Of a DNA stretch of 64,000 bases, positions 1 to 64,000 are shown in pieces. A model generated the notes under the pieces. The model did no database searches. It saw nothing but the letters and a program-made list of their open reading frames with translations, and was not told the origin of the DNA. Origin of the DNA: Blautia sp. Its GTDB lineage: Bacteria; Bacillota; Clostridia; Lachnospirales; Lachnospiraceae. How positions within the stretch are numbered: the first letter of the stretch is position 1; every line of letters begins with the position of its first letter. Location of the stretch: NCBI GenBank assembly GCA_022777285.1, contig JALFGN010000123.1, positions 4,752 through 68,751 on the forward strand. The letters are read 5' to 3'. A program made the translations under genes and the position numbers.

Positions 1-1178
1 CTCTGGGAGCTCCGATCTTTACTTTAATGATTGCGCTTGGGGATATCTTCGGATTAGGCGGAAGCTCTTATATTTCCCGGTTGTTTGGACAAAAAGAAGC
101 AGAAGAAGGAAAAAGAGTCAGCGTATTTTGTTTTTATGGAGCAATTTTTGTAGGTGTGTTGTCTTCGGCCTTGTTGCTTTTGCTTCGGGAACAGGTTCTG
201 GCATTGCTTGGAACAACTGCGGATACTTATACTTATGCAAGCCAGTATTATACCTGGATTGCAGCAGGTGCACCCTTTATCATTCTGTCTCTGACACCTT
301 CTAATATTTTACGTACAGAAGGTCTGACAACGGAATCTATGGTTGGAAGTGTTCTTGGAACGATTGTCAACATTATTCTGGACCCGATCTTTATTTTTAC
401 TCTGCATCTGGGAGCGTCCGGTGCGGCGATCGCTACAGTCTGCGGAAATATTGTAGCAGATCTTTATTTTGTCTGGGTGCTCTGGAGAAAGAGCCGGAAA
501 TTGTCTGTGGATATTCGGATGTTCTCTGTGACAGTCAGCAAATTAAAGGAAGTGCTGGTAATCGGTATCCCCGCATCGGTTACTAATCTGATGCAGAGTC
601 TTGGAATCGCTATGGTGAATCGAGCACTGTTGCCTTATGGAAATGAGAAAATTGCAGCGATGGGGATCGTAATGAAAATCAATATGATCGCAGTATTGGT
701 TATGGTAGGATTTGCATTTGGCGGGCAGCCGTTGATTGGTTATAATTATGGCGCAAAAAACTGGAAACGTCTGAAAAAGATTCTGCAGTTTTCTTATTTC
801 TTTGAATGTGGGATTGCTGTTGTTGTGGGAAGTGCACTTGCATTGGCTGCTCCATGGGCAATGGGGAGATTTGTGCAGGAACATGCATTGATACAGACTG
901 GAGTACAGATGCTGCGGATACAGCAGACGGGTATGGCTTGTGTTGCCATTGTACTGGTAAGTACAGTTGTTTTCCAGTCCACAGGAAAAGCACTCAGTGC
1001 GCTTCTTATTTCACTTGCGCGACAGGGAGTGTTCCTTTGTGTTGCACTGGCTGTCTTTTCCGCAGGATTTGGATATGTCGGTATTCTGGCTTCTCAGCCG
1101 GCAGCAGATGCAATGACTGCAGTTCTGGCATTATTATTGTTTGCCGGGGGATTGGGAAAAATTCTCTTTCGATACTGA
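1..1178 (+). CDS. MATE family efflux transporter, 5'-truncated by the window edge
   Basis: The frame stays open from position 3. The product is a polytopic hydrophobic protein with MATE-like segments (GDIFGLGGSSYISRLFGQK, GAKNWKRLKK). At 383+ aa it is shorter than the usual ~450 aa. Confidence 0.75.
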   Translation, partial: LGAPIFTLMIALGDIFGLGGSSYISRLFGQKEAEEGKRVSVFCFYGAIFVGVLSSALLLLLREQVLALLGTTADTYTYASQYYTWIAAGAPFIILSLTPSNILRTEGLTTESMVGSVLGTIVNIILDPIFIFTLHLGASGAAIATVCGNIVADLYFVWVLWRKSRKLSVDIRMFSVTVSKLKEVLVIGIPASVTNLMQSLGIAMVNRALLPYGNEKIAAMGIVMKINMIAVLVMVGFAFGGQPLIGYNYGAKNWKRLKKILQFSYFFECGIAVVVGSALALAAPWAMGRFVQEHALIQTGVQMLRIQQTGMACVAIVLVSTVVFQSTGKALSALLISLARQGVFLCVALAVFSAGFGYVGILASQPAADAMTAVLALLLFAGGLGKILFRY

Positions 1179-1227
1179 TCGGGGGATAATTGGAAGGAGC
1201 AGAAAAGACAAACATATTTGCCTTCTC

Positions 1228-1256
1228 TTGAAAAACATTCGGTATTCTGTTATAGT
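1228..1256 (+). promoter_or_regulatory. Sigma-A type promoter candidate (TTGAAA-17-TATAGT)
   Basis: The hexamers and 17-nt spacer were read directly. It lies 48 nt upstream of the 1304 CDS. Confidence 0.45.
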
Positions 1257-1303
1257 AAACACAGCAGAATTGAGAGAGAAATAGATGTGCTGGAGAAGGT
1301 ATT

Positions 1304-1999
1304 ATGGATGAAAAGATACAAGTCCTGGGTATTTCTGTAGAGAAATGCTATGTGGATGAAGTAATGGACAATATTAACGAAAACTGGAACAGGGAGGATG
1401 TTCTTGCAACTTATGGTGTGATTAATATGAAACTGCTTATGGCAGCTCAGAAGGATGAACAACTCAGAGCTTATATTGATGCGCTGGATAAAGCAGCAGT
1501 GGATGAACCGGAGGTTCTGCATGCAGCAGGAATGAGTGATGCAAGAATGGAAGAAGAGGTTCTGGGACACAGCTTCTTTGGAGCTTTATTCTGGTATCTG
1601 TCCTATTATCAGAATCAGATTTTTCTTCTGGGAGAAAATGAGAAAGATACGGAAGAGTTTTACTCTTATGTAAAAGGGAAGTATCCCCAGATTGTGATTC
1701 TTGGAAAAGGGAATCTGGAAGAATGTGAAAAAGATGAATTTGATAAAATTATTAATGAAATAAATGCGTTGACACCCCAGGCAGTTCTGGGATGTTCAAA
1801 GAATTTCGGAATTGAGCGGTTTGTACAGGAGCACAGGAAGAAAATCAATACAAGAGTTTTCTTCTGTCTTGGACAATGTGAAGAAATCCGAAAAGAATCA
1901 GGAGTAAAAAAGACCTGGCTGGAAAAACTGTTAGAGAAAAACTCTTTTAAAAAGATGGTTTCTCAATATAAAGAGGGAACGGAAAAAGGAGAAGGATAA
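1304..1999 (+). CDS. WecB/TagA/CpsF-family glycosyltransferase-like protein (divergent)
   Basis: 231 aa. The layout resembles TagA: an N-terminal ILGI..V segment, a central IFLLGENEKDTEEFYSYVKGKYPQIVILG segment, and a C-terminal ..ERFV.. segment. Several motifs are divergent. Confidence 0.45.
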   Translation: MDEKIQVLGISVEKCYVDEVMDNINENWNREDVLATYGVINMKLLMAAQKDEQLRAYIDALDKAAVDEPEVLHAAGMSDARMEEEVLGHSFFGALFWYLSYYQNQIFLLGENEKDTEEFYSYVKGKYPQIVILGKGNLEECEKDEFDKIINEINALTPQAVLGCSKNFGIERFVQEHRKKINTRVFFCLGQCEEIRKESGVKKTWLEKLLEKNSFKKMVSQYKEGTEKGEG

Positions 2000-2000
2000 C

Positions 2001-2876
2001 ATGCTTGCAAAGGGAACAAAAGACTGGCGGGCATATGGATGTATATTAATCGGGACAGCTGTAATGGCTGTCTCAATTAATTCTATTTATGATTATATGC
2101 AGATGGTCACAGGAGGTTTTTCCGGACTTGCCATTATTATCAAGGCAGTCACGGAACCAATCATTCCGGGAGGAATTCCTCTGTGGCTTACCAATGCGGT
2201 ATTAAATGTGCCTTTGTTTATTCTTGGTATAAAAATAAAAGGATGGGAATTTACCAGAAAATCCGTACTCGGTGCTCTGATGCTGTCCTTCTGGCTGTAT
2301 CTGATTCCACCGTTTCCAATTATGCCGGATGATATGCTTCTTGCAGCCTTGTTCGGAGGAGTGATCATGGGAATCGGAATCGGTTTTATTTTTATGGGAC
2401 AGAGTACGACCGGGGGAACCGATATGGTGGCAGCTTTGATTCAGCACAAACTTCGCCATTATTCAGTTGCTCAGATTCTTCAGGTGATTGACGGATTGAT
2501 CGTAGTTCTCGGTGTTTTTATATTCGGATTGCAGAAAGCCCTGTATGCAGTCATTGCCATTGTAATTACTACAAAAGTTACAGATGGATTTCTGGAAGGT
2601 ATGAAATTTGCCAAGATTGCTTTTATCATTACCGATCATCATCAGGAAATGGCAGATACGATTATGAAAAATCTGGAAAGAGGAATTACAGGAATTTCCT
2701 CGAAAGGCTTATATTCAGGAAAAGACCGAATCATGCTCTTTTGTGTTGTGGATAAAAAGCAGATCGTACGGCTGAAAGAGATTGTGATGCAGACGGATCC
2801 GGGAGCTTTTGTTATCGTGACAGATGCCAGAGAGGTCATTGGCGAAGGATTTCAAAAAAACAAAGAGAAAATGTGA
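2001..2876 (+). CDS. YitT family membrane protein (DUF2179 C-terminal domain)
   Basis: 291 aa with 5-6 TM helices plus a soluble C-terminal domain (IMLFCVVDKKQIVRLKEIVMQTDPGAFVIVTDAREVIGEGF). The ATG lies 1 nt after the upstream stop. Confidence 0.75.
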   Translation: MLAKGTKDWRAYGCILIGTAVMAVSINSIYDYMQMVTGGFSGLAIIIKAVTEPIIPGGIPLWLTNAVLNVPLFILGIKIKGWEFTRKSVLGALMLSFWLYLIPPFPIMPDDMLLAALFGGVIMGIGIGFIFMGQSTTGGTDMVAALIQHKLRHYSVAQILQVIDGLIVVLGVFIFGLQKALYAVIAIVITTKVTDGFLEGMKFAKIAFIITDHHQEMADTIMKNLERGITGISSKGLYSGKDRIMLFCVVDKKQIVRLKEIVMQTDPGAFVIVTDAREVIGEGFQKNKEKM

Positions 2877-3000
2877 ACAAAATATTACAAATTGAAAAAA
2901 ATATGTAACAATTAATATTTTCTCTTTATTTTTTTCCCTTTCTGTATTACTATATAGAGAAGGGTTTTTTATTTTTTGGGGGATAGAAGGTATTGACTAT

Positions 3001-4110
3001 ATGATGAGAGAGGGAATGAACATGATATCAAACCAGGTATTACAGAACACACTGGACGGATTAAAGTCCATATCCAGAACAGATTTATGTATCACAGATG
3101 TGGAAGGAAAAGTGCTGGCATCTACTTTTTCTGAAAATGTATGTACACAGGAGGAAGTACTCGCATTTGCTAATTCACAGGCTGACAGCCAGGTGATCAA
3201 AGGATATCAGTTTTTTAAAATCTATGATGACCATCAACTGGAATATGTACTGGTCATTCTGGATGCAGGAGAGGATGTATATACACTTGGAAAGCTTGTA
3301 GTTTTTCAGATTCAAAGTCTTCTGACTGCATATAAGGAAAGATTTAATAAAGACAATTTTATTAAAAATCTGCTCCTGGATAATCTGTTGCTGGTAGATA
3401 TTCATAACAGAGCAAAAAAGCTGCATATAGAAGTGGATGTTCGACGAGTTGTATTTATTCTTGAGACGAATCCGGATAAAGATTATGGTTCCCTTGAGAA
3501 TGTGAAGAGTCTTCTTGGAGGTAAAAATGGCGATTTTGTAACGGCAGTGGATGAGAAGAGTATTATCATTGTAAAAGAACTGTCTGCTACCGATGGCTAT
3601 GCACAGGTAGATAAAGCCGCAAATATGATTCTTGCGTCACTGGGAATCGAAAGAGGTGGTAAAACTCATATTGCATATGGTACGATCGTCAAGGAATTAA
3701 AAGAAGTATCCCGTTCTTATAAAGAGGCACGTATGGCTCTTGATGTGGGAAAAATCTTTTTTGATGAAAAGGAAGTTATTGCATACAGCTCTCTTGGTAT
3801 TGGACGTCTGATTTATCAGCTTCCGATCCCGCTCTGTAAAATGTTTATCCGGGAAATATTCGACAGCAAATCTCCGGATGATTTTGATGAGGAAACTTTA
3901 ACTACGATCAATAAATTTTTTGAGAACAGCCTGAATGTTTCAGAGACCTCCAGACAGTTGTATATACATAGAAATACATTGGTTTACCGTCTGGATAAGC
4001 TTCAGAAAAGCACAGGCCTGGATTTGCGGGTGTTTGAAGATGCCATAACTTTTAAAATTGCATTGATGGTAGTAAAATATATGAAATATATGGAGACACT
4101 TGATTACTGA
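3001..4110 (+). CDS. PucR/CdaR-type transcriptional regulator
   Basis: 369 aa with a C-terminal PucR-type HTH (SETSRQLYIHRNTLVYRLDKLQKSTGLDLRVFEDA). The exact start among ATGs at 3001-3022 is uncertain. Confidence 0.65.
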   Translation: MMREGMNMISNQVLQNTLDGLKSISRTDLCITDVEGKVLASTFSENVCTQEEVLAFANSQADSQVIKGYQFFKIYDDHQLEYVLVILDAGEDVYTLGKLVVFQIQSLLTAYKERFNKDNFIKNLLLDNLLLVDIHNRAKKLHIEVDVRRVVFILETNPDKDYGSLENVKSLLGGKNGDFVTAVDEKSIIIVKELSATDGYAQVDKAANMILASLGIERGGKTHIAYGTIVKELKEVSRSYKEARMALDVGKIFFDEKEVIAYSSLGIGRLIYQLPIPLCKMFIREIFDSKSPDDFDEETLTTINKFFENSLNVSETSRQLYIHRNTLVYRLDKLQKSTGLDLRVFEDAITFKIALMVVKYMKYMETLDY

Positions 4111-4149
4111 TATACAGGGAACGGATATCAGGAAAACAGGAGGAAATTT

Positions 4150-4836
4150 ATGATTGATTTAAACGGCGTGAGCAAATCATACAGCAAAGGCCAGCCGGCC
4201 CTTGATAATGTGAGTCTGCACGTGGAAAGGGGAGAATTTGTCTTTATCGTTGGAAACAGTGGTTCAGGTAAATCGACCCTGATCAAGCTTCTGCTGAAGG
4301 AACTGGAGCCTACAAAAGGAACCATTACAGTAAACGGTCAGAGACTTGATAAACTGAAGCATAGAAAAGTAGCAAAATACAGAAGAGGGCTGGGTGTGGT
4401 GTTCCAGGATTTCCGTCTGTTGAAAGACAGAAATGTTTATGAAAATGTTGCCTTTGCCCAGAGAGTCATCGAACGTCCGACACGTGTGATCAAAAAACGT
4501 GTGCCGGAGATGCTTACCCTGGTTGGTCTTGCTGAAAAATATAAATCCCGTCCGGATCAGCTCTCCGGAGGTGAGCAGCAGAGAGTGGCACTTGCAAGAG
4601 CATTGGTGAATCGTCCGAGCCTTCTTCTGGCAGATGAACCTACCGGTAACCTGGACCCGAAGAATTCCTTCGAGATCATGAAACTTCTGGAAGAGATTAA
4701 TGAACGTGGTACCACTGTTCTTGTAGTTACTCATAACAGAGAAATCGTAAATGCATTTAAGAAACGCGTCATTACGATGAAGAAAGGCGTCATTATAAGC
4801 GACGAACAAGAAGGGGCATATCAGGATGAGAATTAG
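4150..4836 (+). CDS. ftsE: Cell division ATP-binding protein FtsE
   Basis: Walker [13 protein letters not shown] signature LSGGEQQR, Walker [13 protein letters not shown]. It sits directly upstream of ftsX. Confidence 0.9.
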
Positions 4837-5737
4837 TACGATCGCATATATATTTAAACAGGGATTTAAAAATATCTGGAGAAATATCCGTTTTTCTTTG
4901 GCATCGATAGCTACTATGGCAGCCTGTATTTTTCTTTTTGGGCTTTTCCTTGCCCTTGTGATGAACTTCCGTTACATGGTTCATTCCGCTGAGGAAGGGG
5001 TAGCAGTCGTTGTTTATTTTGATGAAGGCGCAAAACAGGAACAGATTGATGATATTGGCGCCAAAATACGCAAGATGACAGAAGTGGATCATGCAGATTA
5101 TATTTCGGCAGATCAGGCATGGGAAGAATTCCGTGATGATTATCTGGGTGGAGATGAGAATCTTGCAGAAGGTTTCCGGGATCAGGATAATCCTCTGGCC
5201 AATTCTGCCAGCTATCAGGTATATCTGAAAAACGTAGAAGACCAGGATAAGGTAGTTGCAGAAATCGAGAAGATGGATGGGGTACGTGATGTCAGTCAGT
5301 CCCAGTCAGCAGCGAAAACATTATCGACATTTAACAAACTGATTGGATACGTTTCTCTGGCAATTGTATTTATCTTATTGGCAGTTGCATTTTTCCTGAT
5401 CAGTAACACGATTACTATGGGTATTTCCGTACGTCAGGAAGAAATCGGGATTATGAAACTGATTGGTGCTACCGACTTTTTTGTCAGAGCTCCTTTTGTT
5501 ATTGAGGGAATTATTCTGGGAACCATTGGGGCTGCGATTCCTCTGGGTGTATTGTATGGACTTTATAACCAGGTTATCAAATATGTCATGACAAAATTCC
5601 ATCTTCTTACAGGCTTTTTACAGTTTTTGGATGCATGGCATGTGTTCCGTATTCTGATTCCGGTTGGTGTAGGTCTTGGAATTGGAATTGGCTTTATTGG
5701 AAGTATGATTTCTGTAAGAAAACATTTAAGAGTATAA
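4826..5737 (+). CDS. ftsX: Cell division permease-like protein FtsX
   Basis: 303 aa. N-terminus KQGFKNIWRNIRFSLASI, a large extracellular loop, and 3 C-terminal TM helices. It overlaps ftsE by 11 nt. Confidence 0.9.
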   Translation: MRISTIAYIFKQGFKNIWRNIRFSLASIATMAACIFLFGLFLALVMNFRYMVHSAEEGVAVVVYFDEGAKQEQIDDIGAKIRKMTEVDHADYISADQAWEEFRDDYLGGDENLAEGFRDQDNPLANSASYQVYLKNVEDQDKVVAEIEKMDGVRDVSQSQSAAKTLSTFNKLIGYVSLAIVFILLAVAFFLISNTITMGISVRQEEIGIMKLIGATDFFVRAPFVIEGIILGTIGAAIPLGVLYGLYNQVIKYVMTKFHLLTGFLQFLDAWHVFRILIPVGVGLGIGIGFIGSMISVRKHLRV

Positions 5738-5746
5738 GATACAGAA

Positions 5747-7018
5747 ATGTCAGAAAAGATACTGTCAGACCTTTTGGCTGGCAGTGTCTTTTTCTTGTAT
5801 AACTGGAAAAGCAGAAAGAAAGGGGCAAAAGCATTGAAGGGACAAAATATAAAACCATTTCTGGCAGGTGTTTTATGTACGGTACTTGTGGGCAGTGCCG
5901 GACTGCTTGGATATACGAAACTGTCAGAAAAGAATCATGCAGTGACTTTGGAATCGGTACAGAAAGCCAAAGAGATTGAAAATTTAATTGATACGTACTA
6001 TCTGGATGAAACAGATACAGAAACATTGGAAGCTTATATATATAAGGGACTGACTGCCGGTTTGGGAGATCCATATTCGGCATATTACACAGCAGAAGAA
6101 TATCAGGAAGTCAGTGAAAGTATAGAAGGTATGTATCGGGGAATTGGTGTTACCATGCAGCAGGATCCGTCTACCGGTGTAGTTACAGTGGTGAAGTGTT
6201 TTGCCGGTGCACCGGGAGAAAAAGCAGGTATTCAGCCGGGAGACCAACTTTATAAAGTGAATAATGAGGTGATTCTGGATAAAGAGCTGACAGAAATCGT
6301 AAAAATGATCAGAACATCCGAAAAAGATAGCGTTATGCTTACCATTGCCAGAGAAGGGGATACCGATTACAGGGAAATACAAGTTCCGTTGGAAGAGGTG
6401 CAGGTTCCGGCGGTAGAAACAAAGATGCTGGAAGAGAAGATTGGTTATATTGTAATTAACGAATTCACAGAGGTGGCAGTCAGTCAATACGAGAATGCAT
6501 TGCTTGAATTAAAAGAACAGGAAATGGAACGGTTGATTGTGGATGTAAGAGGAAATCCGGGCGGACTTTTGTATTCTGCCTGTAAGATTCTGGATCAGAT
6601 GCTTCCGGAAGAATTGCTTGTGTACACGGAGGATAAAAATGGAAACAAAAAAGAGTATATGGGTACAGGAGAGGATACCTTTGATCTGCCGTTGGTGATT
6701 CTGGTGAATGGAAATAGCGCAAGTGCTTCAGAAATTTTTTCAGGAGCACTTCAGGATTATGGAATTGCAAAGTTAGTCGGAACGACAACCTTTGGAAAAG
6801 GAATTGTCCAGCAGACATTTTCTATGAAGGATGGAAGTGCACTGAAACTGACGATCTCAAAATATTATACGCCGAATGGACGCTGCATTCATGGAACTGG
6901 ACTGGAACCGGATGTGGAAGTCGAACTGGATGAGGAACTGAAAAAGAAAGCAGTTGTGGAAGAGGAAGAAGACAATCAGCTGCAGAAGGCCATTCAGGTG
7001 GTAAAAGAAATGGAATGA
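5747..7018 (+). CDS. S41 family C-terminal processing peptidase (PDZ domain), membrane anchored
   Basis: PDZ-like GIQPGDQLYKVN, S41 motifs LIVDVRGNPGG and VLVNGNSASASEIF, GTTTFGKG. An alternative TTG start at 5834 has a better RBS (GAAAGGGG). Confidence 0.85.
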   Translation: MSEKILSDLLAGSVFFLYNWKSRKKGAKALKGQNIKPFLAGVLCTVLVGSAGLLGYTKLSEKNHAVTLESVQKAKEIENLIDTYYLDETDTETLEAYIYKGLTAGLGDPYSAYYTAEEYQEVSESIEGMYRGIGVTMQQDPSTGVVTVVKCFAGAPGEKAGIQPGDQLYKVNNEVILDKELTEIVKMIRTSEKDSVMLTIAREGDTDYREIQVPLEEVQVPAVETKMLEEKIGYIVINEFTEVAVSQYENALLELKEQEMERLIVDVRGNPGGLLYSACKILDQMLPEELLVYTEDKNGNKKEYMGTGEDTFDLPLVILVNGNSASASEIFSGALQDYGIAKLVGTTTFGKGIVQQTFSMKDGSALKLTISKYYTPNGRCIHGTGLEPDVEVELDEELKKKAVVEEEEDNQLQKAIQVVKEME

Positions 7019-7084
7019 CTTTGTTGAAACAGGAAAAAAGACATGGTAAAATAGGACAATATAAAAAATGTGGAGGGAAATCGT

Positions 7085-7954
7085 ATGGGTGAATTTATAA
7101 TTTTAACAGACAACACCGTAGATCTGCCTGCTTCCTGGATGGAAGAAAGAGAAGTAGACTGTGAATATCTTCCGTGTACAGTGGATGGAATTGTGTACGA
7201 TAAGAAAAATAAAATAGAGATCTGTGAGTTTTACAAAAAAATGAGGGAAGGTTCTATGCCGACTACATCCCAGATCAATCCTACCCAGGCAGAAACTTTT
7301 TTTGAATCGTTTCTTCAGGAAGGAAAAGACATCCTTTACATTGCGTTCTCTTCCGGATTAAGTGGAACTTACAGCAGTTGTACCATTGCGGCAGAAGAGT
7401 TGAAACAAAAATATCCGGACAGGCGGATTGAAGTGATTGATACATTGGCTGCTTCTATGGGAGAGGGCCTGATTCTTTATTATGCAGTTAAGATGAAACA
7501 AGAAGGAAAAAATATGGATGAGATCATTTCCTGGATTTTAGAAAATCGTTGCCATGTATGTCATGTGTTTACCGTGGATGATCTGAATCATCTGCACAGA
7601 GGAGGAAGAGTATCCAAGGCAACAGCCGTTCTGGGAACTTTGGTCAATATAAAACCCATGCTTCATGTAGATGAGGAAGGAAAGCTGACTGCTCTTGGGA
7701 AAGTAAGAGGAAGAAAAAAATCTCTGAGTGGATTGATTTCCATGATGGAGGAGAGAATTGGGGCTTATAGAGAATCCAATGACGTAATCTATATCTGTCA
7801 TGGGGATTGTGAAGAAGATGCAGAATATGTAGCTTCTTTGGTTCGGAAAAAATTTGGATATGAGAATATTCTTATAAATCCCATCGGACCGACCATCGGA
7901 GCGCATGCAGGTCCAGGAACGGTAGGTGTATTTTTCCTGGGGGATCATCGTTGA
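7085..7954 (+). CDS. DegV family fatty-acid-binding protein
   Basis: Starts IILTDNTVDLP; contains TSQINP, SSGLSGTY and IGAHAGPG. A GGAGGG RBS precedes the ATG at 7085. Confidence 0.85.
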   Translation: MGEFIILTDNTVDLPASWMEEREVDCEYLPCTVDGIVYDKKNKIEICEFYKKMREGSMPTTSQINPTQAETFFESFLQEGKDILYIAFSSGLSGTYSSCTIAAEELKQKYPDRRIEVIDTLAASMGEGLILYYAVKMKQEGKNMDEIISWILENRCHVCHVFTVDDLNHLHRGGRVSKATAVLGTLVNIKPMLHVDEEGKLTALGKVRGRKKSLSGLISMMEERIGAYRESNDVIYICHGDCEEDAEYVASLVRKKFGYENILINPIGPTIGAHAGPGTVGVFFLGDHR

Positions 7955-7990
7955 CAGAAAGATAAAACAGAACAGGAGAACGAATGATTG

Positions 7991-8923
7991 ATGGAATTAG
8001 AATTTAAACCAATAGAAGCAGAAGATATTGAACAGTTAAATCAGTATTTTTGCAGGCGGCCAAATAAGACTTGTGACAGTGTGTTGTTGGACAGCTTTAT
8101 CTGGAGAGAATATTATGATGTGAAGTTTGCTGTCCGTGACGGAAAAGCCATTCAGTGGCTGATGGAAGACAATGGAGTGCTGGGCAGTGCCATGCCTGCC
8201 TGTAAAACAGAAGATCTGGAATATTACTTTAATGAAATTCTGGAATACTTTAATCGTGTTTTAAAAAAGCCGCTGTATATCAATCTGGCAGATGAGGAAG
8301 CTGTGGAGCAGCTTCATCTGAAGGAAATGCCGGAAAAATTTCGGGTGACGGAACAGGTGGATCTGAAAGATTATCTTTATGATGGAGATGCTATGCGCAG
8401 TCTTTCCGGAAAAAAGCTTCATAAAAAGAAAAATCATCTGAATGCATTTAAACGGATGTATGAGGGACGTTATGAGTATCGACGTCTTTGCTGTTCAGAC
8501 AGAGGAGATGTATGGAGATTTCTGGACAGATGGAGAGAAGAAAAAGGAGAAGAAGTGGAAGAACACCTGGATTATGAAGTGAGAGGCATCCATGAAATCC
8601 TGAAAAACTGTTCTTTGCTGAATGTCCGTATGGGTGGTGTTTATATTGATGAGAAGCTGGAGGCCTTTACCATAGGAAGTTACAATGCTTATGAAAATAT
8701 GGCAGTCATTCATATTGAGAAGGCAAATCCAGAGATTCGTGGATTGTATCAGTATATTAACCAGCAATTTTTGCTGGAGGAATTTCCGAAAGCAGCGTGG
8801 ATCAATCGGGAGGATGATTTGGGAATTGAGGGTCTGAGAAAGGCAAAGCTTTCCTATAATCCGGTGGATTATGCAAGAAAATACAAAGTAGAACAGATTG
8901 ATTTTTCAGAATCGGAGCAGTAA
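7991..8923 (+). CDS. DUF2156 domain protein (stand-alone homolog of the MprF C-terminal aminoacyl-transferase domain)
   Basis: About 310 aa. The motif SGKKLHKKKNHLNAFKRMYEGRYEYRRL and the overall pattern are typical of the LPG_synthase_C / DUF2156 family. Confidence 0.6.
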   Translation: MELEFKPIEAEDIEQLNQYFCRRPNKTCDSVLLDSFIWREYYDVKFAVRDGKAIQWLMEDNGVLGSAMPACKTEDLEYYFNEILEYFNRVLKKPLYINLADEEAVEQLHLKEMPEKFRVTEQVDLKDYLYDGDAMRSLSGKKLHKKKNHLNAFKRMYEGRYEYRRLCCSDRGDVWRFLDRWREEKGEEVEEHLDYEVRGIHEILKNCSLLNVRMGGVYIDEKLEAFTIGSYNAYENMAVIHIEKANPEIRGLYQYINQQFLLEEFPKAAWINREDDLGIEGLRKAKLSYNPVDYARKYKVEQIDFSESEQ

Positions 8924-8924
8924 T

Positions 8925-9983
8925 ATGGAGATTAGATATCTGAAAGAAAGCGAAAAACAGAAAACCAGGATTTTGTGGGAGGAAGCTTTTTTTGAAGATT
9001 CGGATTCTTTTCAGGATTACTATTTTTCTTATAAAGTGAAAGAGAATCAGATTCTTGCAGGAGAAGAATCCGGGAAAATCGTATCTATGCTTCACAGGAA
9101 TCCTTATCTGCTTACAGTCGGAAAAGACCGGGAAGGCAATCCACGCCTGTGGCGTTCCGATTATCTGGTAGGTGTGGCAACTGCTTTGAATCGAAGAGGG
9201 CGTGGCTGCATGCGAAAACTTTTGGTGCAATGTCTGGAGGATATGTACAGAGAAGATATGCCTTTTTGTTTTCTGATGCCAGCAGATGAACGTATTTATC
9301 TTCCTTTTGATTTTACCTATATTTTCAGACAACCGTTCTGGAAACTGAGAGATTCCGGACAGCTAAAGAAAGAAAAGGTAACGAAAGAAAGCTATAAAGA
9401 TGTGGCCGGTTGGATGAATGCATGGCTGGAAACACAGTATGAGGTTTTTGCAAAGCGGGACGAACGGTATCTGGACGGACTTGTAAAAGAACTGGAAAGT
9501 GAAGCGGGAAACCTGTATTTGTTGAAAACACAGACCAATACCAGGGATGAAATGGTTGGACTGTATGCAGAATGGGGACTGGAAAAAAGAGAACAGAGAC
9601 TTCTTTATACAGCAGAAACATACAGGGTGTTGGAAAAAGCGGAGCCTGCAATCATGGGAAGAATCGTGGCTTTGTCCCGGTTTGTAGAAGCAATACGATT
9701 GAAAGATTCGATTGAAACGGAAGAGGCCGTATTCTATCTGCATGTACAGGACAAACTGTTGAAAAAGAACGAGGGTCCCTGGCTCTGGCACATTAATCAT
9801 ACATCTTCCTGGCTGGAACCGACACACAGAAGAGAGAAAGTCGATACTTTGTGTGAAATTGATTTGCCCATTCAGGAACTGACTGCGTGGTTGATGGGAT
9901 ATGCAGTCCCATCTTCTCTTTGTTCTCAGGCAGAAAAGCAGATCCGGTGTCTGCAGGGCGTATTTTTGGATGAAATTGTATAG
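8925..9983 (+). CDS. GNAT family N-acetyltransferase, Eis-like (GNAT plus C-terminal SCP2-like region)
   Basis: 352 aa. Acetyl-CoA loop VATALNRRGRGCMRKLL. The length and C-terminal region fit Eis-type enzymes. The start lies 1 nt after the upstream stop. Confidence 0.6.
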   Translation: MEIRYLKESEKQKTRILWEEAFFEDSDSFQDYYFSYKVKENQILAGEESGKIVSMLHRNPYLLTVGKDREGNPRLWRSDYLVGVATALNRRGRGCMRKLLVQCLEDMYREDMPFCFLMPADERIYLPFDFTYIFRQPFWKLRDSGQLKKEKVTKESYKDVAGWMNAWLETQYEVFAKRDERYLDGLVKELESEAGNLYLLKTQTNTRDEMVGLYAEWGLEKREQRLLYTAETYRVLEKAEPAIMGRIVALSRFVEAIRLKDSIETEEAVFYLHVQDKLLKKNEGPWLWHINHTSSWLEPTHRREKVDTLCEIDLPIQELTAWLMGYAVPSSLCSQAEKQIRCLQGVFLDEIV

Positions 9984-10001
9984 ATGACAGGGAGGAAGAG
10001 A

Positions 10002-10283
10002 ATGGAAATTGCGGTAATGTTGGATGAACTCCTTCAGAAAGCAAAGAAGGATGAAAAGCTGAAGCAGACACTGTTGGCGACCAGGCAGGAAAAGAATCCG
10101 TTGTCTGCTTTTTGCAGAGTTTGTCAGGAACTGGGGTATCCTGTTTATGAAATGGAACTGATTGAAGTGGGAGAAGAATTTTATGCATCTATGAGACGAA
10201 GTACGAATGGAGGCGGAGAAAATTCTCCCATGTTAGAAGGCGAAGATGATTTTTATGAACTCTTCTTTGCAAGCCTAAAATAA
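10002..10283 (+). CDS. Small protein with a Nif11-like N-terminal domain
   Basis: 93 aa. LDELLQKAKKDEKLKQTLLA...FCRVCQELGYPVYEMEL resembles the Nif11 helical domain. It is followed by NGGG and an acidic/aromatic tail. A GGGAGGAAG RBS precedes the ATG at 10002. Confidence 0.4.
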   Translation: MEIAVMLDELLQKAKKDEKLKQTLLATRQEKNPLSAFCRVCQELGYPVYEMELIEVGEEFYASMRRSTNGGGENSPMLEGEDDFYELFFASLK

Positions 10284-10300
10284 TCGAGGTGATGAAAAGA

Positions 10301-10879
10301 ATGTTAAAAGATCTGGTACTTGCAAACAGAAGTTACAGAGGTTATGACGAATCCAGAAAAATTACAAAAGAGGAATTGCTGGAATTTGTAGATTGTGCCC
10401 GCCTGACACCTTCCAGTGTCAATGGGCAGCCGTTTAAGTATTATCTGGCATGGGAAAAGGAGTGCGTAGATAAAATTCAGTCTATGACCAAATGGGCCAG
10501 AGCACTGCCGGAAATGACGCTTCCTCATCCGGGTATGTGTCCTACTGGATTTGTAATTATCTGTCAGGATACGAAGATTGGAGAGTCGCTCGGAAGATAT
10601 CAGAAAGATGTCGGTATTGTGGCACAGACCATGCTTCTTGCGGCAGCAGAAAAAGGTCTGGGTGGATGTATGATCGGGAATTTCAATGCAGGCCAGGTAA
10701 AGGAAGAACTGCAGCTGGCAGAGCATCTTGCACCAATGCTGATCGTGGCATTCGGAAAACCGGCAGAGAAGATTGTTCTTACGGAAGTAGGAGAAGATGG
10801 GAACACCAATTATTACAGAGATGAGAATGATGTGCATTATGTTCCGAAAAGAAAGCTGGAAGATATCATTTTATCATGA
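10301..10879 (+). CDS. Nitroreductase family protein
   Basis: RSYRGY near the N-terminus, PSSVNGQP, and GGCMIGNF. The size, about 190 aa, is typical. The start is ambiguous between 10289, 10292 and 10301. Confidence 0.8.
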   Translation: MLKDLVLANRSYRGYDESRKITKEELLEFVDCARLTPSSVNGQPFKYYLAWEKECVDKIQSMTKWARALPEMTLPHPGMCPTGFVIICQDTKIGESLGRYQKDVGIVAQTMLLAAAEKGLGGCMIGNFNAGQVKEELQLAEHLAPMLIVAFGKPAEKIVLTEVGEDGNTNYYRDENDVHYVPKRKLEDIILS

Positions 10880-10900
10880 CAGGTAGAGAAGGAAGCAAAA

Positions 10901-11683
10901 ATGGATATACGTAATATTATGAAAATCGTGAAAGATGCTTCGGGCATCTTATCACAAAGAGAGCTGGCAGATGATGTGTCTGTGAAAGGTCCGGCAGATT
11001 TTGTGACAGAAGCGGATAAGACCATACAGGAATTTATCCGGGCAGAACTGGAACTTCAGTATCCGGATATTCCGTTTTTGGGAGAAGAAGGAAAGAAAGA
11101 AAATATAGATTTTTCCTCCCGTTTATGGGTCCTGGATCCTGTGGATGGAACAACCAATCTGATTCATGATTATAGAGCCAGTGCGATTTCCCTGGCACTT
11201 CTTGAAAAACAGGAGCCGGTTCTGGCGATTATTTATCAGCCATATACGAAGGAAATGTTCTGGGCAGAGAAGGGAAAGGGTGCGTATCTGGGAGATGCAC
11301 AGATTCATGTAAGTAAAGCATCCGGTCTTTGGGAAAGTATTGTTTCGGTAGGAACTTCCCCTTATAGAAAAGATCTGGCAGATCAGAATTTCGCATGGAT
11401 AAAAGAAGTTTTTTTAAAGAGTCAGGATATTCGAAGAAGTGGTTCGGCAGCCATTGATCTGGCTATGGTGGCAGCCGGAAGAACGGATGCGTTTTTGGAG
11501 AGAAATCTGAAATTGTGGGATTTTGCAGCCGGATGGCTTCTGATCAAAGAAGCCGGAGGTGCAGTGACGGATTTTTCAGGAGAAGCGTTAAAGACAGAAT
11601 TGTCAGGAGATGTGGTTACCGGTACAGAAGGGGTAGTCCGTGAGCTGTTGGAAATCCTTAAGGAAGACCGGGAGCAGTGCTGA
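10901..11683 (+). CDS. Inositol monophosphatase family protein
   Basis: Motifs FLGEEG, WVLDPVDGTTN and WDFAAG. Confidence 0.85.
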   Translation: MDIRNIMKIVKDASGILSQRELADDVSVKGPADFVTEADKTIQEFIRAELELQYPDIPFLGEEGKKENIDFSSRLWVLDPVDGTTNLIHDYRASAISLALLEKQEPVLAIIYQPYTKEMFWAEKGKGAYLGDAQIHVSKASGLWESIVSVGTSPYRKDLADQNFAWIKEVFLKSQDIRRSGSAAIDLAMVAAGRTDAFLERNLKLWDFAAGWLLIKEAGGAVTDFSGEALKTELSGDVVTGTEGVVRELLEILKEDREQC

Positions 11684-11685
11684 TA

Positions 11686-12495
11686 TTACAGATGTTCCCG
11701 GAATCTGGAGGGAGAAATTCCATATCGTTTCTTGAAGGCTTTGCTTAGATGAAACTCGTCATAAAAACCAAAGTTCAGAGCTGCTTCACGCAGAGTTGCT
11801 TTCGGTTGATAAATTAGAAAATGCCGGACCATTTCCAGATGGGTTTCCATTTGAAAGGCATAGAACGTTTTCTGGAAAGATTTCAGAAAATGATTGTTTA
11901 GTGTGCGGGCACAGATAAAATGACAGGCAGCCATTTCTTCTGAGGTATAAAAAATCTGAGGATGGGAACGAATCTGCTGTTCTACTTCTTCAACCAGAGA
12001 ATCCGTTGGCGTGATTCTGCTTTTGCAGGAGAACAGTTCTGAAATTTCACACAGAATCATATTGAACAGAAGAGAGAGACGGTTTTCCCGTTCCGTTCTG
12101 GAAGACCAGTAGACAGAAATCAAGTCCTGAAAATACTGGCGTATGTGTGGATGATTCTGACAGTGAACAAGGGTGTGGCAGGAAAAAAGAGAAGGAGAAA
12201 CCGATTGCGGGGAAAGGCATTCCTGCTCTGTGGGTTTTACATGAAAGTACATATGTCGGTTGCCGGGATTGCAGAGCTTTTTTCCGTAATGATGTCTGCC
12301 TGCTGCAAGGATCAACAGGTCATCCTGCACAAGAGAATAGGGAGTGCCTTCTTCCCAGACTTCCCATTCTCCATCAAGAATATAGAGAAAATCGTGTTCA
12401 TCCATAATACGGTCAGGATGAACCATCCCATTTACGGGAGTGATATAATTGGCACTGGTGATTTCACGCAGTGCCATTTTTTCGAGCATCACCAT
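11686..12495 (-). CDS. AraC family transcriptional regulator (cupin sensor plus HTH)
   Basis: N-terminal cupin-like region and a C-terminal AraC HTH (LREAALNFGFYDEFHLSKAFKKRYGISPSRF). AAGGAG lies 7 nt before the ATG at 12495. Confidence 0.8.
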   Translation of the reverse strand: MVMLEKMALREITSANYITPVNGMVHPDRIMDEHDFLYILDGEWEVWEEGTPYSLVQDDLLILAAGRHHYGKKLCNPGNRHMYFHVKPTEQECLSPQSVSPSLFSCHTLVHCQNHPHIRQYFQDLISVYWSSRTERENRLSLLFNMILCEISELFSCKSRITPTDSLVEEVEQQIRSHPQIFYTSEEMAACHFICARTLNNHFLKSFQKTFYAFQMETHLEMVRHFLIYQPKATLREAALNFGFYDEFHLSKAFKKRYGISPSRFREHL

Positions 12496-12612
12496 AAAAA
12501 TTCTCCTTTTCGTTTTCCATATTATACATGTTTTTTTCTTTATTGACAATGGATAGTTGGGGCGGGGACTGTTAAAATCAAAACAGATAAAAAGTCATGG
12601 AGGATATAAAGA

Positions 12613-14634
12613 ATGGATAAGAAAAGATACAGCAAACCTTTATCACTGAGAAGTGTTCAGGTGACCGATGATTTTTGGAAAAAGGAAATGGAACTGGTGA
12701 GAAAAGAAGTCATTCCTTATCAGTGGAATGCATTGAATGATCAGGTGGAAGGTGCAGCCCCCAGTTTCTGCATGCGAAATTTTAAAATAGCAGGAAAACA
12801 GAATCAGGAAAGAAAAGCCCAGGGAGAGTCTTATCAGGAGGCATCTTATACATTCCGCGGGTTTGAGGCGCTCCCGGAAAATCCGGAACATCTGGAAGAC
12901 AAGTTTTACGGTTTTGTATTTCAGGATAGTGATTTTTATAAATGGATTGAAGCAGTGGGATATTCTCTGACCCAGCATCCGGATCCGGAACTGGAAAAAA
13001 CTGCAGATGAAGCAATTGATATCGTATGTGCTGCACAGCAGGAAGACGGCTATCTGGATACTTATTATATTCTTAATGGAAAAGATAAAATTTTTTCGAA
13101 TCTGAAAGATCATCATGAGATGTACTGTCTGGGACATCTTGTAGAAGGAGCAGTGGCTTACTATGAGGCTACTGGAAAAGATAAACTTCTGAATGCAGCA
13201 AAACGGTATGCCGATTATGTAAAGGAACGTTTTGGGAAAGAAGAGGGAAAAAGCAAGGGATATCCGGGACATGAAATTGCAGAAATGGCACTGGTGCGCC
13301 TGTATGAGACTACCGGTGAAGAGAAATATTTGAATCTGGCAAAATTCTTTGTGGACCAGAGAGGAACAAAGCCTTACTATTTTGATAAAGAACAGCCGGA
13401 AGAAGCTGCAAAAGATCCGGATGGAATCCGTTATGAGTATTATCAGGCACATATGCCGGTACGACAGCAGGAAGAAGCAGTGGGACATGCAGTGCGTGCA
13501 GTCTATCTGTATTCCGGTATGGCAGATGTGGCAAGACTGACAGGAGATGAAGAACTCTATCATGCCTGCGAAAAACTTTGGAAGAACATGACAGAAAAGA
13601 AAATGTATCTGACAGGAGGAATCGGAGGGACCCACATAGGGGAATCGTTTTCCTTTAATTATGATTTGCCAAATGACACGGCATATGCAGAGACTTGTGC
13701 CTCGATCGGTTTGATTTTTATGGCAAGAAGAATGCTGGAGATCAAACCGGACTCCAGATATGCAGATGCGATGGAACTGGCTCTGTATAATACAGTACTC
13801 AGTGGTATGTCTCTGGATGGAAAAAGCTTTTTCTATGTAAATCCTCTGGAGGTCAATCCGGAAGCTTGTCACAAAGACGAGCGGAAATTCCATGTAAAAC
13901 CAGTTCGCCAGAAATGGTTTGGCTGTGCATGCTGCCCGCCGAATCTGGCAAGGCTGTTAAGCTCTGTAAGCAGTTATGCCTATACAGAAACAGAAGACAC
14001 ACTTTTTGTACATCTTTACATGGGAAGTAAGATTCAGAAAAGAATCGGAGAACAGGAAGCAGAAATTATCATTACTTCCGGTTTCCCGGCAAATGGTCAT
14101 GTAGAGATTCAGGTAAAAGGAAACGATCAGCCGTTTACGCTGGCCCTTCGTATTCCACAGTGGGGCAGACAGTACAAACTGGAGGGCGCAGAAGATGGAG
14201 CAATCCAGGTAAAAGACGGGTATCTGTATGTGAAGAAAGTATGGAAAGAGGGGGAAACACTGAAGCTGGAATTCCCTATGGAGGTTCAGGTTCTTCAGGC
14301 AGACAACAGAGTACGAGAGAACATAGGAAAAGTGGCAGTTGTAAGAGGTCCTGTTGTCTATTGTCTTGAGGAGGCTGATAATGGAAAGAACCTTCACCTC
14401 CTTACTATGGATTGCAGCAAACCATGTACAGAGGTACGTGAAGAAATAGCAAAAGAACCGATTATTGCGATTCTTGCACAGGGAAGCAGAGAAAAACTGA
14501 CACAGACAGACGGAAGTTTATATATGCCTGTAAAACAGGCAGAAAAAGAACCGGCAGAACTTCATTTTATTCCTTATTATGTATGGGCGAACAGAGGAGA
14601 AAATGAAATGACTGTGTGGGTCAGAAGGGATTGA
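12613..14634 (+). CDS. Glycoside hydrolase family 127 (beta-L-arabinofuranosidase-like, DUF1680)
   Basis: 673 aa. Motifs: HEMYCLGHLVEGAVAYYEATG, TGGIG, YAETCASIG and the Cys-rich WFGCACCPPNLARL. Confidence 0.8.
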   Translation: MDKKRYSKPLSLRSVQVTDDFWKKEMELVRKEVIPYQWNALNDQVEGAAPSFCMRNFKIAGKQNQERKAQGESYQEASYTFRGFEALPENPEHLEDKFYGFVFQDSDFYKWIEAVGYSLTQHPDPELEKTADEAIDIVCAAQQEDGYLDTYYILNGKDKIFSNLKDHHEMYCLGHLVEGAVAYYEATGKDKLLNAAKRYADYVKERFGKEEGKSKGYPGHEIAEMALVRLYETTGEEKYLNLAKFFVDQRGTKPYYFDKEQPEEAAKDPDGIRYEYYQAHMPVRQQEEAVGHAVRAVYLYSGMADVARLTGDEELYHACEKLWKNMTEKKMYLTGGIGGTHIGESFSFNYDLPNDTAYAETCASIGLIFMARRMLEIKPDSRYADAMELALYNTVLSGMSLDGKSFFYVNPLEVNPEACHKDERKFHVKPVRQKWFGCACCPPNLARLLSSVSSYAYTETEDTLFVHLYMGSKIQKRIGEQEAEIIITSGFPANGHVEIQVKGNDQPFTLALRIPQWGRQYKLEGAEDGAIQVKDGYLYVKKVWKEGETLKLEFPMEVQVLQADNRVRENIGKVAVVRGPVVYCLEEADNGKNLHLLTMDCSKPCTEVREEIAKEPIIAILAQGSREKLTQTDGSLYMPVKQAEKEPAELHFIPYYVWANRGENEMTVWVRRD

Positions 14635-14677
14635 AAGAAAACATAGAGAGTTTTTACATTTTTCTGGATTTTATGTA

Positions 14678-14706
14678 TTGACATTTTCCGATAAATAAAC
14701 TAGAAT
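14678..14706 (+). promoter_or_regulatory. Sigma-A promoter candidate for rpsT (TTGACA-17-TAGAAT)
   Basis: Consensus -35 and a near-consensus -10 with a 17-nt spacer. It lies about 90 nt upstream of the rpsT start. Confidence 0.6.
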
Positions 14707-14795
14707 GAAAAAGCATGTAAATGCCGAAGTGTCCGTGTCTTCTTCGGTAAAAATAACAATGAGTGAGATTAAATAAATTTTGGAGGTGTACGGTT

Positions 14796-15059
14796 TTGGC
14801 AAATATCAAATCTGCTAAAAAAAGAGTTTTAGTAAACAGAAAAAAAGCTGAAAGAAATAAATCTATCAAATCAGCAGTTAAGACTTCTATCAAGAAAGTA
14901 GAAGCAGCAGTTGCAGCAAAAGATAAAGAAGCAGCAGTTGCAGCATTAACAAATGCAATTTCTACAATTGATAAAGCTGCTACAAAAGGTGTTTACCACA
15001 AAAATAATGCAGCAAGAAAAGTTTCCCGTTTATCTAAAGCTGTTAATTCTCTGAACTAA
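14796..15059 (+). CDS. rpsT: 30S ribosomal protein S20
   Basis: ANIKSAKKRVLVNRKKAERNKS... is the canonical S20 N-terminus. The TTG start lies 9 nt after GGAGG. Confidence 0.9.
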   Translation: MANIKSAKKRVLVNRKKAERNKSIKSAVKTSIKKVEAAVAAKDKEAAVAALTNAISTIDKAATKGVYHKNNAARKVSRLSKAVNSLN

Positions 15060-15084
15060 TTAATAGATAAACATAAAAAGAAGA

Positions 15085-15128
15085 TCCCCTGCATGTCATC
15101 CGTCATTGACATGCAGGGGATTTTTTTC
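15085..15128 (+). terminator. Rho-independent terminator after rpsT
   Basis: A perfect 14-bp stem, tcccctgcatgtca / tgacatgcagggga, followed by T7. Confidence 0.85.
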
Positions 15129-15221
15129 GTCAGGGAACTCTTTATGTTTTCTTTCTATATACATAAAATCCGGAAAAATGCAAAAAATAACAATAAAAAT
15201 TACGGAAAGGAACGAAAGGGA

Positions 15222-16127
15222 ATGACAGCAGGCAGAATACACACAGACCTTGCATTGGAAGCGAAGGAAAAGTATGAAGAAGAAAATGTGGAGATCCGTG
15301 GAGTTGTAATCGAAGAAGATTATAATGAGGAGAAGGATATCAGTATCACATGCGTGAAGATTCAGTCTGAGAATGGTGCAAAATCGATGGGAAGACCCCA
15401 GGGGATCTATATCACACTGGAAGCTCCGAATCTGTCTGTTCCGGATGAAGCATATCACAGAGAGATATCCAGAGAGTTGTCCGGCCATATAAAAAAGCTG
15501 ATGCCGGATAAAGAAGATATGACCATACTGGTAGTAGGACTTGGAAATCGTGATGTGACACCAGATGCCCTTGGTCCGGATGTAATTGCAAATTTATGCA
15601 TCACACGTCATGTGATACAGGAATACGGTGTTCATGGGATGGGAGAAATGCACAGGCACCGAATCAGCGGAATTGTACCAGGAGTAATGGCACAGACAGG
15701 AATGGAAACACTGGAAATTATCAAAGGTGTAGTACAGGAAATTCATCCGGATGTGATTTTTGCAGTAGATGCCCTTGCAGCAAGAAGTGTGCGTCGTCTG
15801 AATCGGACCATACAGATTACAGATACAGGAATTATTCCTGGATCTGGAGTCGGAAATCACAGAAACGGGCTGACAGAAGAAACACTGGGTGTGAAAGTAA
15901 TCGGAATCGGTGTTCCTACAGTCGTGGATGCTGCCACGATTGTGCAGGATTCCATGGCGAATCTTCTGGATACATTAGAAGAATCCGAAAAAAAAGAATT
16001 TCTGGAAGAAATGATAGCCCCGGCTTTATATAGTATGTTCGTTACTCCAAAAGATGTAGATGAGACGGTAAAACGTTTGTCTTTTACGATTTCAGAAGGG
16101 TTGAATATGGCTTTTGCATCTGAATAG
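15222..16127 (+). CDS. gpr: Germination protease (GPR endopeptidase)
   Basis: RTDLALEA-like start (HTDLALEAKE), VVGLGNRDVTPDALGP, DALAARS. It follows rpsT as in Bacillus and Clostridium. Confidence 0.9.
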   Translation: MTAGRIHTDLALEAKEKYEEENVEIRGVVIEEDYNEEKDISITCVKIQSENGAKSMGRPQGIYITLEAPNLSVPDEAYHREISRELSGHIKKLMPDKEDMTILVVGLGNRDVTPDALGPDVIANLCITRHVIQEYGVHGMGEMHRHRISGIVPGVMAQTGMETLEIIKGVVQEIHPDVIFAVDALAARSVRRLNRTIQITDTGIIPGSGVGNHRNGLTEETLGVKVIGIGVPTVVDAATIVQDSMANLLDTLEESEKKEFLEEMIAPALYSMFVTPKDVDETVKRLSFTISEGLNMAFASE

Positions 16128-16186
16128 TGTTTTGGATCAGGCATAAACTATTGTGAGCCTCTCATATATAGATATGAGGTGATTGG

Positions 16187-17374
16187 GTGAATCAGATGAG
16201 CGGAGAAAGCCATTTTCAGATCTTTCTATGGCTTCTTTTTTGCACAGTTGGAATCTACATTATCATAAAAGGTATCTATATGGATGAAGATACAGGAAAG
16301 CGGATCGGAAGAGATGCACAGGAAAAAGCCATAGAAACGTATCTTCCCGGAATTCAGGTAACGGAGGAAGACTCTAATAATAAAAATTTATTTCAGTCAC
16401 TAAGCGAAAAACTGACAGAGCAGATTCCTTTTTTGCATGTTGTCAAAGAAGAAACAGAACAAGATAAAGACACGGATAAAAAAATTTTAAAAGAAAATTC
16501 GTATTTTCTGACAGAAAAGCTGATTGAGGAGAATCAGGAAGCAGAACCGGAAGAGGAAGAAGAACGGGCAGATTCTCAACAAGTAGAAGCAAGTACATCG
16601 GTTACTTCTATTCCAATGGAAAAATTTCAGGATTTTGATTTTGTGATCAGCAATTTTTATACGATTGATAAAACGACCAGTATTAACGGAGAACAGTTGA
16701 ATGCACCGGAATTGATCCAGAAAGATATGCATATGAAGACGGAAAATGATCAGCCCCAGATTCTTATTTATCACAGTCATTCCCAGGAGGCATTTGTGGA
16801 TTCTGTACCGGGAAATCCGGAAACAACGATCGTAGGGGCAGGAACACGTCTGGCATCGATTCTTACGGATGCTTATGGATATTATGTGATTCATGTGACA
16901 GATACGTTTGATATCGTAGAAGGAAAACTGGACAGAGATAAAGCCTATAGTTATGCGCAGGAAAAAATCAGTCAGGTGCTGGATGAAAATCCCAGTGTGG
17001 AAGTTGTCATCGATCTTCACAGAGATGGTGTGTCGGAGGATAAACATCTGGTGACAGAAGTCAATGGAAAACCGACAGCGAAAATCATGTTTTTTAATGG
17101 TTTAAGCCGGACGACACAAAATGGCGATATTACTTACCTTCCCAACCCGTACATACAGGACAATCTGGCATTTTCTTTACAGCTTGCGTTAAAAGCGAAA
17201 GAATATTATCCGGACTGGATGCGGACAATTTATCTGAGAGGGTATCGCTATAATCTGCATCTGCGGCCGAAAGCGTTACTGGTGGAGTGCGGGGCACAGA
17301 CCAATACAGTAGAGGAAGAAATGAATGCAATGGAGCCTCTGGCAGATATTTTGAATAAAGTTCTCAAAGAGTAG
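16187..17374 (+). CDS. spoIIP: Stage II sporulation protein P
   Basis: N-terminal TM helix, an acidic linker, ILIYHSHSQEAF and VIDLHRDG motifs. The gpr-spoIIP synteny is conserved. Confidence 0.85.
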   Translation: MNQMSGESHFQIFLWLLFCTVGIYIIIKGIYMDEDTGKRIGRDAQEKAIETYLPGIQVTEEDSNNKNLFQSLSEKLTEQIPFLHVVKEETEQDKDTDKKILKENSYFLTEKLIEENQEAEPEEEEERADSQQVEASTSVTSIPMEKFQDFDFVISNFYTIDKTTSINGEQLNAPELIQKDMHMKTENDQPQILIYHSHSQEAFVDSVPGNPETTIVGAGTRLASILTDAYGYYVIHVTDTFDIVEGKLDRDKAYSYAQEKISQVLDENPSVEVVIDLHRDGVSEDKHLVTEVNGKPTAKIMFFNGLSRTTQNGDITYLPNPYIQDNLAFSLQLALKAKEYYPDWMRTIYLRGYRYNLHLRPKALLVECGAQTNTVEEEMNAMEPLADILNKVLKE

Positions 17375-17403
17375 AAATGCAGACTTTCTGTTTGAGTTGC
17401 GGC

Positions 17404-17433
17404 TTGATTCTTCCCGGGTTTTCATGATATACT
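17404..17433 (+). promoter_or_regulatory. Promoter candidate for lepA-hemW (TTGATT-18-TGaTATACT, extended -10)
   Basis: Read directly from the sequence. Confidence 0.45.
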
Positions 17434-17469
17434 ATTTTGGGTTATTATGAAAACAGGAGGAGAAATCAG

Positions 17470-19284
17470 TTGGCAGGAATAGAACAGAGTAAAATTCGTA
17501 ATTTTTGTATTATTGCACATATAGATCATGGAAAATCAACACTGGCAGACAGGATTATTGAAAAAACCGGTCTGCTTACAGCCAGAGAAATGCAGGCACA
17601 GGTCCTGGATAATATGGAACTGGAACGAGAGAGAGGAATCACCATCAAATCCCAGGCGGTACGTATCGTTTATCAGGCACAGGACGGAGAAGAATATATC
17701 TTTAATCTGATCGATACACCGGGACATGTGGATTTTAATTATGAAGTATCCAGAAGTCTTGCTGCCTGTGACGGAGCGATTCTGGTCGTAGATGCTGCGC
17801 AGGGCATTGAGGCGCAGACACTGGCCAATGTATATCTGGCACTGGATCATGACCTGGATGTATTTCCGGTTATTAATAAGATTGATCTGCCAAGTGCGGA
17901 ACCGGAACGCGTCAAAAATGAAATTGAAGATGTAATTGGAATCGAAGCACAGGATGCACCTCTGATTTCTGCAAAAATGGGGCTGAATATTGAAGAGGTA
18001 CTGGAACAGATTGTAACAAAAATTCCGGCACCTTCCGGAGATTCGAATGCACCGCTGCAGGCACTGATCTTTGACTCTGTTTATGATTCTTATAAAGGTG
18101 TGATTGTATTTTGCCGTATCAAAGAAGGTACCGTGAAGAAGGGAACCAGGATTCGTATGATGGCTACCGGCGCAGTAGAAGAAGTCGTGGAAGTCGGATA
18201 TTTTGGTGCCGGACAGTTTATTCCCTGTGAGGAACTGTCAGCAGGTATGGTAGGCTATATTACCGCAAGTATAAAGAATGTAAAAGACACACGGGTAGGT
18301 GATACGATTACCGATGAGGAACGTCCGTGTGCAGAACCACTTCCCGGATACAAAAAAGTAAATCCGATGGTTTATTGTGGTGTTTATCCGGCAGATGGAT
18401 CCAAATATCAGGATTTGAGAGATGCACTGGAAAAGCTCCAGTTAAATGATGCATCTTTGCAGTTTGAGCCGGAGACATCCATTGCCCTCGGATTTGGATT
18501 TCGTTGTGGATTTCTGGGACTTTTGCATCTGGAAATTATTCAGGAACGTCTGGAAAGAGAGTATAATCTGGATCTGGTTACAACAGCGCCGGGAGTTGTA
18601 TATCGTGTTTACAAAACAAACGGTGAGATGATGGAATTGACCAATCCTTCCAATCTTCCGGATCCTTCTGAAATTGAATATATGGAAGAACCGATGGTGA
18701 AGGCTGAGATCATGGTTACCACCGAATTTATCGGTCCGATCATGGATCTGTGTCAGGAGCGCCGGGGACAGTATCAGGGGATGGAGTATATGGAAACTAC
18801 AAGAGCATTGCTGAAATACCATCTTCCGCTGAATGAAATTATTTATGATTTCTTTGATGCACTGAAATCACGTTCCAGAGGATATGCGTCTTTTGACTAT
18901 GAAATGCTTGGTTATGAGAGAAGTGAACTGGTAAAACTGGATATTCTGGTAAATAAAGAAGAAGTAGATGCACTTTCCTTTATTGTATTTGCAGGTTCTG
19001 CTTATGAAAGAGGAAGAAAAATGTGCGAGAAGCTGAAAGAAGAGATACCAAGACAGCTTTTTGAAATTCCAATCCAGGCAGCAATCGGAAGCAAAATTAT
19101 TGCAAGAGAAACTGTAAAAGCCATGCGTAAAGACGTACTTGCAAAATGTTATGGCGGTGATATTTCCAGAAAGAGAAAACTTCTTGAAAAACAGAAGGAA
19201 GGAAAGAAACGAATGCGCCAGGTCGGAAATGTAGAGATTCCGCAGAAAGCGTTTATGAGCGTTCTGAAACTGGATGATAAATAA
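17470..19284 (+). CDS. lepA: Translation elongation factor 4 (LepA)
   Basis: [20 protein letters not shown] and DTPGHVDF, with full-length LepA architecture. The TTG start lies 9 nt after AGGAGG; the ORF is open from 17437. Confidence 0.95.
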
Positions 19285-19313
19285 AAGAGAAAGCAGCAAT
19301 GGGGGAAGGTAAC

Positions 19314-20453
19314 ATGAAGAAAGATCTGGGGTTGTATCTTCACATCCCTTTTTGTGTGAAAAAATGCGGATATTGTGATTTCCTTTCGCGCAGAGGAGAA
19401 GAAGAAGAGAAAGAAATCTATGTACAAGCTCTGATTCGGGAAATAAAAAGCTATAAAGAATTTGGAAATTCTTATAAAGTCTCCACCGTTTTTCTGGGAG
19501 GAGGAACCCCTTCCTGCATGGAACCGGGACAGATCAGCAGAATGTTTGATGCGGTACAGGAAACCTTTCATCTGGAAAAAAAACCGGAGATTTCTATGGA
19601 AGTCAATCCGGGAACGGTGACACAAGAGAAGCTTCAGGAATACAGAGAAGCAGGTGTGAACCGGCTGAGTATAGGACTGCAGTCTTCTGATGATGAAAAT
19701 CTGAAACTGCTTGGAAGAATCCACACCTGGGAAGCATTTCTGGAATCTTATGAAATGGTGAGAAAGGCCGGATTTGATAATGTAAATGTGGATCTGATTT
19801 CTTCGCTTCCTGGTCAGACCAGAGATAAATGGGAAAGAGATCTGAGAAAAACAGCAGAACTGGATACGGAACATTTATCCGTCTATCAGTTGATTCTGGA
19901 AGAAGGGACTCCTTTTTATGAGAAATATGGGGAGCACCCGGAGCTTTTGCCGGATGAAGAAGAGAGCAGAAAGATTTACGAGATGACAGAAGAGATTCTG
20001 GCACAGTATGGACTTTTTCCATATGAGATCTCTAACTATGCAAAAGAGGGAAAAGCCTGCAGACATAATCTTCGCTATTGGGAGCGGGGGGATTATCTGG
20101 GACTTGGTCTTGGAGCAGCATCACTCGTACGGAATATCCGTATGAATAATACCAGTGATATGAAAACTTATCTGGAAAAATCCGGAACACCAAAAACCAT
20201 GCGTACAGATGTACAGTTTCTGGAAGAACCGCAGCAGATGGAAGAATTTATGTTTTTGGGTCTGAGAAAGACAAATGGAATTTCTAAAAAAGAATTCTAT
20301 CGGACATTTGGCAGGGACATTGATCTGGTATATGAAAAAACATTAGAGAAATTTTGCAAACAGGGACTTCTTGTGGAGAAAAAAGACCGAATTTTCCTTT
20401 CAAAAGAGGGAATCCTGGTCAGCAATCAGATTTTATCGGAATTTCTGTTCTGA
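19314..20453 (+). CDS. hemW: Radical SAM heme chaperone HemW (coproporphyrinogen III oxidase-like)
   Basis: YLHIPFCVKKCGYCDF radical-SAM cluster motif and an HemN_C-like C-terminus. It follows lepA as in many Firmicutes. Confidence 0.85.
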   Translation: MKKDLGLYLHIPFCVKKCGYCDFLSRRGEEEEKEIYVQALIREIKSYKEFGNSYKVSTVFLGGGTPSCMEPGQISRMFDAVQETFHLEKKPEISMEVNPGTVTQEKLQEYREAGVNRLSIGLQSSDDENLKLLGRIHTWEAFLESYEMVRKAGFDNVNVDLISSLPGQTRDKWERDLRKTAELDTEHLSVYQLILEEGTPFYEKYGEHPELLPDEEESRKIYEMTEEILAQYGLFPYEISNYAKEGKACRHNLRYWERGDYLGLGLGAASLVRNIRMNNTSDMKTYLEKSGTPKTMRTDVQFLEEPQQMEEFMFLGLRKTNGISKKEFYRTFGRDIDLVYEKTLEKFCKQGLLVEKKDRIFLSKEGILVSNQILSEFLF

Positions 20454-20565
20454 AAATCATATTATAGAAATTTAATAAAAGTTTACAGTTTCATTCTGGA
20501 AAAATCCCCTGGAATATGGCAAAATGGGAAAGGCAAAAGAGCACAGAAAGAATTGGGAGGTTGTT

Positions 20566-20988
20566 ATGAACATTTTGTTTTTTCTCACTCCGAAAAGTGA
20601 TGTGGCATATATTTACGACTCTTATAGCCTGAGACAGGTACTGGAGAAGATGGAATATCATAAATATTCCTGCATTCCTGTAATCAGCGAAAATGGTAAA
20701 TATGTGGGAACCATTACGGAGGGCGATCTGCTCTGGGGATTGAAGAATCGGGACAGTCTGGATCTGAAAGCAGCGGAAGAGATTCCGATTCTGGCTTTTC
20801 AGAGGAGAATGGATTACGCGCCGATACGGGTCGATTCAAATATGGAAGATCTTCTGGAAAAAGCCATGCGTCAGAATTTTGTTCCGGTGGTAGATGATCA
20901 GAAAAACTTTATCGGTATTATTACAAGAAGAGATATTATGCAGTATATCTGTTCCGCTCATCAGAAAAAAGAGAAAGAACGGAACTGA
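20566..20988 (+). CDS. Stand-alone CBS-pair domain protein
   Basis: About 140 aa with two CBS motifs (IPVISENGKYVGTITEGDLL and VPVVDDQKNFIGIITRRDIM). A GGGAGG RBS precedes the ATG at 20566. Confidence 0.8.
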   Translation: MNILFFLTPKSDVAYIYDSYSLRQVLEKMEYHKYSCIPVISENGKYVGTITEGDLLWGLKNRDSLDLKAAEEIPILAFQRRMDYAPIRVDSNMEDLLEKAMRQNFVPVVDDQKNFIGIITRRDIMQYICSAHQKKEKERN

Positions 20989-21001
20989 GGATAACAGGTA
21001 T

Positions 21002-21058
21002 AAACCGCTGTAGTTTTCAGACATACTTATATATGTCAGAAAACGCAGCGGTTTTATT
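21002..21058 (+). terminator. Long hairpin terminator after the CBS gene
   Basis: A ~22-bp imperfect stem (aaaccgctg..gttttcagacata / tatgtcagaaaac..cagcggttt) followed by a short T-run. Confidence 0.6.
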
Positions 21059-21091
21059 GTTCTGTCTCCTCACCAGCCGGGTGCCCGAACA

Positions 21092-21103
21092 GAACAAATG
21101 TTT
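21092..21103. promoter_or_regulatory. LexA (Cheo/SOS) box candidate GAACAAATGTTT upstream of uvrA
   Basis: GAAC-N4-GTTT has one mismatch to the Firmicute GAAC-N4-GTTC consensus. It overlaps the -35 of the uvrA promoter candidate, and uvrA is a classic SOS gene. Confidence 0.55.
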
Positions 21104-21130
21104 GCAATGAAATGGCCCTTGTGGTACAAT
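21102..21130 (+). promoter_or_regulatory. Promoter candidate for uvrA (TTGCAA-17-TGgTACAAT)
   Basis: Hexamers, 17-nt spacer and the extended -10 TG were read directly. Confidence 0.5.
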
Positions 21131-21173
21131 GAGGGAAACGAGAACAGCATGCAGAAGATAAGGAGAGAGTGTT

Positions 21174-24008
21174 GTGAGCAATCATGAAAATAAATTTATA
21201 AAAATACGGGGAGCAAATGAGAATAATCTGAAAAATCTGAATGTGGATATTCCAAGAAATGAATTTGTAGTATTGACAGGACTCAGTGGTTCCGGTAAGA
21301 GTTCTCTTGCATTTGACACGATTTATGCAGAAGGACAGCGGCGTTATATGGAGTCTCTGTCTTCTTATGCAAGACAGTTCCTGGGACAGATGGAAAAACC
21401 GGATGTGGAGAGTATTGAAGGTTTGTCTCCTGCCATTTCGATTGATCAGAAATCCACAAACAGAAATCCCAGGTCTACAGTGGGAACCGTTACGGAAATT
21501 TATGATTATTTTCGTCTCTTATATGCAAGAGTGGGAATTCCCCATTGTCCCAAATGTGGCAGAGAAATTCGAAAACAGACTGTGGATCAGATGGTGGATC
21601 AGATTATGGGATTGCCGGAGAGAACGAAGATTCAGCTGCTTGCTCCAGTAGTAAGGGGAAGGAAAGGAACCCATGCAAAGCTTTTAGAACAGGCAAGAAA
21701 AAGCGGTTATGTCCGGGTACAGATTGACGGGAATCTTTATGAGCTTAGTGAAGAAATTAAACTGGATAAGAATATGAAACATAATATTGAAATTGTAGTG
21801 GATCGTCTGATCGTAAAAGAAGGAATTGAGAAACGTCTTACAGATTCCATAGAAAGTGTGCTGCATCTGGCAGAAGGACTGATGATTGTAGATACCATGG
21901 ATGGCAATACGATTAACTTCAGTCAGAGCTTTTCCTGCCCGGACTGTGGAATCAGCATTGATGAAATCGAACCAAGAAGTTTTTCTTTTAATAATCCTTT
22001 TGGTGCCTGTCCGGATTGTCTGGGACTGGGATATAAAATGGAGTTTGACATTGACTTGATGATACCGGATCAGAGTCTGAGTATTACACAGGGTGCCATT
22101 GCAGTCATGGGATGGCAGTCCTGTACAGACAAGGGCAGTTTTACAAGAGCAATCCTGGATGCGCTTGCAAAGGAGTATGGATTTGACCTGAATACACCGT
22201 TTGAAGAGTATCCGGAAGCAATTAAGCAAGTGTTGATTCATGGTACGGATGGAAAAGAAGTAAAAGTATATTATAAAGGACAAAGGGGAGAAGGTGTTTA
22301 CGATGTGGCTTTTGAAGGACTCATAAAGAATGTGGAACGTCGTTATCGGGAAACCGGTTCAGAAGCGAGCAGACAGGAATATGAAACGTTTATGAGAATT
22401 ACACCTTGTAAAACCTGTAAAGGACAGAGACTGAAAAAAGAATCTCTGGCAGTAACAGTAGGAGAAAAAAACATTTATGAAGTGACTTCTATGTCTATTC
22501 GTAAGCTGCAGAAATTTCTTGAAGACTTACGGCTGACACCAACACAGCAAATGATCGGTCAGCAGGTTTTGAAAGAAATTCGTGCCCGTGTGGGATTTCT
22601 GGTGAGTGTAGGGCTGGAATACCTGACTTTGTCAAGAGGAACTGCTACGCTGTCCGGAGGAGAGGCACAGAGGATTCGTCTTGCCACACAAATCGGTTCC
22701 GGTCTGGTAGGGGTAGCCTATATTCTGGATGAGCCAAGCATTGGGCTGCATCAGAGAGATAATGACAAACTGCTGGCTGCCCTCAAGCATTTGAGAGATC
22801 TTGGAAATACACTGCTTGTAGTGGAACATGATGAGGATACGATGCGCGAAGCAGACTGTATTGTGGATATTGGACCCGGTGCGGGGGAACATGGTGGACA
22901 ACTGGTAGCCATTGGTACTGCAGAAGAAATTATGAAATGCAAAGAGTCCATTACAGGAAAATATCTCAGTGGAGAATGGAAGATTCCGGTACCTGAAAAG
23001 AGAAAGCAACCTTCCGGATTTCTCACTGTAAAAGGTGCAGCAGAGAATAATCTGAAAAATATTGATGTAAAAATTCCACTGGGAGTTATGACTTGTGTTA
23101 CGGGAGTGTCCGGATCAGGAAAAAGTTCTCTTGTAAATGAGATTCTCTACAAGAGCCTGGCAAGAAAGCTGAATCACGCCAGAATCATACCAGGCAGACA
23201 TAAGACGATTGAAGGAGTGGAGCAGCTGGACAAGGTAATTGCAATCGACCAGTCTCCGATCGGACGGACACCGCGTTCCAATCCGGCCACTTACACCGGT
23301 GTGTTTGATCAGATCCGTGATCTGTTTGCAGCAACTGCAGATGCAAAAGCCAGAGGATATAAAAAGGGCAGATTCAGTTTTAACGTAAAAGGCGGAAGAT
23401 GTGAAGCATGTAGTGGAGATGGAATCCTGAAAATAGAAATGCATTTTCTGCCGGATGTATACGTACCCTGTGAAGTGTGTCAGGGAAAACGGTATAATCG
23501 GGAAACGCTGGAAGTGAAATACAAAGGGAAAAGCATTTATGATGTACTGAATATGACTGTGGAAGAAGCATTAAAATTTTTTGAACCGGTGCCGTCAATC
23601 AAAAGAAAAATACAAACACTTTACGATGTTGGGCTTTCTTATATCAGACTTGGACAGCCGTCTACGGAACTGTCCGGAGGAGAAGCCCAGAGAATTAAAC
23701 TGGCAACAGAATTGAGTAAGCGGAGCACCGGAAAGACCATTTATATTCTGGATGAGCCGACTACCGGTCTTCATTTTGCAGATGTGCATAAATTAATCGA
23801 AATTCTGCAAAGATTGTCAGAAGGGGGAAATACCGTTGTAGTTATTGAACACAATCTGGATGTGATTAAAACAGCAGATTATATTATTGATATCGGTCCG
23901 GAAGGAGGGGATCAGGGCGGTACAGTCATTGCCTGTGGTACGCCGGAGGAAGTAGCAGAAAATCCAGATTCCTATACAGGTCGGTATGTGTCAAAATATT
24001 TGAAGTGA
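21174..24008 (+). CDS. uvrA: Excinuclease ABC subunit A
   Basis: 944 aa. Two ABC modules ([10 protein letters not shown] and [10 protein letters not shown]), zinc-finger Cys motifs, and LSGGEAQRI twice. Confidence 0.97.
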
Positions 24009-24098
24009 TTGCCCCTTTTCAATTACTGGTAAGTTGGTTATAATATTCCAAAGGTGCGGTGTCTGGTGCTGCACGGAAAAGAAAGGGGTTAAGTTGAT

Positions 24099-25091
24099 AT
24101 GGGAGCCACTGATATTGGAATTGACCTTGGTACAGCCAGCATTCTGGTGTATGTGAAGGGAAAAGGAATTGTACTCAAAGAACCATCCGTAGTCGCTTAC
24201 GATAAGGATACAAATAAAATAAGAGCAGTCGGAGAAGAAGCAAAACAGATGATCGGAAGAACACCCGGAAATATTGTTGCAGTCCGGCCTATGCGTCAGG
24301 GCGTGATTTCTGATTATGAAGTAACAGAAAAAATGCTGAAATACTTTATATCAAAAACACTGGGAAAACGGGCATTCCGTAAGCCGCGTGTCAGTATCTG
24401 TGTTCCAAGCGGGATCACAGAAGTGGAAAAGAAAGCAGTAGAAGAAGCAACTTATCAGGCGGGAGCCAGAGAGGTATGGATGGTGGAAGAACCCATTGCT
24501 GCGGCAATCGGAGCCGGAATTGATATTACCAGACCTTTTGGAAATATGATTGTGGATATCGGCGGAGGAACGACAGATGTAGCAGTGATCTCCCTCGGGG
24601 GAACCGTAGTGTCCGCTTCCATAAAAGTAGCCGGAGATAATTTTGATGAAGCGATTGTACGGTATGTTCGTAAAAAATACAATCTGATCATAGGAGAGAG
24701 AAGTGCAGAGGAAATAAAAATGCGCATCGGTACGGTTTATCCGGAATCACAACTCAGAACGATGGAAATCAAAGGAAGGGATATGGTTGCCGGACTTCCC
24801 AAAAGTGTTTCAGTGACTTCGGAAGAAGTAAGAGAAGCGATTCATGAACCGGTGAGCCAGATTCTGGAACTGATTCACAGTATTCTTGAGAAAACGCCTC
24901 CGGAACTGGCAGCAGATGTGGCAGAAAGAGGAATTGTGCTTACCGGCGGAAGTGCGCTTCTGGTAGGACTGGATCTGTTGATTGAAGAAGAAACAGGAAT
25001 CAATACCATAGTTGCAGAGGAGCCAGCTATGACAGTTGCGGCAGGGACCGGAGAATATGTGGAAATCATGAATAAAATCAACGGAAAATAA
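24099..25091 (+). CDS. mreB: Rod shape-determining protein MreB/Mbl
   Basis: DIGIDLGTASILVY, DIGGGTTDVAVISLGG and VLTGGSALL actin-fold motifs. Confidence 0.92.
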   Translation: MGATDIGIDLGTASILVYVKGKGIVLKEPSVVAYDKDTNKIRAVGEEAKQMIGRTPGNIVAVRPMRQGVISDYEVTEKMLKYFISKTLGKRAFRKPRVSICVPSGITEVEKKAVEEATYQAGAREVWMVEEPIAAAIGAGIDITRPFGNMIVDIGGGTTDVAVISLGGTVVSASIKVAGDNFDEAIVRYVRKKYNLIIGERSAEEIKMRIGTVYPESQLRTMEIKGRDMVAGLPKSVSVTSEEVREAIHEPVSQILELIHSILEKTPPELAADVAERGIVLTGGSALLVGLDLLIEEETGINTIVAEEPAMTVAAGTGEYVEIMNKINGK

Positions 25092-25103
25092 AGAGGACAA
25101 GTT

Positions 25104-27335
25104 ATGGAAGAAACCATAGAAGGATACGTAGGTCATATTATTTTCAGAAATGAAGAGAATGGATATACGGTTATGGTGGTAGTTGCAGAAGAGGAAGAAA
25201 TTACCTGTGTAGGATCTTTCCAGTATCTCAATGAAGGAGAGAGCATCAAAGCATTTGGCCGTTATACAGAGCATCCGGCATATGGCAGACAATTTGCCAT
25301 CCGCGCTTATGAGACAAGCATTCCACAGGATTCCCTCGCTATCGAACGTTATCTTGGTTCAGGTGCAATCAAGGGAATCGGTGCTGCACTTGCTGCAAGG
25401 ATTGTCCGACGGTTCAAAGAGGATACCCTGCGTGTTGTGGAAGAGGAACCGGAACGTCTTGCAGAAGTGAAAGGAATCAGTGAGCGCAAGGCAAGAGAAA
25501 TCGCCAGTCAGGTGGCAGAAAAAGCAGATGTGCGTAAGGCCATGATGTTTTTGCAGCAATATGGCATTTCTCTTACTTTAGGGGCAAAAATCTATAAGCG
25601 TTATGGACAGGATATGTATGGGATTTTAAAAGAGAATCCTTATCGCATGGCAGAAGACATAGAGGGAATCGGATTTAAAATTGCAGATGAAATTGCAGCC
25701 AGAATCGGAATCCATACAGATTCGGATTATCGGATCAGAAGCGGACTGCTTTACATACTTGTTCAGGCTTCAGCAGAAGGACATGTCTTTCTTCCTGAAA
25801 AAATTCTTCTGGAACGTGCTTCCAAACTGCTTGGCGTAGAGCAGGATTCGATGAAAAAACATATTATGGATCTTGCTATAGACAGAAAAGTGGTGGTAAA
25901 AGAAGTTGATTTTCGAAATGTGCAGATTCCGGAGAGGGTCGTATATGCCAGCCAGTATTATCAGATTGAACTGCATGTGGCGCAGATGTTGAAAGCACTG
26001 GATCTGAAAGAGGAAATCGATGAGAAGCGCATGAGACTTCAGATGGAACGACTGGAGAAAGCGCATGAGATTGCATTGGATGAGAAACAACGGCGGGCGG
26101 TGGAAGAGGCTGCAAGAAACGGGCTTCTTGTGATTACCGGGGGACCGGGGACAGGAAAAACGACAACTATTAATGCGATTATCCAATACTTTGAATTGGA
26201 AGAATTGGATATTTTGCTGGCAGCACCTACAGGAAGAGCAGCAAAGCGGATGACAGAAACCACAGGTTATGACGCAAAGACCATTCACCGCTTGCTGGAA
26301 TTGTCAGGAATACCAGATGAAAGCTCTGCCGGAATTCATTTTGAGAGAAACTCCGGAAATCCGCTGGAAGCGGATGTGATTATCATAGATGAGATGTCTA
26401 TGGTCGATCTTTTTCTTATGCATGCACTTTTGTCAGCAGTTACACCGGGAACCCGACTGATTCTGGTAGGAGATGTGAATCAGCTGCCCAGTGTAGGTCC
26501 AGGAAGTGTTTTAAAGGATATGATTCGTTCCAGGCAGTTTTCTGTAGTAGAACTGATTAAAATTTTTCGTCAGGCATCGCAGAGTGATATTGTAGTGAAT
26601 GCACATAAGATTAATCGGGGAATTCCTGTAATCCTGGATAATAAAAGTATGGATTTCTTTTTCCTGAAAAGATACGATGCAAATGTGATCATCAGTGTAG
26701 TGATTACGCTGATTCAGAAGAAGCTGCCTAAATTTGTAAATGCGTCGCCTTATGACATACAGGTTCTTACTCCTATGCGTAAGGGACTTTTAGGTGTAGA
26801 AAGACTGAATGGAATTTTACAGCAGTATCTGAATCCCCCCTCCCAGGATAAGAAAGAAAAAGAACATGGGAATGGCCTGTTCCGTGAGGGAGATAAGGTC
26901 ATGCAGATTAAAAATAATTATCAGACAGAGTGGGAGATTCGTGGAAAATACGGGATTCCGGTAGAAAAAGGCGTAGGGGTCTTTAATGGTGATACAGGGA
27001 TTCTGCGGGAAATTAATACCTTTGCAGAGACGCTGACTGTAGAATTTGAAGAAAACCGGTTTGTGGAATATTCATTCCGACAACTGGATGAACTGGAATT
27101 GGCCTATGCTATTACGATACATAAGGCACAGGGAAGTGAATATCCTGCTGTAGTGATTCCGATTCTGAATGGACCCAGAATGCTTATGAACAGGAATCTT
27201 TTATATACAGCTGTGACCCGTGCCCGAAAATGTGTTACCCTGGTAGGAGATGAAAATACATTTTGGGAAATGGAAAAAAATCAGATGGAGCAAAGTCGTT
27301 ACACAACACTGGATTTGTGGCTGCAGGAAGACTGA
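25104..27335 (+). CDS. recD2: ATP-dependent RecD-like DNA helicase (RecD2)
   Basis: 743 aa. Walker A ITGGPGTGKTT, IIIDEMSMVD, GDVNQLPSVGPG, and C-terminal ITIHKAQGSE and LLYTAVTRARK. Confidence 0.9.
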   Translation: MEETIEGYVGHIIFRNEENGYTVMVVVAEEEEITCVGSFQYLNEGESIKAFGRYTEHPAYGRQFAIRAYETSIPQDSLAIERYLGSGAIKGIGAALAARIVRRFKEDTLRVVEEEPERLAEVKGISERKAREIASQVAEKADVRKAMMFLQQYGISLTLGAKIYKRYGQDMYGILKENPYRMAEDIEGIGFKIADEIAARIGIHTDSDYRIRSGLLYILVQASAEGHVFLPEKILLERASKLLGVEQDSMKKHIMDLAIDRKVVVKEVDFRNVQIPERVVYASQYYQIELHVAQMLKALDLKEEIDEKRMRLQMERLEKAHEIALDEKQRRAVEEAARNGLLVITGGPGTGKTTTINAIIQYFELEELDILLAAPTGRAAKRMTETTGYDAKTIHRLLELSGIPDESSAGIHFERNSGNPLEADVIIIDEMSMVDLFLMHALLSAVTPGTRLILVGDVNQLPSVGPGSVLKDMIRSRQFSVVELIKIFRQASQSDIVVNAHKINRGIPVILDNKSMDFFFLKRYDANVIISVVITLIQKKLPKFVNASPYDIQVLTPMRKGLLGVERLNGILQQYLNPPSQDKKEKEHGNGLFREGDKVMQIKNNYQTEWEIRGKYGIPVEKGVGVFNGDTGILREINTFAETLTVEFEENRFVEYSFRQLDELELAYAITIHKAQGSEYPAVVIPILNGPRMLMNRNLLYTAVTRARKCVTLVGDENTFWEMEKNQMEQSRYTTLDLWLQED

Positions 27336-28045
27336 TTGGGAATTTCTGTCTGGATCTGCTTTATCCAAGACGGTGTCCTGTTTGCGATGAAATTGTAGTA
27401 CCGACAGGAAAAATAATATGTAAAAAATGTCTGGACAGGCTTGTGCCTGTCCAGGGACCTCGTTGTTTTCGCTGTTCCAAACCACTTATGAAAGCAGAAG
27501 ATGAATTCTGTTATGATTGCGGGGGAAAACCCCATTCTTACAACCGTGGGATTGCTGTTTTTTCTTACGGTTCTGTTCTGGCAAAATCCCTTTATCAATT
27601 AAAATATCACAACAGAAAAGAATACGGTGTTTTTTATGGAAAATATGCTGCGAGGTATGCAGAAAAACAGATTCGGAAATGGGGAATCGAAGCATTGATT
27701 CCGGTGCCTATCCATCCGAAACGTCTGGCAAAAAGAGGATATAATCAGGCACAGGTCATAGCACAGGAGATGGGGAAATGCTTATGTCTTCCAGTGGAAA
27801 CAGGAGCAGTGAAGAGAATTCACAATACAAAACCTCAGAAAGAATTGGGAGCATCGGAACGGAGAAAAAATCTGGAAAAAGCTTTTGTACCTGGTAAGAA
27901 AAAAATGGTATGGAAACGCGTGTTAGTAGTAGATGATATTTATACAACAGGAAGTACCATAGATGCAGTCAGTAAGGTATTGAAAAAAAGTGGTGTAGAG
28001 GAAGTTTATTTTCTTACCATTGCAATTGGAAACGGACAAAATTAA
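27317..28045 (+). CDS. comFC: ComF family protein (ComFC, phosphoribosyltransferase-like)
   Basis: Zinc-finger CPVC...CKKC, CFRC...CYDC, and a PRTase motif VLVVDDIYTTGSTI. The start is uncertain: TTG 27263 or GTG 27317. It overlaps the recD2 end. Confidence 0.8.
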   Translation: MAAGRLIGNFCLDLLYPRRCPVCDEIVVPTGKIICKKCLDRLVPVQGPRCFRCSKPLMKAEDEFCYDCGGKPHSYNRGIAVFSYGSVLAKSLYQLKYHNRKEYGVFYGKYAARYAEKQIRKWGIEALIPVPIHPKRLAKRGYNQAQVIAQEMGKCLCLPVETGAVKRIHNTKPQKELGASERRKNLEKAFVPGKKKMVWKRVLVVDDIYTTGSTIDAVSKVLKKSGVEEVYFLTIAIGNGQN

Positions 28046-28094
28046 ATACAAATGGCACGAGCTTTCTTTTATATGGATTAGGAGCGGGAAAGTC

Positions 28095-28124
28095 TTGCTT
28101 CGCCTGCTTAGGGTATGTTATAAT
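28095..28124 (+). promoter_or_regulatory. Promoter candidate for the membrane-protein/cdaA operon (TTGCTT-18-TGtTATAAT)
   Basis: Consensus extended -10, located 48 nt upstream of the 28172 CDS. Confidence 0.5.
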
Positions 28125-28171
28125 ATTTATCGTATGATTAGAGCTATATCAGGGAAACAGAAGGTGAATGT

Positions 28172-28603
28172 ATGTTAAATGAAGAAAAAATAAAAAAAAT
28201 GAGAAAGCTGGCTGCTTATGAATCGGGAGCAGGGAAAGAGGATCTTAGTATCAGTAATTATTACAGGAGTGATTATATCGGACTTGCCCTGATTAAAAAC
28301 TTTTTTTTCACTACGATTGCGTATGGGCTTCTGGTACTGGTATATTTCGGATGCCAGGGAGAATATTTAATGGATAATATTCATAAAATGAATCTGGTAT
28401 CAGTAGGAGTGAAATTGGTCCTGTTATATGTGATCATGATAATCGTTTACAGTATCTTTACATATATTTACTGTTCAGTGAAATTCAGCCGTGCCCAGAA
28501 AAGGATTGAAACGTATTATCAGGAATTAAGTCAGCTGAAAAAAATGTATGACAAAGAAGAAAAACGGATGGACAGATTGACCAGAAGGAGGAAGGATGCA
28601 TGA
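28172..28603 (+). CDS. Hypothetical membrane protein (2 TM helices, basic coiled C-terminal tail)
   Basis: 143 aa with two clear hydrophobic helices. I recognised no family. The stop overlaps the next start (ATGA). Confidence 0.55.
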   Translation: MLNEEKIKKMRKLAAYESGAGKEDLSISNYYRSDYIGLALIKNFFFTTIAYGLLVLVYFGCQGEYLMDNIHKMNLVSVGVKLVLLYVIMIIVYSIFTYIYCSVKFSRAQKRIETYYQELSQLKKMYDKEEKRMDRLTRRRKDA

Positions 28604-29694
28604 CTGCATTATTATTATGGAAACAGAAAATAAAAGAATTTTACGGAGAATATGATACATGGATTCTTCCGGTGTTAAAATTCTTTCTCTCCCTGCTCTT
28701 GTTTACAGAAATAAACAAAACAATGGGATTCATGGACAGACTGAACAATACTTTTGTTGTTCTCGTACTTTCCCTTTTGTGTTCCGTACTTCCGGTAAAT
28801 ACAATGACAGTCATCGGATGTCTGTTGATTTTGGGACATTGTTACGCAGTAGGAATTGAAACAGCAGGATTTGCGTTTGTACTGCTTCTATTGCTTGTAA
28901 TATTATTTCTTCGGTTTACATCAAGAGATAATGTGGCACTGGTAATGACACCTCTGGCGTTTACATTGAAATTGCCGGCAGTCGTTCCGATCAGCTGTGG
29001 ATTACTGAGAGGACCGGCCTGTGCGGTACCTGCCGGCTGCGGTGTTGTTCTGTATACGTTTATGAAGCTGGTAAAAGAGCGTGCAGCTGTGCTTCAGGGA
29101 ACAGAGACAGAAGCTTTGCAAAAGCTGCAGATTTTGCTGGATGGTATGATTAAAAACCAGGAAATGTGGCTGACAATTATTGTTTTTGCCGCGGTTATCA
29201 TTGTAGTGCACCTGATTCGCAGTTCCTCATTTGATTATTCCTGGAGAATTGGTATTGTTACTGGTGCAGTGGTGTATGTGGTACTGATGGTTTTCGGAAG
29301 TATGTTTATGAGTATCAGTATGGAACTGAATGCAATTATCATATCCGGAATTCTTTCTGTTTTAATTGGACTGGTGATTGAATTTTTTGTTCTTGGAGTC
29401 GATTATTCCAGAAGTGAAGTGACTCAGTTTGAAGATGATGAATATGTTTATTACGTAAAAGCTGTACCAAAATCAATGGTTTCAGAGACAAAGAAAAGTG
29501 TAAAGAAATTTTCTCCGACTACTGAGCATAAGAAAGAAGTGCAGGAGATAAACGAGATGCCAAAGACAGTAGATTTGTCCGAAGCCGGGCAGATGGAAGA
29601 ACTTGATATTTCAGATGTGGCACCGGTAGAGCATGTTTCAGAAGAAGATTTTGATTTTGAGAAAAAGCTGGAAGAATCGTTGAAAAATCTGTAA
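28600..29694 (+). CDS. Hypothetical polytopic membrane protein with an acidic C-terminal tail
   Basis: 364 aa with about 7-8 TM segments and a C-terminal tail rich in E/D. I recognised no family. No terminator precedes cdaA. Confidence 0.55.
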   Translation: MTALLLWKQKIKEFYGEYDTWILPVLKFFLSLLLFTEINKTMGFMDRLNNTFVVLVLSLLCSVLPVNTMTVIGCLLILGHCYAVGIETAGFAFVLLLLLVILFLRFTSRDNVALVMTPLAFTLKLPAVVPISCGLLRGPACAVPAGCGVVLYTFMKLVKERAAVLQGTETEALQKLQILLDGMIKNQEMWLTIIVFAAVIIVVHLIRSSSFDYSWRIGIVTGAVVYVVLMVFGSMFMSISMELNAIIISGILSVLIGLVIEFFVLGVDYSRSEVTQFEDDEYVYYVKAVPKSMVSETKKSVKKFSPTTEHKKEVQEINEMPKTVDLSEAGQMEELDISDVAPVEHVSEEDFDFEKKLEESLKNL

Positions 29695-29732
29695 CGATTC
29701 AGAAAAAATAAAATGGATAAAGGGGTGAAAAT

Positions 29733-30620
29733 GTGGGGAATTTTATTACGTCAATCAAAAATTATCTGAGTGGTATGACATTGCCGCATATTGCGGGGAT
29801 TGATATAGTCGAGATTTTGCTGATTGCCTTTTTTGTATATCAGTTTATGTTGTGGGTAAGAAATACCAGAGCCTATTCCCTGCTGAAAGGAATCCTTGTG
29901 GTTCTTGCTTTCATCTTCATTGCTTTTTTGCTGAAAATGAATACGATACTCTGGTTGGTTACAAATGTGGCAGGTTATGCAATTACGGCGGTACTTGTAA
30001 TTTTTCAGCCGGAACTGCGTAAAGCGTTGGAAGAATTAGGACATAAAAAGATTGTCAGCAGCATTATTCCATTTGATAATAATAAAAAAGAGGAGGACGG
30101 ACTTTTTACAGACCGGACGTTGAATGAAATCGTGAGAGCCAGTTTTGAAATGGGTGAAGTAAAAACGGGTGCACTCATCGTAATAGAAAAAGAGACGGTA
30201 TTGAATGAATATGCACGTACAGGAATTTATCTGGATTCGCTCGTGAGCAGTCAGCTCCTGATCAATATTTTTGAGCACAATACACCACTTCATGATGGAG
30301 CAGTTATTGTGCGGGGAGACCGAATCGTGGCTGCTACCTGTTATCTTCCTTTGTCCGATAATATGGAATTAAATAAGAATCTGGGTACCCGTCACCGCGC
30401 AGGTGTGGGAATCAGTGAAGTGAGTGATTCTCTGACTATTATCGTATCAGAAGAAACCGGACGTGTATCGGTTGCAAAACAGGGCAGACTTCAAGTAGAT
30501 GTAACAAGAGAAGGACTGAGGGAAATACTGAAAAAGGAGCAGAATGCAACGCCGGATAAAATAAAACACAAAAAAATATGGAAAGGATGGGTGAAGAATG
30601 GAGAAAAATCTGGTGAATAA
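29733..30620 (+). CDS. cdaA: Diadenylate cyclase CdaA
   Basis: 3 N-terminal TM helices and DAC-domain motifs GALIVIE, TPLHDGAVIV and GTRHRAG. GTG start after AAGGGGTGA. Confidence 0.92.
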   Translation: MGNFITSIKNYLSGMTLPHIAGIDIVEILLIAFFVYQFMLWVRNTRAYSLLKGILVVLAFIFIAFLLKMNTILWLVTNVAGYAITAVLVIFQPELRKALEELGHKKIVSSIIPFDNNKKEEDGLFTDRTLNEIVRASFEMGEVKTGALIVIEKETVLNEYARTGIYLDSLVSSQLLINIFEHNTPLHDGAVIVRGDRIVAATCYLPLSDNMELNKNLGTRHRAGVGISEVSDSLTIIVSEETGRVSVAKQGRLQVDVTREGLREILKKEQNATPDKIKHKKIWKGWVKNGEKSGE

Positions 30621-31908
30621 ATTTACCCTTAAAATTCTTTCCCTGCTGATAGCTATATTTATCTGGTTTCTGGTAATTAATATTCAGAACCCGGTAAGAA
30701 CCCGGGTAATTACCGATGTACCGGTTACATTTGCCAATGAATCCTATATAGAAAGTACGAACCAGGTACCGCTAATGGCGGAAGGTAAGGATACAGTCAA
30801 TGTTCAGGTACGGGCAGAAGCATCCATTATTAATAAAATCAACAGAGAGAATATTTCTGCAGTTGCAGATTTGACACAGATTGTAAATATGGATTCGAAT
30901 CCGATCATGGTTCCGGTGTATGTCAGTTATCCTGGAATTGACAGTCAGAATATTGAATGTACGCCCCAGAATATTCCGATTGAGATAGAAAATCGGGTAA
31001 GTAAAGAATTTACGATTGCCGTGAATACGGGAGAAACAAAACCGGAAAAAGGATTTGAAATCGGAAAAACAGAGACAAGCCCGGACAGAGTTACGATTAT
31101 CGGCCCGGAATCCATAGTAAATAAGATTGGGAATGTGGTAGCAAGAGTGGATGTAAATGGCATGTCAGCAAGTACCACAAAACAGTCTGAATTGCGGATT
31201 TTTGACAAGAATCTGGATGAACTTTCTGAGAAACAAATGTCCTATCTGAAGTTTGATATTCCTTCCACTACGGTAGATGTAAATGTGGATCTATGGAAAA
31301 TCAGACAGGATGTTCCGGTTGAAGTACAGTGGCAGGGAGAACCAAGATATGGTTATTATGTATTCCAGGCATCTTCTACGCCAAATACAATAAATATCGC
31401 AGGAACAGATGAGGCACTGAAAGAATTTGAAGAAAATGGAAATCAATTGATTGTTCCGGAGTATTTGGTAGATGTCAGTGGCAAGTCGGAGGACTATGAA
31501 GTTAAAATTGATCTGGACAAATTGCTTCCGGAAGGAATTGAGTTGGCTACGGATGTCAGTGAAACAGCACTGATCACTGTGAAAATCCTTCCTTTAAACA
31601 GCAAAGAATATGAGATTCCGGTAAATCGTATTGCGGTCAATAATAAACCGGCAGGAACGGATCTTGTATTTGACCGGGAAAAAGTATCGGTACGTATTCT
31701 TGGTACACAGGATGATCTGCAGAATCTGGAGGAGGATCAGATTGCACTGAGTATTGATCTGAATTCTTATAAAGAAGGAGAGTATGAAGTTCCGGTTATG
31801 GTCACTTTGCCGGAGGGATACACTTCTCTGGAAGAGGTAAATGTAAAGCTTAAACTGGTGAAGGCAGCAGAAGTAACTGAAAAAAATGAGACGGAAGAAA
31901 ATGAATAG
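30598..31908 (+). CDS. cdaR: CdaA regulatory protein CdaR (YbbR domain repeats)
   Basis: An N-terminal TM helix (LKILSLLIAIFIWFLV) followed by repeated YbbR-like beta domains. It overlaps the cdaA end by 23 nt. Confidence 0.85.
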   Translation: MEKNLVNKFTLKILSLLIAIFIWFLVINIQNPVRTRVITDVPVTFANESYIESTNQVPLMAEGKDTVNVQVRAEASIINKINRENISAVADLTQIVNMDSNPIMVPVYVSYPGIDSQNIECTPQNIPIEIENRVSKEFTIAVNTGETKPEKGFEIGKTETSPDRVTIIGPESIVNKIGNVVARVDVNGMSASTTKQSELRIFDKNLDELSEKQMSYLKFDIPSTTVDVNVDLWKIRQDVPVEVQWQGEPRYGYYVFQASSTPNTINIAGTDEALKEFEENGNQLIVPEYLVDVSGKSEDYEVKIDLDKLLPEGIELATDVSETALITVKILPLNSKEYEIPVNRIAVNNKPAGTDLVFDREKVSVRILGTQDDLQNLEEDQIALSIDLNSYKEGEYEVPVMVTLPEGYTSLEEVNVKLKLVKAAEVTEKNETEENE

Positions 31909-31919
31909 GGAGTGATAAA

Positions 31920-32183
31920 ATGGTTAGCCAGAAAGTAAAAGTGAATAATTTGATCGGTCTTCATTTGAGACCTGCAGGAAAGCTTTGTAATGAAGCAATG
32001 CGGTTTAAATGTTTAATCACTTTCAGTTACAAAGAGGTTACCGCAAATGCAAAAAGTGTTCTGAGTGTACTTGGAGCTTGTGTAAGAGGCGGCGATACGA
32101 TTGAACTGGTATGTGAAGGAGAAGATGAAGAGGAAGCACTGAAGCATTTGGTCTATGTACTGGAAAATGCTTTGCAGGAATAA
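31920..32183 (+). CDS. HPr family phosphocarrier protein
   Basis: 87 aa. GLHLRPAG supplies the His15 equivalent and NAKSVLSVLGA the Ser46 equivalent. Confidence 0.8.
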   Translation: MVSQKVKVNNLIGLHLRPAGKLCNEAMRFKCLITFSYKEVTANAKSVLSVLGACVRGGDTIELVCEGEDEEEALKHLVYVLENALQE

Positions 32184-32212
32184 ATCCGAACAAAGAGGTT
32201 CGCGTAATCAGA

Positions 32213-32248
32213 ATCAGGGATGAAGAAAAAACTTCATCCCTGATTTTT
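32213..32248 (+). terminator. Rho-independent terminator after the HPr-like gene
   Basis: A perfect 13-bp stem, atcagggatgaag / cttcatccctgat, with an A6 loop and a T-run. Confidence 0.8.
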
Positions 32249-32277
32249 GGCGTGAATAAAATACAGGAGGAAAAAAG

Positions 32278-32979
32278 ATGCACAATAATCTAAAAGAGGG
32301 AATGAAGGATGGAATTCCAATTGCGCTTGGGTATTTTTCGGTCAGTTTTACATTCGGAATGCTGGCTGTAAACAGTGGTATGTCACCTTTGCATGCAGTT
32401 CTGATTTCTTTGTTTAATTTGACTTCAGCAGGGCAGTTTGCGGGCTTGCATGTGATTCTGGCTGGTTCTTCTCTTCTGGAGATGGCACTTACCCAGTTGG
32501 TGATCAACATGCGTTATGCACTGATGTCCTTATCTTTGTCACAAAAACTGGCGCCTTGTGTGAAAACAGGACATCGGCTGACCATTGCTTATGGAGTGAC
32601 CGATGAAATCTTTGCAGTGGCCAGTTCCAAAAAAGAAAAGGTCGGACAGTATTATATGTATGGGCTGATTGTGCTGCCTGTACTGGGATGGGTAGGAGGT
32701 ACGCTTACCGGTGCTGTGGCAAGTACAATTATGCCTGCCTTTGTAAGAAGTGCCCTTGGAGTTGCGCTTTATGGTATGTTTGTTGCAATTGTAGTACCGC
32801 CGGCAAAAAAAGAGAAAACAGTTCGGACAGTCGTGATGCTTGCTTTGCTGTTTAGTACAGGATTTTATTATTTACCGGTACTGAGGAATATTTCAGGAGG
32901 ATTTATGGTTATTATTTGTACCCTTCTGTCAGCAGGTATCGGTGCAATATTATTTCCGATTAAGGAGGAAGAAAAATGA
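32278..32979 (+). CDS. azlC: AzlC family branched-chain amino acid exporter subunit
   Basis: 233 aa. G(I/V)PIALGYFSVSFTFG, SAGQFA and polytopic topology. It is followed by a small AzlD-like partner. Confidence 0.8.
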   Translation: MHNNLKEGMKDGIPIALGYFSVSFTFGMLAVNSGMSPLHAVLISLFNLTSAGQFAGLHVILAGSSLLEMALTQLVINMRYALMSLSLSQKLAPCVKTGHRLTIAYGVTDEIFAVASSKKEKVGQYYMYGLIVLPVLGWVGGTLTGAVASTIMPAFVRSALGVALYGMFVAIVVPPAKKEKTVRTVVMLALLFSTGFYYLPVLRNISGGFMVIICTLLSAGIGAILFPIKEEEK

Positions 32980-33281
32980 TTTATGCCTATATTTTTGTGA
33001 TGGCAGGGGTTACTTATCTGATCCGTATGCTTCCCCTGACTCTGTTTCAGAAAAAGATTACGAATGTGTATATAAGATCTTTTTTGTATTATGTACCATA
33101 TGCATGCCTGACAGCAATGACCTTTCCCGCGATTCTCTATGCAACCGAATCACCGGTTTCTGCTTTTGCGGGGCTTGTGACAGCAGTTGTCTTCGCAGTA
33201 AAGGAAAAAAGTCTTGTGACAGTGGCTGGATTTTCCTGCGTGGCAGTATTCCTTGCTGAAAGGATTCTTGGGTGTGTGTAA
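32976..33281 (+). CDS. azlD: AzlD family branched-chain amino acid exporter subunit
   Basis: 101 aa with 3-4 TM helices. Its start overlaps the azlC stop (ATGA). Confidence 0.75.
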   Translation: MIYAYIFVMAGVTYLIRMLPLTLFQKKITNVYIRSFLYYVPYACLTAMTFPAILYATESPVSAFAGLVTAVVFAVKEKSLVTVAGFSCVAVFLAERILGCV

Positions 33282-33314
33282 AGAAAATTTAATAAATGAT
33301 TTTCGGGCAGTCAG

Positions 33315-33343
33315 TTGTCATAAAGGAAAAAAGGTGTTAGAAT
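33315..33343 (+). promoter_or_regulatory. Promoter candidate for the L,D-transpeptidase gene (TTGTCA-17-TGtTAGAAT)
   Basis: Read directly from the sequence. Confidence 0.5.
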
Positions 33344-33413
33344 ATAGGCATATCTAAAGGTGAATTACTTTAGAATCAGGAGTTAATAAATTAGGAAAGG
33401 ATGAGGGTGAAGG

Positions 33414-35624
33414 ATGAAGAAGCGTAGAATGAAGCTTATGGCGTTGCTGTTGGCTTTGACAGTGTCTTTTAATTCTGTGGTGCCGGCAGGAGCTGCCGTT
33501 TCTGAAGAGAAGGTAACCGTGGATACTGTTGCAGAACCGGACAATACGGAAGAGGCAGAAAATAGTGTAGATGTGGTTGCAGAAAAAAGTGCAGAAGAGA
33601 TACAGGACAGTAACTGGACGGTAGAAAAAGTAACCGATGCAGATGGCAAAATCACTTCTGTTATTTTCAGAAAATATGCCGATGCAGCATCAAAAACAGG
33701 GTTTGAATTCAAATGGGTATACGATGATGCACAGGGAACCTGGGCACAGTATCAATCAGACGAAGCAGATGCAGTACCGGAGAAAACAGCAGAGGGCATT
33801 TACGAGACAGGTGCTTTAAAGAAAGAAGATACCGTCTCGAAACTGATGTACTGGTTAGGGGATGCCGGAAAAGGAAAATCCGGATGGAAGCTTTCCGAGG
33901 ATGGAAATCAATTCTTCTACTACTATAGTGGAGAGGAAAAAGAAATTCTGGAGAATCTGGCAGAACTGCCGGTTGGCTTTTATCTGGGAATGCAGAAACC
34001 GTCAGAGTTGATCAAGGAGGGGTATTATTCCGATATCAACGGGGATAGTTACTGGTTGAAAGACGAAGGAATTCTTGTAAAGAATGAATGGAAACTTTAC
34101 AAAGATGAAGCCGGAACAGAATATTATTACTACTTTGGAGAAGACGGCAAACAGGATAAGAGCAAGAAAGGGCTTCAGACCATCAACGGGGCAGAATATT
34201 ATCTGAAAGATGATTTCTCTTTACTGAAAAGTGACAGTGTGATGATCGACGGCAAAAAACATGTTTTCGATGAAAATGGAAAATGTGTACAGGAATATGT
34301 TCCTGTAGAGGCAGGATGGCATTCCGATGAAAAAGGTCGTTGGTATCAGTGTGAAGATGGTACCCGTCCGGAAAATTGCTGGAAAGAGATTGACGGAGAA
34401 AAATATTATTTCGGAGAAGACGGTTATATCGTATATGGCTGGCTGGAATATGAAGGAAACTGGTATTATCTTGGAAAAGCCGATGATGGTGCTATGAAAA
34501 CAGGCTGGCAGAAGGTCGGCGGCAAGTGGTATTATATGGATCCGTCCAGTGGTATTATGCAGGAAGGCTGGGTAGAAGTTGACGGCAAATGGTACTATCT
34601 GAAACCGGGCAATGGAGCAATGCAGGAAGGCTGGCTGAAACTTTCCGGTAAATGGTATTATCTGAATCCTGGTAACGGAGCAATGGCCGAAGGTTGGAAA
34701 AAGGTTGGCGGCAAATGGTATTACCTGAAACCGGGTGATGGAGCGATGCAGGAAGGCTGGCAGAAAATCGGCAGCAAATGGTATTATCTGACACCAGGCA
34801 ATGGAGCGATGCGTGAAGGCTGGCTGAAACTTTCCGGTAAATGGTATTATCTGAAACCAGGTAATGGAGCGATGGCCGAAGGCTGGTGTAAAGTTTCTGA
34901 TAAATGGTATTACCTGAAACCAGGAAACGGAGCTATGGTGGATGGATGGCGTAAGGTAGACGGTAAATGGTATTACCTGAAACCAGAAAAAGGCTATCGT
35001 ATGGAAAGCTGGCAGAAAATTGGCGGCAAATGGTATTATCTGAAACCGGGCAGCGGAGCCATGGTGACTGGATGGAATTATATTAGCGGATACAAGCTGT
35101 ACTTTAATTCCGACGGTGTTCTGGTACAGGATGTGAGCAATATGATCAGCGGTCCTTACAGAATCCGAGTAAATCGTACCAGATGTATGGTTACGATTTT
35201 TGCAAAAGACGGAAGCAATGGCTGGATCATACCAGTAAAATCCATGACCTGTTCCGTGGGACTTCCGGCGACACCGACACCGACCGGTACTTTCTATATC
35301 GGTGATCAGGACAGATGGCATGCACTGATGGGACCGTCCTGGGGACAGTACACTTCTCATGTTTATCAGGGAATTTTCATTCACTCTGTAGCAGGTGCAG
35401 AGAAGAGAATCGATAACTTAAATGCAGCAGACTATAACAAACTGGGTCAGCCGGCATCTCATGGATGCATTCGTCTCTGTGTAAGAGACGCAAAATGGAT
35501 CTATACAAATGTAAGCAGAGGCTCTCAGATTACCATCGGTGATGGATATTATGAACCGTTTGACAAACCGGCAACAATTAAACTGAAACCGGGAACAAAT
35601 TTAGTAGATCCAACACAGTGTTAA
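33414..35624 (+). CDS. Secreted L,D-transpeptidase (YkuD domain) with cell-wall-binding (CW_binding_1) repeats
   Basis: Signal peptide, then about 15 GW..GKWYYL-type repeats, then a C-terminal YkuD domain with GIFIHS and the catalytic SHGCIRL. Confidence 0.85.
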   Translation: MKKRRMKLMALLLALTVSFNSVVPAGAAVSEEKVTVDTVAEPDNTEEAENSVDVVAEKSAEEIQDSNWTVEKVTDADGKITSVIFRKYADAASKTGFEFKWVYDDAQGTWAQYQSDEADAVPEKTAEGIYETGALKKEDTVSKLMYWLGDAGKGKSGWKLSEDGNQFFYYYSGEEKEILENLAELPVGFYLGMQKPSELIKEGYYSDINGDSYWLKDEGILVKNEWKLYKDEAGTEYYYYFGEDGKQDKSKKGLQTINGAEYYLKDDFSLLKSDSVMIDGKKHVFDENGKCVQEYVPVEAGWHSDEKGRWYQCEDGTRPENCWKEIDGEKYYFGEDGYIVYGWLEYEGNWYYLGKADDGAMKTGWQKVGGKWYYMDPSSGIMQEGWVEVDGKWYYLKPGNGAMQEGWLKLSGKWYYLNPGNGAMAEGWKKVGGKWYYLKPGDGAMQEGWQKIGSKWYYLTPGNGAMREGWLKLSGKWYYLKPGNGAMAEGWCKVSDKWYYLKPGNGAMVDGWRKVDGKWYYLKPEKGYRMESWQKIGGKWYYLKPGSGAMVTGWNYISGYKLYFNSDGVLVQDVSNMISGPYRIRVNRTRCMVTIFAKDGSNGWIIPVKSMTCSVGLPATPTPTGTFYIGDQDRWHALMGPSWGQYTSHVYQGIFIHSVAGAEKRIDNLNAADYNKLGQPASHGCIRLCVRDAKWIYTNVSRGSQITIGDGYYEPFDKPATIKLKPGTNLVDPTQC
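34437..35130 (+). repeat. Tandem 63-nt (21-aa) coding repeats, GW.K..GKWYYLKPGNGAM.E type
   Basis: About 11 consecutive units. The 40-nt string aaggctggctgaaactttccggtaaatggtattatctgaa occurs exactly twice, starting at 34627 and 34816, which is 189 nt (3 units) apart. More degenerate units lie upstream from about 34020. Confidence 0.9.
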
Positions 35625-35638
35625 TAACAGGCTGTTTG

Positions 35639-35669
35639 GGAGACGTGTTTTGACACGTCTCCTTTTTTT
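35639..35669 (+). terminator. Rho-independent terminator after the L,D-transpeptidase gene
   Basis: A 9-bp stem, ggagacgtg / cacgtctcc, followed by T7. Confidence 0.8.
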
Positions 35670-35678
35670 CGATATAAT
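35650..35678 (+). promoter_or_regulatory. Perfect-consensus sigma-A promoter TTGACA-17-TATAAT for the PLP/GT2/ATP-grasp operon
   Basis: Both hexamers match consensus with a 17-nt spacer. The -35 lies in the loop and 3' arm of the upstream terminator hairpin. Confidence 0.6.
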
Positions 35679-35740
35679 ACTTTTTCGGCAGAATTCAAAT
35701 CTGTGTAAAAGCAGGAATCAAATCAGGAGGAAGAGAGAAA

Positions 35741-36730
35741 ATGTTCGAACGATATGAAAATTCACCGATTTATCCCATTAAGAATACAAAGGGAAATGGA
35801 AATCGGATTTATGTAAAACGAGAAGATTTGCTTCCTTTTTCTCTGGGAGGAAATAAGGTGCGGATTGCCCGTGAGTTTTTTCGGGATATGGAAGAAAAAA
35901 ACTGCGATACCATGGTGGTCTATGGAAATACACGCTCAAATCTTTGCAGAGTCATTGCGAATCAATGTTATATACAGAACATACCCTGTTATATGATCAG
36001 TTCCAGAGAGGAGCATGAGAAAGAGAGAGAAGAGACAGGAAACAGCAGACTTATGGAATTATTAGGAGCCAAAATTATCCCCTGTACGAAAGCAGAGATA
36101 GCTTCGGCAGTGGAAGAGACCATGAAAGCCATTGAGAAAACAGGAAGAAAGCCTTACTATATATATGGAAATAAATGGGGCACAGGCAATGAAGCTACAG
36201 CAACAGCAGCCTATGTAAAAGCATACAGGGAAATACAGGATTTTGAAGAAGAACATGCGCTTTCCTTTGATTATATTTTTCATGCTTCCGGTACAGGAGC
36301 CACACAGTCCGGATTGATCTGTGGACATATTCTGGCAGGGGATTCGACAAAGATAATCGGAATTTCTGTTTCTTCCAGAGAATATGAAAGAGGAGTATCG
36401 GTCATCCGGACAGGAGTAGAAAGTTATCTGAAAGACAGGAAGATTTCCCGAAATTTTGATACTGATCAGGAAATTTTTCTGGAATGTAAGTATAACAAAG
36501 GTGGTTACGGGATCTACGATGAAGAAATATTGGATTGTATCCGGCGACAATTCAGAAAAAACAGTCTCCCTCTGGATCCTGTTTATACAGGAAAAGCGTT
36601 TCTTGGAATGGAAAAATATCTGGAAGAACAGAAAATTACCGGAAAAAATATTCTGTTTCTTCACACCGGAGGAACACCGTTATTCTATGATTGCCTGTAT
36701 GCAGGAAAATTAAAACAGGAAGGAATTTAA
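35741..36730 (+). CDS. Fold-type II PLP-dependent enzyme (ACC deaminase / D-cysteine desulfhydrase family)
   Basis: KREDL...LGGNKVR supplies the Schiff-base Lys context. The SGTGATQSG Gly-rich loop and about 330 aa fit the family. Confidence 0.7.
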   Translation: MFERYENSPIYPIKNTKGNGNRIYVKREDLLPFSLGGNKVRIAREFFRDMEEKNCDTMVVYGNTRSNLCRVIANQCYIQNIPCYMISSREEHEKEREETGNSRLMELLGAKIIPCTKAEIASAVEETMKAIEKTGRKPYYIYGNKWGTGNEATATAAYVKAYREIQDFEEEHALSFDYIFHASGTGATQSGLICGHILAGDSTKIIGISVSSREYERGVSVIRTGVESYLKDRKISRNFDTDQEIFLECKYNKGGYGIYDEEILDCIRRQFRKNSLPLDPVYTGKAFLGMEKYLEEQKITGKNILFLHTGGTPLFYDCLYAGKLKQEGI

Positions 36731-36734
36731 AAAT

Positions 36735-37670
36735 ATGTTAATATCAATTGTGATTCCTTGTTATTATTCTGAAAAAACCATTAAAAAAGTTGTAGAGATG
36801 ACAATAGACGAATTTTCAAAAACCAATCGGTATGATTGTGAATTTGTTCTGGTCAATGATGGATCTACAGATGGTACCTATGAAAAAATAAAGGAACTGG
36901 CAGAAAAATATCCTTTTGTGCAGGGCGTAAATTTACTGAGAAATTTTGGACAGCACAATGCACTTATGGCAGCGCTTCATTACGTGAGGGGAGATTATGT
37001 TCTGGGCATGGATGATGATATGCAGACACATCCATCGCAGATTCATAAACTGGTAGAAAAGATTCAGGAAGGATATGATCTGGTTTATGGACATTATGGG
37101 AAAAAGAAAAATTCTACTCTTAAAAATCTCAGCAGTAAATTAAACGAAGTATCCTCCCGTATTCTTCTTGGCAGACCAAAGGAAATCGTTTCCAGCAATT
37201 TCTGGATCATTACCCGTAAGGTAGCGGAGGAAGTTATCAAATATGACAGCTACAATCCTTATATTGACGGGATTTTTTACAGAGTCACACACAATATCGG
37301 AAATGTGGAAGTAGAACATCATAAACGGGAAGTAGGAACATCGAATTATACATTGAAAAGACTGATTCGTTTGTGGCTGGCATACTGGAATTATTCGGTC
37401 ATTCCGCTTCGGATTTCTTCTGTAACAGGTGGTGTAATGGCAATGGCAGGATTTGTCGCTGCGCTCCTTACCATAATCCGAAAACTGGTGCATCCCGGTA
37501 TTCCGGTAGGATGGGCTTCCACGATTTGCGTCGTTACTGTATTTGCAGGATTGATTCTGATGAGCCTTGGAATTATAGGGGAATATCTGGGAAAAATTAT
37601 ACTTACGCTGAATCATACCCCGCAGTTTATTGTCAGGGAGAGTATCAACACAGATGGAGAAAAGAGATGA
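36735..37670 (+). CDS. GT2 polyprenyl-phosphate glycosyltransferase (GtrB/ArnC/CsbB type)
   Basis: SIVIPCYY, VNDGSTDGT, GMDDDMQTHP (the DxD-Q-P motif of the GtrB/ArnC class), and two C-terminal TM helices ending GIIGEYLGKI....PQFIVRE. Confidence 0.8.
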   Translation: MLISIVIPCYYSEKTIKKVVEMTIDEFSKTNRYDCEFVLVNDGSTDGTYEKIKELAEKYPFVQGVNLLRNFGQHNALMAALHYVRGDYVLGMDDDMQTHPSQIHKLVEKIQEGYDLVYGHYGKKKNSTLKNLSSKLNEVSSRILLGRPKEIVSSNFWIITRKVAEEVIKYDSYNPYIDGIFYRVTHNIGNVEVEHHKREVGTSNYTLKRLIRLWLAYWNYSVIPLRISSVTGGVMAMAGFVAALLTIIRKLVHPGIPVGWASTICVVTVFAGLILMSLGIIGEYLGKIILTLNHTPQFIVRESINTDGEKR

Positions 37671-38878
37671 AGAGAAAAATCATGATATTGGGGGCCGGAA
37701 TCTATCAGGTACCACTTATACGAAAAGCAAAAGAAATGGGACTTGAGACTCTGGTTGTAAGTATACCGGGGGATTATCCGGGAATTCCAATGGCAGATCG
37801 TTTCTTTCCATTGGATACAAGAGATTACGAGGGGATTCTCCAGGTGGCACAACAGGAAAAGATTCAGGGGATCTGTACTTCCGGAACGGATGTGGCAGTG
37901 CGGGCCATCGGTTATGTATGTGAACATATGGGGCTTTCCGGAATCCATTTTTCAGCAGCAAAGCGGGCAACGGATAAAGCACTTATGAAGGAAGCTTTTC
38001 ACAGACATCAGGTTTCCACAGCAGATTTTCATAAAGTTTGTTCCAGGGAAGAAGCTTTGCAGGCAGCAGAACAAATCGGATATCCGGTAGTCGTAAAAGC
38101 AGTGGACAGTTCCGGGAGTCGGGGAATCTTAAAAGCCGGGAATGGGCAGGAATTACAAGCAGCGTTCGAAAATGCCCGGGCTGTAACAAAGAAGAATTAT
38201 GTACTGGTGGAAGAATGGCTGGATGGAGAAGAAATCGGAGTCGATGCTTTTATGGGAGAAGAGAATCTGGAGGTATTTTTTCCGCACAGAAAATTTATCT
38301 GCCGGGCAGCGAATACCACGATTCCTTCCGGGCATCGATTTCCCTTTGATGGTTCACCAAGGCTTGATCAGGAGCTGAGATTGCAGATCTTAAAGGCAGC
38401 AAAAGCGCTTGGATTGAAAAACTGTCCTTTAAATGCGGATGTTTTTGTAAAAGGGGATAAGGTCTGGATCATTGAGATGGGAGGAAGAACAGGGGCTACC
38501 TGTATTCCGGAATTGATTTCGGTGAATCAGGGATATGACTGGTATGAAAAGATCCTTCAGGCAGCATTGGGTGAAAAGCCTGATTTTTCAGGAAAATCCA
38601 ATGTTTCCTGCATGGCAAAACTTGTATTTTCTCCGGTAACGGGAAAGATTCGCAAAATAGACAGGGAGGGAATCGAAGCATTGAAGAAACAGGAGATTCT
38701 CTGTCAGATGGATTACAAGGAAGGAGATATGGTGGAGAAAGTCTTAAATGGAACAGACCGGATCGGGCATATTTTGATGAAGACAGAAGAGGAAAGAAAA
38801 CTGAATCAGGCTCTGGGGAAACTTTACAGTTGTATCTGGCTGGATCAGGGGAATCTGGAGGAACTATGGAAAAGATAA
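37667..38878 (+). CDS. ATP-grasp domain ligase
   Basis: IMILGAGIYQVPLIRKAKEMG pre-ATP-grasp region, DKALMKEAF, GYPVVVKAVDSSGSRGI, LVEEWLDGEEIGVDAF, and VWIIEMGGRTG. The ATG overlaps the GT2 stop (ATGA). Confidence 0.8.
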   Translation: MKRKIMILGAGIYQVPLIRKAKEMGLETLVVSIPGDYPGIPMADRFFPLDTRDYEGILQVAQQEKIQGICTSGTDVAVRAIGYVCEHMGLSGIHFSAAKRATDKALMKEAFHRHQVSTADFHKVCSREEALQAAEQIGYPVVVKAVDSSGSRGILKAGNGQELQAAFENARAVTKKNYVLVEEWLDGEEIGVDAFMGEENLEVFFPHRKFICRAANTTIPSGHRFPFDGSPRLDQELRLQILKAAKALGLKNCPLNADVFVKGDKVWIIEMGGRTGATCIPELISVNQGYDWYEKILQAALGEKPDFSGKSNVSCMAKLVFSPVTGKIRKIDREGIEALKKQEILCQMDYKEGDMVEKVLNGTDRIGHILMKTEEERKLNQALGKLYSCIWLDQGNLEELWKR

Positions 38879-39216
38879 AGGATTATCTCTTACTGCATCT
38901 GAACATTCTGTTATTTTCGTTTACCAGTGTATTGACGAAACTGGCATCCATTCAGTTTAATCGTCATGGCATCTATGACATTCGACTATATCTGTGTATT
39001 TTTCTGATGTTTTTGAATTGCTTTATCTATGCAATAGCCTGGCAGAAGGTGATTAAACGGTTTGAGTTAAATGTAGCTTATGCAAACAGAAGTGTTTATT
39101 TGATCTGGTCTCAGGTCTGGGCTGGATTGATTTTTCATGAGAATTTATCCGTTATGAATATTGTTGGTATGTTGGTGGTATTAACAGGAGTGTTGGTGGT
39201 GCAGAAATATGAATAA
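38866..39216 (+). CDS. Small 4-TM DMT/EamA-type half transporter (ArnE/ArnF-like)
   Basis: 116 aa with 4 TM helices and an SMR/EamA-like pattern. It overlaps the ATP-grasp end by 13 nt. Confidence 0.6.
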   Translation: MEKIKDYLLLHLNILLFSFTSVLTKLASIQFNRHGIYDIRLYLCIFLMFLNCFIYAIAWQKVIKRFELNVAYANRSVYLIWSQVWAGLIFHENLSVMNIVGMLVVLTGVLVVQKYE

Positions 39217-39544
39217 ATATATGCTGTTGCTTTATATTGGAACTTTTTTTACTGCATTTTCGCAGCTTTTATTAAAACAGAGTGCAAACAGAAGTTACAG
39301 GCATCCTGTTTTTGAATATCTGAACTGGCGTGTGATCACTGCTTACATAATTTTTTCAGGGGTTTTACTTTTGAATACATATGCCCTTACGCAAGTAGAT
39401 ATGAAATATGGTTCGATCATAGATACGTTCAGTTATGTGTTTGTAATGATTTTATCCTGTCTCATTTTAAAAGAGAAGTTTACAAAGGGGAAAGTAATTG
39501 GAAATCTTTTGATTATTGCAGGGATTATTTTATATCAGATGTAA
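39209..39544 (+). CDS. Small 4-TM DMT/EamA-type half transporter (ArnE/ArnF-like), second subunit
   Basis: 111 aa. FSQLLLKQSA is an EamA-like first helix. There are 4 TM helices. It overlaps the previous gene by 8 nt. Confidence 0.6.
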   Translation: MNKYMLLLYIGTFFTAFSQLLLKQSANRSYRHPVFEYLNWRVITAYIIFSGVLLLNTYALTQVDMKYGSIIDTFSYVFVMILSCLILKEKFTKGKVIGNLLIIAGIILYQM

Positions 39545-39549
39545 AAAAG

Positions 39550-39600
39550 ACAGACGTTCCAAACCGTACATTTGTACACCGGTTGGAACGTCTGCTTTTT
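39550..39600. terminator. Bidirectional terminator between the ArnE/F-like genes and the convergent wecE-like gene
   Basis: A ~16-bp stem (cagacgttccaaaccg / cggttggaacgtctg, one bulge) flanked by an A-run on the left and a T-run on the right. Confidence 0.8.
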
Positions 39601-40728
39601 TCAGGAAAAATAGTCAAAGATTGTTTTTACGATATATTCTTTCTCTTCCATAGAAAGACCATAATACAGAGGCAGACGTACCAGACGCTCACTTTCCTTT
39701 GTTGTATACCGGTCTTCTCCGGAAAAACGACCGTATTTTTGTCCGGCAGGAGATGTGTGAAGGGGAATATAGTGAAAAACACTCATAATGCCATGCTCTT
39801 TCATATAGGCAATAAAGTCTGTCCGGGACTGGAGATCCGGAAGTTTGATATAATACATATGAGCATTGTGTTCACAATACTCCGGAACAAACGGTTGTTC
39901 CAGATATCCTTTTTGGGCAAGAGGACGGAGTCTTTCGTCATAGAATTGATAAGTATCCATGCGGTCTTTCTGGATGGTATCGGCCTGTTCCAGCTGTGCC
40001 CAGAGATAAGCTGCATTCATATCGCTTGGAAGATAGGAGGAACCATAGTCCTGCCAGGTGTATTTATCCACCTGACCACGGAAAAACTTACTTCGGTTGG
40101 TTCCTTTTTCCCGGAGAATCTCCGCTTTTTCCAGATAATTTTCCTCCTGGAAAAACAGAGCACCCCCTTCTCCCATACTGAGGTTTTTCGTTTCATGAAA
40201 ACTCAGGCAGCCGAAGTCTCCGATCGTGCCGAGAAATTTTCCTTTATAGCGGGAGGAAAATCCCTGGGCGGCATCTTCGGTAACCTTCAGGTGATGGCGG
40301 GAGGCAATCTCCATGATGGTATCCATTTCACAGGCAACACCTGCATAATGAACCGGAACAATTGCTTTTGTACGGGAAGTAATGGCATCTTCGATCAGAG
40401 TTTCATCAATATTCATGGTATCCGGACGAATATCCACGAAAACAAGAGATGCACCTCTTTGAACGAATGCATCTGCAGTGGATACAAAAGTATAAGAAGG
40501 AAGAATCACTTCATCTCCAGATTTGATATCTGACAAAAGGGCTGCCATTTCCAGTGCATGCGTACAGGAAGTAGTGAGCAATGCATGATTTACAGAGAAC
40601 TGTTGCGTAAACCAGTTGCTGCATCTTTTGGTAAATTCTCCATCTCCACAGATCTTTCCATTGCGGATTGCTTGTTCTATGTAGTTCAGTTCGGTTCCGA
40701 CGAAAGGCGGAATATTAAAATCAATCAT
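39601..40728 (-). CDS. wecE: dTDP-4-amino-4,6-dideoxygalactose transaminase-like (WecE; DegT/DnrJ/EryC1 family)
   Basis: MIDFNIPPFVGTELNYIEQAI..GKICGDGEFT, PSYTFVSTA, NIDETLIE, VPVHYAGVACEMD, SFHETKN (PLP Lys), REKGTNRS.FFRGQVDKYTW and YTTKESERL. These track E. coli WecE closely as I remember it. AAGGAG RBS. Confidence 0.8.
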   Translation of the reverse strand: MIDFNIPPFVGTELNYIEQAIRNGKICGDGEFTKRCSNWFTQQFSVNHALLTTSCTHALEMAALLSDIKSGDEVILPSYTFVSTADAFVQRGASLVFVDIRPDTMNIDETLIEDAITSRTKAIVPVHYAGVACEMDTIMEIASRHHLKVTEDAAQGFSSRYKGKFLGTIGDFGCLSFHETKNLSMGEGGALFFQEENYLEKAEILREKGTNRSKFFRGQVDKYTWQDYGSSYLPSDMNAAYLWAQLEQADTIQKDRMDTYQFYDERLRPLAQKGYLEQPFVPEYCEHNAHMYYIKLPDLQSRTDFIAYMKEHGIMSVFHYIPLHTSPAGQKYGRFSGEDRYTTKESERLVRLPLYYGLSMEEKEYIVKTIFDYFS

Positions 40729-40824
40729 GATACACTCCTTGGAAATCGATTGAGTTAGTAATTTAAAAACAAAATCATTGTAGCACACATAGGGGAAAAA
40801 TGGAATAATTAAGTAACTGCTCTG

Positions 40825-40853
40825 TTGCTTTCTTAATACAAATATAGTATACT
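40825..40853 (+). promoter_or_regulatory. Promoter candidate for the autolysin gene (TTGCTT-17-TATACT)
   Basis: Read directly from the sequence. Confidence 0.4.
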
Positions 40854-40919
40854 TAATAATTGGTTAACAAATTTAATAAAATTGCAAAAAAGTAATGAAA
40901 CTTTAGGAGGAGGACAACG

Positions 40920-43457
40920 GTGAAAGAATCATGGAAAAGAGTATTGACAATCCTTTTGACTCTGGCAATGCTTTTTACAAACTGCAGTCCGGTATTGGGT
41001 GCGGAAGAATCGGGACAAACTGCAGAGACAGAGATTCCCTGTAACTATATTTTCATGCAGGATGATGGGGAGTATCAATCGATTATTCTGGAAATCGGAG
41101 ATGAGGAGGAAGACATTCTGGATGGAGCAGCTCTTACATACCGGGATGGAAATGGAGATTTTATTGAAGTACAGGCAGAAGAAGTGCAGGAAAACCTGGC
41201 AGCTTTTCTGATTCCTGTTGCACAAGAGGATCAACAGCGCGTATTTGTTTCCGCACAGGCGGTAGTGCAGGGAACGGTACATACAGTAAAAATGGACAAT
41301 AAGGAAGAAATGGAACATGTGGAGGTTTCTGAGGAACAGGCGACTTCTGTAGTGGAAGAAGTACAGGGAGAGTCCGTGGATACTGAGAATGCTTCAGAAG
41401 AAGCACTGGATTCGGAAACGGCCAGACAGGTTCAGGAATGTGTGATCACATCAGAGGAAGGTGTGACTGCAGAGGAGATTGAAACTGCCATAGAGGAGAC
41501 CAACAACCTGCCTGTGACAGAATCTCGGGAAAATGAAACACTTGCGGAAAAACCGGAAGAAAAAGAAGATTATATTGTGGTTCTCGATCCAGGGCATGGA
41601 GGTTCAGACGGAGGAGCTGAAAATGCTTATGGAGAAGATTCCGAATCGATACTCACTTTGAAAATTGGAACTTATCTGAAAGCAGAATTGGAAAAATATG
41701 CAGAGTTATCGGTTTTCATGACACGTGAAGATGATACTTATGTAGGATTAAGTGATCGTGTTCAGTATGCAGTAGATAAAAAGGCGGATATTCTGGTCAG
41801 TCTTCATTTGAATTCTTATGAGTCTAGTTCTGCCAACGGTGTGGAAATTCTTGTTCCAAGAACCGGACGATACAATACAGAAGTGGCAGAAAATGCAGAA
41901 CATCTGGCGAATAATATTCTGGAACGCATCACATCTTTAGGACTTTATAACCGGGGCTTGAAATACAGAGACTCAGCATCTGGAGGAACTTATCCAGATG
42001 GAAGTACTTCGGATTATTATACGATTATTGAAAAAGGTATGCGTGCAGGCATTCCTTCCATTATTGTAGAACATGCATTTATCAGCGGTGAGCAGGATGC
42101 ACAGTATCTGGACAGCGAAGAAGACCTGATGAATTTCGCCAAAGCGGATGCCTACGGAATTGCTCAGTATTTTGGCATAGAGACTGGCGGCGAAGAATAC
42201 GAGGAAGTACCAAAACCTGCCGGAGAATGGAAAAAAATCAATGGCAAATGGTATTATTACATAGGAAATGAAAAACAGACCGGCTGGATTGAGGTAGAGA
42301 GTAAGTGGTATTATCTGGATGCAGATGGTGTGATGCAGACGGGCTGGCAGAAAGTAGGCGGTTCCTGGTATTATCTGAATGGAGCCGGTGTGATGCAGAC
42401 GGGCTGGAAGAAGATTGACGGGAACTGGTATTATCTGAATGGATCCGGTGTGATGCAGACGGGCTGGAAAAAAATAGGCGAGTTCTGGTATTATCTGAAC
42501 AGTGCCGGCGTGATGCAGACGGGCTGGAAGAAAATCGACAATAACTGGTATTATCTGAACAGTGATGGAGAGATGCAGACCGGCTGGAAGAGACTCAGCA
42601 GGAAATGGTATTACTTCAATGCAAGCGGCGTCATGTTGACGAACTGGCAGGAGATTGATGGCAAGTGGTACTATCTGAACAGTGCCGGTGTGATGCAGAC
42701 GGGCTGGAAGAAATCCTCCGGTAACTGGTATTACCTGAATGGAGCCGGTGAAATGGTAACCGGATGGAAAAAAATTAACGGAAAATGGTACTATTTTAAT
42801 GAATCCGGAATCATGCAGACGGGCTGGCAGAAAATAGACGGAGAATGGTATTATTTAGAAGACTCTGGTGAATGGAACCCGGATATGAAACGGACAGAAA
42901 CAGAGGAGAACGATCAGACAGAAAACTCATATACGATTATGGGTGAAACTTCTTCGACAGAAGAGCAGATGATCAAAAATTTACAAAGATCCGGATATGA
43001 ATATCCTGCGGAGGAACTGGAAAAAGGAGGAGCCGGGGATCTTGCTGTTTTTTGTAAGATCATAAAAGAAGAAGCAGAAGCAGAAGGTGTTCGGGCAGAG
43101 GTCCTTTTTGTACAGGCTATGAAGGAGACCGGCTGGCTGCAGTTTGGTGGAGATGTAAAAATTACACAGTTTAATTTTGGCGGTCTGGGAGCAACCGGAA
43201 ACGGAGAACCCGGAGAAACTTTTCCGGATGTGAGAACCGGGATCAGAGCGCAGGTACAGCATCTGAAAGCTTATGCTTCAGAAGAAGATCTGGTCAATGA
43301 ATGTGTAGATACTCGTTTTACCTATGTGACCAGAAACTGTGCGCCTTATGTAGAATGGCTGGGATCACAGGAAAATCCAAATCATGTAGGCTGGGCAGCA
43401 TCAGAAAGATATGGATATGAGCTGGTCGAAATGATCCATACGTTAGAAAATATGTAA
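40920..43457 (+). CDS. Trimodular autolysin: N-acetylmuramoyl-L-alanine amidase (Amidase_3), 11 cell-wall-binding repeats, and a C-terminal glucosaminidase-like domain
   Basis: Signal peptide and an acidic linker. Amidase_3 motifs VVLDPGHGGSDGGA, SLHLNS and VEHAF. Eleven 20-aa GW.K..G.WYYLN repeats. C-terminal FVQAMKETGW...FNFGGLGA glucosaminidase-type motif. Confidence 0.85.
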   Translation: MKESWKRVLTILLTLAMLFTNCSPVLGAEESGQTAETEIPCNYIFMQDDGEYQSIILEIGDEEEDILDGAALTYRDGNGDFIEVQAEEVQENLAAFLIPVAQEDQQRVFVSAQAVVQGTVHTVKMDNKEEMEHVEVSEEQATSVVEEVQGESVDTENASEEALDSETARQVQECVITSEEGVTAEEIETAIEETNNLPVTESRENETLAEKPEEKEDYIVVLDPGHGGSDGGAENAYGEDSESILTLKIGTYLKAELEKYAELSVFMTREDDTYVGLSDRVQYAVDKKADILVSLHLNSYESSSANGVEILVPRTGRYNTEVAENAEHLANNILERITSLGLYNRGLKYRDSASGGTYPDGSTSDYYTIIEKGMRAGIPSIIVEHAFISGEQDAQYLDSEEDLMNFAKADAYGIAQYFGIETGGEEYEEVPKPAGEWKKINGKWYYYIGNEKQTGWIEVESKWYYLDADGVMQTGWQKVGGSWYYLNGAGVMQTGWKKIDGNWYYLNGSGVMQTGWKKIGEFWYYLNSAGVMQTGWKKIDNNWYYLNSDGEMQTGWKRLSRKWYYFNASGVMLTNWQEIDGKWYYLNSAGVMQTGWKKSSGNWYYLNGAGEMVTGWKKINGKWYYFNESGIMQTGWQKIDGEWYYLEDSGEWNPDMKRTETEENDQTENSYTIMGETSSTEEQMIKNLQRSGYEYPAEELEKGGAGDLAVFCKIIKEEAEAEGVRAEVLFVQAMKETGWLQFGGDVKITQFNFGGLGATGNGEPGETFPDVRTGIRAQVQHLKAYASEEDLVNECVDTRFTYVTRNCAPYVEWLGSQENPNHVGWAASERYGYELVEMIHTLENM
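42222..42876 (+). repeat. Tandem 60-nt (20-aa) coding repeats, GWKKI.GNWYYLN.AGVMQT type
   Basis: 11 units. The string gtgatgcagacgggctgg recurs six times with near-identical flanks. Confidence 0.9.
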
Positions 43458-43465
43458 AGTAAGAT

Positions 43466-43506
43466 TCCCTGAGGGCAAGAATAGCCCTTGGGGATTTGTT
43501 TTTTAT
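43466..43506 (+). terminator. Terminator candidate after the autolysin gene
   Basis: An imperfect stem, tccctgagggc / gcccttgggga, followed by a T-rich tract. Confidence 0.5.
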
Positions 43507-43557
43507 GGGATAATATTGTATAATAATTTTAACTACAGAAAATGGGAGAGAAACGAT

Positions 43558-44130
43558 TTGAAAAAATATTGTGCAGCATTTTTACTTGCTTTGCAAATGG
43601 TCGGTTTTGTATGGACAACGGTCAATGCAGATGCAGGAGAAAACAGAATAACAGAAGTGCAGATTCAAGAAGAAGGAAAAACAGGGATCTGGAGGAAAGA
43701 AGGAAGAAAATGGTATTATCGTTGGGAAAATGGAGATTGTCTGAAAGATACCTGGTTCTTTTTTGAGGATCATTGGTACTATCTGAAAGAAGACGGGAAA
43801 ATGGCAGTGGACTGGGAAAAAATAGAAGGGCATTGGTATTATTTCTCTGATACAGGAAGAATGAAATGCGGATGGATTCACGATAAGGACGCCTGGTATT
43901 TTGCTGATGAAGAAGGAAAGATGGTTACCGGATGGAAAGAGATTCAGGGAGAACGGTATTATTTTGAGGAAGAAACAGATGGAGAAGGAAGAATGAAGAC
44001 CGGATGGATGTGCGAAAAAGGGAAATGGTACTTTTTCAGCAAATCCGGAAAACTGAACAGAAATAAAAATCAGTATTCCCTGGGGCAGGTGTTCCGATTA
44101 GGGGATTCTGGAGAATGGATAAAGGAATAA
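43558..44130 (+). CDS. Secreted cell-wall-binding repeat protein (repeat-only)
   Basis: Signal peptide (KKYCAAFLLALQMVGFVWTTVNA) followed by about 6 W-YY/F-type CW_binding repeats. The ORF is open from 43516; the TTG at 43558 has the better RBS. Confidence 0.7.
   Translation: MKKYCAAFLLALQMVGFVWTTVNADAGENRITEVQIQEEGKTGIWRKEGRKWYYRWENGDCLKDTWFFFEDHWYYLKEDGKMAVDWEKIEGHWYYFSDTGRMKCGWIHDKDAWYFADEEGKMVTGWKEIQGERYYFEEETDGEGRMKTGWMCEKGKWYFFSKSGKLNRNKNQYSLGQVFRLGDSGEWIKE
43684..44058 (+). repeat. Degenerate cell-wall-binding coding repeats (about 6 units)
   Basis: Periodic W.(Y/F)(Y/F)...G.M..GW pattern in the translation. Confidence 0.7.
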
Positions 44131-45180
44131 TTGCGGAATATGGGAATGATGACAGTTATTAAAATTTTTCTGGCAACAGCAGGACTGTTGGTTCTTGCTT
44201 TTGGACTGGGATTGCTCTGGGTGAAAGAAGGAAGAGAAGACAGCAGTCTGGAGATTCTTATGAAAGGGATCGTTACGGCTTTTGCAGCCTTTGAGATTGC
44301 GGCACTTGGAGCAACTGCTGCAAATCTGCCGTATCATGTTCTTGCGTTGGGGTATCAGGGAGTTGTGATTCTGACAGCAGCCGGTTCTTTTTATGTGAAA
44401 CGAAGTATACTCAGAACATTGGGAAAAAGAATCTTACAGAAACAATGGAAATCCTGTGTCTGGTATCTGCCCGCATTGCTGTTGATTGTGTTTCAGGTTT
44501 ATGTGGGGACAGTCGATACACATATTGATGATGATGATGCTTTCTATGTTGCAACCGCATCTACTACGCTTGAAACAGACAGTTTGTTTCAATATAGTTC
44601 CTATACAGGAGAAAGAATGGAAGAGAAGCCAGCCAGATATGTGCTTTCTCCCTTTCCTGTGTTTATTGCCATGCTCAGTGAAATTTACCGCATGCCGCCT
44701 GCTGTTTTTGCACATACATGCATACCTCTTCTAATGATTCCTCTTGCTTATATGGTTTATTTTTTATTTGGCCGATTCTTATTCGGAAAAAGCAGGAAAA
44801 AAAGAGGAATTTTTTTATTGCTGATTGCCTGGATGAATTTATTTGGTTATTATTCAATCTATACAGCATCTACGTTTTTGCTGATTCGTATCTGGCAGGG
44901 AAAAGCTTTGCTGGCGTCAGTTTTTATTCCGCTGCTGCTTTTTTATCTGTTAAAGTGGTATGTGGAGAAAAAACAGCAAAAGAAAATGTGGTATCTGTCT
45001 GTGGTATCCCTTGCGCTTGCCTTATGCTCTTCTATGGGGATTTTCTTTGCACCACTGATGATTGGAGTAAGCGGATTGCTGAAATGTGTGAAAGAGAGAA
45101 AATCAATCATTCTGTTTTACACAATTCTCCTTTGTATCCCCTGTGGAATCTTGGGAGTTTTATACCTTTTTGTAAAATAG
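44131..45180 (+). CDS. Polytopic membrane protein of unknown function (about 9-10 TM helices, DDDD loop motif)
   Basis: Highly hydrophobic, 349 aa, with a loop THIDDDDAFYVATAS. The likely start is an ATG at 44140-44149. I could not place it securely in a family. Confidence 0.5.
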   Translation: MRNMGMMTVIKIFLATAGLLVLAFGLGLLWVKEGREDSSLEILMKGIVTAFAAFEIAALGATAANLPYHVLALGYQGVVILTAAGSFYVKRSILRTLGKRILQKQWKSCVWYLPALLLIVFQVYVGTVDTHIDDDDAFYVATASTTLETDSLFQYSSYTGERMEEKPARYVLSPFPVFIAMLSEIYRMPPAVFAHTCIPLLMIPLAYMVYFLFGRFLFGKSRKKRGIFLLLIAWMNLFGYYSIYTASTFLLIRIWQGKALLASVFIPLLLFYLLKWYVEKKQQKKMWYLSVVSLALALCSSMGIFFAPLMIGVSGLLKCVKERKSIILFYTILLCIPCGILGVLYLFVK

Positions 45181-45190
45181 GAGTTTTTGT

Positions 45191-45961
45191 ATGAAGGAAA
45201 TATGGGATTTGACAAACGATATGTGGGAATTATACAGAGGGCAGGGATGGTATCTGTTTTGTTTTCTGGCTGCAGTTGTGTGTTTACTTTTGAAGAGAAA
45301 AGAAAGTAAAAAAGCAAGATTTTTGTCTGCGTACAGTATACTCATGTTGTTTCTTTTCTGGTGTCCCGTGTCAGCAAAGCTGATTATGGATTATGGGATC
45401 GGCAGAAGTGTCTATTGGAGAATGTTCTGGCTTTTCCCCATAACACTTCTGATCGGATGGGTGCTTACTGTTCTGGTGTGCAGTACAAGGAAAAAAACCA
45501 TACAGACTTTGCTTCTGGCAGGGAGTTTGGTCCTTACAGCAGCAGGAGGAACCTGGATCTATCGGGAAGATGTATTTCAGAAAACGACCAATCTTTATAA
45601 AATTCCTCAGACTGTGATTCCAATCTGCCAGAAGATGCGGGAGTATCCACAGGAAGAAACCATAAAAGCAGCCGTAGCAGATGATTTACTTTCTTATATT
45701 CGTCAGTATGATCCTGGAATTCATATGGTTTATGGGAGAAATACGACAAAAGATTTTCAGGCAGAAACGATGGAGGCTGCTGTTTTGTATGGGGTACTTC
45801 ATGAAGAACAGCAGGACAGAGAGACTTTTGTGTCTGCAATAGAACTGTCGGAGTGTAATTTTCTGGTGCTGAAAGGGGATCATCCGGTGAAGAAATGGGC
45901 AGATTTGGAATATGAAATGCTTTTAGAAGTGGATGGGTATTATTTATACTATACCGGTTAA
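45191..45961 (+). CDS. Membrane protein of unknown function (about 4 TM helices plus a soluble C-terminal domain)
   Basis: 256 aa. AGGAG lies 7 nt before the ATG. The gene begins 10 nt after the preceding gene. Confidence 0.5.
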   Translation: MKEIWDLTNDMWELYRGQGWYLFCFLAAVVCLLLKRKESKKARFLSAYSILMLFLFWCPVSAKLIMDYGIGRSVYWRMFWLFPITLLIGWVLTVLVCSTRKKTIQTLLLAGSLVLTAAGGTWIYREDVFQKTTNLYKIPQTVIPICQKMREYPQEETIKAAVADDLLSYIRQYDPGIHMVYGRNTTKDFQAETMEAAVLYGVLHEEQQDRETFVSAIELSECNFLVLKGDHPVKKWADLEYEMLLEVDGYYLYYTG

Positions 45962-45967
45962 GCAGGG

Positions 45968-45996
45968 TTGTTTTCTGAAAAGCAATATGATATATT
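45968..45996 (+). promoter_or_regulatory. Promoter candidate for the Wzx/Wzy glycopolymer operon (TTGTTT-17-TGaTATATT)
   Basis: Read directly from the sequence. Confidence 0.4.
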
Positions 45997-46072
45997 ATTA
46001 GCAGATTGTTAAATTTTAATTCAAAATATTACAAAATATTAACACAAAATACGATGGGAGAATTGGTAAATA

Positions 46073-47461
46073 ATGGAAAGACGCAGGAGAGATGAATTAA
46101 GGAGACTGGTGCGTGGAGGTCTTTGCACATTGCTTTTGGTTCTGTTTTCATTTATGTTTGGCTATGTATGGGACAGATATTATAGTCAGGGGTTATGGAA
46201 AGAGCCCTTTTATGCAAAGGGAAATGTAGTTATGGTAATTATCTACCTGATTGTTGCATTTTTGTTCTTTTCCGTTCTTGGAGGATTGAAAATAGGAACA
46301 CTGCGCAGAACAAATGTAATGCTTTCCCAGATGGTGGGAATTCTTTGCCTCCATGTTGTGATGTATGGACAGATGATTTTGCTGTATCGTGGACTGCCTC
46401 CGGTTATGCCGCTTATGTTGCTGACTGTATCAGAGGTCATTCTGATTTATGCATTCAGCTATATTTTTGATTTTATTCTGAATGTATTATTTCCTCCCAG
46501 AGAACTTCTGGTAATTTATGGAGAATATCCGTTTCAGCCTATTTGTAATAAGATTGAATCCAGAAAAGATAAATTTCTGATTGGAGGAAGCATGAATGTT
46601 TCCGCAGGTTGGGAAGCCCTGCAGAAAGAAATTGACAAGTTCAAAGATGGCGGGGTAGTCATCAGCGATGTACATTCAGAAATGCGCAATCGTATTCTGA
46701 AATATTGCTATGCAAAAGAAATTCGTGTTTATATTACTCCGAAAGTATCCGATATTCTTCTTAGAAATGCAGAATCCCTTCATATGTTTGATACACCGCT
46801 TATGCTGGTAAGAGGAAGTGGGCTTACAATTGGACAGAAATTTTTTAAGAGACTGACGGATATTGTAATTTCACTGATCATGATTGTGATTGCTTCTCCT
46901 TTTATGCTGGTGGCAGCCATACTGATCAAGTCTTATGATCATGGACCGGTTCTGTTCAAACAGAAGAGACTGACGGAAGGAAGAAAGGAATTTTATGTTT
47001 ATAAATTCAGGAGTATGATCGTAGATGCGGAAAAGGATGGAGTGGCAAGACTTGCCTCCGCCAATGATTCCAGAATCACACCGGTAGGAAAATTCATAAG
47101 AGCTACAAGAATGGATGAATTGCCCCAGCTGTTTAATATCCTGAAAGGGGATATGAGTATTGTAGGACCGAGACCGGAACGTCCGGAAATTGCAGAAGAG
47201 TATGAAAAAGAAATACCGGAATTTGCATACAGACTGAAGGTAAAAGCGGGACTTACCGGATATGCACAGATATACGGAAAATACAATACAACTGCTTATG
47301 ACAAGTTGAAACTGGATTTGATGTATATAGAAGGATATCATATCCTGATTGATTTTAAATTGATTCTGACTACGATTAAAATTATTTTTATGAAAGAGAG
47401 TACAGAAGGAGTGGAAGAAGGGCAGGTGACTGCCGGGTCTTCCGAACAGAAGAAAAAGTGA
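46073..47461 (+). CDS. Polyprenyl glycosylphosphotransferase (WbaP/CpsE-type priming sugar transferase)
   Basis: N-terminal TM helices, then the bacterial sugar transferase domain: PVLFKQKRLT, FRSM, DELPQLFNILKGDMSIVGPRPERP. Confidence 0.88.
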   Translation: MERRRRDELRRLVRGGLCTLLLVLFSFMFGYVWDRYYSQGLWKEPFYAKGNVVMVIIYLIVAFLFFSVLGGLKIGTLRRTNVMLSQMVGILCLHVVMYGQMILLYRGLPPVMPLMLLTVSEVILIYAFSYIFDFILNVLFPPRELLVIYGEYPFQPICNKIESRKDKFLIGGSMNVSAGWEALQKEIDKFKDGGVVISDVHSEMRNRILKYCYAKEIRVYITPKVSDILLRNAESLHMFDTPLMLVRGSGLTIGQKFFKRLTDIVISLIMIVIASPFMLVAAILIKSYDHGPVLFKQKRLTEGRKEFYVYKFRSMIVDAEKDGVARLASANDSRITPVGKFIRATRMDELPQLFNILKGDMSIVGPRPERPEIAEEYEKEIPEFAYRLKVKAGLTGYAQIYGKYNTTAYDKLKLDLMYIEGYHILIDFKLILTTIKIIFMKESTEGVEEGQVTAGSSEQKKK

Positions 47462-47463
47462 CT

Positions 47464-48204
47464 ATGGAAAAATTGATTACAGTAATCATTCCTGCCTATA
47501 ATTGTGCCGATACGATTGAGGCTGCTATTGAATCTGTGTTGAATCAGGAGGTTCCAGTTGAGATATTGGTGCTGAATGATCAATCACCGGATCATCTGGA
47601 TGCAGTTATGGAAAAATATAAAGAGAATGAATCGGTTCATTATATTCACAATGAAAAAAATCTTGGAGCTGCAGGCAGCAGAAATAAAGGAGTTTCTATG
47701 GCAGAGACTCCTTATGTGGCATTTTTGGATGCAGATGATATCTGGGCAGGAGGAAAATTAAAAAAACAGCTTGAGAGGATAAAGGAAACAGGAGTTGTTT
47801 TATGTTCTACCGGACGGCAGCTGATGCGTCCGGACGGTACTTGCACAGAAAAGTACATTCCTGTAAAAGCAAGGATTACGTACAAAGAATTATTAAGACA
47901 TAACAGCATTAACTGTTCCTCTGTTCTGCTGAAAACAGAAGTAGCCAGGGAATTTCCGATGGAGCATGAAGACAGCCATGAAGACTATATTACATGGCTG
48001 AAAATATTGAAGAAATACGGGATTGCTGCAGGAATTGATGAACCCCTTCTTCTGTATCGGCTTACTACGACTGGAAAATCCGGTAATAAATTGAAATCAG
48101 CAAGTATGAATTGGAAGGTATACCGGTATATGGGATTTGGATATATACGTTCCTGTTTCTATTTCTGTTCTTATGCCATTCATGGAATTATAAAATACTT
48201 ATAA
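47464..48204 (+). CDS. Glycosyltransferase family 2
   Basis: ITVIIPAYNCADTIEAAIESVLNQ, GAAGSRNKG and FLDADD. Confidence 0.85.
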   Translation: MEKLITVIIPAYNCADTIEAAIESVLNQEVPVEILVLNDQSPDHLDAVMEKYKENESVHYIHNEKNLGAAGSRNKGVSMAETPYVAFLDADDIWAGGKLKKQLERIKETGVVLCSTGRQLMRPDGTCTEKYIPVKARITYKELLRHNSINCSSVLLKTEVAREFPMEHEDSHEDYITWLKILKKYGIAAGIDEPLLLYRLTTTGKSGNKLKSASMNWKVYRYMGFGYIRSCFYFCSYAIHGIIKYL

Positions 48205-48215
48205 GAGATGTTGAT

Positions 48216-49388
48216 ATGGAGAGTGCTATGGGAGTTTTTTTGAAAACAATGTTTTTTTATGTGTTGAAACTGTTACTCGTGCCTTTGCGAATTCTTCCTG
48301 TTAAGAAAAACCGTATTTTATTTACCGGACTTACAGGAGGGAAAACGAATGAGTATTCCTGTAACCTGAAATATTTATGTGAGTATCTGGAAGAAAAGGA
48401 GCCGGGAAGATTTGAAATCTGCTGGGCTGTGAGTGAACCGGAAAATTACAGATTCCTGCAGGAAAAAGGATATAAAGTAGTCAAACATTTTACATTGGGG
48501 TCTTTTCCTGTGTTGATGACTGCAAAGGTCATCGTATCAAACGGTGCATATGCTCCCTGGTTCCCGTTTCGGAAAAGCCAGTATTTTATTAATACCTGGC
48601 ATGGAGGCGGAGCTTATAAAAAAATAGAAAACAACAAGCCGGATGCAAACTGGTTTACCAGAAAGCGTGCGCAGATCTGTGCGGATAATATCAGTCTGTT
48701 TGTATCTACCTGTAAAGCGGCAAGTGAAAAACTGTTTCGAGGTGCTTTTTTATATAAAGGAGAGATTATGGAACAGGGAATGCCACGAAATGATAAAATT
48801 GTACGTCAGGAAACAGAAGAACAGGCTGCAAAAGTAAAAAAAGAATATGGACTTTCTCCGGAAGATAAGATTGTTTTGTTTGCACCTACCTACAGGCCGG
48901 AAGCAGCTGTGATCACACTGGATGCAGATAAACTTCTGGAGTGTCTTGGACAAGATGGAAAACACTGGTATTTTATGAGAAGAGCCCATCGTTATCAGAA
49001 CGGATATCAGATTCAGGTGACAGGAAAGAAGATTCTGGAAGCGGGAGATTATCCGGATATGCAGGAACTTCTTTGTGCAGCCGATGTATTGATTACAGAT
49101 TACTCTTCCTGTATCTGGGAATATTCCTTCTTATACAGACCTTGTTTTCTTTATACGCCGGATCTGGACAGTTATATTAAAAACACAGGATTTTATACAG
49201 ATATCTATGAGTGGCCATTTCCATTGTGCCGGACAGAAGAAGAGCTGTATGAAAAAATAGAACACTATGATGAAAATGAAAACCGGGCAAAGATTCAGGC
49301 GCATCACCAAGCTTTGGGAAGCTGTGAGTCAGGAAGAGCCTGTGAAGCCTTGACAGAAAGAATCAAACAAGTTACTGGTGTAAAATGA
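48216..49388 (+). CDS. CDP-glycerol/CDP-ribitol polyol-phosphate transferase (TagB/TagF/TarL family)
   Basis: NTWHGGG, FAPTYR and LITDYSSCIWEYSFLYRPCFLY are typical of the Glyphos_transf family. At about 390 aa it is the size of single-addition members. Confidence 0.8.
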   Translation: MESAMGVFLKTMFFYVLKLLLVPLRILPVKKNRILFTGLTGGKTNEYSCNLKYLCEYLEEKEPGRFEICWAVSEPENYRFLQEKGYKVVKHFTLGSFPVLMTAKVIVSNGAYAPWFPFRKSQYFINTWHGGGAYKKIENNKPDANWFTRKRAQICADNISLFVSTCKAASEKLFRGAFLYKGEIMEQGMPRNDKIVRQETEEQAAKVKKEYGLSPEDKIVLFAPTYRPEAAVITLDADKLLECLGQDGKHWYFMRRAHRYQNGYQIQVTGKKILEAGDYPDMQELLCAADVLITDYSSCIWEYSFLYRPCFLYTPDLDSYIKNTGFYTDIYEWPFPLCRTEEELYEKIEHYDENENRAKIQAHHQALGSCESGRACEALTERIKQVTGVK

Positions 49389-49409
49389 TTTTATGGAGGA
49401 AAAAAAAGA

Positions 49410-50126
49410 ATGATATTTGGTGCAATATTGGCAGGCGGTGTAGGATCAAGAATGAATATTTCCGATATGCCGAAACAGTTTTTACCTTTAGGGGACAAGC
49501 CGATTATTATCCATACACTGGAAAAATTTCTTTTATGTGAGAGAATTGATGAGATTTATATTGGCGTTCATCCCAATTGGCTGGTTCATATGGAAGATCT
49601 CATTCAAAAATACGTAAAAATCAGAAAAGAGCAGATTCATATTGTAGCAGGTGGAGGAGACCGAAATACTACAATTATGAATCTGGTAGATCAGATGGAA
49701 AAGGATTTTGGAAGTTCAGAGGAACATTATATTATCACACATGATTCGGTCCGTCCTTTTGTTACTGCAAGAATTATTAATGATAACATTGATACCGTCT
49801 TGAAATATAAAGCCTGTGATACAGTCGTTGCGGCAACGGATACGATTGTAACATCAAAAGATGGGAATGTAATTACAGAAATTCCAAATCGTCAGTGGAT
49901 GTACCAGGGACAGACACCACAGAGCTTTCAGATAAATCTGTTAAAGAAATGGTATTATGATCTGACAGAAGAGGAAAAGGCAATTTTAACAGATGCCTGT
50001 AAGATCGGTGTAGTAAGAAATGCAGAAGTACGCCTTGTAAGAGGAGAAGTATCCAATTTGAAAATAACCACAGTAACAGATTATAAAGTTGCGCAGGCAA
50101 TGGTTGGAGGAAATCTAATTGATTAA
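49410..50126 (+). CDS. tarI: D-ribitol-5-phosphate cytidylyltransferase
   Basis: AILAGGVGSRMNISDMPKQFL, THDSVRPF, YQGQTPQSF and NLKITTVTDYKVAQAM. It resembles pneumococcal TarI closely as I remember it, and it is paired with tarJ. Confidence 0.85.
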   Translation: MIFGAILAGGVGSRMNISDMPKQFLPLGDKPIIIHTLEKFLLCERIDEIYIGVHPNWLVHMEDLIQKYVKIRKEQIHIVAGGGDRNTTIMNLVDQMEKDFGSSEEHYIITHDSVRPFVTARIINDNIDTVLKYKACDTVVAATDTIVTSKDGNVITEIPNRQWMYQGQTPQSFQINLLKKWYYDLTEEEKAILTDACKIGVVRNAEVRLVRGEVSNLKITTVTDYKVAQAMVGGNLID

Positions 50127-51132
50127 TTATGTATATCAGCTGGTCAGCCCACAGGTATTTTCCGTTAAGTATGAAGATATTGCTTTTGAAGATAAAGTAA
50201 TCATACGGCCCAAATATATGGCCGTATGTCATGCAGACCAGAGATATTATCAGGGAAAGAGAGACAGAAAGGTTCTCAGAAAAAAACTTCCTATGGCTCT
50301 GATCCATGAATGTTGCGGAGAAGTGGTCTATGATCCTTCTGACACTTTTTCCAGAGGGGAAGCTGTAATTCTGATACCAAATGTACCGGGAGAAAAAAAA
50401 TCCGGTATTTATGAAAACTATGCGAAAGGTGCAGCATTTCTTTCCAGTGGAAGAGACGGATTTTTGCAGGAATATATTGCTCTTGATCCGAATCGGGTCG
50501 TATCTGCAGGAACGGTTCCGGGCAATATTGCAGCAATCAGTGAGTTTGTCAGTGTGGCAGTTCATGCTGCTGGCAGATTTCAGAAACTTTCTCATGCATG
50601 CAGGGACAGAATCGGAATCTGGGGTAATGGAAGTCTTGGATTTGTGGTTGCCTGTGTGCTTCGAAAGCTTTATCCGGAAAGTAAGATCATTGTGATTGGA
50701 CGAAATGAGAGGAAGCTTACTTATTTTTCTTTTGTGGATGAGGTTTATAAACCGGAAGAGCTTCCGGAAGATTTTGCGGTGGATCATGCATTTGAGTGTT
50801 GTGGGGGAGAAGGCAGTTATACAGCCATTGAAGATATTATTCGAGTGATCAATCCGCAGGGAACGGTGATGCTTATGGGCGTATCAGAAAACAGGGTACC
50901 TGTGAATACAAGAGATATTTTGGAAAAGGGGCTTCTCTTTGTAGGAAGCAGCCGTTCAGGGAGAGAAGATTTTGAAAAAGCTTCTGAATTTATGCAAGAT
51001 CCTATGGTCCAGAATCGACTGCGTCTGATTATTTACGAAGACGCTCCTGTGACAAGTATTGATGACTTGCACAGAGTGTTTCACAATGATATGAACACAC
51101 CTTTTAAGACAGTATTCCGTTGGGAAATTTAG
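50119..51132 (+). CDS. tarJ: Ribulose-5-phosphate reductase (zinc-type alcohol dehydrogenase)
   Basis: MINYVYQL..., RPKYMAVCHADQRYYQGKRD, HAFECCGG and FKTVFRWEI. TTG start 8 nt after GGAGG. It overlaps the tarI stop. Confidence 0.85.
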   Translation: MINYVYQLVSPQVFSVKYEDIAFEDKVIIRPKYMAVCHADQRYYQGKRDRKVLRKKLPMALIHECCGEVVYDPSDTFSRGEAVILIPNVPGEKKSGIYENYAKGAAFLSSGRDGFLQEYIALDPNRVVSAGTVPGNIAAISEFVSVAVHAAGRFQKLSHACRDRIGIWGNGSLGFVVACVLRKLYPESKIIVIGRNERKLTYFSFVDEVYKPEELPEDFAVDHAFECCGGEGSYTAIEDIIRVINPQGTVMLMGVSENRVPVNTRDILEKGLLFVGSSRSGREDFEKASEFMQDPMVQNRLRLIIYEDAPVTSIDDLHRVFHNDMNTPFKTVFRWEI

Positions 51133-51152
51133 AAAATAAGGAGATAAAAGCT

Positions 51153-52007
51153 ATGCATGCAATCAATCCGGAAATCGAAGCACTCCAGAAAAAATCTCTG
51201 GAGATTCTTGTGTTTTTTAAGGAATTCTGTGACAAACACAATTTGTTGTTTTATTTTTGCGGTGGATGCTGTATCGGCACTTTGCGCCATCAGGGATTTA
51301 TTCCATGGGATGATGATATTGATGTATTTATGCCAAGAAACGATTATGAAAAGCTGTGCAGATTATGGAAAAGAGAAGTGCCTGCTGATCAATATATTCT
51401 GTGCAGAGCGGACGAAAATCATTTTATCCGTTCACAGCTGACGGCAATCGTGGATCCACATACAACCTTTATTAAAGAGAATCAGAAAGATTTGGATATT
51501 CCGCATGGAATTCGTCTGGAAGTATTGCCTCTGGATGGATGTCCGGATTCCCGGATCAAAAGAAAAATCCAGATTTTCTGGGGCCTGGTTTATCAGGTAT
51601 TCTGTTTGCAGGATCCGCCTACCAGCAAGGGAAAAATACCGGAACTATTGGGAAAGGCAGCGTTGTGTTGTTTTCCGGGTTGGAAACGGAAGACAAAAGT
51701 ATGGAAATTTGCAGAGAAGCAGATGTCTAAATATAAAATAAAGGACTGTAAGAAAATTACAGAATTATGTGTAAGATTCGAGTACATGACAAATGAATAT
51801 CCGAAGGAGGCATTTGAAAAGGCTGTTTATAAGGAATTTGAAGGCTTACAGATGCCCATTCCGGTAGGATATGATGCCTATCTGAAAATGGCATTTGGAG
51901 ATTACATGCAACTGCCTCCAAAAGAGAAACAGATTCCAAAGCACGAGGCAGTATTGATCGATGTGGACAGAGGATATGAGTATTACAGAGGAAAAAATAT
52001 TGAGTAA
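51153..52007 (+). CDS. licD: LicD family phosphotransferase (copy 1)
   Basis: The GGCCIGTLRHQGFIPWDDDIDVFMPRNDYEKL motif and C-terminal FGDYMQLPPKEKQ. Confidence 0.8.
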   Translation: MHAINPEIEALQKKSLEILVFFKEFCDKHNLLFYFCGGCCIGTLRHQGFIPWDDDIDVFMPRNDYEKLCRLWKREVPADQYILCRADENHFIRSQLTAIVDPHTTFIKENQKDLDIPHGIRLEVLPLDGCPDSRIKRKIQIFWGLVYQVFCLQDPPTSKGKIPELLGKAALCCFPGWKRKTKVWKFAEKQMSKYKIKDCKKITELCVRFEYMTNEYPKEAFEKAVYKEFEGLQMPIPVGYDAYLKMAFGDYMQLPPKEKQIPKHEAVLIDVDRGYEYYRGKNIE

Positions 52008-53091
52008 AAAAACAATCTGCCTGGTTACAAAGAATATGTCGGTAGCAGGAGGCGCCCAGAGAGTTACTTCTCTTATGGCTAAGGAACTTTCTTCATATTA
52101 TAATGTAATCGTAGTTTCCGCCATGACAGATGCAGACGGGAAAATTGCATATGATTTTCCCGAAAATGTTAAAGTAATCAAGGCCACAAAAGGAATCAAA
52201 AATGCGACAAAGGCAGTTTTGCCTGCAGCAAAAAAAATCAGAAAAACATTAAAGGATCAGGATGTAAAAGTTATCTTTTCCGTGGGTGCAGGTGCCTATC
52301 TCTTTGTATATGCTTTTTCTGTTTTTACAAGGCAGAAAAGAGTGTTATGTGAACATTCCAGCCTGGCAAACAGAATTGATATTCGGACTGCGCAGAAATT
52401 TTATGAATGGCTTGGAGCGAAAACAGCGCATCAGGTCATCACATTAACAAAAAGAGATGCGCTTCATTATGAAGAAAAATTTCATATAAAAAACGTAAAA
52501 AATATTTACAACTGGCTGGATCTGCAAACGGTACAGCGTTCCGCAGGATATGCTAAAACTTCGAAGAAAATTCTTACTGTGGGTAGAATTTCGAAAGTAA
52601 AAGGGTTTGATATGTTGCTGGACATTGCCCAAAAGGTTCTTCCTGCGCATCCCGATTGGGAATGGCATGTCTATGGAGATGGTCCTCTTTTACCGGAAAT
52701 CCGTCAGGAGGCAGAAAAACGCCATTTAGAGAAACAACTTCTGTTTCAGGGGCAGTGTTCGGATATCTATGAAAAATATGGAGATTACAGTTTTTATGTT
52801 ATGACTTCTTATCACGAAGGACTTCCAATGGTACTCTTGGAAGCACAAGCCAATTACCTTCCGGTTATCAGTTTTGACTGTGAAACCGGACCGGCAGAAA
52901 TTATAACAGATTCTGTAAATGGATATCTGGTTCCTGTTTATGATAAGACGGTTATGTGTGAAAAAATCAACTTTCTGATAGAAAATGAAGAAGTAAGAAA
53001 CAATATGTCTGTTCATTCACAGGATACACTGGATCGGTTTGACAGAGAAACAATCGTAAAAATCTGGAGAAATTTAATTGAGAGGTTATAA
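51976..53091 (+). CDS. Glycosyltransferase family 4 (GT-B)
   Basis: C-terminal EGLPMVLLEAQANYLPVISFDCETGPAEII motif. The start is ambiguous: ATG 51976 or TTG 52000. Confidence 0.8.
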   Translation: MSITEEKILSKKTICLVTKNMSVAGGAQRVTSLMAKELSSYYNVIVVSAMTDADGKIAYDFPENVKVIKATKGIKNATKAVLPAAKKIRKTLKDQDVKVIFSVGAGAYLFVYAFSVFTRQKRVLCEHSSLANRIDIRTAQKFYEWLGAKTAHQVITLTKRDALHYEEKFHIKNVKNIYNWLDLQTVQRSAGYAKTSKKILTVGRISKVKGFDMLLDIAQKVLPAHPDWEWHVYGDGPLLPEIRQEAEKRHLEKQLLFQGQCSDIYEKYGDYSFYVMTSYHEGLPMVLLEAQANYLPVISFDCETGPAEIITDSVNGYLVPVYDKTVMCEKINFLIENEEVRNNMSVHSQDTLDRFDRETIVKIWRNLIERL

Positions 53092-53092
53092 A

Positions 53093-53920
53093 ATGCGAGA
53101 GATTTCGGAAGTTCAGGAGATTCAGGCGATTGCTTTGGATATCCTGGAATATATTGATCGAATATGCAGGGAAAATCAACTGCATTATTTCATGTCCGAT
53201 GGAACGTTGCTGGGTGCAGTCAGACATAAAGGCTATATTCCTTGGGATGATGATGTAGATATTTGGATGCCGAGAGAAGACTACAAAAAAATAGAAGAAA
53301 TCATTAATCAAGATTCTAACGCACATTATCGATTGATAAACAGGCAAAATACCAGAGGATATATTTATGGATTTGGAAAGGTCATTGATACCAGAACCTT
53401 ACTGATTGAGAATATTGAAAAAAAATGTAAAATGGGAATTTATGTGGATATTTTTCCTTATGATGGATTGCCGGGAAAATGTAAAGAAGACTATGAAAAA
53501 CATGTAAAAACATGTCTGTTCTGGGATCGACAGCGTTATCCGGCTTTTTGCAGCTATAAGACGGTCTGTCGGAATTATACGACAGGCAACAGAAGAAGAT
53601 TTTTTACCTGGATCATACGGAAATGCATTGGCGGTAAAAATATTCTGCGGCTTATGGATAAACTCAGTCAGAAATATCCGGTGGAGGGAGCAGAATTCGT
53701 AGGATGTCTCACTTCCGGTTATAAAGCAAAGGATATGATGCCTGCCTGGGTTTGTTCGGAGACGGTGGATATGGCTTTTGAAGATAAAGTGTTTCAGGCA
53801 CCCAGAGGATACGAAACCTTTCTGGAAATTGAATATGGAGATTATATGAAACTTCCGCCAAAAGAAAAACAAGTATCTCATCATGATTTTAAAGCATGGT
53901 GGAAAGAGGATGAGCGATAG
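53093..53920 (+). CDS. licD: LicD family phosphotransferase (copy 2)
   Basis: SDGTLLGAVRHKGYIPWDDDVDIWMPREDYKK and C-terminal YGDYMKLPPKEKQ. Confidence 0.8.
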   Translation: MREISEVQEIQAIALDILEYIDRICRENQLHYFMSDGTLLGAVRHKGYIPWDDDVDIWMPREDYKKIEEIINQDSNAHYRLINRQNTRGYIYGFGKVIDTRTLLIENIEKKCKMGIYVDIFPYDGLPGKCKEDYEKHVKTCLFWDRQRYPAFCSYKTVCRNYTTGNRRRFFTWIIRKCIGGKNILRLMDKLSQKYPVEGAEFVGCLTSGYKAKDMMPAWVCSETVDMAFEDKVFQAPRGYETFLEIEYGDYMKLPPKEKQVSHHDFKAWWKEDER

Positions 53921-53923
53921 AGT

Positions 53924-55345
53924 ATGAAAAATTTTTGGAAATTTGTCAAGACATCAGGAATTTACTTTGTTGGTACAGTACTGCAGAAGCTGATTACTTT
54001 TTTTCTTCTGCCCATATACACGGCTTATATCAGTCCAAAAGATATGGGAACGTATGATGCAGCAATTGCATACATTACGTTTTTATGCTCGGTTCTCTTT
54101 CTTGATATCTGGAGCGGAATCATGCGTTTTACCTTCGAGTATGAAGGGGATGAACGGAAAAAACCCATAAACAGCGGGCTGGCAATTTTTGGATGTTCTG
54201 CAGTTTTGTATACGATTATTATGGCAGCAGCAGGATGTATTTTTCATATTAAGTATCTGCCATTTATGTATTTTTATGGATTGTTAATGAATATGCAGAA
54301 TCTGATGGGATATCTGGCAAGAACCTACCAGAAAAATACACTGTATACGGCATCCGGACTGATCAGTTCCTTTACAACTGTAATTTTCAATATTCTGTTC
54401 ATTGTACTCCTTAAGATGGATTACAGTGCATTATTTATTTCCGGTTGTATGGGATATCTTTTAAATATTTGCATATTGGGATATGGAATCCGTTTTCCTC
54501 GTCTGATTTCATACAAAGATTTTCAACCGCTGTTGTTTAAAAGGCTGTTTTTATTTTCTGTGCCTCTTTGTATGAACTCGGTAGCTTACTGGTTTCTTAC
54601 AAGCTACAACCGGGTAGCAATCACCAATGTACTGGGAGCAGATGCGAATGGTATGTATAGTATTGCAGGGAGATTTGCTTCTTTTATTACATTGTTTACG
54701 ACCTGCTTTAATATGGCCTGGCAGGAAATGTCCTATTCCAGAGAAGCTTCGGCAGATGGAGAGAAAGAAAGCTTTTATACAAGTGCTTTAAATTCCTACA
54801 TTAAATTTCTCGGAATGGGAATTGCAGTGTTGATTCCGGCTATTTATGTGATATTTCCCATTATGATCAATGAAGCGTATGCGCCTGCAAGAGTTCTTGT
54901 TCCTTATTATCTTCTGGGAACAGTGGCATCATCTGTCAGTGCATTTCTGGGAAATATTTTTACAGCTATTAAAAAGAATAATATTTTATTCTATACTACA
55001 GTAATTGGAAGTGTAGTCAATGTGACAATGGTTCATTTGCTTTTGCCGCGGGTTGGTGTGCAAGGAGCAAGTATGGCATTGTTTACCGGATTTTTCATCA
55101 ATATTATCATTCGGATTCGCGTTCTTATGAAAGAAATTAAAGTACACATGGACTGGAAATTCCTGCTTGCTTATCTGGTATGGATGATCCTGGTAATCTG
55201 GATTTATAATACAAGAGGAATTGTATGGAATATAGTATCGGTATTCTTGGGAATACTGCTGACTGTTTTTGTGTTTAAAGATATGATTTTTCAGATTCTG
55301 GCAAGTATAAAAGAAAAAATGGGTAAAAAAACAGTTCAGAAATGA
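53924..55345 (+). CDS. wzx: Oligosaccharide flippase (Wzx; MOP superfamily)
   Basis: 473 aa with about 12-14 TM helices. The N-terminus is a typical polysaccharide-biosynthesis-protein start (SGIYFVGTVLQKLITFFLLPIYT). Confidence 0.75.
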   Translation: MKNFWKFVKTSGIYFVGTVLQKLITFFLLPIYTAYISPKDMGTYDAAIAYITFLCSVLFLDIWSGIMRFTFEYEGDERKKPINSGLAIFGCSAVLYTIIMAAAGCIFHIKYLPFMYFYGLLMNMQNLMGYLARTYQKNTLYTASGLISSFTTVIFNILFIVLLKMDYSALFISGCMGYLLNICILGYGIRFPRLISYKDFQPLLFKRLFLFSVPLCMNSVAYWFLTSYNRVAITNVLGADANGMYSIAGRFASFITLFTTCFNMAWQEMSYSREASADGEKESFYTSALNSYIKFLGMGIAVLIPAIYVIFPIMINEAYAPARVLVPYYLLGTVASSVSAFLGNIFTAIKKNNILFYTTVIGSVVNVTMVHLLLPRVGVQGASMALFTGFFINIIIRIRVLMKEIKVHMDWKFLLAYLVWMILVIWIYNTRGIVWNIVSVFLGILLTVFVFKDMIFQILASIKEKMGKKTVQK

Positions 55346-55361
55346 AGAGAGTAATAGTGAA

Positions 55362-56708
55362 ATGAAAGGACAAGATATGTTTGCAAAAGTAAAAAGTATT
55401 CTGGAGAATCCCTTCTGGGTGCTTTATGTGGTTTTATTCCTAATCTATGCATCCGCTGAGAAACATGCTGCAATTGTGCTTAGTATTCCAAGAAAAGCAA
55501 TGCTGATTGTAGCCTGCTGTATTTTATTATATAAAGTAATTACTGTTCCGAAAATGTTTATGAATAAACATACGGTTATTTTCGCAGTATTTGTCTGCTT
55601 GAATTTCATTACAGCATTGATTCACAGACAGTATAATCTGTTTGACAATGTCAGTTCGACTTTGTACATTGCAGTGGGAGGTCTGTTGTTTCTGAATCAG
55701 ACTTACGGAAAAACAAGACAGCAGGTAGATAGAGAAATGCTGCATATTTTAAAGCTGAATATTTATTTTCCTCTTCTTTATGCAGTAATCGCAGTGGGAA
55801 TGCTGATTTTTAACGTGTCGATTATTCTGGAAGAGAATGGTGCCATATCAGCCTACGGCCTTTATGAAAATCGTCTCTGGGGATTGTATAATGCCAATCG
55901 GGCCGGAGCAATCTGTTTTATTTCAATCATGGCAAGTCTTTATCTGATTTGGAAATATGGAAGAAAGAAAAAATTTCTGTATTTTAACATTGGACTTCAG
56001 ATGTTTTATCTGATCATGACACAGAGCAGAGGATCCTGGATTGCATTTTTAGGTGCAGCTTTTCTTCTCATTGTTTTTGTCTTTATCGGAATTGATCGGA
56101 TGAAAACCTCTTCTTTTAAAGGCAGAGTCCGGTATTTGGGAATTACCATTGGAGTTATGGCAATTTTGATTCTGATGCCAAAAGCAATTTATAAGATCAC
56201 GCCTATGATTATGGTTTCTTCCGAAGAGGAAACAGAGGAAGAGATTTCTTTTGAACGAATTGAAAATTTTGAAGAGGGAAATCTGGAAAGTGTCAGCAAT
56301 GGTCGTGTGGAATTATGGAAGGCAGGATTGGAAGTGTGGAAACAACACCCGATTCTTGGTGTCGGGATGAATAATGTGCACGAATACGGACAGTATTTTG
56401 TTTCTGAGAAACGTGCAATCACCATGAAGGGAGGATTGTTACATAATTTATTTCTTACTGCGCTTGTATCATCGGGAGTGGTAGGATTCCTGGTTCTTAT
56501 GTTGTTTTTTGTACAGCTGGCAGTCCGGTGTGTAAAGGCCTGTTTCTTTCAGTCAGATCAGTGCAACAATATATTATGTGCCTGGATTGCCGGGCTGATT
56601 GCGATTAATCTGGTAGAAAATAATCTTATTTACTGGAATTGTATTCAGGCGATGGTTTTCTGGTTCGTATGCAGTTATTTTCTGTATGATACAAAAAAAG
56701 AAAAATAA
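55362..56708 (+). CDS. wzy: O-antigen ligase / Wzy-type polymerase family membrane protein
   Basis: Polytopic, with a Wzy_C-type region (TQSRGSW and a large loop, NGRVELWKAGLEVWKQHPILGVGMNN). An alternative start is ATG 55377. Confidence 0.7.
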   Translation: MKGQDMFAKVKSILENPFWVLYVVLFLIYASAEKHAAIVLSIPRKAMLIVACCILLYKVITVPKMFMNKHTVIFAVFVCLNFITALIHRQYNLFDNVSSTLYIAVGGLLFLNQTYGKTRQQVDREMLHILKLNIYFPLLYAVIAVGMLIFNVSIILEENGAISAYGLYENRLWGLYNANRAGAICFISIMASLYLIWKYGRKKKFLYFNIGLQMFYLIMTQSRGSWIAFLGAAFLLIVFVFIGIDRMKTSSFKGRVRYLGITIGVMAILILMPKAIYKITPMIMVSSEEETEEEISFERIENFEEGNLESVSNGRVELWKAGLEVWKQHPILGVGMNNVHEYGQYFVSEKRAITMKGGLLHNLFLTALVSSGVVGFLVLMLFFVQLAVRCVKACFFQSDQCNNILCAWIAGLIAINLVENNLIYWNCIQAMVFWFVCSYFLYDTKKEK

Positions 56709-56709
56709 G

Positions 56710-56755
56710 AAAACTGCGGTGCATGACTTTTGGATGCATCGCAGTTTTCTTTTAT
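56710..56755. terminator. Bidirectional terminator between wzy and the convergent MBL-fold gene
   Basis: A 15-bp stem with one mismatch (aaaactgcggtgcat / atgcatcgcagtttt), flanked by A-rich and T-rich tracts. Confidence 0.75.
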
Positions 56756-59598
56756 TTTTTGATTTTTACGCCGTTTTTATCTACCTGATATCCATCGGGA
56801 GTCGTGGTATTGGTAAGCATTACACCGTTTTCATCTACGTAATATTTATCATCGATCCAACAGCTTTCCATGCGTACGCCGGATTTGTTGAAGTAATACC
56901 ATTTGCCGGAGATTTTCAACCATCCGGTAACCATGGCACCGCTGCTTTTCAGATAATAGGTTTTCTGATCCAGTTTCAGCCATCCGGTCGCCATAGTACT
57001 GTCGGAATTAAAATAATACCAGATTCCATCCAGCTTCAGCCATCCGGTTGCAGCAGCACCGGAGGAAGTCAGGTAATACCATTTGCCGTTCTTGCACCAT
57101 TTGTTGGATATCATGATACCATTGGAATCTAAGTAATAAATCTTATTTTTTACGGTCTGCCATCCGGTAGTCATAGCTCCATCTGCGTTTAAATAATACC
57201 AGTTATTTTTGTCTTTGAGCCATCCGGTCATCATTTTACCGGAGGATTCCTCCAGGAAATACCATTTACCGGAATCTTTGAGCCATCCGGTCATCATTTT
57301 ACCGGAGGATTTATTCAGGAAATACCATTTACCGGAGTCTTTGAGCCATCCGGTTACCATTTTACCGGATGTATTCAGGTAATAACGTTCTTTGTTGACT
57401 GTGATCCAGCCAGTCTGCATGACGCCATCCTGATTAAAATAATACCAGTTTGACTGAGAGTTGAACCATCCGGTTACCCGGTATCCGGAACTGTCAAAAT
57501 AATACCAAAGACCATGGATTTTCATCCACTGACTTTTGGGATAACTGCCGTCACTGAGCTGATACCACCAGCCTTTTGCATTGTGTTTCCAGTTTGGATC
57601 CACATAGTTTTCAATGAGTTTTCCATTTTCATCATAGTAATCATTAGAAACATAAGTATCTCTTACCATGGCACCGGAAGTATCAAAGTAATAATAGTCT
57701 CCATTGATTTTCTTTTTACCGGTCACCATTTTACCGGAGGATTCAAAGTAATACCGGTTATTATCAATGTCAGCCCAACTGGTCTGCATAATTCCGTTGG
57801 AATTAAAATAATAACGGATATTATCCTGTGTCAGCCATCCGGTAGCGGCATTTCCGTTTTGAGTAAAATAGTAGGAATTTCCGGAATCATCTTTTGCCCA
57901 TTTATCGGAAGAGGCAAATCTGGAATCTTCAAACAAAAATACATTGTTTTGATAAGTGACGAATCCTGTATGGGCAGTTGCAAGACCATCCAGATAATAA
58001 ATTCTGGTATAAGGACTGTTATTTTTTGCGGTGGCTACTACTTCTTTATTGGTTGGTGTGTTGGTGGACAGGGACCATCCCATGTTGATTACAATGGCAG
58101 GGAGATCATTGGTATACCAGTCAGTGGCATATAGCGTTGTGCCCATGTCGGAAAGATTCAGAAGAGCATCCAGTGTGCTGATTTCATCATCGGAGGTTTC
58201 ACTGGATACATAAGAATAATTTCCTGTCATAATAGCAATCTGTGGACTGAGCGTCTGCAGATAACTCCAGGTATTGGAACCGTAGAATCCATGATGACCC
58301 AGTTTCAAAATGTCTACCTGACCTAATTCTTCGGCAAGGGCAGTTTCCGCACCTTCGTAATTGTTAATGTCACCGGCAAGAAATGCAGTTTTTCCATTGA
58401 CGGATACTTTTACGCCAAGAGAAAAATAGTTGGCATCCGGTTTGGGATTGGTCATATAATCCGTTCCGTAGTGCATGATTTGAATCTGCATATCACCCAG
58501 TGTGAAGCTGGGAGTGGAAGTATGGCCGGAAAAATCATCGAACATACCGGTTCTTTCAGAAGCAACGCCTTCTGACTCCAGGTTATTGTTGGGGTCCAGC
58601 GGACTGGATGGATCTACCTGATCCGTTTCCGGAATGTCACTGGTTTCCATGTTGTCGCTTTCTGCTGAATAGAAAGAAACGCTGTCTGTGTCATCATAAA
58701 CCCCGCCTTCTTTTGGGAGAGACAGATTCCAGGGGGTACTGTCCTGATTTTTTTCTGAAGCAGTACAGATAAAGTCATAACCATTTTCTGTAGTTACAGT
58801 ATAATTGTCCGGTGTTTCTAACTGAATGGTGTAAGAGATCGGCTCTTTCTTGTCATCATACTTCGGAAGATCTTCGATGGAATAAGACCAGAGATCACTT
58901 TCTTCTTCCGGTGTGACTTCAGCAGTTACCGTATCGGAGGAATCCGGTCTCGTCACCTGAACGGTTACGGAAGAAGGGCGGGATCCGGATGCATTGGAAT
59001 CGTCATCCCAGGTGATACTGCCTGTGACAGAGACTTTTTCCGGATAAAGGGGTGCATCTTCTGCAAAGGATTGGATTAGAGTTGCGCCTGTTTCCTGTGC
59101 AGCTTCGATCATGTGGTCATATACATAAAGGTTGTCCCAAAGATTGCCGGAATTCGAGATGTAACTGTCTTTATATTCTTGAATATATACACGTTTCGGA
59201 TGAAATTCACGAATGATTTCATCGGCTGAACCAATGTGGTCACTATGGGGATGGGTTCCGATATAAAATTCAAAGTTGCTGCTGTCAACTCCCAGGGAAG
59301 ACAGATAGGAGATTACAATATCTTCGTATCCTGCATTCTTGATAATACCTGGACGATCCGGATATCTGGAGTCACTGCCATCCGGATAATCATGGTCTTC
59401 TCCCGAATCCACCATTCCGAATTTTCCATCGGATTCAAGAAGGATGGCATCGGTATTACCGGGAAGCGTAATAAAATGGATTTTAGAACTTCCGGAATAG
59501 GAAGGAGCGGCCTGTACAATTCCTGAATCAAAGGAAGTACAGGTAATAACAGTGGCAATTAAAGTAAGAATGGATGTGAAAAGTTTTCTTTGCCTCAT
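56752..59598 (-). CDS. Secreted MBL-fold hydrolase with an inserted Cna-B-type domain and about 18 C-terminal cell-wall-binding repeats (Pce/CbpE-like architecture)
   Basis: Signal peptide. MBL motifs: DAILLES..GMVDSG, THPHSDH (HxHxDH), later FLAGD and LKLGHHG. A Cna-B-like beta domain covers about aa 188-279. There is a long array of GW...WYY repeats. Confidence 0.8.
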   Translation of the reverse strand: MRQRKLFTSILTLIATVITCTSFDSGIVQAAPSYSGSSKIHFITLPGNTDAILLESDGKFGMVDSGEDHDYPDGSDSRYPDRPGIIKNAGYEDIVISYLSSLGVDSSNFEFYIGTHPHSDHIGSADEIIREFHPKRVYIQEYKDSYISNSGNLWDNLYVYDHMIEAAQETGATLIQSFAEDAPLYPEKVSVTGSITWDDDSNASGSRPSSVTVQVTRPDSSDTVTAEVTPEEESDLWSYSIEDLPKYDDKKEPISYTIQLETPDNYTVTTENGYDFICTASEKNQDSTPWNLSLPKEGGVYDDTDSVSFYSAESDNMETSDIPETDQVDPSSPLDPNNNLESEGVASERTGMFDDFSGHTSTPSFTLGDMQIQIMHYGTDYMTNPKPDANYFSLGVKVSVNGKTAFLAGDINNYEGAETALAEELGQVDILKLGHHGFYGSNTWSYLQTLSPQIAIMTGNYSYVSSETSDDEISTLDALLNLSDMGTTLYATDWYTNDLPAIVINMGWSLSTNTPTNKEVVATAKNNSPYTRIYYLDGLATAHTGFVTYQNNVFLFEDSRFASSDKWAKDDSGNSYYFTQNGNAATGWLTQDNIRYYFNSNGIMQTSWADIDNNRYYFESSGKMVTGKKKINGDYYYFDTSGAMVRDTYVSNDYYDENGKLIENYVDPNWKHNAKGWWYQLSDGSYPKSQWMKIHGLWYYFDSSGYRVTGWFNSQSNWYYFNQDGVMQTGWITVNKERYYLNTSGKMVTGWLKDSGKWYFLNKSSGKMMTGWLKDSGKWYFLEESSGKMMTGWLKDKNNWYYLNADGAMTTGWQTVKNKIYYLDSNGIMISNKWCKNGKWYYLTSSGAAATGWLKLDGIWYYFNSDSTMATGWLKLDQKTYYLKSSGAMVTGWLKISGKWYYFNKSGVRMESCWIDDKYYVDENGVMLTNTTTPDGYQVDKNGVKIKK
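56770..57900 (-). repeat. Tandem 60-63-nt cell-wall-binding coding repeats (about 18 units)
   Basis: Includes two adjacent, nearly identical 63-nt units around 57190-57370 that encode GWLKDSGKWYFL..SSGKMMT. Confidence 0.85.
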
Positions 59599-59701
59599 TT
59601 TATGAAAAACTCCTTTGATAAATTTTGCTATATTATAGCATATTATTTAGAATTAGAAAAGTTTCGTTTTTATCAGTAAAGCGATGGGAACTGGAGATTG
59701 C

Positions 59702-59730
59702 TTGTATTTTGAGAAGGGGTATATTATAAT
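59702..59730 (+). promoter_or_regulatory. Promoter candidate for GT2 59781 (TTGTAT-17-TATAAT)
   Basis: Read directly from the sequence. Confidence 0.4.
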
Positions 59731-59780
59731 GTTCAGTATCATGAAATCAGAGAATAATAGGGAAAAACAAGGAGATCGAT

Positions 59781-60761
59781 ATGGTTAGTGTAATCGTGCC
59801 GGCTTATAACTGCAAAGCCGTTTTGGAGCGGTGTGTTGCCAGTATATGCAGTCAGACCTACAGAAGGCTGGAAATTATTATTGTAGATGATGGATCAACA
59901 GATGGTACGTCCCAGTTGTGCGATGAATTGCAGGCAAGTGATGACAGAATCCGGGTGCTTCATAAAGAAAACGGAGGCGTGAGCAGTGCGAGAAATGCCG
60001 GACTTAAAGTTGCGCAGGGAGAATATGTGCAGTTTGTAGACAGTGATGACTGGATCAGAGAAGACATGACAGAAAATCTGGTTACAGCACTGAAGAGGAC
60101 AAAGGTATCACTGGTAATCTGTGGGTATGTAAAACACGAAAAAAACAAAGTTACAGAAATTGTTCCACAAATGGCAGAAACGTGTCCGGTAAGAGAACTG
60201 GATCTTCAGGTAGAAGGGCTGTTTAAAAACTTTTATCTGAATGCGCCCTGGAATAAATTATATGTAAGAAAACAGATTACAAATGGATTTCCCGAAGAAC
60301 TTTCCCTTGGGGAGGATTTGACTTTTAATCTTAAATATATTGAGAAAATTTCCAGTGTTACAATATTAGAAAAGGGATTATATCATTATGATTGTACGAA
60401 TGAAGCTTCCCTGTCTCAGAAAAAGGACATGCAGCAGCTTGCTGTGAAAAAAAGGCTGTTTCGACTGAATCTTGACTTTTGCCGGAAATATCTGGATGTA
60501 AGAGATGGAATTCGTCAGTTGAGTGATAATTTTATGATTTCTACGTTATACTTTCTGGAAGATATTTATGAAAATCAGATGTTTACCAAAAAGGAAAGAA
60601 GAAAAGAAATGAAAAAATGGATTTGTGATGATTGTGTTCAGTATGCAAGCAGACATTGCCATTTGAAAACGAGAAACCGGAGAATGGGAAGCTGGCTGAT
60701 TAAAAAACGTCTTACGCCTCTGGTTTATCTTATGATTATGTGTAAATCCGGAAAGAAATAA
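59781..60761 (+). CDS. Glycosyltransferase family 2
   Basis: VSVIVPAYNCKAVLERCVASICSQTY, VDDGSTDGT, GGVSSARNAGL and FVDSDD. Confidence 0.85.
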   Translation: MVSVIVPAYNCKAVLERCVASICSQTYRRLEIIIVDDGSTDGTSQLCDELQASDDRIRVLHKENGGVSSARNAGLKVAQGEYVQFVDSDDWIREDMTENLVTALKRTKVSLVICGYVKHEKNKVTEIVPQMAETCPVRELDLQVEGLFKNFYLNAPWNKLYVRKQITNGFPEELSLGEDLTFNLKYIEKISSVTILEKGLYHYDCTNEASLSQKKDMQQLAVKKRLFRLNLDFCRKYLDVRDGIRQLSDNFMISTLYFLEDIYENQMFTKKERRKEMKKWICDDCVQYASRHCHLKTRNRRMGSWLIKKRLTPLVYLMIMCKSGKK

Positions 60762-60956
60762 GGCAGGTGAATGAATCATGAACAAAATAAAAAGAATCGT
60801 AAGTTATGGAAACGTATCAGCAATATTATAGGACTCCTTTTGTAATCTGGGTAAATTACATGCCTATGAAGATATGGATGGAATACCGAATGGTTCAGTG
60901 TAACAATCTCTTTGAAAAAAGCGAATTGACACTGTTTTTTCGGTGAATCCCACACA

Positions 60957-60985
60957 TTGAAATTCCGATAAAAAAATGATACAAT
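60957..60985 (+). promoter_or_regulatory. Promoter candidate for tagG/tagH (TTGAAA-17-TGaTACAAT)
   Basis: Read directly from the sequence. Confidence 0.5.
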
Positions 60986-61026
60986 ATATAGGTTAAGTAT
61001 ACATTTGATAATGTAAGGAGAAAAGG

Positions 61027-61824
61027 ATGAACATATTTAGAGAATTGTGGAAGAACAAAGATCTGGTTTGGAAACTGGGAAAAAATGATTTCAAGACCAA
61101 ATATGCAGGTTCTTATTTCGGAATCCTCTGGGCTTTTGTACAGCCTATGGTAACGATTCTGATCTATATTTTTATTTTCCAGTTCGGTTTCCGTGTTATG
61201 GATACCCCTAATGGATATCCATATGCATTGTGGCTGATTGCCGGTATTATTCCCTGGTTTTTCTTTTCCGAGGGAGTGATCAATGCCACCAACTGTCTGC
61301 TGGAATACAGCTATCTGGTAAAAAAAGTAGTGTTTAAAATCAGTGTACTTCCTCTGGTGAAGATTTTGTCAGCGCTGTTTGTGCATCTGTTTTTTATTGT
61401 GTTTTCTGTAGTTGTGTATTTCCTGATGGGAAAAACACCGATTATTCAGATGATTCAGCTTGGTTATTATACGATATGTGCCATTTGTCTGATTACAGCA
61501 TTGGCATATTTTACCTGTTCGATTGTTCCTTTTTTCAGAGATTTCGGAACGATCATTAATATTCTGATGCAGGTAGGCATGTGGGCCTGTCCGATTATGT
61601 GGGATATGTCAACCTTTCATATGCCTGAAAAAATTGCATTCCTGTTAAAACTGAATCCTATGTTTTATGTGGTACAGGGATATCGTGACAGTTTTATGGA
61701 CGGAATCTGGTTCTGGGAGCGCCCGGGCATGACACTTTACTTCTGGGTGATCACGGTTTTACTTGGAATCGTGGGATTTACTGTTTTCCGCAGATTGAGA
61801 GTACATTTTTCAGATGTATTGTAG
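61027..61824 (+). CDS. tagG: ABC-2 type polysaccharide/teichoic acid export permease (TagG/Wzm-like)
   Basis: The N-terminus DLVWKLGKNDFKTKYAGSYFGILWAFVQP is typical of TagG/Wzm. There are 6 TM helices. Confidence 0.85.
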   Translation: MNIFRELWKNKDLVWKLGKNDFKTKYAGSYFGILWAFVQPMVTILIYIFIFQFGFRVMDTPNGYPYALWLIAGIIPWFFFSEGVINATNCLLEYSYLVKKVVFKISVLPLVKILSALFVHLFFIVFSVVVYFLMGKTPIIQMIQLGYYTICAICLITALAYFTCSIVPFFRDFGTIINILMQVGMWACPIMWDMSTFHMPEKIAFLLKLNPMFYVVQGYRDSFMDGIWFWERPGMTLYFWVITVLLGIVGFTVFRRLRVHFSDVL

Positions 61825-61833
61825 GAGGTACGA

Positions 61834-63123
61834 ATGGACGATATTGTTGTTTCAATCAAAGATGTCAGCAAAGTATATAAATTATTTGATAAACCGGTAG
61901 ACAGACTGAAAGAATCTCTGTCTCTCACACATAAATCGTATCATACAGACCATTTTGCACTGGAGGGAATTTCTCTTGACGTACACAAGGGAGAATGTGT
62001 GGGCATCATCGGAACCAATGGTTCCGGTAAATCTACGTTACTGAAAATTATCACAGGTGTACTCAGTCCTTCCGGCGGAAGTGTGGAAGTAAAGGGAAAG
62101 ATCAGTGCGCTTCTGGAACTGGGTGCAGGTTTCAATATGGAATATACAGGAATTGAAAATATTTATCTGAATGGGACGATGCTCGGATTTTCCAGAGAAG
62201 AGATGACTGCAAAACTGGATGACATTATTAATTTTGCAGAAATCGGAGATTTTATCTATCAGCCCTGTAAGACCTATTCCAGCGGTATGTTTGCACGTCT
62301 TGCTTTTGCAGTTGCAATCAATGTGGAACCGGATATTCTCATTGTAGATGAAGCCTTGAGTGTTGGTGATATTTTCTTCCAGTCCAAGTGTTACCGGAAG
62401 TTTAATGAGTTTAAAGAAGCAGGAAAGACGATTATTTTTGTTACCCATGATATGGGAAGTGTGATCAAATACTGTGAAAGAAGTATGCTGATCAATAAAG
62501 GACATCATGTGTTGACCGGAACATCAGCAGAAGCGGTAGATGTATATAAGAAGATTCTGGCCAATCAGTACGATGACAGTGCAAAGACAGATTCCAGTGA
62601 AGAGGAAAAAGAAACAAGGACACAGGAGGAAGAGAAAAAAGCTTCCAAAGAGTGGAAACAGGATCTGATTTTGAATCAGCAGGTGGATTCTTATGGAAAC
62701 GGGGAAGCGGAGATTGTAGATTTTGCTATTGTAGATGATCAGGGAAAGATCACATCGACGCTGAAAAAGAACAAACAGTTTCGTATCAAGATGAAAATCC
62801 GTTTTTATGAGGATATTAAGAATCCGATTTTTGCCTATATTATTAAAGACAGAAAAGGAACCGAAATTACAGGAACCAATACATTATTGGAAAATTATAC
62901 GCCAAAGATGGGCAAAAAGGGAGAAGAAGTAGTCGTAAATTTTGATCAGGTTCTGAATCTTCAGAGTGGACAATATTTACTTTCTTTTGGATGTACCGGA
63001 TATAAGAATGATGATCTGGAAGTGTTCCACAGACTTTATAATGCATGCTTTCTGGAAGTGTTTTCCAAGAAGGACAGCGTAGGATTCTACGATATGAATG
63101 CTACCGTATCTTATGATTCATAA
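61834..63123 (+). CDS. tagH: Polysaccharide/teichoic acid export ATP-binding protein (TagH/Wzt-like) with a C-terminal Wzt_C-type carbohydrate-binding domain
   Basis: Walker A GTNGSGKST, signature YSSGM, Walker B ILIVDEALSVGD. An acidic linker is followed by a ~165-aa beta-rich C-terminal domain (GNGEAEIVDFAIVDDQG...). Confidence 0.85.
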   Translation: MDDIVVSIKDVSKVYKLFDKPVDRLKESLSLTHKSYHTDHFALEGISLDVHKGECVGIIGTNGSGKSTLLKIITGVLSPSGGSVEVKGKISALLELGAGFNMEYTGIENIYLNGTMLGFSREEMTAKLDDIINFAEIGDFIYQPCKTYSSGMFARLAFAVAINVEPDILIVDEALSVGDIFFQSKCYRKFNEFKEAGKTIIFVTHDMGSVIKYCERSMLINKGHHVLTGTSAEAVDVYKKILANQYDDSAKTDSSEEEKETRTQEEEKKASKEWKQDLILNQQVDSYGNGEAEIVDFAIVDDQGKITSTLKKNKQFRIKMKIRFYEDIKNPIFAYIIKDRKGTEITGTNTLLENYTPKMGKKGEEVVVNFDQVLNLQSGQYLLSFGCTGYKNDDLEVFHRLYNACFLEVFSKKDSVGFYDMNATVSYDS

Positions 63124-63143
63124 AAAACATAGGGGATAGTGAG

Positions 63144-64000
63144 ATGAGTGAGAGGATTGGGAAGGTTACACTAAATCTTGATTATTACGATGGTCAGGAT
63201 TTCTACAGCGATGGTGCGATTGAAGAACATTTGCTTCAACTGGTAAAGGAGAATGAGCCGGATCGGTATCAGGATCTGATTCTCCGGGAGAAAAACTGGG
63301 CGGTGATGTATCATCTGTCGGAACAGCGGGAAAATATTCTTGCCTGGTATCCTATGGAGCCTTCGGCTTCTGTACTGGAAGTGGGAGCGGGATGTGGTGC
63401 CATATCAGGCATTCTTGCCAAAAAAGCAGGAAGAGTAGTCGCAAATGATCTGTCAAAAATGCGCAGTACTATTAATGCCTATAAGAATAAAGATGCAGAT
63501 AATCTGGAAATCATGGTTGGAAATTTCAACCGGGTAGCAGATAATCTTGAGGAGACTTTTGATTATGTGACCTTAATCGGGGTATTTGAATATGCAAAGA
63601 CCTATATTCAGGAACCGGATGCTTATGGCGTATTTCTGGACAAAATCAATCGTCATCTGAAACCAGGCGGCAAGATTCTCATGGCCATTGAAAACCGTCT
63701 TGGAATGAAGTACTTTGCAGGCTGTAAAGAAGACCATGTGGGAAAGTATTTTGAAGGAATCGAAGGATATCCTGGTACAGACGGAGTGGAAACGTTCAGC
63801 AAACGGGAACTGGAAAAGCTGTTGGATGAAAAGGGATATCATGATTATAAATTTTATTATCCTTATCCGGATTATAAATTTGCCACAACCATTTATTCCG
63901 ATGAATATCTCCCGAAAAAAGGTGAGTTAAGAAATAATATGCGCAATTTTGACAGTGACCGTTTGTTGTTGTTTGATGAGGGACTGGCTTTTGACGGAAT
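63144..64000 (+). CDS. Class I SAM-dependent methyltransferase, 3'-truncated by the window edge
   Basis: It is absent from the ORF track because no stop is reached. I read the frame by hand from the ATG at 63144 and it stays open to the window end. SAM motif I is VLEVGAGCGAISG; later motifs are DYVTLIGVFEY and LKPGGKILMAIEN. Confidence 0.75.
   Translation, partial: MSERIGKVTLNLDYYDGQDFYSDGAIEEHLLQLVKENEPDRYQDLILREKNWAVMYHLSEQRENILAWYPMEPSASVLEVGAGCGAISGILAKKAGRVVANDLSKMRSTINAYKNKDADNLEIMVGNFNRVADNLEETFDYVTLIGVFEYAKTYIQEPDAYGVFLDKINRHLKPGGKILMAIENRLGMKYFAGCKEDHVGKYFEGIEGYPGTDGVETFSKRELEKLLDEKGYHDYKFYYPYPDYKFATTIYSDEYLPKKGELRNNMRNFDSDRLLLFDEGLAFDG

What the first reader, a model, noticed from the sequence alone, without database searches (positions are those of the whole stretch)
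35741..40728. Candidate undescribed Gram-positive Arn-like pathway for an N-acylated 4-amino-6-deoxyhexose carried on a lipid
Five genes run from the consensus promoter at 35650 to a bidirectional terminator at 39550-39600. They are almost seamlessly joined: a 4-nt gap, an ATGA overlap, a 13-nt overlap and an 8-nt overlap. In order they encode:
- a fold-type II PLP enzyme of the ACC-deaminase / D-Cys desulfhydrase family, with the GGNKVR lysine
- a GtrB/ArnC-class GT2, with the DDDMQTHP motif and two C-terminal TM helices ending GIIGEYLGKI, the class that loads a sugar onto undecaprenyl phosphate
- an ATP-grasp ligase
- two ~115-aa 4-TM EamA/SMR-like proteins that look like the heterodimeric ArnE/ArnF flippase

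A WecE-type sugar 4-aminotransferase shares the terminator from the other side. Its motifs are very close to E. coli WecE, including SFHETKN.

Functionally this mirrors the Gram-negative Arn logic: aminotransferase, then Und-P glycosyltransferase, then ArnEF flippase. It lacks ArnA, ArnD and ArnT. It adds an amide-forming ATP-grasp enzyme and a PLP enzyme.

The simplest reading has four steps:
1. dTDP-4-amino-4,6-dideoxyhexose is made.
2. The sugar is transferred to Und-P.
3. Its amino group is acylated by the ATP-grasp enzyme with an amino or keto acid supplied or edited by the PLP enzyme.
4. The product is flipped outward to decorate a wall glycopolymer.

The island downstream supplies both polymers and candidate extracytoplasmic transferases (44131-45961). 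I know of no characterised Firmicute system with this composition.
Basis: inference. Interest (0 to 1): 0.72.

Follow-up and report, generated by a model that had tools for sequence, protein, structure and literature searches.

The report
Lipid-linked acylated amino-sugar pathway in Blautia
A common human-gut Blautia carries a tightly packed six-gene unit, conserved in many gut Firmicutes and never described, that most likely makes an unusual acylated amino sugar on a lipid carrier and flips it outward to decorate the cell wall.

Summary

Family assignments hold:
- a D-cysteine-desulfhydrase-like PLP enzyme
- a GtrB/ArnC-class polyprenyl-phosphate GT2
- an ATP-grasp ligase
- two small EamA proteins remotely like ArnE/ArnF
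- a convergent bona fide WecE

Across 80 species-level genomes, GT2–ATP-grasp–EamA–EamA is almost invariant. The PLP gene accompanies it in about 70% of loci and WecE in about 25–30%.

Three contexts tie all six functions together:
- A Blautia contig has them in one overlapping operon, in a different order, with ATP-grasp and PLP fused.
- An Actinobacterium (Adlercreutzia) has the same set plus a YfhO transferase.
- A Blautia MAG has RmlB and RmlA flanking the set.

The ATP-grasp family also occurs fused to phosphoglycosyltransferases, directly after DegT aminotransferases. That is the architecture of Neisseria PglB2, which N-acylates a 4-amino-4,6-dideoxy sugar.

Best reading: dTDP-Fuc4N is N-acylated by the ATP-grasp enzyme, probably before lipid transfer. 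It is then loaded on Und-P, flipped, and attached to a wall polymer.

Still unknown are the acyl group, the PLP enzyme's role, the acceptor, and the transferase in this genome. No paper describing the system was found. I rate it a new variant of a known kind.

The parts
35650..35678 (+). Sigma-70-type promoter (TTGACA, 17-nt spacer, TATAAT) for the five-gene operon. Its -35 hexamer lies inside the terminator hairpin of the upstream gene (35638-35663).
   Evidence: 12/12 consensus match. The hairpin folds at -18 kcal/mol, z = -4.3. Sequence read.
35741..36730 (+). Fold-type II PLP enzyme of the D-cysteine desulfhydrase / cysteate sulfo-lyase / ACC-deaminase family. It carries GGNKVR (Schiff-base lysine), DPVYTGKA and HTGG, which is the desulfhydrase pattern rather than the ACC-deaminase pattern. 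Proposed role: supplies or edits the acyl donor.
   Evidence: PALP 117 bits. CuyA 175, TIGR01275 153 and XcbE 138 bits, all below curated cut-offs. About 25-30% identical to the PDB D-Cys desulfhydrases 7YSK and 4D8T. Motifs are conserved in 49 orthologues. Fused to the ATP-grasp enzyme in Blautia protein P0201, with 45% identity.
36735..37670 (+). GtrB/ArnC-class GT2 (polyprenyl-phosphate glycosyltransferase). It has the DDDMQTHP motif, two C-terminal TM helices and a GIIGEYLGKI juxtamembrane motif.
   Evidence: Glycos_transf_2 104 bits. PgfS 177 and ArnC 147 bits over the full length, below equivalog cut-offs. Best PDB sequence hits are ArnC (126 bits) and GtrB (120 bits). 27-28% identical to E. 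coli ArnC over the full length, with conserved motifs. TM helices at 232-248 and 264-280.
37667..38878 (+). Soluble ATP-grasp carboxylate-amine ligase, related to L-amino-acid ligases, PurD/PurT and PglB2-type domains. Proposed N-acylase of the 4-amino sugar.
   Evidence: ATP-grasp_4 50 bits; LAL_C2 a weak 22.7 bits. PDB 4DIM at E = 1e-60, then L-amino-acid ligases. AF2 model pLDDT 92. 34% identical over the full length to the ATP-grasp domain of the Bac_transf fusion P0249.
38866..39216 (+). Small (116 aa) DMT/EamA-SMR-type membrane protein. Proposed first half of the flippase pair.
   Evidence: EamA, weak, 21.6 bits. ArnE 24 bits and ArnF 20.7 bits, both below cut-offs. A family HMM matches E. 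coli ArnE over the full length at 29 bits. Hydropathy.
39209..39544 (+). Small (111 aa) EamA-family membrane protein with four hydrophobic segments. Proposed second half of the flippase pair.
   Evidence: EamA 46.6 bits, above the 28.2 cut-off. It is a paralogue of the first small protein: the Eam1 HMM hits Eam2 sequences at E of about 1e-7. Hydropathy.
39542..39603 (.). Bidirectional intrinsic terminator shared by the operon and the convergent WecE gene.
   Evidence: Hairpin at -30.3 and -29.9 kcal/mol on the two strands, z = -7.1 and -6.0, with U-tracts on both sides.
39601..40728 (-). WecE-type dTDP-4-keto-6-deoxyglucose 4-aminotransferase, which makes dTDP-4-amino-4,6-dideoxyhexose. Contains the SFHETKN lysine motif.
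   Evidence: NF008687 631 bits (cut-off 375) and TIGR02379 629 bits (cut-off 435). DegT_DnrJ_EryC1 297 bits. NCBI names it dTDP-4-amino-4,6-dideoxygalactose transaminase.
44131..45961 (+). DUF6077 membrane protein (44131-45180) plus a 256-aa partner with 4 TM helices and a soluble domain (45191-45961). This is only a candidate for the extracytoplasmic transferase. Its link to the unit is weak.
   Evidence: DUF6077 332 bits; weak PTPS_related and DUF6057 hits. Invariant HIDDDDAFY motif in 24 homologues. The pair is conserved in L093 and L094. The AF2 model (pLDDT 89) has no significant PDB match. Near the unit only in L007 and the same-species contigs.

Best explanation
The five-gene operon and the convergent WecE gene form one pathway. 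It builds an N-acylated 4-amino-4,6-dideoxyhexose on undecaprenyl phosphate and delivers it to the outer face of the membrane, where it decorates a cell-wall glycopolymer.

Steps:
1. RmlA and RmlB, encoded elsewhere in this genome, give dTDP-4-keto-6-deoxyglucose. WecE aminates it to dTDP-Fuc4N. The family assignment is shown; the stereochemistry is inferred.
2. The soluble ATP-grasp ligase activates a carboxylic acid as an acyl phosphate and amidates the 4-amino group. This most likely happens on the nucleotide sugar, taking the place of the acetyltransferase WecD, the PglB acetyltransferase domain or the ArnA formyltransferase. This step is inferred from homology to PglB2-type fusions.
3. 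The D-Cys-desulfhydrase-like PLP enzyme makes or edits the acyl donor, which would be a non-standard or D-amino acid, or a 2-oxo acid derived from one. Alternatively it trims the aminoacyl group after ligation. The functional coupling is shown by gene fusion; the chemistry is unknown.
4. The GtrB/ArnC-class GT2 transfers the sugar to Und-P. The class is shown; the substrate is inferred.
5. The two small EamA proteins act as an ArnE/ArnF-like heterodimeric flippase (inferred).
6. A GT-C enzyme attaches the sugar to a rhamnose-type polysaccharide or a teichoic-acid-like polymer (inferred). In other genomes this enzyme is YfhO. Here it may be the DUF6077 pair or a gene elsewhere.
For: **Family assignments:**

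**Operon structure:**

**Co-conservation in 80 species-level loci:**
- GT2 directly upstream of the ATP-grasp gene in 74 of 78 assessable loci
- both EamA genes downstream in 68 of 77
- PLP in 53 of 74
- WecE within 10 kb in 21 of 68

Stop-to-stop spacings show the overlaps are conserved.

**Rearranged contexts:**
- L092 has EamA-EamA-[ATP-grasp::PLP fusion]-GT2-WecE-RmlC-ABC2-Wzt, all overlapping on one strand. The PLP part of the fusion is 45% identical to the window enzyme.
- L072 (Adlercreutzia, Actinobacteria) has ATP-grasp, WecE, GT2, the EamA pair, YfhO, PLP and a second ATP-grasp in another arrangement.
- L068 has RmlB-PLP-GT2-ATPgrasp-EamA-EamA-WecE-...-RmlA. RmlB scores 481 bits and RmlA 489 bits, both above cut-off.
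- RmlD and rhamnan-type multi-domain GT2s flank the unit in L011, L012 and L076.
- YfhO lies within 10 kb in 11 loci, counting L072, and abuts the unit in L054, L065, L073, L079 and L072.

**The ATP-grasp family in glycan pathways:**
- It includes Bac_transf+ATP-grasp fusions that sit directly after DegT aminotransferases in polysaccharide clusters.
- That is the architecture of Neisseria PglB2, which gives a 4-glyceramido trideoxyhexose (PMC11130364, PMC6959607).
- Further fusions to GNAT, hexapeptide acyltransferase and HAD domains fit a sugar-tailoring family.

**Same sugar with or without a nearby WecE:** GT2 identity stays at 60-80% in loci with and without an adjacent WecE, which suggests one substrate.
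Against: - There is no biochemical or genetic evidence.
- WecE is absent from the 10-kb neighbourhood in about 70% of loci, and I could not check whether it lies elsewhere in those genomes.
- rmlA, rmlB and rmlC are not in this window.
- The GT2, the small proteins, the PLP enzyme and the LAL_C2 domain all score below curated family cut-offs, so substrates cannot be read from sequence.
- Characterised GtrB/ArnC enzymes use UDP-sugars (own knowledge). A dTDP-linked donor would be unusual.
- No GT-C enzyme is demonstrably tied to the unit in this genome.
- A PLP beta-eliminating lyase has no obvious place in known N-acyl sugar chemistry.
Confidence: 0.6

Rival explanations
1. Same parts and same product, in the order the first reader proposed. 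The un-acylated 4-amino sugar is first put on Und-P by the GT2. The ATP-grasp enzyme then acylates the lipid-linked sugar at the inner face of the membrane before flipping.
For: The GT2 and ATP-grasp genes overlap (ATGA) and are adjacent in 74 of 78 loci, which is compatible with a membrane-associated complex. Lipid-linked tailoring has a precedent in ArnD, which acts on Und-P-Ara4FN (own knowledge).
Against: The ATP-grasp protein has no hydrophobic segment. Its relatives fused to phosphoglycosyltransferases sit where the PglB acetyltransferase domain sits, and that domain acts on the UDP-sugar before transfer (PMC6959607). In Arn, N-formylation precedes ArnC (own knowledge, and the abstract of PMC12690121 seen).
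Confidence: 0.15
2. The universal core of GT2, ATP-grasp and two EamA proteins handles a different sugar. One example is a uronic acid whose carboxylate is amidated with an amino acid or amine by the ATP-grasp enzyme. WecE would then belong to the neighbouring polysaccharide clusters.
For: WecE is within 10 kb in only 21 of 68 loci, and it always lies in wall-polysaccharide islands. From my own knowledge, ATP-grasp enzymes are known to amidate sugar carboxylates, for example in Campylobacter capsule glucuronamides.
Against: WecE overlaps the GT2 gene inside the operon in L092. It follows the EamA genes co-directionally in 7 loci, and it recurs with the set in an Actinobacterium in a different order. 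RmlB lies immediately upstream of the PLP gene in L068. No UDP-glucose dehydrogenase recurs next to the unit. The family's other fusions sit next to DegT aminotransferases.
Confidence: 0.12
3. The lipid-linked sugar is used for protein O-glycosylation, for example of surface proteins that carry cell-wall-binding repeats, as in the Streptococcus mutans Pgf system. It would not then decorate a wall polysaccharide or teichoic acid.
For: The best NCBIfam hit of the GT2 is PgfS, at 177 bits. The unit is flanked by several secreted proteins with choline-binding-type repeats.
Against: The PgfS score is far below its cut-off of 500. The adjacent GT-C in other genomes is YfhO, which from my own knowledge is characterised as a teichoic-acid glycosyltransferase. 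The unit repeatedly abuts rhamnan-type ABC-transporter clusters.
Confidence: 0.08
4. This is not a glycan pathway. The ATP-grasp and PLP enzymes make a small peptide-like metabolite that the EamA pair exports, and the GT2 is unrelated.
For: The ATP-grasp enzyme resembles L-amino-acid ligases. EamA/DMT proteins are often metabolite exporters. From my own knowledge, D-cycloserine biosynthesis pairs a fold-type II PLP enzyme with an ATP-grasp enzyme.
Against: The GT2 is the most conserved member (60-80% identity) and is adjacent in 74 of 78 loci, with an overlapping stop/start. The set recurs with WecE, Rml and YfhO.
Confidence: 0.04

Closest known systems
Arn (PmrHFIJKLM) pathway of Gram-negative bacteria: ArnB, ArnA, ArnC, ArnD, ArnE/F, ArnT
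   Same: - A sugar 4-aminotransferase of the DegT family (WecE is 30% identical to ArnB).
- A GtrB/ArnC-class Und-P glycosyltransferase (27-28% identical to ArnC over the full length, with the same DxDxQ and GEYxG motifs).
- Two adjacent, overlapping genes for small DMT-type membrane proteins that weakly match ArnE and ArnF.
- N-acylation of the new amine as part of the route.
   Different: - The sugar is a dTDP-6-deoxyhexose, not UDP-Ara4N.
- There is no ArnA, ArnD or ArnT.
- The amine is acylated by an ATP-grasp ligase rather than formylated.
- An extra PLP enzyme is present.
- All members score below the Arn equivalog cut-offs (ArnC 147 against 529; ArnE 24 against 92; ArnF 20.7 against 99).
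- The acceptor cannot be lipid A in a Gram-positive organism.
Neisseria PglB2 (phosphoglycosyltransferase + ATP-grasp), which makes glyceramido-acetamido-trideoxyhexose (GATDH)
   Same: An ATP-grasp domain replaces the acetyltransferase that normally caps a 4-amino-4,6-dideoxy sugar made by a DegT aminotransferase. The window ATP-grasp enzyme is 34% identical over its full length to ATP-grasp domains with exactly this fusion architecture, and those genes sit directly after DegT genes (PMC11130364; PMC6959607).
   Different: - Here the ATP-grasp enzyme is free-standing, or fused to a PLP enzyme in a relative.
- It is paired with a monophosphate-forming GT2, not a phosphoglycosyltransferase.
- The sugar is dTDP-linked.
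- I could not compare it directly with the Neisseria PglB2 sequence, so the relationship rests on architecture.
Gram-positive three-component glycosylation systems: CsbB/GtcA/YfhO for teichoic acids, and GacI/GacJ/GacK/GacL for the streptococcal rhamnose polysaccharide
   Same: A GtrB-type GT2 makes Und-P-sugar. A flippase moves it out, and a GT-C enzyme adds it to a wall polymer. YfhO abuts the unit in several genomes, and rhamnan-type clusters (Rml genes, ABC-2/Wzt, multi-domain GT2) flank it.
   Different: - Known systems transfer ordinary Glc or GlcNAc from UDP-sugars.
- They use GtrA-family (GtcA) or Wzx-type flippases.
- They have no dedicated aminotransferase, ATP-grasp or PLP enzyme.
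Enterobacterial common antigen branch WecE/WecD (dTDP-Fuc4NAc)
   Same: WecE here passes the curated WecE models at 631 and 629 bits. The same dTDP-4-keto-6-deoxyglucose branch point is implied.
   Different: There is no WecD acetyltransferase or WecF. The product is predicted to go onto Und-P as a single sugar, not into a Und-PP-linked repeat unit.
PDB 4DIM, an uncharacterised ATP-grasp protein from Anaerococcus prevotii deposited as 'phosphoribosylglycinamide synthetase'
   Same: It is the closest solved structure: E = 1e-60 by sequence, 30% identity, TM-score 0.81.
   Different: I know of no functional data for it. The PurD label is an automatic annotation.

Membership tests
Arn pathway | ArnC equivalog (Und-P 4-deoxy-4-formamido-L-arabinose transferase, NF007986) | tested here: not met
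   147 bits against a cut-off of 529. The class-level architecture is shared, with a full-length alignment and conserved motifs.
Arn pathway | ArnE and ArnF equivalogs (NF011625, NF002816) | tested here: not met
   24 bits against 92, and 20.7 against 99, for the first small protein. The second small protein has no hit. A family HMM matches ArnE over the full length at 29 bits, which shows superfamily-level relatedness only.
Arn pathway | Presence of ArnA (dehydrogenase/formyltransferase), ArnD (deformylase) and ArnT (lipid A transferase) | tested here: not met
   None of the ORFs between 33000 and 47000 matches them.
GtrB/ArnC-class polyprenyl-phosphate glycosyltransferases (GT2) | N-terminal GT-A domain with a DxD/DxDxQ motif, two C-terminal TM helices and a juxtamembrane GEYxG motif | tested here: met
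   Pfam PF00535 at 104 bits. Best PDB hits are ArnC and GtrB over residues 3-306. Motifs aligned. TM helices.
GtrB/ArnC-class polyprenyl-phosphate glycosyltransferases (GT2) | Transfers a sugar to undecaprenyl phosphate | not testable with these tools
   Needs an enzyme assay or lipid analysis.
WecE (dTDP-4-amino-4,6-dideoxygalactose transaminase) | Passes the curated equivalog or subfamily model and has the PLP lysine motif | tested here: met
   NF008687 631 bits against 375; TIGR02379 629 bits against 435. SFHETKN is present.
D-cysteine desulfhydrase / ACC deaminase family (TIGR01275) | Passes the curated subfamily cut-off | tested here: not met
   152.8 bits against 289.4. The best hit is CuyA at 174.7 against 450. 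It is therefore a distinct branch of the family.
D-cysteine desulfhydrase / ACC deaminase family (TIGR01275) | Catalytic lysine (GGNK), the Tyr-Thr pair and HTGG (desulfhydrase type), as opposed to Tyr-Glu and Leu (ACC deaminase type) | tested here: met
   GGNKVR, DPVYTGKA and HTGG align with 7YSK and 1RQX. They are conserved in 49 orthologues. The assignment of these residues to the two subtypes rests on my own knowledge of the family.
ATP-grasp carboxylate-amine ligases / L-amino-acid ligases | ATP-grasp fold | tested here: met
   PF13535 at 49.6 bits against 27. AF2 model pLDDT 92, with Foldseek matches to 4DIM, RizA, BL00235 and PurT at E of 1e-26 or lower.
ATP-grasp carboxylate-amine ligases / L-amino-acid ligases | LAL C-terminal domain 2 (PF18603) | tested here: not met
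   22.7 bits against a cut-off of 29.4. Many close homologues do pass.
PglB2-type sugar-amine acylating ATP-grasp domains | Homology to ATP-grasp domains fused to a phosphoglycosyltransferase and adjacent to a DegT aminotransferase | tested here: met
   P0249: 204 bits, 34% identity, query residues 3-388. Bac_transf+ATP-grasp architecture. DegT directly upstream in L090 and L091.
PglB2-type sugar-amine acylating ATP-grasp domains | Direct similarity to Neisseria PglB2 itself | not tested
   No Neisseria sequence was available. None was named among the 120 best hits of P0249.
Three-component glycosylation systems | A GT-C transferase genetically linked to the GT2 and the flippase | tested here: inconclusive
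   YfhO (PF09586) abuts the unit in L054, L065, L072, L073 and L079, and lies within 10 kb in 11 loci. In this window there is only the DUF6077 pair, which has no fold match (best E = 0.23).

The most novel reading that the evidence does not exclude
The ATP-grasp enzyme attaches an amino acid whose alpha-amine stays free, with the acid made or matured by the PLP enzyme. Abundant gut Lachnospiraceae would then display a cationic aminoacyl-Fuc4N on their rhamnan or teichoic acid. This would be a Gram-positive counterpart of lipid A Ara4N and of D-alanylation. It would tune surface charge and resistance to host antimicrobial peptides, and it might form the ligand for the many choline-binding-type repeat proteins encoded around the unit.
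Probability: 0.2. Interest if true: 0.85.

Novelty: new variant of a known kind. Interest (0 to 1): 0.62.

Why it matters
**Prevalence.**
- The exact ATP-grasp protein is listed in 408 blocks of the assembly collection. The contigs shown are from ENA metagenome assemblies, and one record name labels the sample as a gut metagenome.
- Relatives occur in at least 176 species-level genomes. Most are Lachnospiraceae, with some Anaerovoracaceae and an Eggerthellaceae.

**What it predicts.** If the reading is right, these dominant commensals carry a wall decoration that has not been chemically described. It would be built by a route that merges three ideas known separately:
- Arn-type lipid-linked amino-sugar delivery
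- PglB2-type ATP-grasp acylation
- Gram-positive three-component glycosylation

Such a decoration could affect peptide resistance, phage and immune recognition, and the anchoring of wall-binding proteins.

**Testable leads.** It assigns a testable role to a large ATP-grasp family (750 clusters at 50% identity with E of 1e-30 or lower), including the orphan structure 4DIM. It also does so for an unplaced branch of the D-Cys-desulfhydrase family.

Tried and rejected
- **RNA elements.** Rfam and tRNA scans of the window found nothing, so there is no riboswitch or leader.
- **Terminator scan.** The simple scan missed the bidirectional terminator. Folding showed it.
- **Recurrent neighbours.** Most recurrent neighbours of the unit are lineage synteny, judged by reading their sequences without a family scan: sigma-70, ClpX, HtrA, MecA, a PdaA-like deacetylase, a GH18 and an Orn/Lys decarboxylase. 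I rejected them as parts of the system. In particular, I considered the NodB-type deacetylase after the EamA genes in 15 loci as an ArnD analogue. I dropped it because it is confined to one clade with conserved flanks.
- **Rml genes.** Motif and tblastn searches found no rmlA, rmlB or rmlC in the window.
- **DUF6077 as a GT-C enzyme.** There are only weak Pfam hints. A confident AF2 model gave no significant PDB fold match, so this is left inconclusive.
- **The 330-aa protein that replaces PLP in Anaerovoracaceae.** It has no Pfam, NCBIfam or PDB hit.
- **Neisseria PglB2 by name.** It was not among the best 120 hits of the fusion protein. The original GATDH paper (PMC1976187) is not held.
- **Literature.** Six full-text searches were run. 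Five looked for this gene combination and found no description of it. The sixth found the PglB2 papers.
- **Acyl group.** Predicting it from sequence or structure was not possible. The nearest characterised ATP-grasp enzymes are below 20% identical.

Full report
**Observation**

One search lists five co-directional ORFs:
- 35741-36730
- 36735-37670
- 37667-38878, using the internal MKRKIMILGAG start of the longer ORF
- 38866-39216
- 39209-39544

They are separated by a 4-nt gap, a 4-nt ATGA overlap, a 13-nt overlap and an 8-nt overlap. A convergent ORF lies at 39601-40728. All the quoted motifs are present.

A perfect sigma-70 consensus (TTGACA, 17 nt, TATAAT) sits at 35650-35678. Its -35 hexamer lies inside the terminator hairpin of the upstream gene. 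Between the two convergent stop codons there is a long hairpin flanked by A- and T-runs. It folds at about -30 kcal/mol on either strand, with z = -7.1 and -6.0.

The source is a Blautia sp. The same proteins are in NCBI MAG records under generic names. The exact ATP-grasp protein is listed in 408 blocks of the assembly collection, and the contigs shown come from metagenome assemblies, one of them labelled as a gut metagenome.

**What the genes are**

- **Gene 1** is a fold-type II PLP enzyme (PALP 117 bits). Its best curated matches are cysteate sulfo-lyase CuyA, the D-cysteine desulfhydrase family and XcbE, all below cut-off. Aligned with solved D-Cys desulfhydrases and ACC deaminases, it has the lysine (GGNKVR), DPVYTGKA and HTGG. 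To my knowledge that is the desulfhydrase pattern, not the ACC-deaminase Tyr-Glu / Leu pattern. These motifs are conserved in 49 orthologues.
- **Gene 2** is a GtrB/ArnC-class GT2. Its best solved relatives are ArnC (126 bits) and GtrB (120 bits) over the whole length. It is 27-28% identical to E. coli ArnC, with DxDxQxxP and GEYxG aligned. It has two C-terminal TM helices.
- **Gene 3** is a soluble ATP-grasp ligase. A confident model (pLDDT 92) matches the orphan structure 4DIM, followed by L-amino-acid ligases, PurT and biotin carboxylases.
- **Genes 4 and 5** are paralogous small DMT/EamA proteins. The first gives weak ArnE and ArnF hits (24 and 20.7 bits), and its family HMM aligns with E. 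coli ArnE over the full length at 29 bits.
- **Gene 6** passes both curated WecE models (631 and 629 bits).

**Are they one system?**

I used an alignment of ATP-grasp homologues to fetch 80 species-level loci from reference genomes. Counting only loci with enough flanking sequence:
- The GT2 lies directly upstream of the ATP-grasp gene in 74 of 78.
- Both small EamA genes lie directly downstream in 68 of 77.
- The PLP gene lies upstream of the GT2 in 53 of 74.
- WecE lies within 4 kb in 17 of 68, and within 10 kb in 21 of 68.

Stop-to-stop distances show that the tight packing is conserved. The universal core is therefore GT2-ATPgrasp-EamA-EamA. The PLP gene is a frequent member and WecE is a neighbour in a minority of loci.

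Three contexts nevertheless tie all six together:
1. **L092.** A search of 1.84 billion cluster representatives turned up a Blautia protein in which the ATP-grasp enzyme is fused to a PLP domain 45% identical to gene 1. Its contig reads EamA-EamA-[ATPgrasp::PLP]-GT2-WecE-RmlC-ABC2-Wzt, on one strand with overlapping genes. Each part is homologous to its counterpart in the window.
2. **L072.** Adlercreutzia sp. ZJ141, an Actinobacterium, has ATP-grasp, WecE, a GtrB-like GT2, both EamA genes, a YfhO membrane glycosyltransferase, PLP and a second ATP-grasp in yet another order.
3. **L068.** In this Blautia MAG, RmlB (481 bits) directly precedes the PLP gene, WecE follows the EamA genes on the same strand, and RmlA (489 bits) lies a little further on.

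RmlD and multi-domain rhamnan-type GT2s flank the unit in L011, L012 and L076. The GT2 remains 60-80% identical whether or not WecE is nearby, which argues for one sugar substrate throughout.

**What the ATP-grasp enzyme does**

The family is large: 750 clusters at 50% identity with E of 1e-30 or lower. Its fusion partners are informative:
- GNAT and hexapeptide acyltransferases
- a HAD phosphatase
- a second ATP-grasp unit
- the PLP enzyme
- a Bac_transf phosphoglycosyltransferase

The Bac_transf fusion protein (P0249) is 34% identical to the window enzyme over its full length. In two independent contigs, genes with this fusion architecture lie immediately after a DegT-family aminotransferase inside a polysaccharide cluster.

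This is the architecture of Neisseria PglB2. There an ATP-grasp domain replaces the PglB acetyltransferase domain, and the glycan carries a 4-glyceramido instead of a 4-acetamido trideoxyhexose (PMC11130364, PMC6959607). I could not compare the Neisseria sequence itself.

Together with PurD, which amidates a ribosylamine with glycine (own knowledge), this makes N-acylation of the WecE product the most economical role. By analogy with PglB/PglB2 and with ArnA, the reaction most likely occurs on the nucleotide sugar, before the GT2 step.

**What remains unknown**

- **The acyl group.** It cannot be read from sequence.
- **The PLP enzyme.** Its family catalyses beta-elimination on D-cysteine, cysteate and related substrates. 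It could make a non-standard or D-amino acid or a 2-oxo acid for the ligase, or it could trim an aminoacyl group after ligation. The fusion proves coupling, not chemistry.
- **The acceptor.** The unit sits in wall-polymer islands. In this window these are:
  - a Bac_transf / TagF-like / TarI-TarJ-like / LicD x2 / Wzx / Wzy_C cluster
  - a GT2 / ABC-2 / Wzt cluster
  - several proteins with choline-binding-type repeats
- **The final transferase.** It is not identified here. YfhO lies within 10 kb of the unit in 11 loci and abuts it in five. The DUF6077 protein and its 256-aa partner at 44131-45961 form a conserved pair with an invariant HIDDDDAFY motif. However, a confident model has no PDB fold match, and the pair travels with the teichoic-acid-like cluster rather than with the unit.
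- **Rml genes.** rmlA, rmlB and rmlC are not in the window.

**Comparison and novelty**

The system works like Arn in its logic but fails every Arn equivalog test, and it lacks ArnA, ArnD and ArnT. It works like the Gram-positive three-component glycosylation systems. It differs from them in using an ArnE/F-like pair instead of GtrA/GtcA, and in carrying its own sugar-tailoring enzymes. Its ATP-grasp step works like PglB2.

Five full-text searches for this gene combination found no description of it. Public records annotate the genes only generically.

I therefore rate it a new variant of a known kind. It is well supported as a functional unit and plausible in mechanism, but untested biochemically.

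Noticed in passing
window 35638-35678: The -35 hexamer of the perfect promoter lies inside the stem-loop of the upstream gene's intrinsic terminator. Termination of the YkuD gene and initiation of the operon therefore share the same 40 bases.
   Followed up: partly
window 33414-35624, 40920-43457, 43516-44130, 56752-59598(-): Four secreted proteins with choline-binding-type (CW_binding_1) repeats surround the unit:
- a YkuD L,D-transpeptidase
- an amidase_3 + glucosaminidase
- a 204-aa repeat-only protein
- a metallo-beta-lactamase + Cna_B protein

In relatives, loci with WecE next to the unit also tend to have such repeat proteins, including GH25 lysozymes. The wall ligand of these repeats in Lachnospiraceae is, to my knowledge, unknown.
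   Followed up: partly
window 44131-45961; L093 5249-8820; L094 7001-8882: DUF6077 (about 345 aa, many TM helices, invariant HIDDDDAFY) always comes with a partner of about 255-280 aa (4 TM helices plus a soluble domain). The pair is duplicated in tandem in Konateibacter massiliensis, after a GT2 and an SDR. It looks like a split GT-C-type enzyme, but a confident AF2 model has no PDB match.
   Followed up: partly
window 46073-56708 and 59781-63123: There are two wall-polymer clusters.
- A Wzx/Wzy-type cluster with TagF-like, TarI/TarJ-like (CDP-ribitol) and two LicD genes.
- An ABC-transporter (ABC-2 + Wzt with a Wzt_C domain) cluster that runs off the end of the window.
   Followed up: partly
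P0233, P0244, P0135, P0164, P0121, P0125, P0143, P0183 (relatives of window 37667-38878): The ATP-grasp family occurs in several fused forms:
- with GNAT acetyltransferases
- with a hexapeptide acyltransferase
- with a HAD phosphatase
- as tandem doubles (Tessaracoccus, Actinomyces)
- at the end of a 1115-aa Alteromonas protein whose first 720 residues match no Pfam family

This suggests a modular toolkit for building N-acyl or N-aminoacyl sugars.
   Followed up: partly
L077 7829-8821(-), and the same position in L054, L057, L061, L065, L067: Where the PLP gene is missing (Anaerovoracaceae, Mogibacterium and some Clostridiales), a conserved 330-aa protein sits divergently upstream of the GT2. 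It has no Pfam, NCBIfam or PDB sequence hit. A 400-aa multi-TM protein, also without hits, is often beside it.
   Followed up: partly
L073 and L079, downstream of the unit: A second, diverged GT2-ATP-grasp pair is followed by a PaaK-like adenylate-forming enzyme. This may be a paralogous variant that uses a different acyl-activation chemistry.
   Followed up: no
L019, L028, L031, L038, upstream of the PLP gene: In a Marvinbryantia/Muricoprocola clade the unit is preceded by four genes:
- YfhO
- a PIG-L-family de-N-acetylase
- a class IV (D-amino-acid / branched-chain) aminotransferase on the opposite strand
- a saccharopine-dehydrogenase-like protein

They could hint at the acyl donor or at later deacylation, but they occur in one clade only.
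   Followed up: no
window 28600-31908: A 364-aa 8-TM protein without a Pfam hit is followed by the cdaA (DAC) - ybbR - HPr genes. This block lies upstream of the unit in this and several related genomes (L007, L010, L013, L053, L092). It marks a stable chromosomal position for the wall-modification island next to the c-di-AMP synthase operon.
   Followed up: no
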